Shown here in pieces: positions 1-64,000 of a stretch of DNA of 64,000 nucleotides (the first letter of the stretch is position 1; each line of letters opens with the position of its first letter). Source of the DNA: Nostoc sp. Its GTDB lineage: Bacteria; Cyanobacteriota; Cyanobacteriia; Cyanobacteriales; Nostocaceae. A program made the translations under genes and the position numbers. The notes beneath the pieces were generated by a model. It ran no database searches, was not told the DNA's origin, and was given only the letters and a program-made list of their open reading frames with translations. The DNA is taken from the NCBI RefSeq assembly GCF_041747015.1, contig NZ_JBGTFY010000387.1:3167-67166 (forward strand), written 5' to 3'.

Positions 1-221
1 ATAAAAATTTAAAATCGGAGGTGATGTTAAGGCAAGTAAATGCTTTTACTTATATAACGTTATATTTTACTTATGTTTAATCGGGCAAGTTAAGTAAAAG
101 TACTTGCTGGAATTTAGTTGAAACAATAGTAAAAAATATCGATGTTTTGGTAAATTAATTTTATTAAATAATTGTTTGAAAGTTTTTTTAAATTAAGGCT
201 GAGTCATCAAGGGAAATTTAA

Positions 222-2078
222 ATGAATCAATTTCTATTTTCAACAAGTTGGTTTGTGCCTTTTTATAGCTTATTGGGCGCAATTTTGACGTTGCCGTGGG
301 GAATAGGAATAATTCAGCGAACAGGTCCAAGACCTGCGGCATATATCAATTTGTTAACGACTGTTTTGGCTTTTGTTCATAGCCTGTTTGTATTTAAAAA
401 TATCTGGGATAGAGAACCAGAAAAGTTACTAGTTACTTGGTTCAAAGCTGCGGATTTCGACTTGTCCTTTGCCTTAGAACTATCGCCAGTCAGTATTGGG
501 GCAACAGTTTTAATTACAGGGTTAAGCTTACTGACACAAGTTTACGCCTTGGGTTACATGGAAAAGGACTGGTCGTTAGCGCGTTTTTTCGCGTTGCTCG
601 GATTTTTTGAAGCGGCACTGAGTAGTCTAGCCATAAGTGATTCTTTGTTTCTCAGCTATGCCCTTTTGGAAGTATTGACGCTTTCAACTTACTTGCTAGT
701 GGGGTTCTGGTATGCTCAACCGCTAGTAGTGACGGCGGCGCGAGATGCGTTTTTAACCAAACGGGTGGGAGATTTGTTGCTGCTGATGGGTGTGGTGACG
801 CTTTCCACCTTAGCTGGCAGTTTGAACTTTTCCGATTTATATGAGTGGGCGCAAACAGCTAATTTAAGCCCAATGACATCGACGTTGCTGGGGTTGGCGT
901 TAATTGCTGGGCCTGCTGGTAAATGTGCCCAATTTCCCCTGCACTTGTGGTTAGATGAGGCGATGGAAGGGCCAAACCCCGCTTCGGTAATGCGGAATTC
1001 GCTGGTAGTAGCTGGTGGTGCTTATTTACTGTATAAACTGCAACCATTGTTAGCACTGTCACCAGTTGCCTTGAATGTATTGGTAGTCATGGGTACGGTG
1101 ACAGCGATTGGGGCAACATTAGTATCTATAGCTCAAATTGATATTAAGCGATCGCTATCTCATTCTACTAGTGCATACATGGGCTTAGTGTTTTTAGCAG
1201 TGGGGTTGCAGCAAGGGGGTGTAGCCTTGATGTTGCTGTTAACTCATGCGATCGCTAAAGCATTATTATTTATGAGTTCGGGTTCAGTCATATTAACTAC
1301 CCAAAGCCAAGATTTAACAGAAATGGGCGGTCTATGGTCACGGATGCCAGCTACAACCAGTGCTTTTGTTGTTGGTTCAGCAGGGATGGTATCACTGCTA
1401 CCACTGGGAAGCTTTTGGGCAATGCTATCATGGGCTGACGGTTTCGTGAACATTAGCCCTTGGGTGATTGGGGTTTTATTATTGGTCAATGGCTTGACAG
1501 CATTGAACTTGACCAGAGTATTTAGATTAGTCTTCTGGGGGAAACCGCAACAAAAGACCCGTCGCACCCCGGAAGTTGGTTGGCAGATGGCTTTGCCAAT
1601 GGTAATTCTCACAGTGCTGACTCTGCTTTTACCTCTGATGCTACAGCAATGGTACTTGTTGCCCGATTGGGAAAGTATTAATTGGTACGTGGCGTTAGCG
1701 TTGTTTGCTTCTACCCTAGTGGGGGTAGGTATAGGATGTACAGTTTATCTGCACAAAGCTTGGTCAAGATCCAGAATCTTGGCGTGGAGATTTCTGCAAG
1801 ACTTGTTAGGTTATGATTTTTATATTGACCGAGTTTATCGTGTAACGGTGGTGAGTGCAGTAGCACTGCTGTCTAGAGTTTCATCTTGGAGCGATCGCTA
1901 CTTGGTTGACGGTCTAGTAAACTTGGTTGGGTTTGCGACAATTCTTAGCGGACAAAGTTTAAAGTACAGCATTTCTGGACAATCCCAGGGCTATATGTTG
2001 ACCATCCTAGTAGTTGTCAGCGTCCTGGGTTTTTTCATCAGCTGGTCATCGGGTTTACTAGATAAATTACCTTTTTAA
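222..2078 (+). CDS. ndhF3: NDH-1 subunit F3 (NuoL/NdhF antiporter-like subunit of the CO2-uptake NDH-1MS complex)
   Basis: 618-aa polytopic membrane ORF of the NdhF/NuoL type. It is followed on the same strand by an NdhD-type ORF and a CupA/ChpY ORF, the canonical ndhF3-ndhD3-cupA order. Confidence 0.85.
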   Translation: MNQFLFSTSWFVPFYSLLGAILTLPWGIGIIQRTGPRPAAYINLLTTVLAFVHSLFVFKNIWDREPEKLLVTWFKAADFDLSFALELSPVSIGATVLITGLSLLTQVYALGYMEKDWSLARFFALLGFFEAALSSLAISDSLFLSYALLEVLTLSTYLLVGFWYAQPLVVTAARDAFLTKRVGDLLLLMGVVTLSTLAGSLNFSDLYEWAQTANLSPMTSTLLGLALIAGPAGKCAQFPLHLWLDEAMEGPNPASVMRNSLVVAGGAYLLYKLQPLLALSPVALNVLVVMGTVTAIGATLVSIAQIDIKRSLSHSTSAYMGLVFLAVGLQQGGVALMLLLTHAIAKALLFMSSGSVILTTQSQDLTEMGGLWSRMPATTSAFVVGSAGMVSLLPLGSFWAMLSWADGFVNISPWVIGVLLLVNGLTALNLTRVFRLVFWGKPQQKTRRTPEVGWQMALPMVILTVLTLLLPLMLQQWYLLPDWESINWYVALALFASTLVGVGIGCTVYLHKAWSRSRILAWRFLQDLLGYDFYIDRVYRVTVVSAVALLSRVSSWSDRYLVDGLVNLVGFATILSGQSLKYSISGQSQGYMLTILVVVSVLGFFISWSSGLLDKLPF

Positions 2079-2079
2079 A

Positions 2080-2123
2080 GGTCATTGGTCATTTGTCATT
2101 GGTCATTTGTCATTGGTCATTGG
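2080..2123. repeat. STRR-type heptamer tandem array (GGTCATT/TGTCATT, about 6 units)
   Basis: Direct reading: ggtcattggtcatttgtcattggtcatttgtcattggtcattgg, in the ndhF3-ndhD3 spacer. Confidence 0.9.
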
Positions 2124-2189
2124 GGAAAATGAAAAATTACTTCTTTCTCCTCTACTCCCCACTCCCTACTCCCCATTCCATAACTGCTT

Positions 2190-3695
2190 ATGCTTAGTGT
2201 TTTAATTCTAGTGCCCTTAATCGGTGCAGCTTTAATTGGTTTCTCGCCCTCTGGTATCAGTGGGAAATTTGCCCGGAGAGTGGCTTTGGTCTTTGCCAGT
2301 ATCGCTTTCCTGTGGACAATCATACTAGCAATTCAATTCCATCCAGCGGAAATTACCCAACAGTTTGCCGAATCTATCCCTTGGGTAGATGTCTTAGGCT
2401 TAAACTATAACCTTGGGATAGATGGTTTATCTTTGCCATTGCTGGTTTTAAATGGATTGTTAACTTGCATTGCTATTTACAGCAGCGATGAATCTCTACA
2501 GCGTCCTAAATTTTATTACTCTTTGATACTATTATTAAGCGCTGGGGTGACAGGAGCCTTTCTGGCACAGGATTTACTGCTATTTTTCCTGTTTTACGAA
2601 TTAGAACTAATTCCGCTGTATCTGTTGATAGCCATTTGGGGTGGGACCAAGCGGGGTTATGCTGCTACAAAATTTCTCATTTATACTGCCGTTTCGGGAT
2701 TTTTTATTTTAGCAAGTTTCCTCGGCATGGTTTGGCTGAGTGGTTCCTCTAACTTTGCACTAGCAACCTTAAACACTACGACTTTACCTCTAGCTACACA
2801 GCTTTTACTGCTAGCGGGACTTTTAGTAGGCTTCGGAATTAAAATTCCCCTGGTTCCCTTCCATACTTGGTTGCCAGATGCTCACGTTGAAGCTTCTACA
2901 CCGATTTCAGTGCTATTGGCTGGGGTGCTGTTGAAGTTGGGAACTTACGGCTTACTGCGATTTGGCATGAACTTGTTACCAGAAGCCTGGGCTTATGTGG
3001 CTCCTTGGTTAGCAACTTGGGCAGTGGTAAGTGTACTGTATGGTGCATCCTGCGCGATCGCTCAAACAGACATGAAAAAAATGGTAGCATACAGTTCTAT
3101 TGGACACATGGGCTACGTGCTTTTAGCGGCGGCGGCAGCCACACCTTTGAGTGTGTTGGGTGCTGTGATGCAGATGATTAGCCACGGCTTGATTTCCGCC
3201 ATGCTATTTTTACTAGTAGGGGTTGTGTATAAAAAAGCTGGAAGCCGAGATTTAGAAGTCGTCCAAGGATTGCTGAACCCAGAACGAGGTATGCCCGTAA
3301 TTGGTAGCTTAATTGTTATGGGAGTCATGGCCAGTGCTGGTATACCGGGAATGGTGGGGTTTATTTCCGAATTCATCATTTTTCGGGGCAGTTTCCCAGT
3401 TTTTCCGGTGCAAACGCTCCTATCAATGCTTGGTACAGGTTTAACTGCGGTTTACTTTCTCATACTCCTCAACCGCGCCTTTTTTGGCCGCTTGTCTGCC
3501 CAAGTTACCAACTTACCACGGGTGTATTGGAGCGATCGCGCCCCAGCTGCAATTTTAGCTGTACTGATTGTGATTTTCGGCATTCAACCTAGTTGGTTAG
3601 GGCGCTGGATTGAACCAACAATTACAGCAATGGTAAATACCCAAAACGTAGTAGAAACAGTGTTCTTGGATAAGGCAATAGAGACTAGGGATTAG
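2190..3695 (+). CDS. ndhD3: NDH-1 subunit D3 (NuoM/NdhD antiporter-like subunit, CO2-uptake type)
   Basis: 501-aa NdhD/NuoM-like membrane ORF located between ndhF3 and cupA. Confidence 0.85.
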   Translation: MLSVLILVPLIGAALIGFSPSGISGKFARRVALVFASIAFLWTIILAIQFHPAEITQQFAESIPWVDVLGLNYNLGIDGLSLPLLVLNGLLTCIAIYSSDESLQRPKFYYSLILLLSAGVTGAFLAQDLLLFFLFYELELIPLYLLIAIWGGTKRGYAATKFLIYTAVSGFFILASFLGMVWLSGSSNFALATLNTTTLPLATQLLLLAGLLVGFGIKIPLVPFHTWLPDAHVEASTPISVLLAGVLLKLGTYGLLRFGMNLLPEAWAYVAPWLATWAVVSVLYGASCAIAQTDMKKMVAYSSIGHMGYVLLAAAAATPLSVLGAVMQMISHGLISAMLFLLVGVVYKKAGSRDLEVVQGLLNPERGMPVIGSLIVMGVMASAGIPGMVGFISEFIIFRGSFPVFPVQTLLSMLGTGLTAVYFLILLNRAFFGRLSAQVTNLPRVYWSDRAPAAILAVLIVIFGIQPSWLGRWIEPTITAMVNTQNVVETVFLDKAIETRD

Positions 3696-3726
3696 GGACA
3701 AGGAGACAAGGAGAATAATCATACCC

Positions 3727-3788
3727 AATGACAAATGACAAATGACAAATAACAAATGACAAATGACAAATGACAAATGACAAATGAC
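3727..3788. repeat. STRR-type heptamer tandem array (AATGACA, about 9 units), complementary to the 2080-2123 array
   Basis: Direct reading: aatgacaaatgacaaatgacaaataacaaatgac... The first ATG of the tracked cupA ORF (3784) lies inside the array. Confidence 0.9.
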
Positions 3789-3804
3789 TTTTGGAGAATT
3801 AGCG

Positions 3805-4935
3805 ATGGTAACTATTAAAAAGAAAGCTACTCACAATCCCTTAGCTGAGTATATTGAACGTTTGCAAAAAGAAGAGGCATTACTCCCCGATAGTCCAGAA
3901 AATGTGCTGGAAGTTGTTGGTATTCTTAAAAGCTATGGCGTAGTTTTAGATGCTTACTCAAAAAATCTTATTTATATTGCCGAGCATCAGTTTTTAGTAT
4001 TTTTCCCATTTTTTAAATACTTTAATGGAAAGGTTTCTTTTGAGAAATTACTCCGTCACTGGTGGCATGACCGCATTAATTTTGAATATGCCGAGTATTG
4101 CTTGAAAGCCATGATGTGGCACGGTGGCGGCGGACTGGATACATATTTAGATACAAAAGAATTTCAAGAAAGAGCGCAAGCTGTGATCGCGGCAAAATTT
4201 AAAAATAATCTTTTAATTCCGGGTATTAACCAACTGTTTCCAGATTTTCTAACAGAATATTTGCGCGTCTCTGCATACTATACTGGTTTAGGTCAATTCT
4301 GGCGAGTAATGGCTGATATGTTCCTCAGCTTATCAGACCGCTACGACCAAGGCGAAATCAAATCGATTCCCGAAGTTGTAGACCACATTAAAACAGGGTT
4401 AGTGGCAAATGCCTCAAATCCAATTACCTATGCCGTCAAAATTCGGGGTGAAGTCTATGAAATTATTCCCAAAAGCGTTGGTTTGACCTTCTTAGCAGAT
4501 ACAGCAATACCTTATGTAGAGGCAGTATTCTTCCGGGGAACTCCTTTCCACGGGACAGTTTCATACAACGCCCAAGGATATCAAATTCCCCCAGATCAAA
4601 CCCGATTTCAATATGGCGCATTGTATGCCGATCCTTTGCCCATCGGCGGCGCGGGTATTCCTCCCACGTTGTTGATGCAGGATATGCGTCACTATCTTCC
4701 AGAGTATTTGCACGAAATTTATCGTCGCAGTCTTCGGGGTGAAGATGATTTGCGGGTACAAATTTGCATAAGTTTCCAAAAATCGATGTTTTGCGTGACG
4801 ACAGCAACGATTTTGGGACTGATGCCTTATCCTTTGGATAGTAAAGATCCAAATGACGAAAAAGGTAATCGAGTTTATTTAGAGAAGTGGATGAGTCGGT
4901 TAGAAACTTCGCGGTTGCTGGATGTGAATAAATAG
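3805..4935 (+). CDS. cupA: CO2 hydration protein CupA/ChpY
   Basis: The translation carries CupA hallmarks (LLPDSPENVLEVVGILKSYGVVLDAYSKNL...FFPFFKYF). I prefer the ATG at 3805 (GGAGA about 7 nt upstream) over the ATG at 3784, which is embedded in the heptamer repeat. Confidence 0.85.
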   Translation: MVTIKKKATHNPLAEYIERLQKEEALLPDSPENVLEVVGILKSYGVVLDAYSKNLIYIAEHQFLVFFPFFKYFNGKVSFEKLLRHWWHDRINFEYAEYCLKAMMWHGGGGLDTYLDTKEFQERAQAVIAAKFKNNLLIPGINQLFPDFLTEYLRVSAYYTGLGQFWRVMADMFLSLSDRYDQGEIKSIPEVVDHIKTGLVANASNPITYAVKIRGEVYEIIPKSVGLTFLADTAIPYVEAVFFRGTPFHGTVSYNAQGYQIPPDQTRFQYGALYADPLPIGGAGIPPTLLMQDMRHYLPEYLHEIYRRSLRGEDDLRVQICISFQKSMFCVTTATILGLMPYPLDSKDPNDEKGNRVYLEKWMSRLETSRLLDVNK

Positions 4936-5116
4936 TTGATTTTTGGTCAAGATTATGCTTCTGGTTCGATACCGAGCGATCGCAAAGCAGCTTATTGTGA
5001 GACATCGCAGTTTTTCTGTAAAGCTAGGTCAGGCTGCCAGGACTTTTGGACGTAAATTGTTGGAAGCTAGATAAAGGCGATCGCTTTTTCTAACTTTTTC
5101 TAATTAGGCTATAAGA

Positions 5117-6055
5117 TTATTGAATTTTTGGCCCGATGTACCCAATAATGATTTGGCCAGTCCCTAATTCTGTAGAAAAATGAAGCCGCCAAGCTCCTGC
5201 ACCAGTCATTCTTAAGTGTAAGCTGAATATACGATACACATCATCAGGACACTTAAAGGTTAGCTTATCCTTTAAACTTTGAAGCCTAGAGTCACTTTCT
5301 GGAGTAACTTTACTGGCAACAAGGTCTAAATCGAAATCTCCATCTGTCCAAGTTTTACAACAGTTCTCTAGCTCAAACAACTTTCTGACAATTTGTCGTA
5401 ACATCGGGCTACCATTGCCAAGGCTTTGTATTTGTTGACCGACACTTTCACAAAAGCTGAGAGAGGGAAATAAATCTTTTTTGCGTTGCCACAAATTACA
5501 ACCATCACGAACCCCCGTTTTCAGACGTTCCTGTATCCAAGAAAGATTTTCCTTTACGTTCTTTATGGTGCTAGCATGAGTAACTGTGACTGTATCTAAA
5601 TTCAAATTATCATCTTCAAGCCAAGTATATTCCAGTGAAATACTATTAAATTCCCATTTTTGATCTGAGTTTATGCTTAATGCTAACGATTCAAGTAGAT
5701 AGGCAATTCCCAAGCCTTCACTTTTTTCTCCTTCATACAGAAAATCTGAGAGTATATTTTTATTTTCAATATCTGAATCTTGAATATCTGCGAGAAAAGG
5801 TGTCTTTGCTGCTGTCAGAATAAATCGTATATCGTCTCTATTTACAGTTTTATCTATTAACCAGTTAGATAACGAATAATTATCTGCTAATACAGTATTG
5901 TAGAATTCATGATGAGTGCGAATTATTGGCTTAACACCTAGCTCTGCTGCTTCGCGTGCGGTCAGAATTAATTCTGACATTCTTTGTTTAGCCATCTGAA
6001 TATCATTAGCAGTAGATCGCAAAGATAACTCATTCAATACCATTTCCAAGTCCAT
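5117..6055 (-). CDS. Hypothetical protein, third gene of the DUF262-ATPase operon, with a C-terminal RelE/HigB-like motif
   Basis: 312-aa ORF starting 3 nt after the ATPase stop codon. AT-rich. I recognise no family for the N-terminal ~260 aa. The C-terminus reads AGAWRLHFSTELGTGQIIIGYIGPKIQ. Confidence 0.6.
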   Translation of the reverse strand: MDLEMVLNELSLRSTANDIQMAKQRMSELILTAREAAELGVKPIIRTHHEFYNTVLADNYSLSNWLIDKTVNRDDIRFILTAAKTPFLADIQDSDIENKNILSDFLYEGEKSEGLGIAYLLESLALSINSDQKWEFNSISLEYTWLEDDNLNLDTVTVTHASTIKNVKENLSWIQERLKTGVRDGCNLWQRKKDLFPSLSFCESVGQQIQSLGNGSPMLRQIVRKLFELENCCKTWTDGDFDLDLVASKVTPESDSRLQSLKDKLTFKCPDDVYRIFSLHLRMTGAGAWRLHFSTELGTGQIIIGYIGPKIQ

Positions 6056-6058
6056 CTG

Positions 6059-7255
6059 CTACGCATCCCTTGGCTTAAGTAAAGTTATTAAATCTTTTTC
6101 CCATTCATCAAAAAATCCATCAGGCCAATAATCAATTCTGCCGTTACGATCAATTTTTGGTGATATTACTTCGGTAAAAACTTGTCCTTGTTTTTCTTGA
6201 CGCTGAAAGTAATGTAATTGCAAATCTTTGGGATTAAGTTTGCCGCCATGAACTGCAAGCCGAATTCCGTTTAAAACATGATCGCTATGAGTTTCTATCA
6301 CCACTTGCACACCACAACTAGCAGCCAGCGCTAACAACTCACCCATTTTGGCTTGTCCTTTAGGATGAAGATGTGCCTCTGGATTTTCAATTAAAATCAG
6401 TGTATCTGGAGGGGATGCAAGTACAGCTACAATAATTGGTAAGGTGTAAGTAATTCCAAATCCAACATTAGTATTACGGTATCTGCTACTTACATCTTTT
6501 CCCATTTCAAATGAGTATTGCAAACTCATTAAATCAACGCCTGGAATTGGGTTGACATGAATTCTTGTACCAGGGCTGATTTCTCCCATCCATGCCTCCA
6601 CTTGATCCTTCAAAGATAGCGACTCTGCTTTTGGATGGCTTAATTTGCTTACTTCACCTTGTTTAGGAGGTTCAAAAGCTTTAGCAACCGTTTGTGAACC
6701 TATTTGCTTAAGTCCAACTGTATTTATGTTCGATTTACCAAAAACGGTAAGGAAATGTGCTGTATATTCACCTCTAGTACCAATTTGAAAATGTTGATGT
6801 ACTAAATCCTCTGACATTTCAAAGACATTACGAGGGCCAAGCCGTTCTGCTTGCAGATAGTGAAAGTAATCTCCAAACAGGCTAAATTCATGTATTTCTC
6901 TCGTTATTGGTGCAGTATCACTGCGGAGAACATCTGCTTGTTCATCATATCTAAAGCGCCATGTCCATGTTTTTCTTTCTTGATAATCTACTACAAGTTC
7001 AAAACTAATAATTTCTTCCTTGGCTTCCTCAAATAAAGCATCTTTAGCCGTACCAATACGCACTAAATCACCATTTAGAGCTAGACCTTTTGTTTGCAAA
7101 AGTCTCTGTTGATAAGACTGGCGCAATAGAAGTAATGACTGTAATACTGAAGATTTACCCATACCATTAAGTCCAGATAATAGAGTTAGTGATCTAAACT
7201 CTAGTAACTGATTTTCAAAGGGTTTAAAATTCTTTATATGTAGTGAATGTATCAT
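6059..7255 (-). CDS. ABC/OLD-type AAA ATPase (AAA_15/AAA_21-like, DUF3696-like C-terminus)
   Basis: Walker A GLNGMGKSS. Walker B with the characteristic LILIENPEAHLHP. H-loop ETHSDH. C-terminal YWPDGFFDEWEKD. Its start overlaps the upstream stop codon (ATGA). Confidence 0.8.
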   Translation of the reverse strand: MIHSLHIKNFKPFENQLLEFRSLTLLSGLNGMGKSSVLQSLLLLRQSYQQRLLQTKGLALNGDLVRIGTAKDALFEEAKEEIISFELVVDYQERKTWTWRFRYDEQADVLRSDTAPITREIHEFSLFGDYFHYLQAERLGPRNVFEMSEDLVHQHFQIGTRGEYTAHFLTVFGKSNINTVGLKQIGSQTVAKAFEPPKQGEVSKLSHPKAESLSLKDQVEAWMGEISPGTRIHVNPIPGVDLMSLQYSFEMGKDVSSRYRNTNVGFGITYTLPIIVAVLASPPDTLILIENPEAHLHPKGQAKMGELLALAASCGVQVVIETHSDHVLNGIRLAVHGGKLNPKDLQLHYFQRQEKQGQVFTEVISPKIDRNGRIDYWPDGFFDEWEKDLITLLKPRDA

Positions 7256-8385
7256 GATAATACTGATTTTATAACTTGTTCTATCTCATTCAATCTGTGT
7301 AATACAGTCTTAAGGGTTCCCGTACTCCTGTAGATAGTAGTATTAAATTTTCCCTCATTAGTCAAATCTATTATTTTTTGTTTTACAATTTCTTTCCTTT
7401 CTTTAAGAATCTCAATTTCTTGAGCATTAAGTTTATATAAATTAACTGACCAAGCTTCAAACAATGCCTTGTTGATGGGATAGCGTTTTGCTCCTTTTTT
7501 CATTTTCCGAAAAGCATCTTTACCAAATACCTCAAATGCTAAATTCATTAAACTTAGGAAATTATTAGTTATTATTTTTATTTCTTCGTCTGACATGAGA
7601 TTTATATATGCCATAGCTTGATATAATATTTTTTTAAAGCTTGTATTTCTTTGAAATAATTCTTGATTTTTTATCAAAAATACTAAAACTCTAAGTATGC
7701 ACTCTCGATCAGCCATTCTATCTGATTTTATTCCTTTGTCAGTAGCTTTTTGGAATTCAGATGATACGGCTAAATCTCCTAATAACTTCGTTGCTTTACC
7801 TTGATTTAAAGCATGACGAATTTCCTGGGTTGATAGAGATAAACCACTGGTATTAATCCGCTCAAAAATAGCCTGTTTAAATTCACTATCTGTACCCGGT
7901 TCAAGAAAAATAACTGTGACAAGAGTTTCTTCTATACGACGTTGATAATTTCGTGGAATTTCGTCATATATCTTGCCATTAAATAGAGTAAATGATTCTA
8001 GTCCAGTTAGCTTAAGTGTTTTATCTATCACAAACTCTTTTAAAGTGGTTAGCCTTTGTAAACCATCTATCACTAACCATTTTTCTTCATTAGTTGCATC
8101 AATATAGAATGCCGGTATGGGAATACGAAGTAAAATTGACTCAATAAGCCGACTTTGAGCAATTTTATTCCAAACGGATTTTCGTTGGAATTCAGGAGAT
8201 AATTCAATTTCATCATTCCTAATTCTACCCATTAAGTAGTCAACACTAATCTGTCTAGTTTCAACCCTAATTTTAGTAGGGTTGAATGGTTCACTTATCT
8301 CATCTTCTTCTATTGCGATATCATCTTCTTCTATTTTTGTTTCTTCTTTAAATAATTCAGAGTTAAGGTGGTTCAGATTTGTCAT
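7252..8385 (-). CDS. DUF262 (ParB/Srx-fold nuclease/NTPase-like) domain protein
   Basis: Motifs PEFQRKSVWNKIAQSRLIESILLRIPIPAFY and WLVIDGLQRLTTL match the DUF262 core (the DGQQR-type motif). There is no DUF1524/HNH half. Confidence 0.8.
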   Translation of the reverse strand: MTNLNHLNSELFKEETKIEEDDIAIEEDEISEPFNPTKIRVETRQISVDYLMGRIRNDEIELSPEFQRKSVWNKIAQSRLIESILLRIPIPAFYIDATNEEKWLVIDGLQRLTTLKEFVIDKTLKLTGLESFTLFNGKIYDEIPRNYQRRIEETLVTVIFLEPGTDSEFKQAIFERINTSGLSLSTQEIRHALNQGKATKLLGDLAVSSEFQKATDKGIKSDRMADRECILRVLVFLIKNQELFQRNTSFKKILYQAMAYINLMSDEEIKIITNNFLSLMNLAFEVFGKDAFRKMKKGAKRYPINKALFEAWSVNLYKLNAQEIEILKERKEIVKQKIIDLTNEGKFNTTIYRSTGTLKTVLHRLNEIEQVIKSVLS

Positions 8386-8748
8386 GGCACATACTCCTTA
8401 GCCTGAAAAACTAGTTACTAGTACTTGATAGTTTACCTGGATGACTTACCTTGATAGTACTACCTTCTAGCATTAGCAGTTGTAATCAACATAAATGATC
8501 GTACTCTTAACACCTATAAATACCAAAGCAGCCAGAATACACAAGCTGCTTTAGTAAAAATATGATCACTCGTTTACTTGGCTACCACCAAATTAACTGG
8601 TGCAATCCCGGCTAAATCTAAAATCGGGGCGATCGCCTCTGGTAACGTCAGGACAATCGCACTTTAATAGCCAAAAAGCTATAGACATCGCTCTCTAAAT
8701 ATTTTCCACTCAGAGAGATATGAAAAACAATTCGGAATTAAGTACTTG

Positions 8749-8851
8749 TAGCGGTTCTCGTTTACGTAAGGTACACCCGTAAGGGTACGGCATTGCCGTG
8801 TCCCTACACTTGGCAATATAATCTTATACTGCATCTAAATGAGAACCGCTA
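8749..8851. repeat. MITE-like element with 16-bp terminal inverted repeats
   Basis: tagcggttctcgttta (8749-8764) pairs with taaatgagaaccgcta (8836-8851) with one mismatch. The interior contains a further GC-rich hairpin. Confidence 0.6.
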
Positions 8852-9268
8852 TATGCCCAATAATAAATGACATTCGGCGAACCATTGTACTTGTAAATCC
8901 AGACCAAGTTCTAGTTTTGGGTGGCGGGAGCTTTCCAGAGTTTTTAGTATCTCTGTCATTTAGTACAGCGATTAATAACGCACCTCAAGCCTTCAAACAA
9001 GGAGTTATTGGAGGAAATATTCACAAATCTGATTAAATAAATCCCCCGCAAATCTAAATAATATAGAGCCATCGGCTGATTATGGGCTGCTGCCTCCAGT
9101 GATACATTGAGTCAGAATCTCAATGAATGCATTCTTAGTCAGAGACTGGGAACGAGGAAAGCCTCATCAAGCTATGTTTTTAGGATTTGTGTGTACACCG
9201 TAGCTTTTTAAAGTGGTTGGGGGATCGAACTCTTATCCAAACCGTATTGGCTCCATTCTTCCTTTTAC

Positions 9269-10291
<1,023 letters not shown>

Positions 10292-10499
10292 TCATTAATT
10301 GGCAGGCTTTCGATTGTACCCCAAATTGAGTAACTAAAAATCAATATCCGAAATTGGGCATTGCTTATCCCCTTTGTCCCCAATGCTCAGTTCCATCGTA
10401 GTTGCAGATGTAAACAGCAATACAGAATAAATGATGATAAGTTTGATACAATTTTGTAAAGAATAGTTACAGCAATCCTTACCCAGGAAAATATTTCTT

Positions 10500-11861
10500 A
10501 TGGTAAATTCACTTGACAATAACCCACCCCATCAAGTGGTGATTGTTGGCGGTGGTTTTGGTGGACTTTATGCGGCAAAAACACTTGCTAAAGCGGCGGT
10601 AAACGTTACTCTGATTGATAAACGCAACTTTCATCTATTTCAACCTCTCTTATACCAAGTTGCCACAGGTACTCTATCTCCCGCTGATATTTCCTCACCC
10701 TTGCGTTCCATACTGAGTAAGAGCAAGAATACAAAAGTGCTGTTAGGAGAAGTGAATAATATTGATCCAGAAGCCCAAAAAGTGCTTGTGGGTGACGAAG
10801 CAATAGCCTACGATACGTTAATTGTGGCCACAGGTGCCAAGCATTCCTATTTTGGTAAAGACAACTGGGAAGAATTCGCCCCAGGCTTGAAAACCGTAGA
10901 AGATGCCATAGAAATGCGTCGCCGGATCTTTACAGCGTTTGAAGCCGCAGAAAAAGAAACTGATCCAGAAAAACGCCGTGCTTGGTTAACTTTTGTAATT
11001 ATCGGTGGTGGGCCTACTGGTGTAGAATTAGCGGGCGCGATCGCTGAATTAGCAAACCAAACTCTCAAAGAAGATTTCCGCAACATCGACACATCAGAAG
11101 CCCAGATTTTGTTATTAGAAGGTCTAGATCGGATTCTGCCACCTTTTGCACCAGAGTTATCAGAAGAAGCAGAAGCATCTCTGACGCGATTGGGGGTGAT
11201 TGTCCAGACAAAAACACTGGTAACGAATATTGAGAATGATATTGTTACGCTCAAACAAGGCGATGAAGTCAAAGAAATTGCCTCAAAAACGGTATTATGG
11301 GCAGCAGGTGTGAAAGCTTCAGCAATGGGAAAAGTACTAGCAGAACGCACAGATGCCGAATGCGATCGCGCCGGACGCATTATTGTTGAATCTGACTTGA
11401 GTATTAAGGGACATCCCAATATTTTTGTAATTGGTGACTTAGCAAATTTTTCTCATCAAAATAGTAAACCACTACCTGGTGTTGCACCTGTAGCAACGCA
11501 ACAAGGAGAATATGTAGCAAAACTAGTCCAAAAGCGCCTTGCAGGTGACAGTTTGCCACCCTTTTCTTATGTTGATCGGGGTAGTTTAGCGATGATTGGA
11601 CACAACTCTGCCGTGGTAGATTTGGGCTTTATCAAGCTTAAAGGTTTCTTTGCATGGCTATTTTGGCTGTTGATTCACGTTTACTTTTTAATTGAATTTG
11701 ATAACAAATTAATAGTGATAATTCAATGGGCATGGAACTATTTCAGCCGTAATCGTGGAGCAAGATTGATTACAGGTAAAGAATCACTCACACCGTTCGG
11801 AATTGGCGATAGTAAAGGTTATTACACATCAGCCAGTAATAAACAGCCGATAAATGTCTAG
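10500..11861 (+). CDS. Type II NADH dehydrogenase (NDH-2, FAD/NAD(P)-binding oxidoreductase)
   Basis: Two dinucleotide-binding motifs (VVIVGGGFGGLY and FVIIGGGPTGVELAG) and typical NDH-2 length and C-terminal membrane-anchoring region. Confidence 0.8.
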   Translation: MVNSLDNNPPHQVVIVGGGFGGLYAAKTLAKAAVNVTLIDKRNFHLFQPLLYQVATGTLSPADISSPLRSILSKSKNTKVLLGEVNNIDPEAQKVLVGDEAIAYDTLIVATGAKHSYFGKDNWEEFAPGLKTVEDAIEMRRRIFTAFEAAEKETDPEKRRAWLTFVIIGGGPTGVELAGAIAELANQTLKEDFRNIDTSEAQILLLEGLDRILPPFAPELSEEAEASLTRLGVIVQTKTLVTNIENDIVTLKQGDEVKEIASKTVLWAAGVKASAMGKVLAERTDAECDRAGRIIVESDLSIKGHPNIFVIGDLANFSHQNSKPLPGVAPVATQQGEYVAKLVQKRLAGDSLPPFSYVDRGSLAMIGHNSAVVDLGFIKLKGFFAWLFWLLIHVYFLIEFDNKLIVIIQWAWNYFSRNRGARLITGKESLTPFGIGDSKGYYTSASNKQPINV

Positions 11862-11876
11862 TTGATTATAGAAAAT

Positions 11877-11917
11877 GGGGCATTGGGCATTGGGCATGGG
11901 TCAATAATCAATAGGTC
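11877..11917. repeat. Short heptamer (GGCATTG-type) STRR array
   Basis: Direct reading: ggggcattgggcattgggcatgggtcaataatcaatagg. Confidence 0.6.
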
Positions 11918-12031
11918 TTCCCCACACGCCCCACTCCCCTAGCAGCTAACATCAGCGATCGCAACGCAACAAAGTTATCGCCCTTATAAATTAGCAGTAA
12001 GCTATTTGAGGGCGTTTTTCATAATTTTACT

Positions 12032-13267
12032 ATGGCAACTATTAACGACAACTACCTGAAGCTGAAAGCGGGTTATCTATTTCCAGAAATTGCTCGCCGG
12101 GTGAATGTCTTTGCACAAGCGAATCCTGATGCTAAAATTATCCGACTGGGCATTGGGGATGTTACCGAACCTCTGCCAGAAGCTTGCCGCACAGCGATGA
12201 TTAAAGCGGTGGAGGAAATGGGCGATCGCAATACCTTCAAAGGTTACGGCCCAGAGCAAGGTTACGCTTGGTTACGAGAGAAAATTGCTACTCACGATTT
12301 CCAAGCACGGGGAGCTGCGATCGATGCCTCAGAAATCTTTATCTCCGATGGTTCTAAGTGCGACAGTGGCAACATTCTGGAAATTTTTGGTAATGACAAC
12401 ATAATTGCCGTTACTGACCCCGTTTATCCCGTATATGTAGACACGAATGTCATGGTGGGAAATACGGGAGATGCCAACGAGAAAGGCGAATTTGAGGGTT
12501 TAGTCTATTTGCCAATTACGGCTGAAAACAATTTCACCGCAGAGATCCCCGCACAGAAAGTCGATTTAATCTATCTCTGCTTCCCCAATAACCCCACTGG
12601 CGCAACTGCTACAAAGGAATATCTCAAAGCATGGGTGGACTATGCCAAAGCGAATAACTCGATTATTTTCTTTGATGCAGCCTACGAAGCTTACATTACC
12701 GATCCGTCGATTCCTCACTCCATTTATGAAATTGAAGGTGCAAGGGAAGTTGCCATCGAGTTCCGTTCTTTCTCCAAGAATGCAGGTTTTACGGGAACCC
12801 GGTGCGCGTTAACTGTGGTGCCGAAAACACTCAAAGGTAAAGCCGCCGATGGTTCCGATGTGGAACTATGGAAACTGTGGAATCGCCGTCAATCTACCAA
12901 ATTCAATGGCGTGTCCTACATCGTCCAACGGGGCGCCGAAGCGGTTTATTCTGAAGAAGGACAGACACAAATCAAAGGATTGGTCAGTTTCTATCTAGAA
13001 AACGCCAAAATTATCCGCGAGAAACTCACAGCCGCCGGATTAGCGGTGTATGGTGGCGTGAATGCACCTTATGTCTGGGTGAAAACGCCCAATGGTTTAT
13101 CCAGTTGGGAATTTTTTGATAAGTTATTGCAAACTGTTAACGTTGTCGGGACACCCGGTTCTGGCTTTGGTGCTGCGGGTGAAGGTTATTTCCGCATATC
13201 GGCGTTTAACAGCCGGGAGAATGTTGAAGAGGCAATGAAGCGGATTGCTGAGAAGTTTCAGGTGTAA
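12032..13267 (+). CDS. dapL: LL-diaminopimelate aminotransferase
   Basis: The N-terminus [24 protein letters not shown] and the class I aminotransferase body ([14 protein letters not shown] with the PLP lysine) are typical of cyanobacterial and plant DapL. Confidence 0.9.
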
Positions 13268-13398
13268 AGCATTTTTTGCATTAAGTCTGGCTATCTTAGT
13301 TAAACTCAATCTGTAAGTCTTAAAGGTTAGGGTGGACACTGCCCACCCTACTTGAGGATTCAAGATGGTGAATATCAATTTGGCAATAGGAGCTTTTT

Positions 13399-14874
13399 AT
13401 GAAATTACTACGAGTCCAAGTTCCAGATTTTCGCATCTTAAAGAACGTTGATATAACTTTTGAACCAGAATTTATCCCCAGTATTTTCCCCCTTGGTAGT
13501 CAAAATGGTGGTGGTAAAAGTACACTTTTGCAATTAATTTTTGTTTTATTGCATTGTTCTAGTGATTCTGACAAAAAAGAGTTTGTGAAAAATATACTTT
13601 ATGGATTTACGATTAATAACAATTCTAACAAGAGAGTATTAGCCATAATTGATATCTGGAATGAGGATAAAATTGTACAGCTTGAATTTTTATCTTATAA
13701 TGACTCTTTTCTTAGGGAGTTATTAATATCAAATGATAAGACTGAGGTTGACAATGATAATTATCTACAATTCTCTGCTTCAAATCAATTAGAGAAGATT
13801 ATCAATAAAATTTCAATTACTGAAAAAGAAATATATGATTTAGAGAGAGCTATTATTAAATTAGATAGTGTGAGACAAATTGAGACTTTTGAGAGCGTTG
13901 AGGAAAGAATTTATGTACTGAGAGAGTTAATCCAAAGACTTCAAAAATTTGAATTTAGAACTTTAAGATTAGCAATAGCAAATATATCTATAGAAAGACT
14001 TCAAGATGAAGTTCAAACAAGACTAGATATATTTAAATTAACTCTTCAAAAATATTATGAAGAACGTGAGCAGATTGAACGTATCTTACAAAGAGTTTTA
14101 AAATACTTACAATCAGAAAAGCTACTATATATCTGTAATTATTCAGCTAATGGTAATAAAGATGAAGAGGAAGTTTTACTTTGCCGTATAAATAACATAG
14201 ATATGAACGAAGTAGAAATATTTATGAAAGAGTTATCACAAAAAATATTTATTGCGGCTCCTTCTACCCAAGTTTTTCTTTTTAATTCTAAAGAATCTAG
14301 AAAACTATTATTTAAACAACAGGATAACGAAACTGACTACTATTCACAGCTTAAATCAGCCAAATCTAAACTACCAGGTTTTTTTACTTATGATTTTCTG
14401 GCTGTAGATATCCTTATTGAAGCCTTTAAGTCTGCTCGAGACAAAGACTTTACAGAAGCTATAACAAAAGGTGAGTATGGTAATAGTTACAAAGCACTAA
14501 TAAATGATTTAAATATAATATTGTTTAATAAAAAAATAAATATAGATACAGATTTGTCAGGTGTAAGTTTTAAATTAGATAAAGATGGTTTAGAACTATA
14601 TCCTGAAGACCTCAGTCATGGTGAGTTGAAAAGATTGAGCATTTATATATGGATAAAGTACCATAATATAGAAAATGCAATTGTACTCATGGACGAAATT
14701 GAAATAGCATTTCATCCAGATTGGCAATATCAAATAATTGCAGACCTCAATCAATGGTCGCCAAGTAATCAATATATTCTGGCAACTCACTCATACGAGT
14801 TATGTCAAGCTCTTACACCTGCCCACGTTAAGGAACTAGAACCAAAACTTTTAAAGCAAGAAGTTAAAAATTAA
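13399..14874 (+). CDS. ABC/SMC-like ATPase with a coiled-coil insertion (AriA-like)
   Basis: Walker A GSQNGGGKST, signature-like LSHGELKRLS, Walker B AIVLMDEIEIAFHP, H-loop LATHS. A helical insert of roughly 250 aa lies between the lobes. AGGAG sits upstream of the ATG. Very AT-rich. Confidence 0.75.
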   Translation: MKLLRVQVPDFRILKNVDITFEPEFIPSIFPLGSQNGGGKSTLLQLIFVLLHCSSDSDKKEFVKNILYGFTINNNSNKRVLAIIDIWNEDKIVQLEFLSYNDSFLRELLISNDKTEVDNDNYLQFSASNQLEKIINKISITEKEIYDLERAIIKLDSVRQIETFESVEERIYVLRELIQRLQKFEFRTLRLAIANISIERLQDEVQTRLDIFKLTLQKYYEEREQIERILQRVLKYLQSEKLLYICNYSANGNKDEEEVLLCRINNIDMNEVEIFMKELSQKIFIAAPSTQVFLFNSKESRKLLFKQQDNETDYYSQLKSAKSKLPGFFTYDFLAVDILIEAFKSARDKDFTEAITKGEYGNSYKALINDLNIILFNKKINIDTDLSGVSFKLDKDGLELYPEDLSHGELKRLSIYIWIKYHNIENAIVLMDEIEIAFHPDWQYQIIADLNQWSPSNQYILATHSYELCQALTPAHVKELEPKLLKQEVKN

Positions 14875-14876
14875 AT

Positions 14877-15827
14877 ATGAGTCTTAACCCAGAAGAACTA
14901 ATACAACATTGTGAAATAATCATTAGCTCTCGTAGAATTAAAAATAAGATCGTTGTACTGTGCGAAGGCGAAGGTGGTATCTGGGACACTGAAGGCAGAC
15001 CGTCACCTCAGTCATATAGCAAGATGGAACAGATGCCAGATGCTAACTTTTACAAGGCGTGTGTTCCAAAATTATGGAGTCAATATCGACCAGAGTTTTT
15101 TAACTGCGGAGATCGTAAAGATGTATTAGATACATATTTTACTCTTTCAAAGTTGCATGATGAAAATAAGGATAACTCTTATTTAAGTTTAGAAAAACTT
15201 TTTGCAATTGTAGATGTTGATTTACAAACACAAAATATAGCAAAAGAATATAGTTATAGTTTTTCAGATACAGAAGCAATTTTCTGTGATCTTTATACAA
15301 AACTCAATATAAATGAAGAAAATGCAAAACAGCATCGTATATGGGTTACGGGTTTAATACATAAAGAAGCATATTTTATCATACCTGAACTACAACCAAT
15401 ATTTGATAGTTTTTCTACAGTTTATAATAGTAGTTCTCTAGTACTTAGAAATATTTATCTGACTATGGCAGATACTATAATTACTGATTATGATTTAAAA
15501 AGTAATTTATCAAAAGTATCTAATCGCATTAGTCATTTCTCTGGATTAGATTGTACTGCAATAGATAAATTGAGAGATTCATGGAGAGAACAGTTTCAAA
15601 ATGCTCAAAATGATACGCAAAAGAATGAGTTAATTTTAGCTTTATTGACACTCAAAAAAGCTAAGTATTATTGGAACCAAATTCAACCACCAAGTGACTG
15701 GACTTCTTCAGTTCAGACATTTAAAGATCAACTCTTGTTAGAAATAGGAAGATTTTATTCAGAACAAAGTAATCATACTAAATATCATATTCCTTGCTTT
15801 TTTAAAATCTTAAGAGAATTTGCTTAA
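14877..15827 (+). CDS. DUF4435/TOPRIM-like protein (AriB-like candidate effector)
   Basis: Starts 2 nt after the ATPase stop. Motifs IVVLCEGEGG, FFNCGDRKDVL, LFAIVDVDLQ and HKEAYF match my memory of the DUF4435 pattern (EG..D, cGgk, DxD, H.E.Y). Confidence 0.6.
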   Translation: MSLNPEELIQHCEIIISSRRIKNKIVVLCEGEGGIWDTEGRPSPQSYSKMEQMPDANFYKACVPKLWSQYRPEFFNCGDRKDVLDTYFTLSKLHDENKDNSYLSLEKLFAIVDVDLQTQNIAKEYSYSFSDTEAIFCDLYTKLNINEENAKQHRIWVTGLIHKEAYFIIPELQPIFDSFSTVYNSSSLVLRNIYLTMADTIITDYDLKSNLSKVSNRISHFSGLDCTAIDKLRDSWREQFQNAQNDTQKNELILALLTLKKAKYYWNQIQPPSDWTSSVQTFKDQLLLEIGRFYSEQSNHTKYHIPCFFKILREFA

Positions 15828-15883
15828 TAGCTATTGTTGTAGTCTACTGTGGGTCATTCTTAACTCTAATCACAATAAAATAC

Positions 15884-16287
15884 TTATCCTTCTGCTTCCC
15901 AACCCTCAAGCTGTAACTCTTGTACACGGCTAAACTCATCTACATTATGAGTTACTAAAATCAGATTATTTGCCAAAGCGATCGCTGCAATTTGCAATAA
16001 GTGCCAATAGTAGTTCCCAAATTAGCCAGGTGAGAGCAGATATCGCCAAATATTTCTGCTGCAATATCATCAAATGGTAATGAAGTAAATCTACTCAAAA
16101 ATACTTTTTGTAAAGCTAGACTGCGAACTGGATTATTACTTCTCTTTGCACCATAAAATAATTCAGCTTTAACAATAGAACAAATAACAATATCTAAATC
16201 CGAGTTGTTTTCTAATCTGCGCCGTAAATTTATATTTCTACCATTAATATAAATAATACAGGCATTAGTATCTAACAAATAAATCAT
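15884..16287 (-). pseudogene. vapC: PIN-domain toxin VapC, frameshifted
   Basis: The N-terminus MIYLLDTNACIIY is PIN-like. The frame is lost near 15990-16010. A second frame continues with LLQIAAIALANNLILVTHNVDEFSRV...EG* to a TAA at 15884-15886. Confidence 0.7.
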
Positions 16288-16544
16288 TCTATTGATTCTC
16301 GTTGTTCATATTCTCCTTGAGAATGTCTTATGATTGGGTCATCTGCTAAACAGCCATAAGTTTTATCAATAAACTCATACCATTGTAATTGCCTTAGTTC
16401 TTCCTCTTCTAAAGAAGCAGGTTGTTTTTTTATGGGTTTTAATGTCATAGTTACTTCTAATTCAGTTTCTTTCATTTCTACAGGAATATCTAGATGTAAT
16501 ATTCCGTCTTCACCTACATAAGAACGTATTTTAATAATTCGCAT
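16284..16544 (-). CDS. VapB-type antitoxin candidate
   Basis: Small ORF whose stop overlaps the vapC start (ATGA). The likely start is MRIIKIRSYV at 16544. The tracked ORF extends further upstream. Confidence 0.55.
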   Translation of the reverse strand: MRIIKIRSYVGEDGILHLDIPVEMKETELEVTMTLKPIKKQPASLEEEELRQLQWYEFIDKTYGCLADDPIIRHSQGEYEQRESIE

Positions 16545-16709
16545 ACTCTCGCTCTCTGGCATTTGATTAAATATAGAAAATAACCAAGTCTGTTGTGCGA
16601 TCGCTTTCACGTAGTGGTTGTAAACTTAGCTTTTTGGGTAAGTTTGGCAAAATGATTTTCTGACTTTGAATATTTTTATACTACCTTCTTATATATCTCC
16701 CTGATTTAT

Positions 16710-17108
16710 CTACCTCCACAATCTGGCCAGAATTACCCCTAACTGAACGCTGATAATTCCGATGATGGCGCTGCCAGCCCAGTAGATAGCTGTTGTTAAC
16801 AAAGTGCTATTACTTAATAAGGAAATAGTATCTAAACCGTAGGTAGAAAAAGTTGTATATGCTCCTAAAAAGCCTGTTGCTACTAATAACCGCATTTCTG
16901 GGGAAATAATTGCTACCTTCTCTACAGCTAGGGTAGCGAAAAATCCCATTGCTAAACAACCGCTAAGATTAATAAAAAAAGTACCATAAGGAAAACTGTT
17001 GCCGAAGCGTTGGGCAAACCATAATGTCAGATAGTAGCGACTTAAAGCACCTGCGATCGCACCTAAACTAATAGCGATCGGATTGCGAATTTCTTCTTGT
17101 TGTAGCAT
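16710..17108 (-). CDS. crcB: Fluoride ion channel CrcB/FluC
   Basis: Four-TM protein of ~130 aa with [15 protein letters not shown] and the YTTFSTY motif typical of CrcB. The ATG at 17108 is preferred over the TTG at 17114. Confidence 0.85.
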
Positions 17109-17373
17109 ATTCAATTTTTTGTCGAATCATCTCCTTGTGTGATTTAACTTGGTCAAGTGTTAACAAGTCAAGTGATGTCTAACAACAAATGGCTACCCGT
17201 CTACGCATTATAATATAAGAGTGCTGTTTTCATCCAAGAGTAAGCTTTGCAATTAAGGATGTTTATCTATGAATGCTAACAATATCGAATCCTTTGAACC
17301 CATAGTAATTGTAGAAATTAGTTCTTAAACTGACAAATTAGTAGAAACTGAAATTGCTGGCGAAACTGATGAG

Positions 17374-17673
17374 GTGAAGCGCGAAACAAAAGCGCTGATT
17401 GAGGCGCTAAAAAGACGCGCCCAAGCTGAGACTTATTCAGCAGGTACTCTTACGGGTGAAACATATTTGAAGGCTGTGCGACAAGCACGGGAATTAATTG
17501 AAGGGAGGAAACTCATAGAACGCGATCGCTTAGAAGACTCTTGGGCAATAATTCAGGACGAAGCTGAGAGAAACTGGCACTTAATGATGAAAGATTTAGT
17601 AGACTTCAGCTTTCGCCTGCAAAAGGCGGCTATTGCTGCTTTAGAAGCCTTCAATAACCCTTACTCTCGTTAA
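17374..17673 (+). CDS. Hypothetical helical protein
   Basis: 99-aa ORF with a GTG start and no recognised family. Confidence 0.35.
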   Translation: MKRETKALIEALKRRAQAETYSAGTLTGETYLKAVRQARELIEGRKLIERDRLEDSWAIIQDEAERNWHLMMKDLVDFSFRLQKAAIAALEAFNNPYSR

Positions 17674-17718
17674 ATAGGGTGATGCGATCGCAGTTACAAG
17701 GGCGGTTAGAAACCTGGT

Positions 17719-17840
17719 CTACACAGGCAAAACCCACCTCTATAGGTTAAAAAACTTAATTTTCTCTTAGTCCACGTTCGCGTAGCGTTCTGTTCGCGCA
17801 ACCTCCCGTAGGGAAGGAAAGGTGGGCTTTGTTTGTGTAG
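17719..17840. repeat. Nostoc-type dispersed hairpin repeat (MITE-like)
   Basis: ctacacaggcaaaacccacct (17719-17739) is an imperfect inverted repeat of aggtgggctttgtttgtgtag (17820-17840). Confidence 0.6.
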
Positions 17841-18066
17841 CCGCGAATTTTATAAAAGTCAGATATCCCGTTCGCACGTTCACCAGTGGTCGCAGTTGCG
17901 GAACTTTTTGTGATACCATCTCTCACTATTGGCAGCTTGTTTTGCAGATAAAACTATGACATACTCATATACATTAGTTGTTAACTAGCTTATTCCTATC
18001 AATTTAATGTAGTATGAATAAATATTTATTAATAAATTTTACAGAATAACAGTTATTTTGCTAAAT

Positions 18067-18871
18067 ATGAAACAAATCAAGTTTACAAATGGTGCGGGTA
18101 AACTAACTGCGCTTTTATTTTTAATCACAATTTTGTTGACACCTTTTATAGTGATAAATCCAGGAGAACGAGGTGTATTAATGCAGTTTGGCAGAGTACA
18201 AAAAACAGTACTTGGCGAGGGGATACATATGATAATTCCTATTGTTAATACAGTGAAAAAAAATTAGTGTGAGGGTTCAAAAACAAGAAATTGTTTCTGA
18301 AGCTTATTCTAAAGATTTGCAAGATATATTTACAGATGTGGCATTAAACTGGCATATTCTATCTGAACAAACAAATGTAGTTTTTCAAGATATTGGTGAT
18401 GAAAAAGACGTAGTTGAAAAACTAATTAATCCTGCCGTAGAAGAAGTTTTAAAAGCAGTTATAGCAAAATATACAGCCGAAGAAATAGTCACAAAACGAG
18501 GAGAAGTAAAATCGGGATTTGATAGTTTATTGACAACAAAATTGCATAATTATCATCTTGGAGTTGACGATATTTCACTAGTTAATGTTAACTTTTCACC
18601 TAAGTTTAGTGAAGCAGTAGAGGCAAAACAGATTGCACAACAAGATGCAAAACAAGCAGATTTTGTTGCATTGAAAGCGGAAAAAGAAGCAGAGACTAAG
18701 GTCAATTTAGCTAAAGGAGAAGCAGAAGTAAACAGATTACTACATGATAGTTTGACTAATGAAATTTTAGAAAGACAGGCAATAGAAAAATGGGATGGTA
18801 AATTACCTTTAATTATGACTAAGGATGCTCCTAGACTTTTAAACCTGACTGAGCTTTTAAAATTAAAGTAA
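18067..18871 (+). pseudogene. SPFH/Band-7 (prohibitin-like) protein, split by a frameshift in an A8 run
   Basis: ORFs 18058-18267 and 18269-18871 are the two halves of one SPFH protein. Removing one A from the run at 18256-18263 gives ...IVNTVKKISVRVQKQEIVSEAYSKDLQ, the conserved SPFH core. Confidence 0.75.
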
Positions 18872-19155
18872 TTTTACAGTAAGACGAGGGTAAAACTCAT
18901 TCCTGCAAGAGCTAGGATGAACCAGCGTCTACAGCTTTGCATAAAATCGTAACGTTTTGAAACGCAGAATAACGCAAAGTAACGCGAAGTTTTACTTAAT
19001 TGAATTAGCTACGAATTAATAAAATATTTTACTTAGTAAACGTCACCGACAATCAGTGCAGTGCGATACCTACGGCGGTAAACTACGCAATTTTGATTTA
19101 CGCACCCTTTTTGCGGTAATGTTTTTTCCCAAAGTGGATGCTCCTTAGTTTTTGG

Positions 19156-19584
19156 CTAACTAGCAGAGAAGAAATGAGGAGTATCGATAATTTTAAACTG
19201 GATTAACGCCAAAATTAAAAGAGTATACGCAGTTGAAGAAACTAAGCCTGTAAATAATTCTTTTTTTAAGTTGCGCTCTTTGGGTTGTTTTTGTAAAACA
19301 TCCATTGCACCCGCTTGCATCAAGAGAATACCAATAATATTAGATAACCAGTAACCGATTATGATACAGGGCACAAGTAATTTAGGAGCAAAAAGACTAC
19401 AGATATAACCAAATAAATAAGCAATTGGTAAATTGAATACCAAGTCATTCCACCAGCATAATGGTGATAACAAATATCCGATAACTAAGAAAAATCCACC
19501 TCTAATCTTTTGCAATGGTGTTTTAGGTAAATTCTCTGTAATTTGTGACAACAACTCTTGACCATTTTTTTGGATGTCAATCAT
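19156..19584 (-). CDS. Hypothetical membrane protein
   Basis: 142-aa ORF with about 4 hydrophobic segments. Family not recognised. Confidence 0.5.
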   Translation of the reverse strand: MIDIQKNGQELLSQITENLPKTPLQKIRGGFFLVIGYLLSPLCWWNDLVFNLPIAYLFGYICSLFAPKLLVPCIIIGYWLSNIIGILLMQAGAMDVLQKQPKERNLKKELFTGLVSSTAYTLLILALIQFKIIDTPHFFSAS

Positions 19585-19972
19585 GATAGTACAGTAATTT
19601 TATCGATTTATCGTATTTTAAACCTAAAAATCATAAAAGTCTAGGAAAATGAACTCCTAAATAGAGGCGTGTCCAGCCAATAGCACTGAAGTATAGATAT
19701 AAATTTTAGCAAGGCTTTCCTAAGGAAATAGCCTAACTTTTTTGTGTAAAGATATACAGAGTTTTTGTAACACCCCACACCGAACTGGACTTTTACTATT
19801 TTTAAGTTTAAAATACGGTAAGTTGATGGGATTTTAGTATTTACTAGGAGATTTTTAGCAGTTGGTGAAAAGTTGAAGTTCGTGAGACGGTCTGCACAAA
19901 GGCTTTACAACCAGTCTTTTAGTTTCAGCTAAAGAAAGCCGCATTTACAAAACCCCGGTTAAGGACAGGAGT

Positions 19973-20764
19973 ATGGACTTTTTATTGTTGCCTTTCTTCA
20001 GCTTTATAGTTGGTATTGTTGTTGGTCTAACAGGAATTGGTGGCGCTTCTTTGATCACGCCGATGTTGATTTTTGTTTTTCAAGTACCACCTGCGATCGC
20101 AGTAAGTTCTGATGTTGTTGCTGCTACACTCATGAAAGTCGTTGGTAGTATCAAACACTGGCAGCAGCAAACTCTTGATGTAGAGGTAGTAAAATGGCTA
20201 GCTTTGGGAAGCGTTCCTGGTTCTCTGTTCGGGGTAGCAATACTGCACCTGATTAAACAGAATGGAGAGCATAACTTGAACAACATCATGTTGCACTTGC
20301 TGGGTGTAACTATTCTGTTGGTTACAGTTTTGGCCTTAGTGCAAATGCTGCTGTTAATTTTCTTCCCACAGTTACAATTACCTGAAATCCCCAAATTTGA
20401 TTTAACAACTCAACTAGGATGCTTGCAGACGATAAGTGTAGGAGCATTTTTAGGTTGTGTTGTAGGTCTAACAAGCGTCGCTTCCGGTTCAATGTTTGCC
20501 TTAGTACTGATTGCATTTTTCCGCTTGGATGCAAAGAAATTAGTTGGTACAGATATTTCCCAGGCAGCAATTCTATTAGTATTTACTGCGCTTGGACACC
20601 TCACCTTGGGGACAGTTGATTGGAGCTTAGTTTTACCAATATGGCTTGGCTCAGTACCAGGAGTATTAGTAGGGGCTAAAATCTGCAAATTTGCACCCCA
20701 AAAACCATTGCGGTTTATGATTTATTTTATATTAATGATAGTGAGCTTAAAGCTAGTTTATTAG
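19973..20764 (+). CDS. TauE/SafE (TSUP, DUF81) family anion exporter
   Basis: Polytopic protein with VGLTGIGGASLITPMLIF and a second GS-rich repeat half, typical of TSUP proteins. Confidence 0.75.
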   Translation: MDFLLLPFFSFIVGIVVGLTGIGGASLITPMLIFVFQVPPAIAVSSDVVAATLMKVVGSIKHWQQQTLDVEVVKWLALGSVPGSLFGVAILHLIKQNGEHNLNNIMLHLLGVTILLVTVLALVQMLLLIFFPQLQLPEIPKFDLTTQLGCLQTISVGAFLGCVVGLTSVASGSMFALVLIAFFRLDAKKLVGTDISQAAILLVFTALGHLTLGTVDWSLVLPIWLGSVPGVLVGAKICKFAPQKPLRFMIYFILMIVSLKLVY

Positions 20765-20854
20765 AGAATATCAAATATTGAAGGAGGCAAAAAAAGCAAA
20801 TTATAAAAGTAGTAACGCACCATCTTCGTCTTCAGGGTGCGTTACTACTGTTAG

Positions 20855-21433
20855 TTAATGAATCGTAATTCCAACAAGTCCGATGGCATCTTCAAAATCA
20901 GCCCCTTGCAAGTTAGCTCCCTCTATATTTGCATTTGTGAGATTTGTTTTCTGCAAGTCTGCTTTTTGCAGATTTGCTCCTTGTAGATTTGCCCCTTCTA
21001 AGTTAGCTTTTTCTAAGTCAGCATCAAATAGATTTGCTTCTTGCAGGTTTGCTTGTGCTATGTTTGCTTTGCCTAAATCTACTCCCTGCAAGTTTGCTGA
21101 TTTTAGGTTTATTCCCTGTAAATTAGCCTTTTCTAATTTTGCATCTTGCAAGTTCGCACCCTCCAAGTTAGCGGCTTGTAGGTTTGCATCCTCAAAGGAT
21201 ACCCCACTCAGATTGCACCCGACACATTCATTGGTTTCTAATAAACGTCTAACGTTTGCTGTTATCGACTCCGTAGTTAACGCTACTGGAACAGATGTAG
21301 ATTCGGTAGGTATCAATGATGTTTGTTGAGCTAGAGCGCTGGGCTGGTCAAGCAGAGAAAATACCATTGCAAATGCTAGAAATGCAGCAGTTAAAATCCA
21401 GGAAGTGATTTTTTTGGAATTGGGTATATTCAT
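20855..21433 (-). CDS. Secreted pentapeptide-repeat protein
   Basis: N-terminal signal peptide followed by long ANLQGANLEGANLQD-type A(D/N)LXX repeats. Confidence 0.9.
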   Translation of the reverse strand: MNIPNSKKITSWILTAAFLAFAMVFSLLDQPSALAQQTSLIPTESTSVPVALTTESITANVRRLLETNECVGCNLSGVSFEDANLQAANLEGANLQDAKLEKANLQGINLKSANLQGVDLGKANIAQANLQEANLFDADLEKANLEGANLQGANLQKADLQKTNLTNANIEGANLQGADFEDAIGLVGITIH

Positions 21434-21582
21434 TAGTTTCTCCTTGTGATTATTTGTAGTTAAAACAATAGCAAAACATTAAAACTCATAAGCTATTTTT
21501 TGAATCCTGACGTTTTTAGTTTTGCTAGTTACTTTAGTAAAAGTAGTGAGTTTCCGACTAAAACGCGTAGGTGCTTTTACGC

Positions 21583-22254
21583 TTAATTAGAAAACATTCC
21601 AATGCTAGGTAACAGTAGATACGTTTCACTCTTCATCAGAATGGAGAGTCCCAACCAGATTAATACGAAGGGAAAGATTTTCCGACCATAGCGAGCTAGA
21701 ACGGGAGCCATTAGAGGGTTACGAGTCAGGTTGTAAGATAGAAAACACCACAGCCCAACTGTTAAGTAGCAAACAGACAAAATTACTCCTAAACTTGGAA
21801 GATTGCTACTAGCAAATAACGGCACGTAGATACCAATATTATTTCCTCCATTGGCAATGGTGACAGCAGAAACGCGATAGGTTTGAGGGTCGCGGATAGT
21901 CGCCAATAGCGATTTTTTCTGGCGCTGAGGTTTTACATGATTTAAGTTAATTGATACAGCTTGTACTGCCTCTTCCTCATTTTCTCTAGTCATGAGATGA
22001 TTAATACCAATAGCGATTGGAAGAAAACCTAGTAATCCAATCCAGGTATGTGGAATGATTAGACCACCGAAAAACCCAGGAAGACTGGCAAATACCAAAG
22101 CAGTGAATCCCAGAAATTCACCGATAATAATGTGTTTGGGACGAAAGGTATGATTAACTTTTCCAAAGAATGCCGTCAAATACAAATTATCATCAAAGGT
22201 AGTTGCAAAAGCAGCAGAAATTCCGATAATTAGAGTACCAATTAACCAACTCAT
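21583..22254 (-). CDS. CadD-family (cadmium resistance transporter-like) membrane protein, paralog 1
   Basis: FATTFDDNLYL...RPKHIIIGEFLGFTALVFASLPGFFGG...TIANGGNNIGIYVPLF aligns with the other three paralogs and with my memory of S. aureus CadD. Start taken at MSW (22254) by paralog alignment. Confidence 0.75.
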   Translation of the reverse strand: MSWLIGTLIIGISAAFATTFDDNLYLTAFFGKVNHTFRPKHIIIGEFLGFTALVFASLPGFFGGLIIPHTWIGLLGFLPIAIGINHLMTRENEEEAVQAVSINLNHVKPQRQKKSLLATIRDPQTYRVSAVTIANGGNNIGIYVPLFASSNLPSLGVILSVCYLTVGLWCFLSYNLTRNPLMAPVLARYGRKIFPFVLIWLGLSILMKSETYLLLPSIGMFSN

Positions 22255-22688
22255 GTTTGTTGCTCGCAATGATTTAATTCTGGTTTTCTAGTCCCTCTCT
22301 AATTTTAAAGTTGAGGGTATATTAGGCGTTTGTTCCACTGTTTTGCCTAGCATCAGCAGACAGATAAGTTTTGGATGTTCTAGAGGCGATCGCTATCAAA
22401 TCAAATAGTGATTTTTTCTCAGCAAGATCCTTTAACCTTGTCTGAACTCAATATATTTCCTTTGACTCAATAAAAGCAAATATTCTTTCTTTTCAAAACG
22501 ATAAACAAAATTTATGGATAATTGCAAAAATCAAACTACCATTCAAAACAGCCCAAAAACTCTGATTAAAAGGTTTTTGGGCCATTGAAAATTCCGTTTA
22601 GTGGTACTATTGCTCTTGATATTGAAGCGAATTTAAATAATCGCAGAGGAAAAAAACTGATTTAGAAATTTTATAGATAACAGAAAAT

Positions 22689-23348
22689 CTATTTTATCCC
22701 AGGTAATAGGGCAAATGTACCCCTTTCATACATAATGTAGAAACCTAAGCTAATCAATATAAATGGTACAGCAGTTTTACCATAACGAGTTAAAATATAG
22801 ACCATTGTGGCTTGACGAGCTAATAAGTAAGCAATAAAATACCAAACTCCTGTCATAATCAGAAAAACTATCAGTATTACCAGTAAGCTCGTAAGACTTT
22901 GACCAGAGAATAAGGGAATATAAATGCCAATATTATCACCACCATTAGCAAAGGTAACTGCCGCAAATTTGTAAGTTTGGGGACTTAAAATACTCAAGAT
23001 AAAAGTTAATACAGGATTATTATTAGTCGATGGCTTTAAATTAGTTGTAACAGTCTGAACTTCTGGATTTTCTGTTTCTTGATTCAGTAATTGCTTGATA
23101 CCGATTGCTATTGGCAAAATTCCCAATAATCCTATCCAGGCTCTTGGTACTAATAAACTTCCAAAGAAACCTGGTAAACTGGCAACAACGATGGCGGAAA
23201 AACCAAGATACTGTCCAACAAAAATATGCCGACGGCGAAATTGAGTATTTATCTCTGAAAAAAATAGCAGTAGTATAATAATGTCGTCAATATTGGTGGC
23301 GGCAAAGGCAATAATTGCTTCAGTAATAGTTGTACTAATTTTACTCAT
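22689..23348 (-). CDS. CadD-family membrane protein, paralog 2
   Basis: ATNIDDIIILLLFFS...RRRHIFVGQYLGFSAIVVASLPGFFG...FANGGDNIGIYIPLF. Confidence 0.8.
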   Translation of the reverse strand: MSKISTTITEAIIAFAATNIDDIIILLLFFSEINTQFRRRHIFVGQYLGFSAIVVASLPGFFGSLLVPRAWIGLLGILPIAIGIKQLLNQETENPEVQTVTTNLKPSTNNNPVLTFILSILSPQTYKFAAVTFANGGDNIGIYIPLFSGQSLTSLLVILIVFLIMTGVWYFIAYLLARQATMVYILTRYGKTAVPFILISLGFYIMYERGTFALLPGIK

Positions 23349-23444
23349 TTAGGGTTGTCAGAAATACTGCTTAACCTATAAAATAAGAATTTTAAGCTGC
23401 ATATCATAGTTAGGTACTTAATAAACAAATCAGGATATATTGAA

Positions 23445-24122
23445 ATGAGTGAGTTGATTACTACACTCTTAGTTGGAGTCTCAGCCTTCATTGCCACTAA
23501 TATTGATGATATCGTTATTTTATTACTGCTGTTTTCGCAAATAGATTCTAACTTCAGGTATCGACACATTGTTGCTGGTCAATATTTAGGCTTTACAGTG
23601 TTAGTGATTGCCAGTCTTCCTGGGTTATTCGGTGGGTTAATCATACCACCCAATTGGATTGGACTGCTGGGATTAATACCAATATCAATGGGCATCAGCA
23701 GTTTAATCAATCGAGAAGAAAACGAAACTCAAGAGGTTGCAGTTGCAACAGTAGAATATCAAGATTCAAATGCTACAAGTCTTTTTAACGTCCAAACTTA
23801 CAGCGTTGCAGCTATCACGATCGCTAATGGAAGTGATAATATTAGCGTCTATGTGCCGTTATTTGCTAGTAGTAATTTAGGCAAGTTTCTAATTATTATT
23901 GGAGTATTTTTTATATTAATAGCAGTTTGGTGTTATTTAGCTTATAAATTGACTTATCAAACAAAAGTTGCAGATATTTTAAGTCAATATAGTAGTTATA
24001 TTTTACCTTTTGTGTTAATAATATTAGGTGGATTGATTATTTTAACAACTGAAGCTTTAAGCCTAATAAAACTAGCAGCAAGTTGTGTTTGTTTAATGAT
24101 TTTAGTGAAAAAAAATAGTTGA
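23445..24122 (+). CDS. CadD-family membrane protein, paralog 3
   Basis: ATNIDDIVILLLLFS...YRHIVAGQYLGFTVLVIASLPGLFGG...IANGSDNISVYVPLF. Confidence 0.8.
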   Translation: MSELITTLLVGVSAFIATNIDDIVILLLLFSQIDSNFRYRHIVAGQYLGFTVLVIASLPGLFGGLIIPPNWIGLLGLIPISMGISSLINREENETQEVAVATVEYQDSNATSLFNVQTYSVAAITIANGSDNISVYVPLFASSNLGKFLIIIGVFFILIAVWCYLAYKLTYQTKVADILSQYSSYILPFVLIILGGLIILTTEALSLIKLAASCVCLMILVKKNS

Positions 24123-24143
24123 CTATACTAATTTATCGACAAG

Positions 24144-25079
24144 TTAAGCAACTTGTACATTCTCTTGCATGAGAAGATTTTCAAAAGCTATCATCACCCG
24201 TGTATGAAAACGTTGGCGGTGTTTCACTTTCCAAACAGGCTGAAAAATTTCTAATTTCTTCGTAGATTTTTTTTGCAACTCGATAATTCGCACTGCATGT
24301 AATGTCCCCAGTCGCAATTCTTTTTTTACCATAGATTCTGGAATTGCAGCTGCACCAACGCCGGTTTCTACAACTGCTTTCACCATTTCGCTAGTGTTCA
24401 AGTTAAGTACAACATCCAGGTTGCTGGGTTCAATTCCCCAACTTTGCAAGGCTTGGTGAAACGTCTGCTGTGCGCCGGAACCAGACTCGTGCATTACCCA
24501 ACTTGTGCTGAGTAATTCATCTACATAAATCTCGGTACGCTGGAATCAAGGGTGAGATTTACTTACTACAATTTGCAAGCGATCGCTCCCTACTTGTTCT
24601 TTGTCTAAACAGTGTTGCAATGATGGTTTAATCTCCCCTGTAACCAAACCTAAATCATACATACCCACAGCAGTCCCTTCACAAATTTCTTCAGCATTTC
24701 CCAGCTTGCAGTTGATAAAAATACCGGGATATAACTGCTTAAACTGGCTTATTTTTTCGGGCAACCAATAATTACCAACTGTAAGACTTGCACCTAACTT
24801 CAACTCTCCCCGTTGCAAATTATTTAATTCCTTCAAGCCACGTTCTGTTAACTCTACATGATCAAGAATTTTCTGCGCCTCACTCTGCAATAATTTACCA
24901 GCATCTGTAATTTCAATATGACGACTAATCCGATGAAATAACCTTACACCATATTCTGTCTCTAAGGTTTGAATAGCAGCACTCACTGCTGGTTGGGTGA
25001 TATAAAGTGCTTCAGCTGCGCGGGTAAAGTGCAACATTTCTGCAACGACTAAAAAAATTCGTAACTGCTCCAGCGTCAT
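24144..25079 (-). pseudogene. LysR-family transcriptional regulator interrupted by an in-frame TGA
   Basis: ORFs 24546-25079 (wHTH and first substrate-domain half) and 24144-24494 are in the same frame. They are separated by a TGA at 24546-24548, where HP-W-FQRTEIYVDEL would be expected (a TGG to TGA change). Confidence 0.75.
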
Positions 25080-25332
25080 TTTGGCTATATACAGGCTTTG
25101 AGGATGGTAATTTTGAACATCATTAAAGTATTATACGTTAACCTGAGCGGAAAACTGTAGATAGTTGTAACTGTATTACGTGTACGCTATGTTGTCTAGA
25201 ATCAATAAATTATATCTATGGATTTGACAAAAAAGACTGTTTGCTTTTATTGATGAGGAGCCATAGAGTGAAACTATGCCTTTTAACAGAGATGGTTGAG
25301 GTAACTACCATTGACGGAGATACGACACACAC

Positions 25333-26105
25333 ATGAGCGGATTACTGACTGCTATTCCTACAGGACTCACTGCTTTTGCTGCCACAAATCTTGATGATAT
25401 TGTCGTTCTATCGCTGTTTTTTTCACAAATAAATACTTGCTTTCGCCGTCGTCACATCGTTATTGGTCAATATCTGGGTTTTAGTGCCTTAGTAGTTGCA
25501 AGCTTACCTAGCTTTTTTGGCAAGTTCATCTTACCAGCGTCCTGGATTGGTTTACTCGGTATTGTTCCTATCATGATCGGTATCAGTCGTTTACTCAATC
25601 AAGAGACTGACGATGGAGAAAATCCAAATACTCCCGAACCTTCTCAAGGTTGGTGGTGTAACTTTCTCTCTCCCCAAACCTACGGTGTAGCGGCAGTAAC
25701 GATCGCTAATGGTGGTGATAACATTAGTATTTATATGCCGATGTTTGCTACCAGCAGATGGGATAGCTTACTTGTGATTTTGGCAGTGTTTTTCGTTATG
25801 GTTGGTGTGTGGTGTTATGCAGCCTATTGTCTAACTCAGGTAAGTGCGTAGGCTAGCCCGTCGTAGACATCGCTTCTGTAATTACTCGCTATGGTAATTC
25901 CCTTATTCCCTTTATTTTAATCGGATTGGGTGTTTCCATTTTGATGGAAAGCCAGACTTTAGAAACTCTATCTTTAGTTGTCATTACTTCTGTAAGTATC
26001 GGTTCTTACCTGTTAATTCTAGGCAAAAGTGTATGGCAAGAAACTTACGGATTTTCTTTAGAATCACCGAAAGCTGATATTTTTTCTAGGGTAGAGCATA
26101 AATGA
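25333..26105 (+). pseudogene. CadD-family membrane protein, paralog 4, broken by a small GC-rich insertion
   Basis: The N-terminal 170 aa are intact up to AYCLTQ. About 20 extra nt, containing gcgtaggctagcccgtcgtagacatcgc, introduce a TAG and a frame change. The C-terminus (VITRYGNSLIPFILIGLGVSILME...) continues in another frame from 25878 to the TGA at 26103-26105. Confidence 0.7.
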
Positions 26106-26222
26106 ATTCTCTGTAGACATTAGTTACATCAACAGATAGCTGAAAAAATGCTGACATAATACCTTAATGTATGTAGTTAGTAGCTGGTCAAAAAAAGATT
26201 TCTATTTCACAAGGAGAAATAC

Positions 26223-26846
26223 ATGAAATTGTTCAGAATCAATATTGTTAAAATCACTCTTGTTTGCTTATTGTTACTAGCGAATTTGATGATTGCTCAA
26301 CCATCTTGGGCAGGTAAAAAATACACTACCGATCCAGACTATATCGAAGTTACCAAAGCATTAGAATCTACCTTGCAGAATCAAGAAACTCAAGGAAAGA
26401 CACCAGAGATTAAGCAAGAAATTTCTGAATTAAAGTTCCAAAAGTACATCATTGAAAATAGTGAAGATTCTTATGGAGTTTGTCGTAATGAAACAGATAA
26501 AACGCTGTTAGTCTACGGTGAGAAACCAAAAAAATCTACATCAACCTACGATAATGAATTATATCTGCTACCCAGTAATGCAGAAACTGACGATGAGTGG
26601 AACTGTGAAGGTGTTTATATTCCTGGACAAGCTGCTACAGAAGAACAGGGAGCCACACTTCCTAAAGCTTTTAAGATTGTTCATGGAACTCGCTTAGTTG
26701 CTACAACTAACCCCCGAAATGGAGAAATTGAATTTAATGTCCCATTTTCCAAAGTTCTCAATCCTGGCGAAGATAACTGGTTTATTCCTGAGAATTTACA
26801 AGCTGCACTTGATGCCAAAATTACCACTGCAAAAATTGACGATTAA
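26223..26846 (+). CDS. Hypothetical secreted protein
   Basis: 207-aa ORF with an N-terminal signal-like segment (LLLLANLMIAQPSWA). GGAG is upstream. AT-rich setting. Confidence 0.55.
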   Translation: MKLFRINIVKITLVCLLLLANLMIAQPSWAGKKYTTDPDYIEVTKALESTLQNQETQGKTPEIKQEISELKFQKYIIENSEDSYGVCRNETDKTLLVYGEKPKKSTSTYDNELYLLPSNAETDDEWNCEGVYIPGQAATEEQGATLPKAFKIVHGTRLVATTNPRNGEIEFNVPFSKVLNPGEDNWFIPENLQAALDAKITTAKIDD

Positions 26847-27020
26847 GTAAATGGCTTTGCAAAATTCGTAATAACACTCCTACGGAAGCTCGATTACTCG
26901 CTAACGTAATTAACTTTTTGCAGAGGTTTGAGACATTTCAAATGAGTGTTTTATTTACACCGTACTGTACTAACACTGATTAAATAACTTAATTAAGCAA
27001 GAATCGTGAATAAAAACTAA

Positions 27021-27047
27021 GAGTCAGAATTTATCTGGCTCTTTTTT
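27021..27047 (+). terminator. Candidate intrinsic terminator
   Basis: gagtcag (27021-27027) pairs with ctggctc (27035-27041) with one mismatch, followed by TTTTTT. Confidence 0.35.
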
Positions 27048-27275
27048 CTAATTTTATACTATTAAAATATTGAATTTACCGACCTATAAGTGACATATCA
27101 GTTCTGGAATTTGAATAAAAATAATTTATGCAAAACACTAGGTTAACTAATAGCTATTTTTATTTGAAAAAACGTAATATCTTATTTTAAGTTTATGATA
27201 TATTTATCTATTTTTATGAGAAAATATAAATCAAATATTAAAGATTTTGAATAATTAATTGAAGATGTAAGTACT

Positions 27276-27701
27276 ATGAAGACGGAAGCAGAAAAATTAG
27301 AAGTCAAGAAATTAGAAAAAAAGAAGTATAGGTCAGACCGAATTCGGGATCACTTGGCGAATGAACGTACTTATTTGGCATGGATGCGGAGTGGTATTGC
27401 GCTCATGGGTTTTGGTGTTTTGATTGTGCGGTTGCGGATTATCCGCCCTCCATTAGCACCACAACCTCCTGGTAATGGTTGGAAGTTGGGTTTAGCTTTC
27501 GCGTTGGTAGGTGTGTTAAGCGTGCTACTTTCAACTCAACATTATTTTGCTGTTCGCCGAGACATTGACGAGGATACTTATCAACCTCCAGACCGTTGGA
27601 TACTTCTTGCAAGTTTAGCTGTGCTTCTCCTTGGTGTAGGAGTTATTTACTATGTTTTTACGGTTCCTCTAGATTATTTACAGACTTTCTTGCTGGAGTA
27701 A
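27276..27701 (+). CDS. DUF202 (YidH-like) membrane protein
   Basis: RDHLANERTYLAWMRSGIALMGFG is the DUF202 signature. Three TM segments. Confidence 0.75.
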   Translation: MKTEAEKLEVKKLEKKKYRSDRIRDHLANERTYLAWMRSGIALMGFGVLIVRLRIIRPPLAPQPPGNGWKLGLAFALVGVLSVLLSTQHYFAVRRDIDEDTYQPPDRWILLASLAVLLLGVGVIYYVFTVPLDYLQTFLLE

Positions 27702-27779
27702 TGGGTGTAGGTTTGCAGGGGGATCTAAAAGGCAATAGGGAGAACTATTGCCTTTTGCCTTCTTACTTGGTTAATGTTT

Positions 27780-28553
27780 TTATGTTTGGCGGTTAACTAG
27801 GGTAGCACTAGCTTGGTCAACAGGCATCAGCACAACTTCATTAATATTGACATGAGGCGATCGCGTCACACAAAAAAATATCACATCAGCCACATCATCT
27901 GCCGTCAGCGGGGTAACTCCCTGATAGACTTTGTTGGCGCGTTCAATATTCCCGTGAAAGCGCACCTCGCTAAATTCCGTTTCTACCATCCCCGGATCAA
28001 CGGAAGTCACACGCACAGGGGTACCTAACAAGTCTTGTTTTAAACCTTCAGAAATTGCCCTTACCGCAGCTTTCGTAGCACAGTAGACATTACCGCCAGG
28101 ATAGGTTTGATGTCCGGCAATTGAACCTAAATTTACCACATGACCGCGATCGCGACTTACCATTCCAGGAACAACATAACGGGACAAGTAAAGTAAACCC
28201 TTAATGTTAGTATCAATCATTTCTTCCCAGTCTTGAAAGTTGCCTTCGTGCAACTTGTCTAAACCGCGACTTAGACCAGCATTGTTAATTAGAATGTCAA
28301 TGTCAGACCAGGAAGGGGGTAGAGTAGAAATTGCAGATTCAACAGCAGTGCGATCGCACACATCTAACTGTAACAAATGAATTTCAACACTAAATTCTTT
28401 ACTGAGAGCATCTGCTAGCTGCTGCAAACGTTCTAAACGTCGTGCCGTTAAAATCAGTTTTGCACCCGCACCAGCGAATGTTTTAGCACATGCAGCACCA
28501 ATACCACTGCTTGCACCAGTAATCAAAATGATTTGATTTTGTAGGGAGGTCAT
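27780..28553 (-). CDS. Short-chain dehydrogenase/reductase (YdfG-like NADP-dependent)
   Basis: TGASSGIGAA cofactor motif, NNAG, and the catalytic YCATKAA (YxxxK). Confidence 0.85.
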   Translation of the reverse strand: MTSLQNQIILITGASSGIGAACAKTFAGAGAKLILTARRLERLQQLADALSKEFSVEIHLLQLDVCDRTAVESAISTLPPSWSDIDILINNAGLSRGLDKLHEGNFQDWEEMIDTNIKGLLYLSRYVVPGMVSRDRGHVVNLGSIAGHQTYPGGNVYCATKAAVRAISEGLKQDLLGTPVRVTSVDPGMVETEFSEVRFHGNIERANKVYQGVTPLTADDVADVIFFCVTRSPHVNINEVVLMPVDQASATLVNRQT

Positions 28554-28918
28554 TGTTAGTCAAATGTCAAGAGTCCAGTGTCAATTGTCCAATAATTTGG
28601 AACTCAAGCGAATTACAGTAGACATATAGTAAAAAAAAATGTAGACATATAGCACTTCTACATCTCTACAAGGGTTCTGGATAACGCATATTTAATTTCT
28701 GGAGATGTCTTTTAGAAGTCTTCTGCTATTAACCTCAGAATTCATTCTGAGGCAAGGCAGTTGTTAGAATGGAACTTGTTCGCCAATTCTGAGAATTATG
28801 AGTTTTTATCTGGAAGTTTTAAGTTCTCAGAATAAAAGTTAGACTCACCTTGACAGAGATAGGGTGTAGGGGAACCCCCACACCCCTCCTGAAGTGGCTT
28901 GGTCATCAGAAGATGGAA

Positions 28919-31759
28919 CTAAACAGTGATAAAAGTTTGAGCCAAGAGCGTTGTTGAAGTGATATTATCTAAATTTACCAACACTTGATTGTTAGAACTA
29001 TCCACAATCGAGGTTTGACTTCCTTGTTGCTGTATCAACAATTGACCAAACTTCAGTCCACCTGACAACGCAATCTTGTCCTCACCTACTTTAAAGTCAG
29101 TAATGGAGTCTGTGCCCTCACCAGAAGCGAATACAAAGGTATCAACACCATAACCCCCTGTAAGTACATCATTGCCATTGCCCCCATAAAGCCAATCATT
29201 GCCTGCATTCCCGTTTAGTAAGTCATCGCCGATACCACCAAATAGCGTATCGTTTCCGTTATCACCCGAAAGCTTGTCATTGCCACTATCGCCGTAGAGC
29301 AGGTCATCACCATCTTGTCCCCAGAGACTATCGTTTCCGTCGCCTCCGAAAAGTTGGTCATTTTTTAGATTACCTACGATGGTGTCGTTACCACCAAACC
29401 CATAAATCTTGTTGGCTGGGGCATTGCCTTTTAAGTACTCAGAACTATCAGTGCCATTGAGAAGATAAATTTCGGTAGCAAGAGCGGGTTTAACTGTGCC
29501 TTTGATGGCAAAGTCAAAGGTGCTTTCGTTACTATCGTTGTTGGTCAAACTAAAGCTGCCAGTAAAGGTTCCAGGCGTAGGTGTATTCGTGTTGAGTGCC
29601 ACCGTTATACTTTTTGAAGCGTTGGCAGCCACGGTATATGGAAAAGCTCCTACAAAACTAAAGCCGTCGGGAAGTTTGAAATTACTCAGGTTGAGCGTAG
29701 CTGTACCCGTGTTCTTGATGGTGAAAGTTTTGGTTACGGTGCTGCCGAAAGCGACGTTACCAAAGTCAATGGCAGTGGTGCTGCCATCTGCAATGTCAAC
29801 TGTGCCATTGAGAACTTGAATTTCGGGAGCAGGAGCGGGTTTAACTGTACCGCTAATAGCAAAGTCAAAGGGGCTTTCGTCAATATCGTTGTTGCTCAAA
29901 CTGAAACTGCCAGCATAGGTTCCAGGTGTTTTCGTATTGAGTGCCACCTTTATACTCGTCGAAGTCTTGATAGCCAAGGTAGCTGGAAGAGTTCCTACCA
30001 AACTAAAGCCGTCGGGTTGTTTGAGATTACTCAGGTTGAGTGCAGATGTACCGGTATTCTTGATGGTGAAAGTTTTGGTGACGGTGCTGCCGAAAGCGGC
30101 GTTGCCAAAGTCAATGGCAGTGGTGCTGCCATCTACAATGTCAAGTTTGCCATTGAGAACTTGAATTTCGGGAGCATTAACTTTACCGCTCATCGCAAAG
30201 TTAAAGGGGCTTTCGTTACTATCGTTGTTGCTTAAACTGAAGTTGCCAGTGTAAATTCCGGCAGTGGTTGTATTTAGTGCTACCGTTATATTCGCCGAAG
30301 TCTTGGCAGCCAAAGTAGCTGGAAGAGTTCCTACCAAACTAAAGTCGTCGGATAGTTTGAGATTACTCAGGTTGAGTGCAGCTATACCTGTGTTCTTAAT
30401 AGTAAAAGTTTTGGTTAGGATGCTACCAATAATGGCCTCGCCAAAGTTAATGGCGGTAGTGCTGTCATCTACAATGTCAATTGTGCCATCAAGAACTTGA
30501 ATTTCGGGGGTAGGAGTATTATTGGTGGGGGCTTCGTATGCGCCAATGTCAATCAATACACTGCCATTGCCATCGCCATCTTTGGGAAGGTTCTTAGTGA
30601 TGCCATTGAAAGCACTAGAACCAGCATCAATCGCGGCACTTTCAGGTTTAAGCCTAAAGTCACCGTTGGCTGCATTAACAAACAACGGGTCTTTGTTTAA
30701 GATATTTCCTGAGCCTGTAGTTTTAAAAGCTCCGTTGTAAGCAAGGTTATTGTTAAATGAATAGTTACTGGAATTAACAATGGAATTAGTTTCATTTCCA
30801 GCGCTTGCATACATGATATTGTTATAGACTCGAACATTTTTAGCACTGTTAAGAAAAATCTCTCCGGTGGGGATTACTTGTGAATTTTGATAAGTTGTAT
30901 TATTCACAATGTCCACAGGGTTTTCTCCCTTGAAAATTTGAATAGCTGCCCCACCATTTTTATAAATTACATTGTTACTGATTAAGGTTTTACCAGTGTA
31001 AGCAACATCTTCAAAATAAGAAGTGTCAAGCATTATTCCATGACCCTCAGTTATTTCTCCTACCTTTTCCCAAGGGACTAATGATTTATTATCAAAAGAA
31101 GTGTTACCTCGAATAATTACTTTGTAATCTGTTACATTATTATCAGAATTCCAAAGTTGACCTAATGAGATTCCTTGGTTCCCGAATGGGCTATACCAAG
31201 CATTTCCAGAAACAATATTTTTTTCTATTGTAATATAATCTGCTTTCCCTGCTCCAATGCCCGCGCCTGGAAACTTAGAGACATTGTTATTTCTGATTGT
31301 AATGTGATGTGAGTGGATCTCTTGGTTTCCGGCGATGTTAGCAATACCAACACTAATACCATTTCCAGATGTTGCGGAATTACTCAAGTTCAATTTTTGT
31401 TCAAGCGCGTATTCTAATGTAATTTCATCTCGCGCTCCCACCAGCGTCAGCCCTTCAATTACTAAGTATGAGGAACCTTTAATTGATATAGCATTCCAAA
31501 TGTTTTTGTGCGCTTCTAAAATAGGTGTATGACCAGATAGCGCCGTAAATGTAATCGGCGCATCAGCCCTACCCTGCTTATTGTTAATACCCAGAATAGT
31601 AGCGTAAGGTGAGGTGTAAGTACCATTCATGACGTAGACGGTATCACCTGCTTGCACTAAGTCTGCGGCTTTTTGAAGGGTGCGAAACGCTTCTCCCTGG
31701 TTCAAGCCATTACTTTGATCATTGCCTGTTCCAGAAACGTAGTATGTTGTGCCAGCCAT
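28919..31759 (-). CDS. Large secreted protein: N-terminal parallel beta-helix, three ~115-aa Ig-like repeats, C-terminal RTX calcium-binding nonapeptides
   Basis: N-terminus YYVSGTGNDQSNG...VYVMNGTY and NN-rich beta-helix turns. Three PEIQVLNG...TFTIKNTG...SLSNND repeats. C-terminal GGDGNDSLWGQDGDDLLYGDSGNDKL repeats, typical of T1SS substrates. Confidence 0.85.
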   Translation of the reverse strand: MAGTTYYVSGTGNDQSNGLNQGEAFRTLQKAADLVQAGDTVYVMNGTYTSPYATILGINNKQGRADAPITFTALSGHTPILEAHKNIWNAISIKGSSYLVIEGLTLVGARDEITLEYALEQKLNLSNSATSGNGISVGIANIAGNQEIHSHHITIRNNNVSKFPGAGIGAGKADYITIEKNIVSGNAWYSPFGNQGISLGQLWNSDNNVTDYKVIIRGNTSFDNKSLVPWEKVGEITEGHGIMLDTSYFEDVAYTGKTLISNNVIYKNGGAAIQIFKGENPVDIVNNTTYQNSQVIPTGEIFLNSAKNVRVYNNIMYASAGNETNSIVNSSNYSFNNNLAYNGAFKTTGSGNILNKDPLFVNAANGDFRLKPESAAIDAGSSAFNGITKNLPKDGDGNGSVLIDIGAYEAPTNNTPTPEIQVLDGTIDIVDDSTTAINFGEAIIGSILTKTFTIKNTGIAALNLSNLKLSDDFSLVGTLPATLAAKTSANITVALNTTTAGIYTGNFSLSNNDSNESPFNFAMSGKVNAPEIQVLNGKLDIVDGSTTAIDFGNAAFGSTVTKTFTIKNTGTSALNLSNLKQPDGFSLVGTLPATLAIKTSTSIKVALNTKTPGTYAGSFSLSNNDIDESPFDFAISGTVKPAPAPEIQVLNGTVDIADGSTTAIDFGNVAFGSTVTKTFTIKNTGTATLNLSNFKLPDGFSFVGAFPYTVAANASKSITVALNTNTPTPGTFTGSFSLTNNDSNESTFDFAIKGTVKPALATEIYLLNGTDSSEYLKGNAPANKIYGFGGNDTIVGNLKNDQLFGGDGNDSLWGQDGDDLLYGDSGNDKLSGDNGNDTLFGGIGDDLLNGNAGNDWLYGGNGNDVLTGGYGVDTFVFASGEGTDSITDFKVGEDKIALSGGLKFGQLLIQQQGSQTSIVDSSNNQVLVNLDNITSTTLLAQTFITV
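29480..30508. repeat. Three tandem ~340-bp coding repeats inside the RTX protein gene
   Basis: Each unit starts with the gaaattcaagttct (EIQVL) motif on the minus strand, near 30508, 30172 and 29828. The protein units are highly similar. Confidence 0.8.
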
Positions 31760-32836
31760 GAGGGTAACTCCAAATATGTGTAAGGTGAATTGGTAGCGCA
31801 GTAGTTATTTGAAAAGGTCATCTGTCTGGACTTTTCAAGACAGTCACAGTTGTCCGATCGCAACTTGAAATCGTACCGATTGTAAACGCTTTTGTAAAAT
31901 TGGAAATTTTTTCTTTTGCCAACCGCTGATGGTTAAACTAGAGATATCGATACTATCAATCGTCAGGGTTTTGTTAAGGGTGATCGGACGATTGTCTGAT
32001 TGGCAAGGCTAAAGTCGAATTAAATCGTATTTCCATCTCTAGCAGATGCGATCGCAGCTACTATATTCGATACGGTGATTTATATTAAGCATGGTAATTA
32101 CTCTGAACTTTATCCGTTGTCTTAGGTCAGAAGGTTGCCAAATCGGCATAGTAAAACTCACCCCTGGCTGATAACTCAGGACTTTAAGTCACAGTAGTCA
32201 AAGTTGAATTTGTTGAAACTTTAGTGAGTTGATTCCTTAAGTTAAAGGGACTGATGTAACAACTTAATTGAAGCTGTTCTCAGCCGTACAACCGAGCTTT
32301 GTTTCCTTCATTTAGACTAACCTTCACAAATAACAATTGATATCAGTAAATACCCGGTTTTTAGTTGCTTTTTTTACAACAAAGCGAGAAAAACTATGGA
32401 GATATTGTGGTAAAGTCCTGTAAATTTTCAAGTGATATGCGAATGAAGAGCAGTTTGGGCAAGGATTTGATGAAGTTTCTCTCAAATTTAGTCGGCGCTG
32501 TTCCACAAGATATTGCTTATGGTTGAATGACGCTAAGATAAATCGATACGAGGCTACGGAGAGAAGTTTGAGAGGTTGTTTTAAAAATATAAATATATTG
32601 ATTACCCGTTTCCTTTGTAACGCCCTTGACAAAGAGTTTTAGCCTTAACCCCAAACGTATCGGCTTAAGCCCCTTGTCTCACCAAGTTTGATTTTGTGCT
32701 GTTTCACAAAGAATAAAATTGGTAATAGGAGCCTTTAGAGATATGGCTGTGTATGCTCTATTATCCTTAAGGTAAAAGTAAAGAAACTGTTACAGTCAAC
32801 TTACAACAAACATCTGTCACGGAAGCAATTTAATTT

Positions 32837-33763
32837 ATGATCAGTTGGAGCGATGCATTACCTACCTTTTTTATCACCCTGCGAGAAGGCGTGGAAGCCG
32901 CTTTAGTTGTGGGAATCGTCTTCGCCTGTTTACAGCAAGCTCAACAACAAAAATTGCAGCGTTGGGTTTACTTAGGAGTTCTGAGCGGTATCTTAGCGAG
33001 TTTTGTAATTGGTTTACTAATTCATCTAGGGCTACGGGGATTGCAGACATCTGAGCAGCTCTATGCACCTGTGTTCAAGCAATTGTTTGAGGTTGGATTA
33101 GGTGCGATCGCCATCGCAATGCTCAGTTGGATGCTAATCTGGATGACACGCCAAGCGCGATTTCTCAAAGCCGAGATTCAAGGTTCTGTTAAAAGTGCCT
33201 TGGGTGAAGATAACCGGCCAGCTTGGGCGATTTTCAGCTTAGTTTTTATTGCCGTGTTTCGGGAAGGCTTAGAAACTGCTTTGTTTATCGTCGCCAAGTT
33301 TCAAGAAGGTTTGACACCAGTGTTAGGGGCTATGGCCGGACTAGCTGTAGCGGTTGTCATCGGGATGCTGCTTTTTAAGTGGAGCATTCGGATCAACTTG
33401 AGCCAGTTTTTCCAAGTCATGGGCGTGTTATTGCTACTGATTGTTTCTGGGTTAGTGATTTCTGTACTGCGCCATCTTGATGCAGCTGCTGTCGCTTTTA
33501 GCCAAATCAACCCTGAAGTCTTGGGCTTTTGCGGACAAGGAAATACATCTTGTCTCTTGGGTTCCCAGATTTGGGATTTCTCAACCATCTTACCTGACCG
33601 CCAGTTTCCTGGTATTTTGCTGAAAACTTTATTTGGCTATACCCAAAAACTCTATCTAGTCCAGGCTATAGGATATCTGCTCTTTTGGGTAATTGTAGGC
33701 AGTATTTACTTCCGCAGTCTTGGTCAGCCAACAGAATTAAAGTCAGCAGCCAAACCTAACTAA
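32837..33763 (+). CDS. FTR1/EfeU-family high-affinity iron permease
   Basis: Two REGxE motifs (LREGVEAAL and FREGLETAL) in a 7-TM protein. Confidence 0.85.
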   Translation: MISWSDALPTFFITLREGVEAALVVGIVFACLQQAQQQKLQRWVYLGVLSGILASFVIGLLIHLGLRGLQTSEQLYAPVFKQLFEVGLGAIAIAMLSWMLIWMTRQARFLKAEIQGSVKSALGEDNRPAWAIFSLVFIAVFREGLETALFIVAKFQEGLTPVLGAMAGLAVAVVIGMLLFKWSIRINLSQFFQVMGVLLLLIVSGLVISVLRHLDAAAVAFSQINPEVLGFCGQGNTSCLLGSQIWDFSTILPDRQFPGILLKTLFGYTQKLYLVQAIGYLLFWVIVGSIYFRSLGQPTELKSAAKPN

Positions 33764-33811
33764 CTTAAATGATTGAAGAAGAATTCAGAAGTCAGAATCA
33801 AGACGCTCGAT

Positions 33812-33922
33812 AGCGTAGCTATGCCGTTGGCGGATAATGTAGCGTCTCCCCTTCTCCCAAAGGGAGAGGCTAGCGCCAAGGGAGAAGAGAAGGCTTTACG
33901 CTACGTTATCCGCCAGTCGCAT
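33812..33922. repeat. Nested-hairpin dispersed repeat
   Basis: ggcggataatgtagcgt (33829-33845) pairs with acgctacgttatccgcc (33898-33914). The interior has a second hairpin (ccttctccc...gggagaagagaagg). Confidence 0.6.
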
Positions 33923-34001
33923 AAAATTAATTCTGTTAGCGGATAGCTAAGGTTTAGCCCATTCTAGCTCCTGAATTCTGTTTCGATAAAATAGCCCTGC
34001 G

Positions 34002-34787
34002 TTAAACCAAGTAACTTGTATTAGGCACGATCGCAAAGAAGGCATACTCATACCAAGCAGTCCAGATGAAACTGCGAAGCCATCGCTGACGCTTTTCGGG
34101 ACTTATTTCATATTCAAACGCCCCACGCGCTACATCAATAGAAGATAGATGAGAGTTGCAACCGCAGCCGTGTTGATAAGTAAAACCGTATTTGGAAGCA
34201 ATACTTTGCACCTTCATTTGGATAGCAAACACTTTACCTGCATGAAGGATGGCATCCCAAGGGCGTTTGTGTTCGATATCGCGCTGATCAAATCTTAAGG
34301 CACGTTCTTCAAAAACATGATCGCGGTAAATTGGCGCTAGATGCACATGATAGAAGCTGGCAGGTAGTTCATAACCAAACTCATTGAATAAATCTATACC
34401 AATTCGAGCGACTTTTACTTCATCAGCAAACTCGCTTCCCTTCGACTCTACATCCCGGAGAATTTCTGCAAAATCTGGATAGCTGTGTTTGAGAAAGTCT
34501 TGTCCAAAAAACTCCAGAGTTTCCCATGCCAGTTGGGCAAATATCTGGGAAAATGACGGTATCAAGTGAGCTAGTTGGGGGCGATCGCTAAATAAGTCAA
34601 CGTCACCATGCTCTAATTTATATAGGAACAACTGTGCCATCTCAACATAGTTCTGGGGATGGGAAAGCCCTACACTCGTTGTTCCTTTAGCAATGTCTTG
34701 CCAGGTAGAAGGTAATTGAGAAACGTGAACCGCATTTTCTCCGGCAATGACTGCAACAGGAGGACATTCGAGAAGTTGCATCGACAA
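34002..34787 (-). CDS. Conserved hypothetical protein
   Basis: 261-aa ORF with host-like composition and internal HIP1 sites. Family not recognised. Confidence 0.55.
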   Translation of the reverse strand: MSMQLLECPPVAVIAGENAVHVSQLPSTWQDIAKGTTSVGLSHPQNYVEMAQLFLYKLEHGDVDLFSDRPQLAHLIPSFSQIFAQLAWETLEFFGQDFLKHSYPDFAEILRDVESKGSEFADEVKVARIGIDLFNEFGYELPASFYHVHLAPIYRDHVFEERALRFDQRDIEHKRPWDAILHAGKVFAIQMKVQSIASKYGFTYQHGCGCNSHLSSIDVARGAFEYEISPEKRQRWLRSFIWTAWYEYAFFAIVPNTSYLV

Positions 34788-34830
34788 TCTCCTTTAAGGC
34801 TTTAATGTGTAATTTAACGTGAGTTCGATG

Positions 34831-34937
34831 AACCTCTCCCTCCCAACCTCCCTTTCCGTTTCGGAAAGGGAGGAGCAATGAAAAATTAGGCTTTTTGCTC
34901 CCCTTTCCGCCTCGGAGAGGGGCTGGGGGAGAGGTCA
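34831..34937. repeat. GC-rich hairpin repeat element
   Basis: cctccctttccgtttcggaaagggagg hairpin, flanked by outer arms gaacctctccctccc / gggggagaggtc. Confidence 0.5.
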
Positions 34938-35016
34938 AAAAAGATTTGTCGAACTCAGGTTAATTTACCTTAAGCGATCGCCTTATGAATCTTCTGCACA
35001 CAATTAAATACGAAAT

Positions 35017-35619
35017 TTACTGCCAAACGTAGATCAGAACAAACAAAATAATCCAGATGATATCGACGAAGTGCCAAAACAACGAGGTTGCATTAACGCC
35101 GAAGTGACCTGTATCGTAGTTGCCAGAAATGAAAGAGCGTACCAAAATAATCAACTGCAACAAAATGCCGGTGAAAACGTGCAAACCGTGGAAGCCTGTG
35201 AGTAGATAGAATGTACTACCAAATACCCCTGAGGTGAAACCAAAAGCGAGGCCGTTCCATTCAATCGCTTGGCCAACTAAAAAGTAAGTTCCCATTACGA
35301 TCGTTGTCAAGAGAAACAGACGAAATTTTACTAAGTCATGGCGTTGCAGGGCGCGTTCGGCTAAGTAAATCACAAAGCTACTGGCAACTAGAATGATTGT
35401 GTTGATTGTCGGTTCTTTGATTTCTAATCCAGAAACACCTGCTGGTAGCCAGTTAGGTGTTGTTGTTTTGTAGATGATATAGCCGGCGAAAAAACTTAAA
35501 AAGATCACGCTTTCAGATAACAAGAACACAATGAAGCCAAACATCTTGTTGCCTTCTTCATCGTGGCTATGTTCTGCGCCTGTCTCGTGCAATTCATTTG
35601 AATTGATATAACTGTCCAT
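35017..35619 (-). CDS. ctaE: Heme-copper oxidase subunit III
   Basis: 200-aa protein with about 5 TM segments and the conserved FYLLTGFHGLHVFTG and WHFVDIIW motifs. Confidence 0.9.
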   Translation of the reverse strand: MDSYINSNELHETGAEHSHDEEGNKMFGFIVFLLSESVIFLSFFAGYIIYKTTTPNWLPAGVSGLEIKEPTINTIILVASSFVIYLAERALQRHDLVKFRLFLLTTIVMGTYFLVGQAIEWNGLAFGFTSGVFGSTFYLLTGFHGLHVFTGILLQLIILVRSFISGNYDTGHFGVNATSLFWHFVDIIWIILFVLIYVWQ

Positions 35620-35715
35620 TGGTGGAGTTTGCTTTTAGCTTGAGGGTTAAATTTAAAACGCAAAGGAGAAGCAGCGCGTTCAATACGGTTCGGTTAAGGT
35701 GCATAGGCACTTAAA

Positions 35716-35794
35716 GATCCCCCTTAGTCCCCCTTAAAAAGGGGGAAATAGAGCCGTTCTTAGCCCCCCTTAAAAAAGGGGGGTTGGGGGGATC
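35716..35794. repeat. Palindromic repeat element (two ccccttaaaaagggg-type hairpins bracketed by gatccccc/ggggggatc)
   Basis: Direct reading of the ctaD-ctaE spacer. Confidence 0.7.
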
Positions 35795-35858
35795 AAGTCT
35801 TAGCCAAACCTTATTGGCAGCGCGTTGCGCTACGGTGTACACACAAGTTTTTTGACCT

Positions 35859-36011
35859 GCATCTTTGTTGCATTGACTCGCATCTTTGTTGCATCGCCTC
35901 GCATCTTTGTTGCATCGCCTCGCATCTTTGTTGCATCGACTCGCATCTTTGTTGCATCGCCTCGCACCTTAGTTGCATCGACTCGCATCTTTGTTGTATC
36001 GACTTGCACCC
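35859..36011. repeat. 21-bp tandem repeat, about 7.3 copies (gcatctttgttgcatcgcctc)
   Basis: Units start at 35859, 35880, 35901, 35922, 35943, 35964 and 35985, with only a few substitutions (cgcctc/cgactc alternation). ORF 35825-36022 is an artefact of this repeat. Confidence 0.9.
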
Positions 36012-36032
36012 AATACGCTTAGCTTAAGTATT

Positions 36033-36111
36033 GTAGGGTGTGTTAGAACGAAGTTCGTAACGCACCATTATCAAGGGTTTGGTGCGTTACGCTGTCGCTA
36101 ACACACCCTAC
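36033..36111. repeat. Long hairpin repeat (gtagggtgtgttag ... ctaacacaccctac)
   Basis: 14-bp perfect outer arms plus an inner arm pair (cgtaacgcacca / tggtgcgttacg). Confidence 0.75.
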
Positions 36112-36171
36112 ATATCTAAAAAATTGCGAATTGCGTTAGCGGTAGCGGCGCGTTTAGCGCATTGCGAATTG

Positions 36172-37833
36172 TTATTCTGGGAGGTTAGCTGTTAACGGTT
36201 CAGATTTGCCGTAGCCGTAAGGTTCAGAGATGATGATCGGAATTTCTTCAAAGTTCTCGACTGGAGGCGGTGAAGAAACTAACCACTCTAATCCAATTGC
36301 TCGCCAAGGATTATTAGGTGCTTTCTCGCCTTGCATCCAAGAAATCACCATATTGAAAATGAAGGGCAAGGTGGACATTCCCAACAGAAACCCGCCCAGG
36401 CTAGCGATCACATTCCAGAATTGATACTCTGGAGCGTAGGAAGCAATTCGACGTACCATCCCTTGCAATCCTAAGGGGTGCATGGGCAAAAAGTTGAGGT
36501 TTGTGCCGATGAAGGCTAACCAGAAGTGTATTTTGCCCCAACCCTCGTGGTACATCCGCCCGGTCATCTTGGGGAACCAGTGATAGATGGCAGCATACAA
36601 GCCCATCGTCACGGTGCCGTAGAGAACGTAGTGAAAATGTCCCACCACAAAGTAAGTATTGTTAACGTGGACATCAACCGGCACGGAGGAAAGCATGATG
36701 CCTGTGATTCCGGCGAACACAAACATAACTAATCCACCCAGGGCAAATAGCATCGGGGTATTTAGCCGCAGTTTACCGCCCCAGATGGTTGCTACCCAGG
36801 CAAAAACTTTAATTCCCGTAGGCACAGATACAAACATCGTCGTCAGCATGAAAATTAACCGCATCCAGCCGGGTGTACCACTGACGTACATATGATGTAC
36901 CCATACAATGCCGCTGACAGCTGCAATCAAGATCGATGAAACTGCAACTACTCTGTAACCAAATAGCGGTTTACGTGAATAAACTGGGAAGACTTCTGAG
37001 AAGATGCCGAAGATGGGCAAAATGATCACGTAAACGGCGGGGTGGGAGTAAAACCAGAAGTAATGCTCGAACATAACTGGATTGCCACCCTTGGCGGGAT
37101 CGAAAAAGGCAGTGCCAACTGTCAAGTCGAGTAGCAGCATCACCGCGCCTGCTGTCAGCGCAGGTAGTCCAAATAGTTGGATAATCTGAGCGCTAAACAC
37201 TGCCCAGACAAACAAAGGCATCCGAAAGAAGCCCATGCCTGGGGCGCGCATCTTGACGATTGTGGTGACAAAGTTGACTGCCCCCATAATTGAGGATACG
37301 CCGGATATTGCCACCGCTAAGAGCCAGACAACTTGACCATTAATTAAGTTACCTGTGGGATTCTGGAGACTGACAGGCGGGTAAGACCACCAACCGGCTT
37401 GGGCTGGTCCACCAGGGATAAAGAAGCTACCCATCAGCAGAATTCCGACTACTGGCACCATCCAAAAGGCAACGGCATTCAGACGGGGAAATGCCATGTC
37501 TCGCGCCCCAATCATTAGCGGCACTAAATAATTAGCAAAACCAACTAGTGAAGGAAATGTCCACAAGAACAGCATCACAGTGCCGTGCATGGTGAACATT
37601 CCGTTGTAGATGGTGCGATCGACTAAATCTGATTCGGGTGTTAGCAGTTCTCCGCGAATCACCATCGCAAAAATACCGCCAACCAGAAAGAAGAAGAAGG
37701 AGGTAACAAGATACTGGATACCAATAACTTTATGATCAGTACTAAAGCTGAAGTATTCTTTCCAGTTCCCCGGAGATTCGTGGTTAGGCTTCTCATCAGG
37801 GAGAAGCATACCTTCAATCGGAATATTAGTCAT
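36172..37833 (-). CDS. ctaD: Heme-copper oxidase subunit I
   Basis: 553-aa 12-TM protein with WFYSHPAVYVIILP, the VWVHHMY His pair and the GHFHYV motif of subunit I. Confidence 0.95.
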   Translation of the reverse strand: MTNIPIEGMLLPDEKPNHESPGNWKEYFSFSTDHKVIGIQYLVTSFFFFLVGGIFAMVIRGELLTPESDLVDRTIYNGMFTMHGTVMLFLWTFPSLVGFANYLVPLMIGARDMAFPRLNAVAFWMVPVVGILLMGSFFIPGGPAQAGWWSYPPVSLQNPTGNLINGQVVWLLAVAISGVSSIMGAVNFVTTIVKMRAPGMGFFRMPLFVWAVFSAQIIQLFGLPALTAGAVMLLLDLTVGTAFFDPAKGGNPVMFEHYFWFYSHPAVYVIILPIFGIFSEVFPVYSRKPLFGYRVVAVSSILIAAVSGIVWVHHMYVSGTPGWMRLIFMLTTMFVSVPTGIKVFAWVATIWGGKLRLNTPMLFALGGLVMFVFAGITGIMLSSVPVDVHVNNTYFVVGHFHYVLYGTVTMGLYAAIYHWFPKMTGRMYHEGWGKIHFWLAFIGTNLNFLPMHPLGLQGMVRRIASYAPEYQFWNVIASLGGFLLGMSTLPFIFNMVISWMQGEKAPNNPWRAIGLEWLVSSPPPVENFEEIPIIISEPYGYGKSEPLTANLPE

Positions 37834-37847
37834 CGGTTATTTTCCTT

Positions 37848-38762
37848 TCAACCAGGAGAATTGACTAGAGTTGGTGCAGCAGGTGGAACTGTTACCCAAC
37901 CAGTTTTGACTGACTGATTGGATGTTTGGGCATACTCAAAAGCCGCTTGATTATTTGCTAGGGATGGCTTTTGAGTTGCAGCTTGGGCTAGCCACTGCTG
38001 ATAATCTTCGGGAGATTCGACGACTACATTCGCTTGCATCGTCGCAAAGTATGTGCCGCTATATTGGGAATCCGTCAGCCGATATTTACCGGGGCGAATG
38101 GGAGTAAATTCAAAGTCGAGCGCCTGGTTAGGAATAATATCCTGCTTGAGGCGGAATGCCGGAATATAGAAGCCATGCAGAACATCTTGCGATCGCAATG
38201 CTAAACGTATCCGGCGATCGCTTGGTAAATGCAATTCGGTACTAGTAACATCTTTTTCTGGGTAATGAAAAACCCACGCCCACTGTTTGGCTAGGACATC
38301 AATTTTTTCTACCGATTCAGCTGGGGCATCAATTAATGCTGCATGAGCCGATTCCATTTTCAGCGGATTATGCAGGTGAACTAATTCCGCTGGGCCTTGA
38401 ATCCCCATTTGTTCGTAAACTTGGTAACTGTAGCCCGCAATCCAAAATACTAACAGAATTGGGATTGCTGTCCAGACAACTTCTAAAGTAATATTGCCTT
38501 CAATTGGGGGTCCGTCGGTGAAGTCATCTTTGACAGCCCGATGGAAGATCACAGAATACATTAGAGTACTTGTTACTCCCAAGAAGATGAAAGCACCCAG
38601 GGTTACTAAGAAGCTAATCAAATCATCAATTAATTTGGATTCGGCTGCTGCTTGTGGGGGAAGCCAGGAGTAAGCCTGTTGTCCGATCCAGAGACTAGTA
38701 ACAGTGACTGCGATCGCGCCTGTCAGCAACGTTAAAATATTTAAAATCTTCTGGATTTTCAT
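37848..38762 (-). CDS. ctaC: Heme-copper oxidase subunit II lacking the CuA ligands (ARTO-type CtaCII)
   Basis: Subunit II fold (two N-terminal TM segments, DVLHGFYIP). The CuA loop reads DSQYSGTYFATM where CxELCxxxHxxM is expected. I prefer the start at MKIQKILN (38762) because the upstream 9 codons are encoded by the STRR array. Confidence 0.85.
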   Translation of the reverse strand: MKIQKILNILTLLTGAIAVTVTSLWIGQQAYSWLPPQAAAESKLIDDLISFLVTLGAFIFLGVTSTLMYSVIFHRAVKDDFTDGPPIEGNITLEVVWTAIPILLVFWIAGYSYQVYEQMGIQGPAELVHLHNPLKMESAHAALIDAPAESVEKIDVLAKQWAWVFHYPEKDVTSTELHLPSDRRIRLALRSQDVLHGFYIPAFRLKQDIIPNQALDFEFTPIRPGKYRLTDSQYSGTYFATMQANVVVESPEDYQQWLAQAATQKPSLANNQAAFEYAQTSNQSVKTGWVTVPPAAPTLVNSPG

Positions 38763-38851
38763 GGTCTTTGGTCTTTGGTTATTAGTCATTAGTCATTGGT
38801 CATTGAGTTATTAATCAAAGGACAAAGGACAATTGACAAATGACAATTGAC
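38763..38851. repeat. STRR heptamer arrays in imperfect inverted arrangement (TGGTCTT/TAGTCAT... then CAAAGGA/CAAATGA...)
   Basis: Direct reading of the spacer between the DUF2231 gene stop (38852) and ctaC. Confidence 0.85.
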
Positions 38852-39469
38852 TTATTTGAGTGTTGTATTCAGGTCTTGTCCCGATCGCAGCAAATTGTCT
38901 GCTGTATTGTGTATGCCAAACTCGGTAGCCATTTGCGCCCCTAGTGTCCCGTGGACGTACATAATCAACATGATTGCTATGCCTGCGAACAGATAGAACC
39001 ACTGCACTTGTCTATCTGTCTGTTTATATTCTTGTTTAGCCCAAACGAAGCGCTGCCATCCTCTCCAGACGGTCATGCCAACAATCAGCGCTAATAAGAA
39101 AACACCACCTACACCATGCCAGAGCATAGTTTCCATTGCCTGCAATCCCCAGGCACTTTTCATATCAGCTGGTGGTGTTGCCAACAGCATTTCGTAAAAA
39201 CCTGCTGTCACTGTGAAAAATGTGATGATGCTGGCAGCTACCATGTTGTACCAGCCAACATCAAAGAAGTTGTCACGTTCCACAGTAATTGCCAAAAATT
39301 TGAAGACCCATTTTTGGAAGGGGAACAAAACACCAACGATATCGAAGGTCATCGCAATGATGAACAAACCCAGTGTTAGATGGACTAAGTTGGGATGAAT
39401 GGGAATGGTGTAAGGTAACCCGTTTGCGCCTAAAGAGCCGGTCAATTGGTCAATTAGTTCTAAGTTCAT
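38852..39469 (-). CDS. DUF2231 membrane protein
   Basis: HPNLVHLTLGLFIIAMTFDIVGV N-terminal motif and about 5 TM segments. The start at MNLELIDQ (39469) overlaps the upstream stop (ATGA). Confidence 0.7.
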   Translation of the reverse strand: MNLELIDQLTGSLGANGLPYTIPIHPNLVHLTLGLFIIAMTFDIVGVLFPFQKWVFKFLAITVERDNFFDVGWYNMVAASIITFFTVTAGFYEMLLATPPADMKSAWGLQAMETMLWHGVGGVFLLALIVGMTVWRGWQRFVWAKQEYKQTDRQVQWFYLFAGIAIMLIMYVHGTLGAQMATEFGIHNTADNLLRSGQDLNTTLK

Positions 39470-39966
39470 CGCAACAGACCATCCTTTAATGCTTCCACAA
39501 CTGGTACTGTATGCAATCCATATACCCAAACAAGTTTATCGCCGAGATATACCTGTACGCCAACTATCAAGGTCAAAATTAACCCGGCTCCCAGATAATA
39601 AATCGGTAATTTTTGGGGATTGCGGGAACGAATTACATAGCGCCAAGCTGTAATCGCCGTGATGATTCCTGAAAGCGACCAACCAACTAGTGTATGCAAA
39701 TTCAGCACCGATTTAGCGACGCTGTAAGGTTGTGCTAAACCCGCTTCAAACTGACCAAAAATGATCGCCACAAACATAGCGATCGTGGCAACAAACATAT
39801 TCCACCAACCAACCTCAAAAAGCTGGGTTTTACCAGTGAAATAGCCAAGTACATCCCAAATAAATCCAAACAACACCATCGCAATTACGAAGTGGACAAC
39901 GATGGGATGAATCGTATCGGGATAGGGTAAATTGTGGTCGTTCAAAGATGTCAAATACTCAAGCAT
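39466..39966 (-). CDS. DUF2231 membrane protein (paralog)
   Basis: HPIVVHFVIAMVLFGFIWDVLGY motif with 4 TM segments. Paralogous to the downstream ORF. Confidence 0.7.
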   Translation of the reverse strand: MLEYLTSLNDHNLPYPDTIHPIVVHFVIAMVLFGFIWDVLGYFTGKTQLFEVGWWNMFVATIAMFVAIIFGQFEAGLAQPYSVAKSVLNLHTLVGWSLSGIITAITAWRYVIRSRNPQKLPIYYLGAGLILTLIVGVQVYLGDKLVWVYGLHTVPVVEALKDGLLR

Positions 39967-40456
39967 TGTCTTCTCCTGGAAATATCTACCGCACTTTCGT
40001 AAAACTTCAATGATTTATGGATACTCACTAACATCACCACAAGTATCCATCGATAATTGACTCGAATCTGTTCAATATCTGCGCGGTGCGATATGCTTAA
40101 TCATGTCTTAGCTTTTTGTAGCCAAATCTAGTAAACATCGTCTGCAACAGCAATTTTTGATGTAGCTAAACCAAATCGCTGTAGTTTGTTGATTTGCTTA
40201 ACCTATCTTTATAGCTTAAGTAAATTTTTATGAATTGTCAAAACAATAAAAGTTAAACTTTTAAAAGTTAGTTATCTAACAAAAACCTATTTTTACAATG
40301 TATCGATTCTGGCATTAATTAAAATTTTAGAAAGCCTAAATAAAATATTTTACTGTGAAGTATTTCACAATGATAAAATTTCTAATTGTAATCCAAACGA
40401 CAAAAATATATAATCTTGAGTAGTTGGTATAGAAGCGAATCAAGGTAAGTTACTAA

Positions 40457-41029
40457 GTGTCCTTTAAACTTGTGGTGATTGGTACTTCTTTGGGTGGATT
40501 ATCAGCATTAAAAATTATCTTGGGAAACTTACCAGCAGACTTTCCTGTACCGATCGCGATCGTGCAACACCGTCACAAGGAGTCTAAGAACACACTCTCG
40601 GAGTTATTACAAGAATTCGCTTTGTTACCGATTCGAGAAGTGGAAGACAAAGACGAAATACTACCAGGACATATCTACCTAGCTCCAGCAGATTATCACT
40701 TGCTGGTTGAACTAGGTCACTTTGCTCTTTCGACTGATGAGCCTGTTTCCTATGCCAGACCATCTATCGATGTGCTATTTGAGTCAGCAGCCGATGTCTA
40801 TTGTGAGCAAGTCATCGGTGTAATATTGACAGGAGCAAACCAAGATGGTGTGCAAGGTCTTAAAAAAATAAAATTGCGGGGAGGGCTTACTATTGTACAG
40901 GAACCTTCCACGGCTGAGAGTTACGTTATGCCAGAGGCAGCAATTTCTGCTGTTGCAGTAGACTGGATTTTGACACTAAAAGACATTGCTTCTCAGATGG
41001 TTAAGCTTTGTCACTCATCACGGAAATAA
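40457..41029 (+). CDS. Stand-alone CheB-type methylesterase domain protein
   Basis: VVIGTSLGGLSAL...IVQH...YLAP..HL...RPSIDVLFES...TGANQDG matches the CheB catalytic domain (Ser/His/Asp regions). There is no receiver domain. GTG start. Confidence 0.8.
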   Translation: MSFKLVVIGTSLGGLSALKIILGNLPADFPVPIAIVQHRHKESKNTLSELLQEFALLPIREVEDKDEILPGHIYLAPADYHLLVELGHFALSTDEPVSYARPSIDVLFESAADVYCEQVIGVILTGANQDGVQGLKKIKLRGGLTIVQEPSTAESYVMPEAAISAVAVDWILTLKDIASQMVKLCHSSRK

Positions 41030-41033
41030 ACCC

Positions 41034-43213
41034 ATGCAGATGGAACCCAAAGTAAACATCCTCATAGTAGATGATAAACTAGAAAATTTGCTGGCACTAG
41101 AGGCAATCCTAGAAAAACTAGGGGAGAATCTCGTGAGAGCTACTTCTGGGGAAGAAGCTTTGAGGTGTCTGCTGCATCAAGACTTTGCGGTGATTTTGCT
41201 GGATGTGCAAATGCCAGGGATGGATGGGTTTGAAACTGCTACCTTAATTCGCAATCGGGGGCGATCGCGGCACACTCCAATTATCTTTCTCACCGCCTTT
41301 AGCACCAGCGACCAAATGCTGTTTAAAGGCTATGCTTTGGGTGCAGTTGATTATTTATTCAAACCATTAGACCCCAATATCTTGACTTCTAAAGTCACAG
41401 TATTCGTCGAACTATTTAAGAAAACCGAAGCCGTCAAGCAACAAGCAGCGCAACTGGTAGCTGTGAATGCAGAACTCAGGCAAAGTGAAGAGCGATTGCG
41501 ATCGCTAAGTACCTGTTCACCCGTTGGCATTTTTGAAATTGATACTGAAGGTGGCTGTAGGTATACTAATCCCCGCTATCAGGCAATTTGTGGCTTGAAA
41601 GCGGCAGAGAGTTTAGAAAAGAGATGGCTAGAATCTGTTCATCCAGAAGATAGAGAACGAGCAGATGCCAGTTGGTCTGCCTACATTCGTGAAGGACGCG
41701 ACTACTCTGATGAGTTTCGCTTTCAAACTGCTCATAGCATCGGCCGTTGGGTTCAAGTTCGCTCATCACCAATGCTTTCCAGTCAAGGAGAATTGCTGGG
41801 ATATGTCGGCACCCTCGAAGATATTACTGAACGCAAACAAGCAGAAGAAGTCCGCGCTCAAGTGATTCGAGAACAGACGGCAAGACAGGAAGCAGAAGCA
41901 GCAAATCGGATGAAAGATGAATTTCTCGCTGTTCTCTCCCACGAACTCCGCACACCCCTAACCTCAATGCTAGGCTGGTCAAAAATCCTCCGCTCTAAGA
42001 AACTTGACGAAAAAGCCACTTCTCGCGCCCTGGAGGCGATTGAACGCAACGCTGTAGCTCAGATGCAACTAATTGAGGATATCTTGGATGTATCCCGGAT
42101 TATCCGTGGTCAGCTACGATTAAACGTATCTGCGGTAAATCTGATCTCGGTGATGGAGGCAGTCTTAGAGGCAGTGCGTCCCCTAGCCGAACCAAAAGAC
42201 ATTAAATTAAACACTGTCCTGGATACTTCGGTAGGGTCAGTTTATGGCGATCCAGCCCGTTTACAGCAAGTTGTCTGGAACTTACTAACTAATGCCATTA
42301 AGTTTACACCTAAGGGTGGTAGGGTAGAAGTTAGGCTGTCAACCTATTTTGGATTTTCGATTTCAGATTTTGGATTGGCATCTGATGGTGAAAATTTAGA
42401 TTCTTCAAACACTGATGAAAGCAGTAATTTAACATCCGTCTTGGAAAGTTCTGATGCTGGGGAGCCGACCCTGAGACATTCTGCAAAGTCTCAAAATTGC
42501 AAATCTCAGTACGCTCAAATTGAAGTTATCGATACGGGTATTGGCATCAGTGCAGAGTTTTTACCGAAAGTATTTGAGCGTTTCCGGCAAGCAGACAGCA
42601 CTACAACCCGATCGCACAATGGACTAGGACTAGGGGGCTAGCGATCGTCCGTCATCTAGTAGAACTGCACAAGGGGGTAATCTTTGCTCAAAGTCCAGGC
42701 ACAGAACAAGGAGCAACCTTTACCGTGAGATTGCCACTGTTACAAGACAATAGGAGTAGCAGGGGGAGTAGAGAAGCCACAGGAGAAATTTCCTCCCCTG
42801 TAGCATCAACGCCGCTTGCTGGATTAACAGTTTTAGTTGTAGATGATGAAGCCGATACCCGTAACTTTCTCAGTTTTATGTTTGAAGACTACGGAGCGAT
42901 CGCCACTGCGGTAGCATCAGTCGATGAAGCGCTAGCAGTATTTGAACAAACAAAACCAGATATCCTGATTAGCGACATCGGTCTGTCGCAGCAAGATGGT
43001 TATACGCTGATTCGGAAACTGCGCTCTTTGGAACCAGAAAAAGGCGGACGTATTCCAGCGATCGCTTTAACAGCATACACGCGAGAAGAAGACCGATTAG
43101 AAGCGCTTTCAGCAGGGTTTCAGCAGCATTTATCTAAGCCAATTGACCCCACTAAATTGATTACTGTGGTTGCCAGTTTATTAGAACTGCCTCTGAAAGT
43201 TTCAGCGAGTTGA
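41034..43213 (+). pseudogene. Hybrid sensor kinase (REC-PAS-HisKA-HATPase-REC), frame broken at a G5 run
   Basis: N-terminal receiver (ILIVDD...DVQMPGMDG), PAS, H-box SHELRTPL, and HATPase ending GLGLGG* at 42639-42641. The next frame continues LAIVRHLVELHKGVIFAQSPG...FTVRLPLL and runs into the REC ORF 42725-43213. Confidence 0.75.
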
Positions 43214-43253
43214 TTTAGAACTGGGAAGCAGAGGGAAATAACCAATGTCTAAA

Positions 43254-43622
43254 TCAAGACGAAGTTAGGGCATTTTTTTTCAGTTCGTCTAGGGAAACTA
43301 CTTCTAAAGCCCTAGCATGGGTTGATTCAAGGACAACGGGACAAGCAACACCAGCCTCCAGAGCTTCTTGCCAACGAGAAGCACATAAACACCAGCGATC
43401 GCCAGGCTTCAATCCAGGAAAGTTAGAATTAGGTGTGCTGAGGTCATTCCCCTGCGATTTGGTGAACTCCAGGAATTCTGATGTCACTTCGGCACATACG
43501 ACGTGCGACCCGAAATCCTGACCACCTGTGCGACACAAACCATCGCGGTAAAATCCAGTCATCGGAGAAGTGCAGCAAACCTCTAGGTTTCCATCGATTA
43601 CGTTTTTAGCGTCTGTCATCAT
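43254..43622 (-). CDS. DUF2237 protein
   Basis: CCTSPMTGFYRDGLC...GSHVVCAEVTSEFLEF...DRWCLCASRW matches the DUF2237 pattern. Confidence 0.75.
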   Translation of the reverse strand: MMTDAKNVIDGNLEVCCTSPMTGFYRDGLCRTGGQDFGSHVVCAEVTSEFLEFTKSQGNDLSTPNSNFPGLKPGDRWCLCASRWQEALEAGVACPVVLESTHARALEVVSLDELKKNALTSS

Positions 43623-43715
43623 TAATTCCCTTTAGTAACTTATAACGAGTTTAAAACACACATTCTGCACTTCGGTTTGTAGTCTAATAAGTAGTACAAA
43701 ATTGTGGGAACTAAA

Positions 43716-44008
43716 TAGGGGTTGCTGAAAAAGAAAGAAAAGCCGACACTCTGAGATTATCAGACCAAAGAAATATATTCAGGTGCAAGAACAGAGGATA
43801 AAATATCCCAAAATACTTGCATCTGCGTGACTAGCAGTCGCTGTGTGCTTATTAGTAAATATGTACCAAAAATAGGGGCAGCATCTAATCTCAGCAGAAG
43901 ACTTTGAACTTTCGCGTGAAGGGAAGTTATCGTCAGATAATCGTTGGGTAATTATGGCTTCTTTGACAAGTAGAAGCATATAAAAATTATACTTTTCAGC
44001 AACCCCTA
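43716..44008. repeat. 17-bp inverted repeats bracketing about 260 bp (MITE-like)
   Basis: taggggttgctgaaaaag (43716-43733) against cttttcagcaaccccta (43992-44008). Confidence 0.55.
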
Positions 44009-44284
44009 GTTATTAATTTAACTGCATGAAGGAAACAGGGTGATGTCGTAAAGTTATCGTTTTCCACAATAACAAAAGTCAGAAATCACAACCAGCCCGA
44101 TGTTATCCAAAAACTGAGGAAAATCCCTGCTCCTACCAAAGTTGCCAAACTCGAACTTTTTCACATTTAACATAAGTACTTTCATTACTTTTGCATTACT
44201 CAGGTTTGTGAATTCTAAACTACATAGTTGCCCAACTTAAGTATTAAATAAAATTATTACCAATAGTCTAGGAAAAGCAAAGAC

Positions 44285-44650
44285 GTGAACCGTTTCAAAA
44301 AGCTATCCTCAATTGTGTTCTTGTTATTAGCTTTCATTTATCCATCTGCTTTGGCTGAAGCCAAGGATAATACTCTAAATAATGTTCTTAATGAACAGAG
44401 TCTTGACGCACAGACAAAGTTAGTTGGAGAGCAAAGTGAAGAGCTTTTGTTAGCTCACCGACGGAATCGACGACGTTATCATAGACGGCAACGGACTGGA
44501 AAATATTATTATCAACACCAGCGGACTCGGCGACATCATTATAGACGACGCCATCGCTCTGTACGTTATCACGGACAACCATATCGTTATGGAGAATGGG
44601 AACTTGTGCGTGATCGTCATGGACGATTAATGTATGATTGGCAGCGTTAA
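44285..44650 (+). CDS. Hypothetical secreted, extremely Arg/His/Tyr-rich small protein
   Basis: Signal-like N-terminus (SSIVFLLLAFIYPSALA), then HRRNRRRYHRRQRTGKYYYQHQRTRRHHYRRRHRS. GTG start with a weak RBS. Confidence 0.35.
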   Translation: MNRFKKLSSIVFLLLAFIYPSALAEAKDNTLNNVLNEQSLDAQTKLVGEQSEELLLAHRRNRRRYHRRQRTGKYYYQHQRTRRHHYRRRHRSVRYHGQPYRYGEWELVRDRHGRLMYDWQR

Positions 44651-44701
44651 TCGTAAACTTTACACCCAATTTTCTTAGAGAATCTTTATGCCTCAAAAAC
44701 T

Positions 44702-44797
44702 ATATTGTGGGCAGCAGGTGTTCAAGGTTCGTCTATGGGGAAAGTCCTAGCAGAAAGTACAGGTGTAGAGTGCGATCGCGGCAGCCACCCGAATGGG
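44702..44797 (+). pseudogene. Remnant of an NDH-2 paralog
   Basis: It translates to ILWAAGVQGSSMGKVLAESTGVECDRGS, colinear with VLWAAGVKASAMGKVLAERTDAECDRAG of the intact NDH-2 at 10500-11861. There is no start codon and no flanking homology. Confidence 0.7.
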
Positions 44798-44904
44798 TAA
44801 ACCGACAATCATCACAACAGCCTTAGCGCCAAAATCTATGATTTCACCAAGCGATCGCACCCTGAATTTGCTCGAAAATGGATCGAGGTGCTGACGCTGA
44901 AATA

Positions 44905-45019
44905 TCAATAAGGCTTAACAGATAAAGCGATCGCCCAAAAAATGAACCTGAGCGATCGCTCTCCACTTCTGGCGATAAACTGGAATCAAAGCCTCTTGCT
45001 CAGGCGTTAACTTCTCAAT
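44905..45019 (-). pseudogene. Possible N-terminal remnant of a cyanobacterial LTPEQEALIPVYRxKW-family gene
   Basis: It reads IEKLTPEQEALIPVYRQKWRAIAQVHFLGDRFIC* with no clear start codon and a premature stop. Confidence 0.3.
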
Positions 45020-45308
45020 CAGCGACGTAACGCCAACCTTCAGGCTCGTATTCCCTCTGAATTTTCACCATCCAATCACCTTGGGGAATAGAAATAGCTT
45101 TATGCTCCTCGTGAGCTAGCAATGCCGACTCTGAAAACACACGTAAATAAAGTGTGCTATCTTTTTCGTATAATTCCGCCTTTCCCTCAGTAATACGATG
45201 TTTATGACCTGTAACTTCGCCTTCCGCCAAAGTTAAATGAGGTATTTTTTGTCCTTCAACCTGCTGCACAGGTAGTAAGATGACATCACCTTGACGAATT
45301 GCTTGCAT
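45015..45308 (-). CDS. Hypothetical small protein
   Basis: 97-aa ORF with host-like composition. Family not recognised. Confidence 0.5.
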   Translation of the reverse strand: MQAIRQGDVILLPVQQVEGQKIPHLTLAEGEVTGHKHRITEGKAELYEKDSTLYLRVFSESALLAHEEHKAISIPQGDWMVKIQREYEPEGWRYVAD

Positions 45309-45735
45309 AGTTTTGCCTCAAGCGGATAGGTACAAACCCCACTTCGCTTTTACTCTTAAGTTTGGTTTAATTTTGGCACAACCTCTATGAAAGTGAGGCA
45401 TTGAGAATAGACAAAGTAAAGACTTCTTTTTTAATAATTCCCCTTGTCCCCTTGTCCTCCCCACTCCCTAATTAAAGAATATTTTGAAAACTTTACTCGC
45501 CAATTATGCGTTAGATAAGTTAAAGATTGAAATAGCTGGAAATTCACAGCCAGCGTTCCCCTACCCTATCCTTTAGAAAGGACTGTACCCGAAGTTAAGC
45601 GGATTTTCGCCCTAACAGGCAGTTTGTGTGAGGATTAAATCACCGCTCTAAGCGTGACGTTTTATCTTGACAATTTGCAAGAATTACCTCAATTTGACTG
45701 TTTAGCTTAGTAGCTATTCTTTTTTTGAAATTTCC

Positions 45736-48393
45736 ATGTCAACACTCGTCATCGTCGAATCTCCAACCAAAGCTCGTACCATTCGCAACTACCTGCCAGC
45801 AGGCTATCGGGTAGAGGCATCTATGGGTCATGTACGTGACCTACCCCAGTCGGCTAGTGAAATTCCCGCCGCTGTCAAAGGGGAAACATGGGCGCAGCTA
45901 GGGGTGAATGTGGACGCCGACTTTGAACCGGTATATGTTGTCCCGAAAGACAAAAAGAAAATTGTCACCCTGCTCAAAGAAGCCCTCAAAGATGTCGATG
46001 AACTGATTCTGGCAACGGACGAAGACCGGGAAGGTGAAAGCATTAGTTGGCATTTATACCAGCTACTCAAGCCGAAAGTTCCGACTAAGCGGATGGTGTT
46101 TCACGAAATTACCGAAGACGCGATCAAAAAAGCTCTGAAAAACTGCCGCAATATTGATGAGCAGTTGGTTCGCGCCCAAGAAACGCGGCGGATTTTAGAT
46201 CGACTGGTGGGCTACACTCTGTCTCCCCTGCTATGGAAAAAAATCGCCTGGGGATTATCTGCTGGGCGAGTCCAATCTGTAGCTGTGCGACTTTTGGTTA
46301 CTAGGGAACGCCAACGCCGCGCTTTCCATGAAGGTACTTACTGGGATTTGAAAGCTAGTTTAGAAAAGGAAAAAACCCCCTTTGCGACTCAGTTGGTGAC
46401 ATTAGCAGGAACCAAAATAGCTAATGGTAGCGATTTTGACGCAGCGACCGGGCTAATTACCGCAGGTCGCAATGTCTTGTTGCTAAACGTTGACCAAGCA
46501 GTAGCCCTCAAGGAACGCTTGACAGGAAAAACCTGGAGTGTTACCGAGATCGAGGAACGCCCAGTAACGCGCAAACCCTCGCCACCGTTCACAACTTCGA
46601 CGTTGCAGCAAGAATCTAACCGGAAACTGCGCCTCTCAGCCCGTGACACGATGCGGGTTGCCCAGAATTTGTACGAGCAGGGGTATATTACCTATATGCG
46701 GACAGATTCGGTACATTTGTCAGATCAAGCGATCGCAGCAGCTCGAAGTTGTGTAGAAAAGCTTTATGGTAAACAATACCTCAGTCCCCAACCCCGGCAA
46801 TACACCACCAAATCCAAAGGCGCACAAGAGGCGCACGAAGCAATTCGCCCAGCAGGTAGCAGCTTCCGCACCCCCCAAGAAACTGGTTTGGGCGGTCGGG
46901 AACTTGCCCTCTACGATTTGATTTGGAAGCGTACCGTCGCCTGTCAAATGGCTGATTCCCGACAAACTCAAATTAGCGTGCAGTTGCAAGTTGAGGATGC
47001 TGGATTCCGTTCTTCTGGCAAGCGAATCGAATTTCCCGGATATTTACGTGCCTACGTTGAAGGTTCAGATGATCCAGAAGCAGCACTGGAAGACCAGGAA
47101 GTAATTTTGCCTAATCTAAAAGTGGGAGATCACCCAAATTGTACAGAACTGGAAGCAGTTGGTCACGAAACTCAACCGCCAGCTAGGTACACTGAGGCTA
47201 CTTTGGTGAAAACTTTAGAAAGCGAAGGTATCGGTCGTCCCAGTACCTACGCCAGCATCATTGGTACGATCATCGATAAAGGTTACGCCCAATTGGTGAC
47301 TAACGCCCTTATTCCCACCTTTACCGCTTTCGCCGTCACCGATTTGCTGGAAAAACATTTCCCCGACATCGTTGATCCCAGTTTTACCTCGAAAATGGAG
47401 CAAACCCTCGATGATATTGCCACAGGTGAAGCGAAATGGCTACCTTACTTGCAGAAATTCTATTTGGGAGAGAAAGGGCTGGAAACCCTAGTTAAAGAAC
47501 AGGAAAGTAAAATTGACGCCACCAAAGCTAGGACTGTAGAACTGGAGAATTTAGATGCCAAAGTCCGTATTGGTAAATATGGCCCCTACATTGAAGTTGA
47601 AAATGGTGACGGTGTTATTACTGCCTCAATTCCCAAAGACCTGACACCAGCTGACCTAGACCCCAAACAGGTAGAAACATTGCTGCGGCAAAAAACCACA
47701 GGGCCAGACCAGGTAGGTCGGCATCCCGAAACTGGTGAACCGATTTATGTGAAAATTGGTGCTTATGGGCCTTATGTTCAATTAGGTGACAAAACTGACG
47801 AAAACCCTAAACCGAAACAAGCCTCCCTGCTCAAAGGTGTCACCCCGGAAACCGTTACTTTGGAAATGGCTGTTGGTCTGTTGGCATTACCCCGGACATT
47901 GGGAGTTCATCCAGGCAGTGGCGGCAAAATCCAAGCTAGTTTGGGACGCTTTGGGCCTTATGTCGTTCATGACCAAGGTAAGGAGGGGAAAGACTACCGC
48001 TCACTCAAAGCTGCGGATAATGTATTGACAATTACCGTAGAACGTGCATTGGAATTGTTGTCTGAACCAAAAAAGGGACGTAGTTCCACCAACAGCAAGT
48101 CTAAGGCAGCCTTACGCGAATTGGGTGCACATCCAGAAGACAGCGAGACAATCAACATTTACGATGGTCCCTACGGTCCTTACATTAAGCATAGCAAAAC
48201 TAATGTGAGTATCCCAGAAGGTCAATCGGTAGAAGATATAACGCTGGCTGAGGCACTGAAATTGTTAGAGAGTAAAGCATCGACAACAAAATCAACTCGC
48301 AAAACGAGTAAATCAACGAGTTCGAGTTCTAAATCTAAGTCAACTGCTAAGTCTTCAACGACTGTTGCGAAAAAAAAGAGCGCAGAAGGCTAG
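45736..48393 (+). CDS. topA: DNA topoisomerase I
   Basis: TOPRIM start [23 protein letters not shown], the active-site region [10 protein letters not shown], and a long C-terminal repeat domain with a Lys/Ser-rich tail. Confidence 0.95.
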
Positions 48394-48445
48394 TCGCAAG
48401 TCAAGAGTCAATAGTCCAAAGTCAAACTCTTGACCCTTGATCCCC
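48392..48445. repeat. STRR-type heptamer array with a short palindrome (agtcaag agtcaat agtccaa agtcaaa ctcttga cccttga)
   Basis: Direct reading immediately after the topA stop. Confidence 0.7.
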
Positions 48446-48648
48446 GTCCTTCGTAGGGTGTAGTTAGTTAGGTTGCTAATGTGATACTCTAAGGATTAAG
48501 GTAGAACAGAACACCAAATTTTAAAATTGGTTCATTGCCTAAATAGGCGAGCGTGTTAGCTTAATTAAAAGCCACAGGTGCAAAATACTTCATTTTTGCG
48601 TACCTGTTAATCAAAATTTGAGGTAGTATCTCAGGAGCGGTCAGTTCA

Positions 48649-48789
48649 ATGGACTATATAGAAAAGGTGCTGGAAAAGCTTAAGGAATTAGCTCGTAGGC
48701 TAATTGACAGCCTGTTTGGCCCAGAGGCTGAACCGGAACCGGAACTGATTCCGATTCCTGTGAACGATCGCTCACGCCGTCGCCACTAG
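48649..48789 (+). CDS. Small conserved-looking ORF (46 aa), below the ORF-track cutoff
   Basis: ATG preceded by AGGAG. It translates to [46 protein letters not shown] and ends 7 nt before aroQ. Confidence 0.45.
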
Positions 48790-48796
48790 CCCCAAA

Positions 48797-49261
48797 GTGT
48801 TGAACTCAACATTGCAACCCTTAAGTATTTTGGCACTGCACGGGCCAAACTTGAATTTGCTGGGACAGCGAGAACCAGGAATTTATGGCTCGTTGACACT
48901 AGCTGAAATTAACCGCCTGTTAGAAGAAGAAGGATTAAAGTTACAGGCGAAAGTTTTTCCTGTGCAGTCAAATCATGAAGGAATTTTGGTAGATAGTATT
49001 CATGGCGCATTAGGGCAATATCAGGGAATTTTGATTAATGCCGGAGCGTATACTCATACAAGTGTGGCATTGCGAGACGCGATCGCTGCTGTTAACTTGC
49101 CCACAGTAGAAGTACATCTAAGTAATATCTACCGTCGGGAAGATTTTCGCCATCACTCGTACATCGCCCCAGTAGCGATTGGGCAAATCAGTGGTTTTGG
49201 CTCTCAAAGTTATTTGTTGGGGTTACAGGCATTGGTAAATCATTTAAGAGTTAAGAGTTAG
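48797..49261 (+). CDS. aroQ: Type II 3-dehydroquinate dehydratase
   Basis: [21 protein letters not shown]...NHEG...[16 protein letters not shown]...VEVHLSNI is the type II DHQase signature. Confidence 0.9.
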
Positions 49262-49326
49262 GAATTGGTAGTAAAGTGAAGAATTAACAATATTTAATTA
49301 ACTCCTCACTTTTAACTGTATAATTC

Positions 49327-50271
49327 ATGCGTTACTCTCCTAAAAGTCGGTTTCAAGGTACTTTCCTGGGAGCATTCCTGGGGGGGAGTTCAGCCTCTGG
49401 CGGTGAAATACAGTCTCAGAATTACCTAGATTTTGGCAGAATGGCGGTTCTAGGGACTGAGAGTTTAATTGCGTTGGGTCGATTAGATATAGATGATTGG
49501 ATAGCGCGTCAGCAACAAGAATCTCTTCATTCAGCCGCAACTGATGACATATCGATTAAAATAATTATTGCCACACTACCAGTAGCGCTCTTTTTTCACG
49601 AAAATCCAATTAAGCTCCGACAAAACTTGCTGCATATCCTAAAAATTTGGGAGAATGACCCAGTGGTAAGGGATGCAACACTAGCAGTAGGATATGCGAT
49701 CGCTCTTGCCTTAACTGAAAAACTCGACCCCCTAACTCTCATCCCGCAAATAATTTCTTTTATCGGAGAAACACCGACATCAATACCAAAAAAATTATTA
49801 AAAGTCCAAAATTTATTAGAGCAAGGGGCTGGATTAGAAAAGGTGCAAGCTGAGTTTGGTAGGGAAGAAAAACTCAGTAATATTATTCCTATGGCATTTT
49901 TCTGCTTTTTGAGTACCTTGGAAGACTTTCGCCTTGCAGTTTTGCGGGCTACTTACAATGGCAATTTTAAAGTGCAAGGTGCTACGTCTGTAAGCTCCCA
50001 GGCTACAGGTGCAATTACTGGTGCTTTATCAGGAGCATATAATAGTACAAGCGGAATTCCCTTAAATTGGCGAGTCTTGCTCTTACAGAGAAGTTCTCCA
50101 GTATGGGGACTAACTAGCTTTTCCCAAATGTTAAAATTGGTCGATGCGTTTGTGGCAGTATGGTCAGGAGTGTATGACCTTGCCCTAAATCCAAGGGAGT
50201 TAACAGAGGAGGGATGTGAAGTAGCTCCGCTTTCAGTTTACGCGGCTCCTCGCGTTATTCGATCGCGTTAA
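49327..50271 (+). CDS. ADP-ribosylglycohydrolase-like protein, probably catalytically degenerate
   Basis: ARH-like ends (FLGAFLGGSSASGGE and SSQATGAITGALSGAYNSTSGIPLNW), but the metal-binding GDALG and DTDT acidic residues appear to be replaced. Confidence 0.5.
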   Translation: MRYSPKSRFQGTFLGAFLGGSSASGGEIQSQNYLDFGRMAVLGTESLIALGRLDIDDWIARQQQESLHSAATDDISIKIIIATLPVALFFHENPIKLRQNLLHILKIWENDPVVRDATLAVGYAIALALTEKLDPLTLIPQIISFIGETPTSIPKKLLKVQNLLEQGAGLEKVQAEFGREEKLSNIIPMAFFCFLSTLEDFRLAVLRATYNGNFKVQGATSVSSQATGAITGALSGAYNSTSGIPLNWRVLLLQRSSPVWGLTSFSQMLKLVDAFVAVWSGVYDLALNPRELTEEGCEVAPLSVYAAPRVIRSR

Positions 50272-50359
50272 TAATAATTACGAATTACGAATTAACTCTC
50301 ACCATCGTAGTCGCAATAGCAGCAGCCACAGATAAAACTTCCCTGATGATTGTCTTGTT

Positions 50360-53128
50360 TTGAGCGATCAAAGTCAGCAATTGCAGGCAAAGATAATGAA
50401 AATGCAGCAATTTTTGCAGTTCTTGACTAAGCAATTGACTCACTGGCGGCGAGGGTACAAAGGACTACGCCGTAAGGAAAAGTTAATCAGAAGTCCCAAA
50501 GGTAAGAGCCATATAAGGGAACTTCTAAGGACTATCCTCAAGAATGTACTTCTGTTTTTATCAAAAACTAATGACAAAAGCGAGCGCCGAAAACAAGAGA
50601 GAGCGCTAAATTTAAAGGCAAAATCGGTCAAAACTAAGAGTAATATTTATAGAGTCGGTTTACACTGGGTACATGAACAGCGTTCCTCGGTGATTTTGGC
50701 GATCGCTGTAGTGTCTTTTACAGTTATTGCTGGCCATAAATTATACAATCAAACTCAACTTCAAGTAGGAAATCCCGCGCCCCAGACAATTACAGCGCCT
50801 TACACAGCTAGCATCGAAGATCAGAAAAAAACAGAAGCCGAGCGCAAAGCCGTCAGTAATAGCTCCTTGCAAATATTGATGATTAATGCGCGAATGAACG
50901 AACAAATCAACAAAGATTTGCAACAACTTCTGGATGCTGGCAACGAAATTCGCGCCGTTGCTGGAGCTTTTCCTTTTTTTAATTCTGTGGTTTTGTCCAT
51001 GTCTACCCAGCGTTACCTCCGCTATTGTCTTGACTCAGAATGGCAAGGACTGCTAGTAGCTGTAGAAAATGGGAGAAATCAGCAGAAAAAAGCAGCAGGA
51101 CAAACCGCAGCTTCATCCCATCGATCATCGATAGCTGCACCTAATCAAGTACGCCAGAGGCGGACAATACCTTCTAAATCTGATTCCCAGAGTCCGCAGG
51201 TAACGCTACAGCAGCCAGAGCCAGTTGATTTCTCTCAAAACACTGACTTTACTCAAGCAGTAGCAGAACTACAATCTTACCGCGCCACAACTTCTGAGAA
51301 AAACTTGTCCTTACTGATTGCCCAAATTTCCCAAGCACGGCAAAGATACAACCAAGCCACCGCCAAACTTTTACAGTTAGAGACTGTTAGCCCAGAAGTA
51401 GTATACGAGGAATCTCTTCTTTTGGATTTGTCAGATGTGGACTGGGAAAAAACACAAGTGGGAATCTATCGGAGTACAGAGCGGATTCTCACCCAAGGCA
51501 TCCCAGAGGGACTGCCAGAAAATATCTTAGAAGCTGCGGTGAGCTTACAATTGCAAACCTTTGTACCAGAAGAGGCCGAACCTTTAGCAAAGAACCTTTT
51601 GTTAGCTGTACTCAAGCCGAATCTGCAAAAAGATAAAGAACAAACGAGACAAAACGCTCAAAAGGCTGCTGCTGGGGTGCCCCCGGTAATGGTGAAGGTA
51701 CAGCGTGGTGAGGTGATTGTTAAAAAAGGAAGGCAGATTACTGCATGGAACTTAGAGGTGCTGGAGCATTATCACCTGATTCGCCGAGAGGTAAAATGGC
51801 AGGGTTTGGCGAAGTTAGGAGGCGTTATTGCGATCGCCATTGGCATTTTTGTCTGGGTAGAACGCCATGTCAATTGCGAATTGCGGCAACGCGATCGCCT
51901 TTTAGTGTTATTGCTGACTCTAAGTGTGCCAGGAGTAATCACGATCGGATTGCCCTATACTACCTGGAGTGCCCTTGGTTTATTGTTAGGAAGCTTTTAC
52001 GGCCCAACTTTGGGAGTGACAGTTATAGGATTACTGTCGCCGATATTAGGAATTAGCTTAGATATAAGCAAGGCTACGCTTTTAGCTGGTGCAGGGGGTG
52101 GAATATTAGGCAGTTACATAGCACAACGATTGCGATCGCGTGAAGAATTGGCATTATTAGGTGTGGCGATCGCTTTAACTCAGGGCGGCATTTATCTGGT
52201 TGTTAAAGTCTTAATTGGTCAGGCATTTGGTTCAACCTGGTATATTGTCTTTCGAGAAGCCGGATTCTTGGCTTTATCAGGCTTAGGCTGGAGTGTTGTA
52301 GCCTTGGGCTTGAGTCCTTATCTAGAAAAACTTTTTGATTTAGTTACCCCAATCCGTTTAGCAGAACTGGCAAACCCTAACCGCCCTTTATTAAAACGAC
52401 TCGCTACTGAGACTCCTGGAACTTTTCAACATACGCTGTTTGTGGCTACTCTTGCCGAAGCTGCTGCCAAACAACTAGGATGCAATGTTGAATTAGTTAG
52501 GGCTGGTACATTATATCACGATATTGGCAAAATGCACGACCCCCTTAGCTTTATTGAAAATCAAATGGGTGGGCCGAATAAACATGATACCGAGATTAAA
52601 GACCCTTGGAAGAGTGCAGAAATTATTAAAAAGCACGTAACTGAAGGGTTGGTGATGGCGCGTAAACACCTTTTGCCGACAGCAATTCAAGCTTTTATTC
52701 CAGAGCATCAAGGAACGATGCTGATTGCCTATTTCCATCACCAAGCCCAGCAAATGGCTCAGGAAAATCCAAGTTTAACAGTAGATGACGCAGATTTTCG
52801 CTACGATGGACCAATTCCCCAATCACGGGAAACCGGAATTGTCATGTTAGCAGATTCTTGCGAGGCAGCGCTGCGATCGCTCGAAGCATCAGCGAAATAT
52901 GGGGGAGAGAAGCGATCGCTTAAAGATGTCTCCAGCGAACAAGCTTTAACAATGCTGAATAATATTCTGCGTGCCAAATGGCAAGATAATCAACTCGTAG
53001 ATTCAGGACTAACACGAGAGGAAATGTCACAAATCGCTCAGATATTTGTGGATGTTTGGCAGCAATTTCATCACAAACGGATTGCTTATCCAAAGTTGAA
53101 GGCTAGTAGTGCTGCACGGAATTCGTAA
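50360..53128 (+). CDS. 7TM receptor with intracellular HD hydrolase (PgpH-like HD-domain phosphohydrolase)
   Basis: Large extracytoplasmic N-terminal region, a 7-TM block, then an HD domain (HTLFVATLAE...LYHDIGK...). The start is uncertain (TTG 50360 or ATG 50396). Confidence 0.8.
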   Translation: MSDQSQQLQAKIMKMQQFLQFLTKQLTHWRRGYKGLRRKEKLIRSPKGKSHIRELLRTILKNVLLFLSKTNDKSERRKQERALNLKAKSVKTKSNIYRVGLHWVHEQRSSVILAIAVVSFTVIAGHKLYNQTQLQVGNPAPQTITAPYTASIEDQKKTEAERKAVSNSSLQILMINARMNEQINKDLQQLLDAGNEIRAVAGAFPFFNSVVLSMSTQRYLRYCLDSEWQGLLVAVENGRNQQKKAAGQTAASSHRSSIAAPNQVRQRRTIPSKSDSQSPQVTLQQPEPVDFSQNTDFTQAVAELQSYRATTSEKNLSLLIAQISQARQRYNQATAKLLQLETVSPEVVYEESLLLDLSDVDWEKTQVGIYRSTERILTQGIPEGLPENILEAAVSLQLQTFVPEEAEPLAKNLLLAVLKPNLQKDKEQTRQNAQKAAAGVPPVMVKVQRGEVIVKKGRQITAWNLEVLEHYHLIRREVKWQGLAKLGGVIAIAIGIFVWVERHVNCELRQRDRLLVLLLTLSVPGVITIGLPYTTWSALGLLLGSFYGPTLGVTVIGLLSPILGISLDISKATLLAGAGGGILGSYIAQRLRSREELALLGVAIALTQGGIYLVVKVLIGQAFGSTWYIVFREAGFLALSGLGWSVVALGLSPYLEKLFDLVTPIRLAELANPNRPLLKRLATETPGTFQHTLFVATLAEAAAKQLGCNVELVRAGTLYHDIGKMHDPLSFIENQMGGPNKHDTEIKDPWKSAEIIKKHVTEGLVMARKHLLPTAIQAFIPEHQGTMLIAYFHHQAQQMAQENPSLTVDDADFRYDGPIPQSRETGIVMLADSCEAALRSLEASAKYGGEKRSLKDVSSEQALTMLNNILRAKWQDNQLVDSGLTREEMSQIAQIFVDVWQQFHHKRIAYPKLKASSAARNS

Positions 53129-53356
53129 TTATGCTAAGTATCCAAATAAACTAATATTCAGGATTCAGCCAAGGCAGATTAAGAAAAATTAATGGTAAAT
53201 GCAATCTCTTCATAAGTGTGATCGCCTAATCTCATTGCGCGATTGTAGCTAATAAATTTATTAGTACACGATTTTCGTGTTTTGGCACGGTGATCCATGA
53301 TACGATTGCTTTATTTAAATTTTCTGTAAAATACTTGCTCAATTGATGTCACGTTT

Positions 53357-54193
53357 ATGAGTAACCCAGATTACCGCATTCCTGATGATATGGCAGTTGA
53401 GGTGTTAGCTGAAGCTGCTCGCTTATATGCTGAAGCCAGTAAAGGTTTCTCATTTGCAGATTTACAACAAGCGTGTTCAGAGGCACAAATTCCTCCACAT
53501 ACTATTAGACAAGCCATCAAAAATGTTGAAGATAAAAGGTTGCGCGAGCAAACAAAACGGCAGCAGTTCCAAGAGTACATTAAGCAACAAGTTAAAAAAG
53601 GCATGACTACGGGAATTGCATTTCTGATTCCTGCCCTCGCTATATCCAGTATTTTTATCTTTCAATCACAGTTAAAGCCAGTTCTATCTAAACTTTTATC
53701 CTCTTTTAAACCTGATCAACAGCAGTCAAATGCTTCATTGAAAACTCTTACAATTGAACGAGGCAAGTTAAAGTACTTTACTGATCCAAAGGGGCTTTCG
53801 ATAGCTATTAGTGATGTAAGCTTGTACGAGCCTGTAAACGGTACAATTGGCACAGATGGTTATGAAAGTCTGAATATCACAAACACAGAGTGTAAAGCTC
53901 CTCCCCTTGATCGCAGCAGTCTAGAATCTTATGAATACGAACGTTGTCAGAATAGTGGCGGGAAAGTAGGGCAATTCTACAACTATAAGGGAATCTATAA
54001 TTATCGAATCAAAATTATCGAAATCAATCGAGATAGTGCTACATTTCAAATTGATCAGCAAGGACAGGAATCTCAGAGTGCAGTAAAGCGACTTGAGGAA
54101 AAAATTGAACAGCTTCAAAAACAGGGCAAAGAACTTAAAGGCAAGATAAACGAGCTTCAAATAGAGAATGCTGTTAACAAGCAAAATCTTTAG
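53357..54193 (+). CDS. Hypothetical membrane-anchored protein with a C-terminal coiled coil
   Basis: 278-aa ORF with one TM segment (GIAFLIPALAISSIFIF) and a heptad-like tail. Confidence 0.5.
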   Translation: MSNPDYRIPDDMAVEVLAEAARLYAEASKGFSFADLQQACSEAQIPPHTIRQAIKNVEDKRLREQTKRQQFQEYIKQQVKKGMTTGIAFLIPALAISSIFIFQSQLKPVLSKLLSSFKPDQQQSNASLKTLTIERGKLKYFTDPKGLSIAISDVSLYEPVNGTIGTDGYESLNITNTECKAPPLDRSSLESYEYERCQNSGGKVGQFYNYKGIYNYRIKIIEINRDSATFQIDQQGQESQSAVKRLEEKIEQLQKQGKELKGKINELQIENAVNKQNL

Positions 54194-54442
54194 GGGCGAG
54201 ATAAAGTAATTGAAAGATTACAGCAAGAAAACAGCAACTAAGTTATCCAGTATTAGCTACTATAAATCTTGTGGTGACTTATTTGCTATTTTGATACTGC
54301 AAGCATTTCTTACTTTTTACTTGTTAATAATTTTCCCTTTTGATCTTCCGATAATCTCAAGACTTATTTAATCCTGGCTAACTCGACACACTAAGTTTAG
54401 TGCGATCGCTTAATATCGAAGTAAAGAGTAGCAAACAGTTTT

Positions 54443-54775
54443 ATGACAGCAGCACTGAAGAGAGCAAAGCCATATATCGAACAACGAGATGGAGGATATT
54501 GGATCGAAGGCATTCGGATCACTCTCGATTCAGTTGTATATGCCTTTTTGAATGGTGAGTCTCCTGAAAGCATTACCCAAAACTTTCCATTACTCTCGCT
54601 TGAGCAAGTTTATGGTGCTATTACCTTTTATCTTGCCAACCGAGAGCTAATTGATGCGTATTTAAAAGAAGGTGAAAAAGAGTTTGAGAAATTGCAACAG
54701 TCCCTTAGAGAGAAAAATCCGCTAATGTATCAAAAGTTAAAAACTGCTCAAATACAGAAGCACAGCCAGGTATGA
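54443..54775 (+). CDS. DUF433 antitoxin-like protein
   Basis: GGYWIEGIRITLDSVVYAFLNGESPESITQNFPLLSLEQVYGAITFY matches the DUF433 pattern. Its stop overlaps the next ORF's start (ATGA). Confidence 0.7.
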   Translation: MTAALKRAKPYIEQRDGGYWIEGIRITLDSVVYAFLNGESPESITQNFPLLSLEQVYGAITFYLANRELIDAYLKEGEKEFEKLQQSLREKNPLMYQKLKTAQIQKHSQV

Positions 54776-54918
54776 CGACAGTTCGATTTCAAGCAGATGC
54801 TGACCTACGCCAAGCGATTGTAACTGGTACGATACGTAGACAACCAAATCGTGATTTTAAATCAGCTTATACAGCATTGCTCGAAGGTAAGAAAGATTCA
54901 GAGGTATTGGCGATCGCC
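54772..54918 (+). pseudogene. DUF5615 (PIN-like toxin partner of DUF433), truncated after about 49 codons
   Basis: MTTVRFQADADLRQAIVTGTIRRQPNRDFKSAYTALLEGKKDSEVLAIA matches the DUF5615 N-terminal half. Homology stops at the HIP1 site 54910-54917. The rest of the tracked ORF is antisense to the converging gene. Confidence 0.65.
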
Positions 54919-55320
54919 TTTTGTCCCATTCAGTCGAGATGCTTCAGATTTTGCAAAAGAAGTGGAACTTTCATCTTTTCTAGCAAGTTCAGCCATCCAT
55001 TTTTTAGTTCCAAATATTCCGTTCATCAAAGCAGGAATACTCAAATCTACATCTAGGGTTTTCCAATGTAATCCTTCACCAGAAGGTGTTACTTCTACTT
55101 CTGCTAAGTCCTTAATCGAAGCATCCGCTAGTCCTTGTCCTACCTCTGAAGGGAACCCAAACATACATTTATTGGACAAGAAAACTATAATCATTCCTAA
55201 ATAAGGGTCATAAAAAGCACGAGTAGCCCGTGGTTCAGATGTGGCGGTAGTATCTGAGTTTGCTCTGGCATTGGCTAGCTTCTCTTTTAATTCTTCTGTA
55301 GCAGCAATCTTCTTAACCAT
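54898..55320 (-). CDS. DUF2442-like protein
   Basis: The core ...FPSEVGQGLADASIKDLAEVEVTPSGEGLHWKTLDVDLSIPALMNG matches DUF2442. The tail ...SRLNGTKGDRQYL* ends just across the HIP1 junction. Confidence 0.65.
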   Translation of the reverse strand: MVKKIAATEELKEKLANARANSDTTATSEPRATRAFYDPYLGMIIVFLSNKCMFGFPSEVGQGLADASIKDLAEVEVTPSGEGLHWKTLDVDLSIPALMNGIFGTKKWMAELARKDESSTSFAKSEASRLNGTKGDRQYL

Positions 55321-55558
55321 GATATTCTCGCCACTTTTTTAGTAGTTCCAATTGGTGATCTGCAACTAACTGTAAGGCTTTCACCGCATCTTTATCACTC
55401 ATGCCTGGGGATACCGAAACCCACTCTGGAGCTAGGTTTTCATCTCCTATGTTAATTTTTGCCTCTCCGCCCCCCTTAAAAACATGGACATGAGCAGGAA
55501 TATGATCGTTAAGGTAGATACGAACCTCGAAACCGCCTTTTCTTAAAATTGTTGGCAT
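55313..55558 (-). CDS. DUF4160 protein
   Basis: GFEVRIYLNDHIPAHVHVFKGGGEAKI matches DUF4160. It overlaps the downstream DUF2442 gene by 8 nt. Confidence 0.75.
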   Translation of the reverse strand: MPTILRKGGFEVRIYLNDHIPAHVHVFKGGGEAKINIGDENLAPEWVSVSPGMSDKDAVKALQLVADHQLELLKKWREYHG

Positions 55559-55890
55559 TTGATATCTTAATTTTATCAGATATGACCTAAGCGCTTGGGT
55601 TTATCAAGTGACACTCAAGTTTCTTCTAGGTAACACCAAGGAGTAATATTAACAATACAAAGGGTTAGATTTTAACTACAGGTAATTAGAATAGAAAGTA
55701 AAACCACCGATGCATTAGTACGCGCCTACTTATCTCTCCAGCAAATTATTGGTGAGTTGTATACAGAAGCAGACAACGCCGTTGCAGAGGGAAATTATAA
55801 TGATGCTAGCCGGCTTACTAGCCAAGCAGATAGGCTTTACCAGGCAGCAGAAAACTTGGAAACAGTGATTGCAGAGAATGAGGAATAAGC

Positions 55891-56085
55891 ATGAGTGACC
55901 TACAATCCCAAATTAGACTAGAATCACAACAAACTGCCAAACTGAGCCAAGAAGCACTGACTGCCTTTGCTGCTCAAAACTTTACTCAAGGTAAAGCATT
56001 AATGAAAAAAGCTGTAGAGGCGGGGAGGAGATGTCAAAACCTGATTCAGCAGTATAGCCAGTTAAACATTAAGACAACTCTTTAA
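55891..56085 (+). CDS. Small hypothetical helical protein
   Basis: 64-aa ORF. It is preceded by a similar-looking start-less frame (about 55700-55888). Confidence 0.3.
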   Translation: MSDLQSQIRLESQQTAKLSQEALTAFAAQNFTQGKALMKKAVEAGRRCQNLIQQYSQLNIKTTL

Positions 56086-56149
56086 AAACCTTTGTTGCGC
56101 GACGCCCAAATGCTAAAAACCGCGATCGCAGTTTCCCAATATTCAACCC

Positions 56150-56806
56150 CTAATTCTCAGTACGTCGCACACCAGCCAAAATAAAATTAACTGCTGCTTG
56201 AGTATGCTGCTCAATCATTTCTGGACTCAGTAGTTGCAAATCGGGTCTAGTATGCTTAATGTTTTCGTAAGCGTTGAAGTACATATTACAAACCCCAATA
56301 ATATGCAGAGTGGTGAGAAATGGATCGATCGCACGGAAACAACCTTCCGCCATTCCCCGCTCTAAAATCTTGATGAGATAGCTAAAATTTTCTTGCCAAT
56401 TTCCCTCTTTAAAATACTTTCCCTGATTTTGGTTTGCTTCTTGAAACCAAAGCATTCCTCTGTGTGGATGAGCAGCTTCATAAGCGATCGCTTCTTTGAC
56501 AAGCACCTTCAACGCTTCCTCTGGTGGAAACTGATCCAGATTTAGCTGCTCAAAGCCTTCGTGCATCTCCACCGCCGGACGTTGCAAAACAGCTTGATAT
56601 AATCCTTCTTTGCTCTGGAAGTAGTAGTAAATCATCGCTGTGGTGACACCTGCACCTCTAGCGATCGCTTCTGTCCGCGCCCCACTGAGTCCGTTTCTGG
56701 CAAACTCCGCTTCCGCCGCATCGAGAATCTGCCTTTTCGTCGCCTCTGCATCGCGCACCTGACGCGGCTTTTTAGATGAGAATTTTGACTGCGTTGAACG
56801 ACCCAC
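56150..56806 (-). CDS. TetR/AcrR-family transcriptional regulator
   Basis: N-terminal HTH ILDAAEAEFARNGLSGARTEAIARGAGVTTAMIYYYFQSKEGLY. Confidence 0.9.
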   Translation of the reverse strand: MGRSTQSKFSSKKPRQVRDAEATKRQILDAAEAEFARNGLSGARTEAIARGAGVTTAMIYYYFQSKEGLYQAVLQRPAVEMHEGFEQLNLDQFPPEEALKVLVKEAIAYEAAHPHRGMLWFQEANQNQGKYFKEGNWQENFSYLIKILERGMAEGCFRAIDPFLTTLHIIGVCNMYFNAYENIKHTRPDLQLLSPEMIEQHTQAAVNFILAGVRRTEN

Positions 56807-56834
56807 ATTGCTCCATCATCATAACGAAAATATA

Positions 56835-56918
56835 TTAACTAAAAAATCGGTTAGTAGTTGACATAGAAGATGAAATTTATTAAATTAATACTAACTAATT
56901 TTTTAGTTAGTTGACTTT
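56835..56918. promoter_or_regulatory. Candidate TetR operator/promoter region: inverted 22-nt arms, each followed by TTAGTnAGTTGAC
   Basis: ttaactaaaaaatcggttagta (56835-56856) against tactaactaattttttagttag (56889-56910). ttagtagttgaca and ttagttagttgact are direct repeats carrying TTGAC -35-like hexamers. Confidence 0.45.
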
Positions 56919-57063
56919 CAGCATAATTAAATATTCCTAGCGATTAGAAATCGGGGCTATATGAATGGAGGCACGTCCGGCATTTTTGCTTGGGATATTA
57001 CCTATTTTACTAACGCATTTACAGAACTTTAGATAAATAACTTCTCAAGATTTTGGAGGAAAC

Positions 57064-58017
57064 ATGAAACCAATTTTACATGGTGCGCCTTGGTTAATCG
57101 CGCATAAATCTGTATTGGGAGTTAATAAACCTAATAAAATCACATTAAATGGACAGGATTATGTCATTTGGCAAAATAAAAAAGGTGAAGTGTTTGCCCT
57201 TGATAACATCTGTCCACATATGCAAGCACCCTTATCAGATGGCTGGGTTTGTGAAGACAGAGATACTATTACTTGTCCTTTTCATGCACTAGAATTTGAT
57301 GGACAAGGCAGACTACAGCAAGGAGAAAAAAAGGACACTCAGCCAAGTACTAAACCATTAGAGCTAATTATTAGCAATGATTGTATCTGGACTTATGCCG
57401 GATTTGAGCCAAGATTATCCATCCCAGATTTGCATCAGAGAATTGTAGATGAATACGAGTTCATCGGAGTAACTGGGGACAAAAGTATTCAAGGAGACTT
57501 TTTGACTAACCTGATGGTTAACTATGACTATAACCATCAAAATGGTACTCATAAAGAACTATTTAAAATTACATCTTGTCATGTCAGTTATTTTGAAGAA
57601 AAAGGATATTATGCCACAGTCAAACAAGAACTGACGAGAGCCAACAACACGTTAGGAGAAATTATCAAAAATCCTATTTTGGGAATCTTCCCTAAAACGT
57701 TGGCTAATACACTCGAATATGCTTTCCCTTCAACTACAGCTTTTTTTGCCAAAACGCCTATTGGTGATATAGCTCAAATTCATATTCTCTACCCGGAAAC
57801 TGAAAAAATCACCAAAACTTTTATTTTGATGTATGCCAAGTTCAAAAATTCTTTGATGAAATTTATGTTTAAAAACTCAGTTTTACAAGCAGCAGCCACA
57901 GTTATTGAACAGGATACAAGTGCAGTTGAAAGTTTGTATCCTCGGCAAAAACCAAAAATTAGATTGCCAAATGAAGAGATTATGTTTTACGCCGAAAAAT
58001 TATACTGTGATTGGTAA
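57064..58017 (+). CDS. Rieske [2Fe-2S] non-heme iron oxygenase (PaO/Tic55-like)
   Basis: Rieske motif CPHMQAPL...CPFHALEF and the mononuclear iron motif DYNHQNGTH (DxxHxxxxH). Confidence 0.8.
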   Translation: MKPILHGAPWLIAHKSVLGVNKPNKITLNGQDYVIWQNKKGEVFALDNICPHMQAPLSDGWVCEDRDTITCPFHALEFDGQGRLQQGEKKDTQPSTKPLELIISNDCIWTYAGFEPRLSIPDLHQRIVDEYEFIGVTGDKSIQGDFLTNLMVNYDYNHQNGTHKELFKITSCHVSYFEEKGYYATVKQELTRANNTLGEIIKNPILGIFPKTLANTLEYAFPSTTAFFAKTPIGDIAQIHILYPETEKITKTFILMYAKFKNSLMKFMFKNSVLQAAATVIEQDTSAVESLYPRQKPKIRLPNEEIMFYAEKLYCDW

Positions 58018-58093
58018 TTTGGATTTACAAAGCCTAACTGCGCTTTACAATTAAGTGGACACTGTAGCTAATTACTGCTGGAGGTACTCAAAT

Positions 58094-59467
58094 ATGCAAC
58101 AGCTAAAATCCGCCGAGTCAATGCCTGGTAGCTATGGCTTGCCCATCTTGGGGGAGACTTTGGAAATATTTCGGGATTTAGAACTGTATATATGGCGGCG
58201 ATTCCAGCAGCATGGTTCAGTTTTTAAGACAAGCGTCTTGGGACGTAAACGTGCTTATTTAATTGGCCCTGATGCTAATCGGCTGGTGCTGGTAGAACAA
58301 GCGGAAAATATGTCGTCACGCATGGGGTGGTATTTCTTAGAACCAACATTTGGCAACAATATTTTATTACAAGATGGTGAAGAACATCGGGTAACTCGTC
58401 GCTTAATGTATCCAGCATTTCACGGAAAAGCGATCGCTACATACTTCGACACAATCCAAAATATTGTGCAAGATTTCCTCAAAGATTGGGGAGAGCAAAG
58501 AACGATTTCTTTAAATTCTAGTTTCCGTCAGCTTACCTTGATGGTTGCGACTCGGCTTTTTTTGGGAAGTCAAAACAAGAGCGAAGTTGAGCAAACTAGT
58601 CAGTGGTTTACACAACTGCTAGATAGCAGTATGGCAATATTCAAATGGAATGTTCCTTTTACTTTATATGGTCGCGGTCAAAATACTAGGGGTAAGTTAG
58701 TTGCTTTTTTGCGTCAAGCGATGCCTGCGGCGGGCTACGCCTACGCCCAGCGTATCGAGCAGGGTAACTTAGAAGAATCAAAAGATGTTTTGGGATTACT
58801 GCTAGCAGCTGTTGATGAAGATGGCAATAAATTGAGCGAAGCACAGGTAATCAACGAGGCATTACTATTGCTGTTTGCCGGACATGAGACAACAGCCTCC
58901 TTACTGAGTTGGGTAATATTTGAATTAGGTAATCACCCAGAATGGCGAGAGCGACTGCGCCAGGAACAGTTAGCAGTTGTGGGAGACAATCCCCTTAACC
59001 TGTCCCATCTCAAACAACTTCCACAGTTAACCAACGTGCTAAAAGAAGCAGAACGGCTGTATCCCCCAGTGTATGCCTATAATCGTGGTGTAATTAAGGA
59101 TATTGAGTATGCAGGCTATTGCATCCCAGCAGGTTGGTTTGTGACTATTTCGCCGATGTTGACTCACCGCTTACCAGAACTGTACACTGATCCCGCTCGC
59201 TTCGACCCCGATCGCTTTGCACCACCTCGTGAAGAAGATAAAAAACATCCTTTGGCACTAGTGGGTTTTGGTCATGGTTCGCACAGTTGTTTAGGCATGG
59301 AATTTGCTCAGATGGAAATGAAAATTGTACTTTCTACACTGCTTCGCCATTACGACTGGACAGTAAAACCGGATTATTCGGCGATCGCTCCAGTTCGCCA
59401 GCCTTCTAAAGTTAAAGATACTCTACAAGCGTATATTGAGCCTTTGAATAGCAAGCTAAATTCTTAA
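58094..59467 (+). CDS. Cytochrome P450
   Basis: I-helix AGHETT, the ExxR region, and the heme loop FGHGSHSCLGMEFA. The ATG at 58094 has GGAGG about 10 nt upstream. Confidence 0.9.
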   Translation: MQQLKSAESMPGSYGLPILGETLEIFRDLELYIWRRFQQHGSVFKTSVLGRKRAYLIGPDANRLVLVEQAENMSSRMGWYFLEPTFGNNILLQDGEEHRVTRRLMYPAFHGKAIATYFDTIQNIVQDFLKDWGEQRTISLNSSFRQLTLMVATRLFLGSQNKSEVEQTSQWFTQLLDSSMAIFKWNVPFTLYGRGQNTRGKLVAFLRQAMPAAGYAYAQRIEQGNLEESKDVLGLLLAAVDEDGNKLSEAQVINEALLLLFAGHETTASLLSWVIFELGNHPEWRERLRQEQLAVVGDNPLNLSHLKQLPQLTNVLKEAERLYPPVYAYNRGVIKDIEYAGYCIPAGWFVTISPMLTHRLPELYTDPARFDPDRFAPPREEDKKHPLALVGFGHGSHSCLGMEFAQMEMKIVLSTLLRHYDWTVKPDYSAIAPVRQPSKVKDTLQAYIEPLNSKLNS

Positions 59468-59607
59468 CATGATATAAAGTTAAAGTTCGATTTGCTACAT
59501 AAACCAAAAGGTTAGGATAACTGCTACAACTTTCGGGCAGTGTTATACCGTTCATTTTTTAGGGAATCCTATATATGAAACTGTATAAAACTTGTCAGTA
59601 AAGAGGT

Positions 59608-60678
59608 ATGAAAATCACAGGAACAATCAGGGGTATTAATATCCGGGAAGGTAAAGCACCTTATGGCTTCATTACTCCTGAGACAGCAATACCTGATCAC
59701 AAGGGAGACATACGTTTCTTCGCAGATAGACTAATTGGAATCGAAATTAAAGATTTAGAAAGAGGGAATTTAGTAGAATTTATTGTCCAAGAATGGAATA
59801 AAAAAGATGGTACTGTAGAAAAAGTTGCTGAGGAAGTATGCTTCCTAAATGAATCTAGCAGATTAGTAGGGGTTATTAACTGGCTAAATCAAGAAGAAGG
59901 TAAAGGCTTTATTAGACTTGACAAACCGCTAAAAAATCAAGATAAAGATTTGCTATTTTTTAAGCAAGATTTAGAGGAAATTACACTTGAAAATCTTTCT
60001 AAAGGGGACAAGGTAGACTTTACATTACAAAATATAAATTATCAAGATGGAAGGGTTATAAAAGCTGTTAAGAAAATTCGTTTAGTTTTTCCAACCTTAC
60101 CTAAACCAACGGCATCTTTGAATAAAAAAGCTATTTTTAATATTGATACTTTTAATGTTAAAGATGTCAAAGAAAAAATTAGTTCATGCTTGGGTAATTC
60201 CATGAAGCTTTCAGATTCAGCAGAGTTTGAGGATTATGTATTTATGGTTCTCAGGCTTCTCGGTATCCATAACTTATATCAATATGACAAAAAAAACCAA
60301 GCAGGTAGAGCAGATGGTTTCTTTATAATAGGAAGCCTTGCAGTAATGTATGATTGTACGCTTAGAAAAAACTTTGATGAACACAAAAAAGAGCAGATTG
60401 AAAACTATGTAAATAAATTAAAAAATTCTCAGATGACAATTGATGTAAGACTTACAGATGGTGGAGGAAGGAAAAAAACGCTCCAAATTCAAGGTAAAAA
60501 TCGTCAAGTTTGGATAATTAGCCAAGAAAGTACTAGAGAATTATATGATGTTGATGGTATTCGTATTAAAGAAATTTCAGTGCAAGATTTGATTAAAATA
60601 CTTAATAAAAGACTATATTCAGATGCTTTTGAAGAAGATGAACTATCTGCACATCTTGCAGTAATTGATAAAACTTAA
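59608..60678 (+). CDS. Two cold-shock-like OB folds fused to a FokI-cleavage-domain-like (PD-D/ExK) C-terminus
   Basis: RNP1/RNP2-like pairs APYGFITP/DIRFFAD and GKGFIRLD/DLLFFKQD. The C-terminal half is FEDYVFMVLRLLGIH...GRADGFFIIGSLAVMYDCTLRKNFDEHKKEQIENYV. AT-rich with no HIP1. Confidence 0.55.
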   Translation: MKITGTIRGINIREGKAPYGFITPETAIPDHKGDIRFFADRLIGIEIKDLERGNLVEFIVQEWNKKDGTVEKVAEEVCFLNESSRLVGVINWLNQEEGKGFIRLDKPLKNQDKDLLFFKQDLEEITLENLSKGDKVDFTLQNINYQDGRVIKAVKKIRLVFPTLPKPTASLNKKAIFNIDTFNVKDVKEKISSCLGNSMKLSDSAEFEDYVFMVLRLLGIHNLYQYDKKNQAGRADGFFIIGSLAVMYDCTLRKNFDEHKKEQIENYVNKLKNSQMTIDVRLTDGGGRKKTLQIQGKNRQVWIISQESTRELYDVDGIRIKEISVQDLIKILNKRLYSDAFEEDELSAHLAVIDKT

Positions 60679-60788
60679 TCTTACTTTTTTATGACACTTA
60701 CCTCCAATTTATATATTGAGATAGAAGCTTATCTTTATAGATGGTCAACCTATTGTTAGGCTACATTTAGCAAGTTTGAGATGTAACT

Positions 60789-61364
60789 ATGACTGCCCTG
60801 ATTCTAAACCTCAGCCCCACCATTGAGTTAACAGATGAGCAATTCTTCCAACTGTGTCAGAATAATCGAGATTTGCGACTTGAGCGCACGGCAGAGGGAG
60901 AATTAATTATCATGCCACCAACTGGATGGGAAAGCGGAAATCGCAATAGTAGACTGACACAACGCTTAGGTAATTGGGCTGACGCTGATGGCACAGGTTT
61001 GGCTTTTGACTCCTCAACGGGTTTTAAGCTCCCCAATGGTGCAAATCGTTCTCCTGATGCATCTTGGGTGAGCCGGGAGCGATTAGAAGCCCTGAATCCA
61101 GACCCTGCAAAATTCCTACCACTCGCTCCCGATTTTGCGGTAGAATTGCGCTCTGCTTCAGATAGCTTAAAGACTGTACAACAAAAAATGCAGGAGTATA
61201 TCGATAACGGTGTGCGTCTGGGCTGGCTGATTGACCCCCAGAACCAACAGGTGGAAATTTATCGCCCAGGACAGGAAGTTGAAGTTTTGCGCTCGCCTAC
61301 TAGTTTATCAGGTGAGGATATATTGCCTGGGTTTGTGCTGGATTTAGCCCAGATTTTGAGTTAA
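60789..61364 (+). CDS. Uma2-family (DUF820) endonuclease-like protein
   Basis: LERTAEGELIIMPPTG...SPDASWV...APDFAVELRSASD...KMQEYIDNGVRLGWLIDP is the Uma2 pattern that is common in cyanobacteria. Confidence 0.85.
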   Translation: MTALILNLSPTIELTDEQFFQLCQNNRDLRLERTAEGELIIMPPTGWESGNRNSRLTQRLGNWADADGTGLAFDSSTGFKLPNGANRSPDASWVSRERLEALNPDPAKFLPLAPDFAVELRSASDSLKTVQQKMQEYIDNGVRLGWLIDPQNQQVEIYRPGQEVEVLRSPTSLSGEDILPGFVLDLAQILS

Positions 61365-61794
61365 ACGATCCTTCGTGTTTACTAGCAAGATTCAATACCT
61401 TCGCCAATTTAAGAAGAGTTGAAACTCAATTTTGAAGGGGATGAAGCGAATTATTAGCTTCACTGTTTACAATACATGACAAGATGCCCAAAAAGGGGTG
61501 GTGTAAAAGAGTCATTTGTGTCTTAATTTGTTTAGATACAAATTTTACTGCTATCAGGGTAATTACGATGACAAATAGACCTCCTTCCGAACCGGAGTCA
61601 TCCCAAAGAACTGCCCTTGGCTTTGATGAATTTATAGCCACCACGACTTTCGCGCACTCCAAAGGAAAATGTAGAGAGTAAATTATCCGCAGGAAACTCG
61701 TCTCAGTAAGCTTAGTAGCAAAAGTGGTCACTCAAGAAGCAGAGGAGCTGAGGAGAAAGATTCTTTATTGCTCCCCTGCTCCCCTGCGAGGAAA

Positions 61795-61850
61795 TTCAAA
61801 ATTAGAGATTCAAAATTCAAACAAAGACTTTGAATTTTGAATTAGAGCAT
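61795..61850. repeat. AT-rich palindrome between convergent genes
   Basis: attcaaaattcaaacaaagactttgaattttgaat. It could act as a bidirectional terminator. Confidence 0.45.
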
Positions 61851-61889
61851 TTGCGTAGCGTCTTTGCAGGAGAAGCGATAGCTCAGATA

Positions 61890-62333
61890 TTAAGCTTCTG
61901 GAATTTCTTTACCAACCACTTGTGATTTAAGAATGGTGATTTCACCAGTTAACTCTTGCCTGGTTGAGGCTTTGAGTAAATAGCGGTAAACAAACCAGGC
62001 AGAATAACCAATACCAATCAACTCAAAAGTAGGTGCTACCAAGGGGATATCATTTAAAGCATCTAATATTGCCAAGAGTACTTTAACCCCAACAATCGAT
62101 CCCACAATTAAACCAACTGTTACCAGAGGTTGCTTATATTGATTAAAGAAGCTTCCTAGATATTCTGGCAATGTTGCTAAAAAGCTAGAAATTTGCTCCC
62201 CGTATTTTAGCCATTCATCTTGAGACTGCGCGGGAGGCTGAAGTTTGGTGATAGTTCCTGTTTGGTTGTTGATCTCTGCCACTGTAGCCTCTTTTGATGT
62301 GGTTTCTGTGAATTCTTGTTCTGACATTTTCAC
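61890..62333 (-). CDS. CAAD-domain thylakoid membrane protein (CurT-like)
   Basis: Two adjacent TM helices and a conserved tail (PLVTVGLIVGSIVGVKVLLAILDALNDIPLVAPTFELIGIGYSAWFVYRYLL), typical of CAAD/CURT1 proteins. Confidence 0.75.
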   Translation of the reverse strand: MKMSEQEFTETTSKEATVAEINNQTGTITKLQPPAQSQDEWLKYGEQISSFLATLPEYLGSFFNQYKQPLVTVGLIVGSIVGVKVLLAILDALNDIPLVAPTFELIGIGYSAWFVYRYLLKASTRQELTGEITILKSQVVGKEIPEA

Positions 62334-62519
62334 TCCTATAAATTTGACAGGTGAGTTTTTTTAATCTGGATAATTACAACCAAAAGGCTGTTGATTAGGT
62401 AATGCAAAAGTGCATCAGTACAATTGAGTCAAAGACACAAAAGAGTTTTAGTGTTCCATAACCATAATTGCTCCGCAATATCTACTGCATCAACTACAAG
62501 GTAGATCAGTAGGAGGATA

Positions 62520-62572
62520 GAACTCAGAAAGCAGCAGGATGTATTATAGTTCAGCTTTCTGAGTTCTTTTTT
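62520..62572 (+). terminator. Orphan intrinsic-terminator-like hairpin
   Basis: 13-bp perfect stem gaactcagaaagc (62520-62532) / gctttctgagttc (62554-62566), a 21-nt loop, then TTTTTT (62567-62572). Confidence 0.45.
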
Positions 62573-63059
62573 GAATCAACTGGAATCCTCAGGTTGTAAT
62601 TATCCCATTTCGTGTCATTTGCTCATAATCGTACTAAATCTTAAGTACAAATCATCCAAAAATCAGTCTACCTCTCATTTATATAAGCCTAAAAGTAGAT
62701 TTTATCTGATATTAAAGCTATCTTAAGCCGCGTTCGTCAATTAACGCATTGGTATTGATATTAATACGGAATAAAAATATTTGTGTATTCACATAGACTA
62801 GACTTTAGAACTATTTTATGATAATGATGCCTGAAGATTGAGGATTGGGGAATAACCCATGCCCCATACTCTACAAGTATCCTTAGCAACATTGCGATCA
62901 AAACCGCTGATATAATATAAGGATATGCTAATTATCTAGTGAGCAATGATTTGCTCTTCCTATAAAAGAAGATAATGTAGATGTGAATCACCAGTTAAAG
63001 TATTTGCACAAGCTAGACTGATTTGGTGACTTTTGCGTGAAGGCAAGTAGATTTGAGGA

Positions 63060-64000
63060 ATGCCAACTCAGAAGCCAATCCCTATCGACAGCAGTTCAGA
63101 AAGCAAAAAAGTGTCAGAGGAAGAGCCATCAATAGACGAACTCCCGACCATAGAATTTCCCTCACGAGGGAGACTCAAAGCCAGTTCTTGGCGTATCCAT
63201 CAAAAAATTGGCTATGGGTACTTTGTCGCTATTGGAATTGGTTTTTTTGGCTCACTTACTGGATTAGTGATCGCCAACTATTACCGGGGAAGAGAAGTCA
63301 GACAATTTAATCAAGCTTATGAACAAGGACAATTACTGAGTAATTATAAAGATGCAGTAGTAGGCGCGCAATTGCATAGCTCTAACCTAGTTGCTGTATT
63401 AGAAAATTCACAACAGCTAGAAAGTAAAAAAGCTGATTTTCTGAAGAATGTTGAAAAAGCTCAACAACTAGAGTCAAAAATTACCGGATTTATCAACAGT
63501 AAACCCCGGAGACTAGCAGCAACAAGTTCTACTTTACAAACGTTATTGCTGGATTACAAGACTAACTTAAAAGCCTACGTTGACCAAATCGAGGTAGTCT
63601 TACAGAAAATTGACTCCCAGCAAGTGCGGCCTGAGCAGATTTTCTCTGCCCGATCGCAGTTATTGACAATTATGCGTAGTGAGACAGCCATACGGCTAGA
63701 TCAGCTTTCGCAAAACTTGACTAACATCCTGCAAACTGCTGAAGATCAAGAGCAAGAAAGGCAAAAAGCCGTTGAGCAGGCGAAAGGAGTTGAGCGATTC
63801 ATTGTGATTATGAGTATGCTGGTTTCGGTAGCGATCGCAGCCATTGTAGCTTGGCGTACCAGTCGAGCGATCGCTGAACCAGTGATCACTGTCACCCAAG
63901 TAGCGGAACAAGTAGCTCGTAAATCTAATTTCGATTTGCGAGCTCCCATCACCACTGAAGATGAAATTGGCCTGCTTGCCAAATCTCTAAATCATCTAAT
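63060..64000 (+). CDS. Two-TM sensor with a periplasmic helical domain and HAMP linker (N-terminal part of a histidine kinase or MCP), running off the window
   Basis: Open frame from the ATG at 63060 to the window end: MPTQKPIP...TM1 YFVAIGIGFFGSLTGLVIA...TM2 FIVIMSMLVSVAIAAIVAW, followed by the HAMP-like RTSRAIAEPVITVTQVAEQVA...EDEIGLLAKSLNHL. It is absent from the ORF track because it has no stop codon in the window. Confidence 0.75.
   Translation, partial: MPTQKPIPIDSSSESKKVSEEEPSIDELPTIEFPSRGRLKASSWRIHQKIGYGYFVAIGIGFFGSLTGLVIANYYRGREVRQFNQAYEQGQLLSNYKDAVVGAQLHSSNLVAVLENSQQLESKKADFLKNVEKAQQLESKITGFINSKPRRLAATSSTLQTLLLDYKTNLKAYVDQIEVVLQKIDSQQVRPEQIFSARSQLLTIMRSETAIRLDQLSQNLTNILQTAEDQEQERQKAVEQAKGVERFIVIMSMLVSVAIAAIVAWRTSRAIAEPVITVTQVAEQVARKSNFDLRAPITTEDEIGLLAKSLNHL

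Follow-up and report, generated by a model that had tools for sequence, protein, structure and literature searches.

Gene organization of the locus

Three intact open reading frames, each on the minus strand, lie side by side in the window, which is the whole 64,000-nucleotide stretch of Nostoc sp. DNA that was analyzed. The first gene, nsnA (7252..8385, minus strand, 377 aa), is predicted to encode the sensor of a Type I Menshen system, in which a ParB-like DUF262 NTPase domain is followed by a DNA-binding (ParBDB) region at the C-terminus. The second, nsnB (6059..7255, minus strand, 398 aa), encodes an ABC/OLD-class ATPase with a C-terminal DUF3696 helix and is the predicted signal transducer. 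The third, nsnC (5117..6055, minus strand, 312 aa), encodes the effector, which consists of an N-terminal alpha/beta domain and a small C-terminal domain. Reading the junctions from the sequence gave an ATGA overlap of nsnA and nsnB at 7252-7255 and a 3-nt spacer between nsnB and nsnC (TAG cag ATG), so that the three minus-strand ORFs, the overlap and the spacer are exactly as the first-pass annotation had claimed. The nsnABC genes form one translationally coupled unit.

Upstream of nsnA is a leader with a probable promoter region (8386..8560, minus strand), which travels with nsnA and the 5' part of nsnB and contains a Shine-Dalgarno sequence, AAGGAG, 8 nt ahead of the nsnA ATG. Promoter and terminator scans of the locus returned consensus matches at background level only. 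The operon is flanked by genes whose products matched ChpXY (cupA) and KARI (ilvC), the two neighbors named earlier. Genes for methyltransferases, dnd or ssp were not found within ~5 kb on either side of the operon, in agreement with the earlier claim that modification genes are absent nearby, and a scan of the larger ORFs in the rest of the window revealed neither sspBCD nor dnd. The ORF at 45736-48393 encodes topoisomerase I, and its PADLOC match to DpdF is spurious.

Correspondence of the three proteins to NsnA, NsnB and NsnC

PADLOC, which the first-pass annotation had proposed running on the trio, matched each protein over its full length to a Menshen model. NsnA matched the NsnA model with an E-value of 4.5e-126 (residues 12-376 on model positions 18-383 of 385), NsnB matched the NsnB model with an E-value of 1.9e-126 (residues 1-394 on positions 1-344 of 345), and NsnC matched the NsnC model with an E-value of 8.6e-93 (residues 1-312 on positions 1-304 of 305) as well as 12 further NsnC models (13 in all). 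Menshen was first named by Millman et al. (2022) and was dissected by Li et al. (2025; PMC12065111), who catalogued 1,997 systems of which 8% are cyanobacterial. Because all three proteins match a named system with the same gene content, the first-pass headline of a candidate uncharacterized defense system was wrong: Menshen is already named and catalogued in cyanobacteria and is recognized by standard defense-annotation tools. The earlier mention of SspFGH/Menshen-like modules contained the right lead in Menshen and a wrong one in SspFGH, for which no Ssp model appears in the complete PADLOC lists for genes 1 and 3. The third gene, which the first-pass annotation had set apart from the third component of those systems, is a standard nsnC. 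Public records annotate these proteins as "DUF262 domain-containing protein" and "hypothetical protein", and these annotations can now be corrected.

The only Pfam match in NsnA was GmrSD_N (DUF262; 9e-23, residues 62-192), which bears out the description of gene 1 as a DUF262 core lacking the DUF1524/HNH half; Pfam detected no DUF1524 or HNH domain in the 377 residues. The NTPase motifs QRKSVW (67-72), DGLQR (107-111) and FERIN (174-178) follow the family pattern QRxxxW, DGxQR, FxxxN. The N-terminal ~60 residues form an acidic loop ahead of DUF262 and contain neither a Pfam domain nor an extra sensor domain. The protein is assigned to Type I rather than Type II because only these ~60 acidic residues precede DUF262 and the model alignment begins at residue 12; Type II proteins, in contrast, carry a globular sensor domain N-terminal to DUF262. 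The profile match extends through residue 376 and covers the putative C-terminal ParBDB region. PADLOC also matched NsnA, more weakly, to a REase_II model (1.9e-12) and to PD-T4-2_A (1.4e-35). NCBI lists a protein with 100% identity to NsnA under the name "DUF262 domain-containing protein [Nostoc sp.]".

Pfam detected AAA_15 (4e-23), AAA_21 (2e-19) and DUF3696 (1e-20, residues 340-390) in NsnB, confirming it as an OLD/ABC-class ATPase with a DUF3696-like tail. Walker A (GLNGMGKS, 28-35) and the H-loop (ETHSDH, 321-326) are present, the Walker B motif is LILIEN (286-291), in which EN replaces DE, and GFG (265-267) replaces SGG (GxG). The EN Walker B and the GxG are NsnB-specific deviations (PMC12065111). 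Among the PADLOC matches listed, NsnB also matched AriA, PtuA, GajA and Old models at 1e-12 to 1e-26.

The first-pass annotation recognized nothing in gene 3 apart from its last ~30 aa, and Pfam gave nothing. Pfam, NCBIfam and PDB sequence searches with NsnC returned no match, Pfam scans of the two NsnC halves and of 24 C-terminal domains returned no significant match, and neither did profile HMMs of the full-length family and of the C-terminal domain against PDB sequences. The 299 homologs, nearly all cyanobacterial, are annotated "hypothetical protein". In the published description of Menshen (PMC12065111), NsnC combines an inactive PIN-like fold at the N-terminus with a nuclease fold, mostly that of a BECR RNase, at the C-terminus. 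AlphaFold2 models of the Nostoc protein had a pLDDT of 91.2 (full length) and 85 (C-terminal domain), and the predicted C-terminal domain consists of one helix followed by four or five beta-strands. The N-terminal alpha/beta domain is the putative counterpart of the published inactive PIN-like domain, an assignment that structure and profile searches did not recover, and the C-terminal ~70 residues are a putative BECR/RelE-like RNase. Foldseek gave no match at E < 0.1 for the full-length model against PDB or for the C-terminal domain against PDB and BFVD; the C-terminal domain had scattered matches to RelE, HigB and YoeB at E > 1 only. Residues invariant across the family include H280, R290, F293, Y306 and G308, and H292 is nearly invariant, being replaced by Y in several homologs. 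The H280, R290, H292 triad is present in this NsnC. A search of 1.84 billion representatives with the C-terminal-domain profile yielded 1,065 clusters; those listed were NsnC-like proteins of ~310 aa or fragments, and none among them was an annotated stand-alone toxin linking the domain to a named family.

Conservation, genomic position and mosaic structure of the operon

Co-occurrence of the trio across genomes, proposed as a check in the first-pass annotation, was confirmed: the full A-B-C trio was found in order at 66 of the 71 related loci. The modal junctions were a 4-nt overlap and a 3-nt spacer (51 loci each), both of which are present in the window, and the same geometry occurs in called genes of Cylindrospermum, the L001/L002 genomes and ATCC 53789. 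The other five loci were degraded, with nsnB missing (L018, L037), nsnA or nsnB truncated (L058, L078), or nsnA undetected (L025). The operon adjoins cupA in Nostoc, Cylindrospermum, Rivularia, Cyanomargarita and Oscillatoria. Because it holds the same cupA-side position in these five genera, sequence comparison indicates that the site is a variable locus of long standing rather than the product of a single insertion, and the reading of the block as an islet of recent foreign origin did not hold. In filamentous cyanobacteria, Menshen sits beside the cupA/ndhD3/ndhF3 CO2-uptake operon, at a locus that is stable and highly polymorphic. Origin from an island or mobile element was also considered and rejected, with no tRNA, Rfam or phage match; the sole flanking repeat of the operon is the HIP1 octamer itself, and the plasmid matches represent a different two-gene DUF3696 module, not the nsnABC trio.

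The block is AT-rich and free of HIP1, as had been noted: its GC content is 0.350 vs. 0.408 in the rest of the window, GC3 is 0.21-0.29 in the operon genes vs. 0.33-0.47 in adjoining genes, and HIP1 sites occur at 4976, 5077 and 8629, with the interval from 5077 to 8629 free of them. Judged from this window only, the HIP1-free gap is weak evidence, since at 3,552 bp it is the fourth largest of 58 gaps (Poisson P about 0.03-0.04). The depletion is convincing once 69 related loci are compared, with a HIP1 density of 0.115/kb in nsnABC vs. 0.78/kb in the flanks. The GC content of the operon was below that of its flanks in 67 of these 69 loci. The nsnABC family as a whole is low in GC and depleted of HIP1.

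DNA identity was scanned in 90-nt sliding windows against Nostoc sp. ATCC 53789 (locus L085) and the lichen Nostoc MAG P10160 (locus L005). Identity to ATCC 53789 was 92-100% from ~8535 to ~6435 (93-100% over nsnA and nsnB residues 1 to ~275) and dropped to 45-66% in nsnC; the ATCC 53789-type NsnC shares only 39% identity with the NsnC encoded here. The leader was 93-96% identical to the sequence upstream of nsnA in ATCC 53789, falling to 42-58% beyond ~8595. The lichen MAG was 37-80% identical on the upstream side of the crossover, 92-100% identical from ~6315 through most of nsnC, and 80-88% identical across the nsnC-cupA spacer; the NsnB tail, nsnC and cupA taken together are 92-100% identical to it. 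Identity of the DUF3696 tail tracks that of NsnC, the two being 93% and 97% identical to those of L005 vs. 73% and 51% to those of L003, and the N-terminal part of NsnB shows the reverse pattern. These identities indicate that the operon copy is a homologous recombinant of two diverged Nostoc alleles, with the crossover at 6315..6435 (minus strand; nsnB codons ~274-314) in the conserved Walker-B region. As judged from substitution rates, the chimera is under purifying selection (dN/dS 0.10-0.26 for each mosaic half vs. its nearest parent; 0.17 for cupA).

A crossover in the Walker-B region keeps the NsnB tail with its cognate NsnC. The position may reflect functional constraint, with sensor/ATPase-core and NsnB-tail/effector modules exchanged as cassettes at the cupA hotspot, a proposal to which we give slightly less than even chances; linkage alone could also keep the tail and nsnC together without functional constraint, because the two physically adjoin. 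If constraint applies, the crossover would be independent evolutionary support for the AlphaFold-predicted DUF3696-NsnC interface, and Menshen sensors and effectors would be swappable as cassettes at a fixed cupA-side hotspot kept across cyanobacterial orders. The natural chimera, with its junction at NsnB ~274-314, offers a guide for chimera and interface work on NsnB-NsnC coupling.

Predicted function and relation to other defense systems

The nsnA-nsnB-nsnC trio is very probably a canonical Type I Menshen system, functional in Nostoc as an anti-phage defense, that would operate by the published mechanism. Both that mechanism and the interface between NsnB-DUF3696 and the N-terminal domain of NsnC are a bioinformatic model with AlphaFold 3 predictions (PMC12065111). 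In the model, NsnA, which joins a ParB/DUF262 NTPase to a C-terminal domain that binds DNA, would sense invading phage DNA and activate the NsnB ABC-ATPase, a predicted homotetramer whose C-terminal DUF3696 helices are predicted to hold NsnC. ATP binding or hydrolysis would release or switch on the NsnC effector, and its C-terminal domain, probably a RelE/BECR-type RNase, would cut RNA and stop phage multiplication. Among Menshen systems, phage resistance has been demonstrated only for that of Solibacillus silvestris, which protects against T2, T4, T6 and Fado (PMC12065111), and protection is lost when the DUF262 gene is mutated or deleted (PMC10952713). The operon has the same three genes in the same order as this Type I prototype (strain StLB046), and shares further features with it: an NsnA with DUF262 and a C-terminal DNA-binding region but no DUF1524 or extra N-terminal sensor, an NsnB ABC ATPase that carries GxG, the EN Walker B and a DUF3696 tail, and a two-domain NsnC of ~310 aa whose small effector domain lies at the C-terminus. 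Unlike the prototype, it is a cyanobacterial (Nostoc) allele and a two-parent recombinant, known here from its sequence.

That the trio is instead a new three-gene defense system, only superficially like known DUF262/ABC-ATPase systems, is extremely improbable. The gap in Pfam, NCBIfam and PDB matches for gene 3 and the "hypothetical protein" records of its homologs would suit such a system, but the NsnA/NsnB/NsnC profile matches run end to end (1e-93 to 1e-126), published Menshen systems have the same gene order, the same domain architecture and the same family-specific motifs, and cyanobacteria already have their share of the catalogue. The probability of an SspFGH-type, phosphorothioate-dependent restriction module is smaller still, close to nil. 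It was suggested by the first-pass annotation's mention of DUF262 plus ATPase modules in Ssp systems, and SspE does contain DUF262. SspFGH is also a three-gene restriction module, but its proteins are unrelated: SspF is a Walker-A protein, SspH is like the FtsK translocases, and the module works with sspBCD and depends on SspBCD phosphorothioation (PMC8092258). No Ssp model was matched by genes 1 and 3 or among the 25 of 143 gene 2 matches listed, and the sspBCD and dnd genes were missing from the ORFs scanned.

Within Menshen, an unlikely but more serious alternative is modification-dependent (Type IV-like) restriction, in which DUF262 would read modified phage DNA, much like GmrSD, BrxU and SspE, and NsnC would be a DNase or nickase instead of an RNase. 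The DUF262 domains of GmrSD and SspE sense modified DNA, and the phages T2, T4 and T6, against which the validated Menshen system is protective, carry glucosyl-hydroxymethylcytosine in their DNA. The PD-T4-2_A and REase_II matches of NsnA and the failure of the NsnC C-terminal domain to give a significant RNase-fold match point the same way. Against these, none of the three proteins has a Pfam match to a DUF1524/HNH, PLD or Toprim nuclease domain, the only structural neighbors of the C-terminal domain, weak as they are, are the ribonuclease toxins RelE, HigB and YoeB, and its helix-then-strands topology with conserved H, R and Y fits the BECR RNases of the literature. It is highly improbable that the operon is merely a remnant, decaying or selfish (addiction-type), that no longer serves in defense: the effector is toxin-like and five of the 71 related loci are visibly degraded, but here the three ORFs match their models over the full length, every catalytic motif is preserved, and dN/dS is comparable to that of the housekeeping neighbor cupA.

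The Menshen assignment also separates the trio from other DUF262 and ABC-ATPase systems. GmrSD, BrxU and SspE have the DUF262 NTPase motifs QRxxxW, DGxQR and FxxxN in common with NsnA, but they are single-chain DUF262-DUF1524 proteins, whereas the Menshen effector is a separate protein coupled via an ABC ATPase; a type IV enzyme of the GmrSD/SspE kind was rejected for the 377-aa NsnA, which has no DUF1524 fusion. PD-T4-2 and Dazbog likewise have DUF262 without DUF1524, with the DUF262/ParB-like protein as presumed sensor, but have other partner genes and lack the pair of DUF3696 ATPase and NsnC, and the PD-T4-2_A match is far weaker than the NsnA match (1e-126). Septu (PtuAB), PARIS (AriAB) and Gabija (GajAB) combine an ABC/OLD-type ATPase with a nuclease effector and have an analogous predicted clamp of the ATPase oligomer on the effector; compared with these, Menshen has no Toprim or HNH, adds a DUF262 sensor and is predicted to hold its effector with the DUF3696 tail.

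The nsnABC operon as a Type I Menshen system

The three genes at 5117-8385 form a canonical Type I Menshen (NsnA-NsnB-NsnC) anti-phage system. The first-pass annotation had proposed an uncharacterized three-gene defense system, but a named system of the same gene content matched all three proteins in PADLOC-DB: gene 1 matched NsnA (4.5e-126, residues 12-376 on model positions 18-383 of 385), gene 2 matched NsnB (1.9e-126, residues 1-394 on 1-344 of 345) and gene 3 matched NsnC (8.6e-93, residues 1-312 on 1-304 of 305), with twelve more NsnC models also matching gene 3. The operon is therefore an ordinary member of a system that already has a name, given by Millman et al. (2022) according to the literature. 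Pfam bore out the domain content read earlier for the first two genes, with GmrSD_N/DUF262 (9e-23) as the sole family in gene 1 and AAA_15, AAA_21 and DUF3696 in gene 2. Gene 3, previously said to resemble nothing recognized apart from its last ~30 aa, indeed had no Pfam family, but its full-length NsnC match sets that reading aside.

All the diagnostic NsnA and NsnB motifs described in PMC12065111 were found in the window proteins. NsnA contains QRKSVW (67-72), DGLQR (107-111) and FERIN (174-178). NsnB contains a Walker A motif (GLNGMGKS, 28-35), the family-specific GxG that replaces SGG (GFG, 265-267), the family-specific "EN" Walker B that replaces DE (LILIEN, 286-291) and an H-loop (ETHSDH, 321-326). 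Type I systems are those whose NsnA has no additional N-terminal sensor domain (Li et al., 2025; PMC12065111); since only an acidic leader of ~60 residues precedes DUF262, the window system is Type I. Of the 1,997 Menshen loci collected in the same study, 8.16% are cyanobacterial. An operon of Solibacillus silvestris protected against phages T2, T4, T6 and Fado (PMC12065111), protection that was lost when the DUF262 gene was mutated or deleted (PMC10952713).

The minus-strand coordinates of nsnA (7252..8385, 377 aa), nsnB (6059..7255, 398 aa) and nsnC (5117..6055, 312 aa) were reproduced exactly, and the coupling geometry was read directly in the sequence: the nsnA stop overlaps the nsnB start in ATGA at 7252-7255, and 3 nt separate the nsnB stop from the nsnC start (TAG cag ATG). 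A Shine-Dalgarno sequence, AAGGAG, lies 8 nt ahead of the nsnA ATG.

The 299 homologs of NsnC come almost entirely from cyanobacteria, and every one is annotated as a hypothetical protein. Scanning the NsnC alignment against one genome per species gave 80 loci, 71 of which had at least 2.6 kb of upstream DNA. Full-length nsnA and nsnB lay directly upstream of nsnC in the same order in 66 of these 71, so that the trio does co-occur across genomes, and the window junctions have the modal geometry (4-nt nsnA/nsnB overlap in 51 loci, 3-nt nsnB/nsnC spacer in 51). The five exceptions resemble deletions or truncations: nsnB is missing and nsnA abuts a truncated nsnC in L018 and L037, L058 and L078 have a truncated nsnA or nsnB, and in L025 nsnA simply went undetected. 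Such loci exemplify the sporadic Menshen loss described in the literature. The window genes are intact and under purifying selection, with dN/dS values against the nearest relative of each part of 0.22 (nsnA), 0.13 (5' part of nsnB) and 0.15 (nsnC), compared with 0.17 for the housekeeping neighbor cupA.

A conserved, polymorphic site beside cupA

Beside the operon lie cupA (ChpXY), ndhD3 and ndhF3 in one direction and ilvC (KARI), together with genes for an NDH-2 and an aminotransferase, in the other. The operon is more AT-rich than its surroundings, as first noted: its GC content is 0.350, compared with 0.408 in the remainder of the window, and its GC3 is 0.21-0.29, compared with 0.33-0.47 in neighboring genes. 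The octamer HIP1 (GCGATCGC) occurs 59 times in the window against 0.23 copies expected by chance. Sites at 4976, 5077 and 8629 do bracket a 3,552-bp HIP1-free gap enclosing the operon; this gap ranks only fourth by size among 58 (Poisson P ~0.03-0.04), so the absence of HIP1 alone is weak evidence.

The compositional oddity is a family-wide property in cyanobacteria, since operon GC was below flank GC in 67 of 69 loci (mean difference 6 points) and HIP1 density across the 69 loci was 0.115/kb in the operon vs. 0.78/kb in the flanks. Moreover, a convergently oriented cupA followed nsnC at a distance of 0.1-2 kb in 19 of the 62 loci with enough downstream DNA, which span Nostoc, Cylindrospermum, Rivularia, Cyanomargarita and Oscillatoria, and in two extra Nostoc loci, those of Nostoc sp. 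ATCC 53789 (L085) and a MAG (L087). The Menshen position is thus a conserved, polymorphic locus and not a one-off insertion, and the earlier islet description, if taken to mean a recent foreign insertion, has to be revised. Low GC and HIP1 depletion fit horizontal exchange among lineages at a fixed site. Neither a tRNA nor an Rfam element is present, the flanks share no genuine repeat, and a phage search gave no match.

The upstream flank is trpS-metF in at least 11 Nostocales-type genomes, and Cylindrospermum, Cyanomargarita and Rivularia have both this flank and cupA. Within Nostoc, what lies upstream differs between genomes: ATCC 53789 has peptidase M61 there, L087 homoserine dehydrogenase and the window ilvC. 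In some genomes ParE/RelB and Uma2 toxin-antitoxin genes lie between nsnC and cupA. The region around Menshen and cupA in Cylindrospermum PCC 7417 (L003, 11009-12818) and in L085 (13435-14136, 1578-4201) also contains toxin-antitoxin and small mobile-type genes (ParE/RelB, Uma2, UPF0175, PIN/PhdYeFM and DUF433), which points to a general hotspot of variation next to the CO2-uptake operon.

A ~630-bp spacer (8635-9268) extends from the nsnA leader to ilvC. It had no match elsewhere in the window, and its sequence from 8683 to 9268 had no counterpart in 88 related loci. With the Nostoc upstream flank variable and the cupA flank constant, the spacer marks a rearrangement junction. It also contains a 16-nt inverted repeat (8749-8764/8836-8851, 94% complementary, 71 nt apart) and a plus-strand 65-aa ORF (8839-9036) with no family match.

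Mosaic origin and the NsnC effector

The closest NsnC proteins (93-97% amino-acid identity) are those of lichen-associated Nostoc MAGs (L005-L009), whose upstream proteins have diverged from those of the window (NsnA 47-48%, NsnB 60-63%). The closest NsnA/NsnB are those of ATCC 53789 (90%/93%) and L087 (85%/94%), with NsnC identities of 39% and 37%, respectively. Sliding 90-nt DNA identity profiles showed that the window operon is a clean two-parent mosaic. From ~8535 to ~6435 (leader, nsnA and nsnB codons 1 to ~275) identity to ATCC 53789 was 92-100%; from ~6315 through most of nsnC, including nsnB codons ~314-398 with the H-loop and DUF3696 tail, identity to the lichen Nostoc MAG P10160 (L005) was 92-100%. 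The crossover falls at ~6315-6435 (minus strand), in the nsnB Walker-B region conserved in all alleles. The nsnC-cupA spacer and cupA were about 80-95% identical to L005, and a single ~91% BLAST alignment to L005 covers window positions 6607 to 1.

Two NsnB DUF3696 tails are predicted to clamp the NsnC N-terminal domain (Li et al., PMC12065111). In the chimera the NsnB tail remained with its own NsnC; the tail shares 93% identity with L005 and 73% with Cylindrospermum, and the NsnB N-terminal part showed the reverse. This co-inheritance is consistent with the predicted interface, and physical adjacency alone could also explain it. A natural exchange of sensor and effector cassettes at a fixed hotspot next to cupA, giving evolutionary support to the NsnB-tail/NsnC interface, is accordingly a tentative reading to which we give slightly less than even credence. 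Closely related DUF262 domains occur with different NsnC variants (PMC12065111), so the swap phenomenon is known, as is Menshen itself, and only the mapped junction is new.

The AlphaFold2 model of NsnC (40-sequence alignment; pLDDT 91.2, pTM 0.79) consists of an alpha/beta domain at the N-terminus and a small domain at the C-terminus. Modeled alone (pLDDT 85), the C-terminal 107 residues form a helix followed by four or five beta-strands, a topology like that described for BECR/RelE-type RNases. Family-invariant residues include H280, R290, F293, Y306 and G308, and H292 is nearly invariant; H280, R290 and H292 could match the "H-R-H triad" reported for PB-BECR1, the commonest Menshen effector domain (PMC12065111). 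Foldseek gave no match below E = 0.1 in PDB or below E = 1 in BFVD, its weak PDB matches including a RelE/HigB/YoeB toxin cluster (4fxe_E, 5ycl, 5ifg, 9g12, 2khe, 7v5y and 7v6w), and HMM searches against PDB and Pfam returned nothing meaningful. Assignment of the domain as a putative RNase rests on literature, topology and conserved residues. A profile of the domain matched 1,065 representative clusters, and among those listed almost all were either fragments or proteins of ~310 aa that carry it C-terminally; it is a common NsnC effector domain and not an exotic one.

Our analysis established that the operon belongs to the Menshen family, is coupled, keeps its catalytic motifs intact, evolves under purifying selection, has conserved linkage and is of mosaic origin. 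Under the published model, the DUF262 and ParBDB domains of NsnA would serve to sense phage DNA, an NsnB ABC-ATPase tetramer would transduce the signal, and NsnC, once released or activated, would cleave nucleic acid, with RNA the most probable target. The chief competing mechanism would be DNA targeting that depends on phage DNA modification, as in GmrSD and SspE; with the effector fold only putative, it is a less likely but plausible alternative to RNA cleavage.

Other features of the window and related plasmids

A second AT-rich, HIP1-free islet (13399-15827, plus strand; GC 0.29-0.31, GC3 ~0.19-0.20) lies 5 kb from Menshen. Its first gene encodes a 491-aa ABC/AAA_21 ATPase with only partial, C-terminal matches to PtuA, AriA and mad3; its second, 2 nt downstream, encodes a 316-aa protein that no Pfam, NCBIfam or PADLOC model matched. 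The pair was recognized by no defense library searched. Most of the 558 homologs of the 316-aa protein are cyanobacterial hypothetical proteins, and in Rivularia PCC 7116 and Argonema galeatum a homolog directly follows an AAA_15/AAA_21 ATPase in unrelated contexts. The islet is a candidate unnamed two-gene ATPase-effector defense module and may be the more novel object in the window.

An island or mobile-element origin for the operon was weighed and rejected; Nostoc plasmids hold only a related two-gene module, not the trio. Several Nostoc/Tolypothrix plasmids encode a ~361-aa DUF3696 domain-containing protein whose gene has ~75% DNA identity to nsnB in its 3' part, followed after 4 nt by the start of a ~112-aa hypothetical protein; HNH endonuclease genes adjoin, and no DUF262 gene is adjacent. 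Examples are at 4322-5753 in ATCC 53789 pNsp_d and 4325-5750 in Nostoc N6 pNPM8. The pair appears to be a distinct two-gene relative of NsnB-NsnC.

A partial PADLOC match of 45736-48393 (plus strand) to DpdF (2.4e-25) was false; Pfam identified DNA topoisomerase I (Topoisom_bac 9e-119, Toprim and C-terminal repeats). Three adjacent Cad-family (cadmium resistance transporter) paralogs of 228, 219 and 225 aa occupy 21583-24122; two of them are minus-strand genes and the third is a plus-strand gene. The minus-strand gene at 28919-31759 encodes a 946-aa protein that combines a right-handed beta-helix with Ig-like/DUF1573 repeats and, at the C-terminus, RTX calcium-binding repeats, and that is probably secreted and surface-located. 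This gene sits in a HIP1-free gap (28350-32048) that is among the largest in the window.
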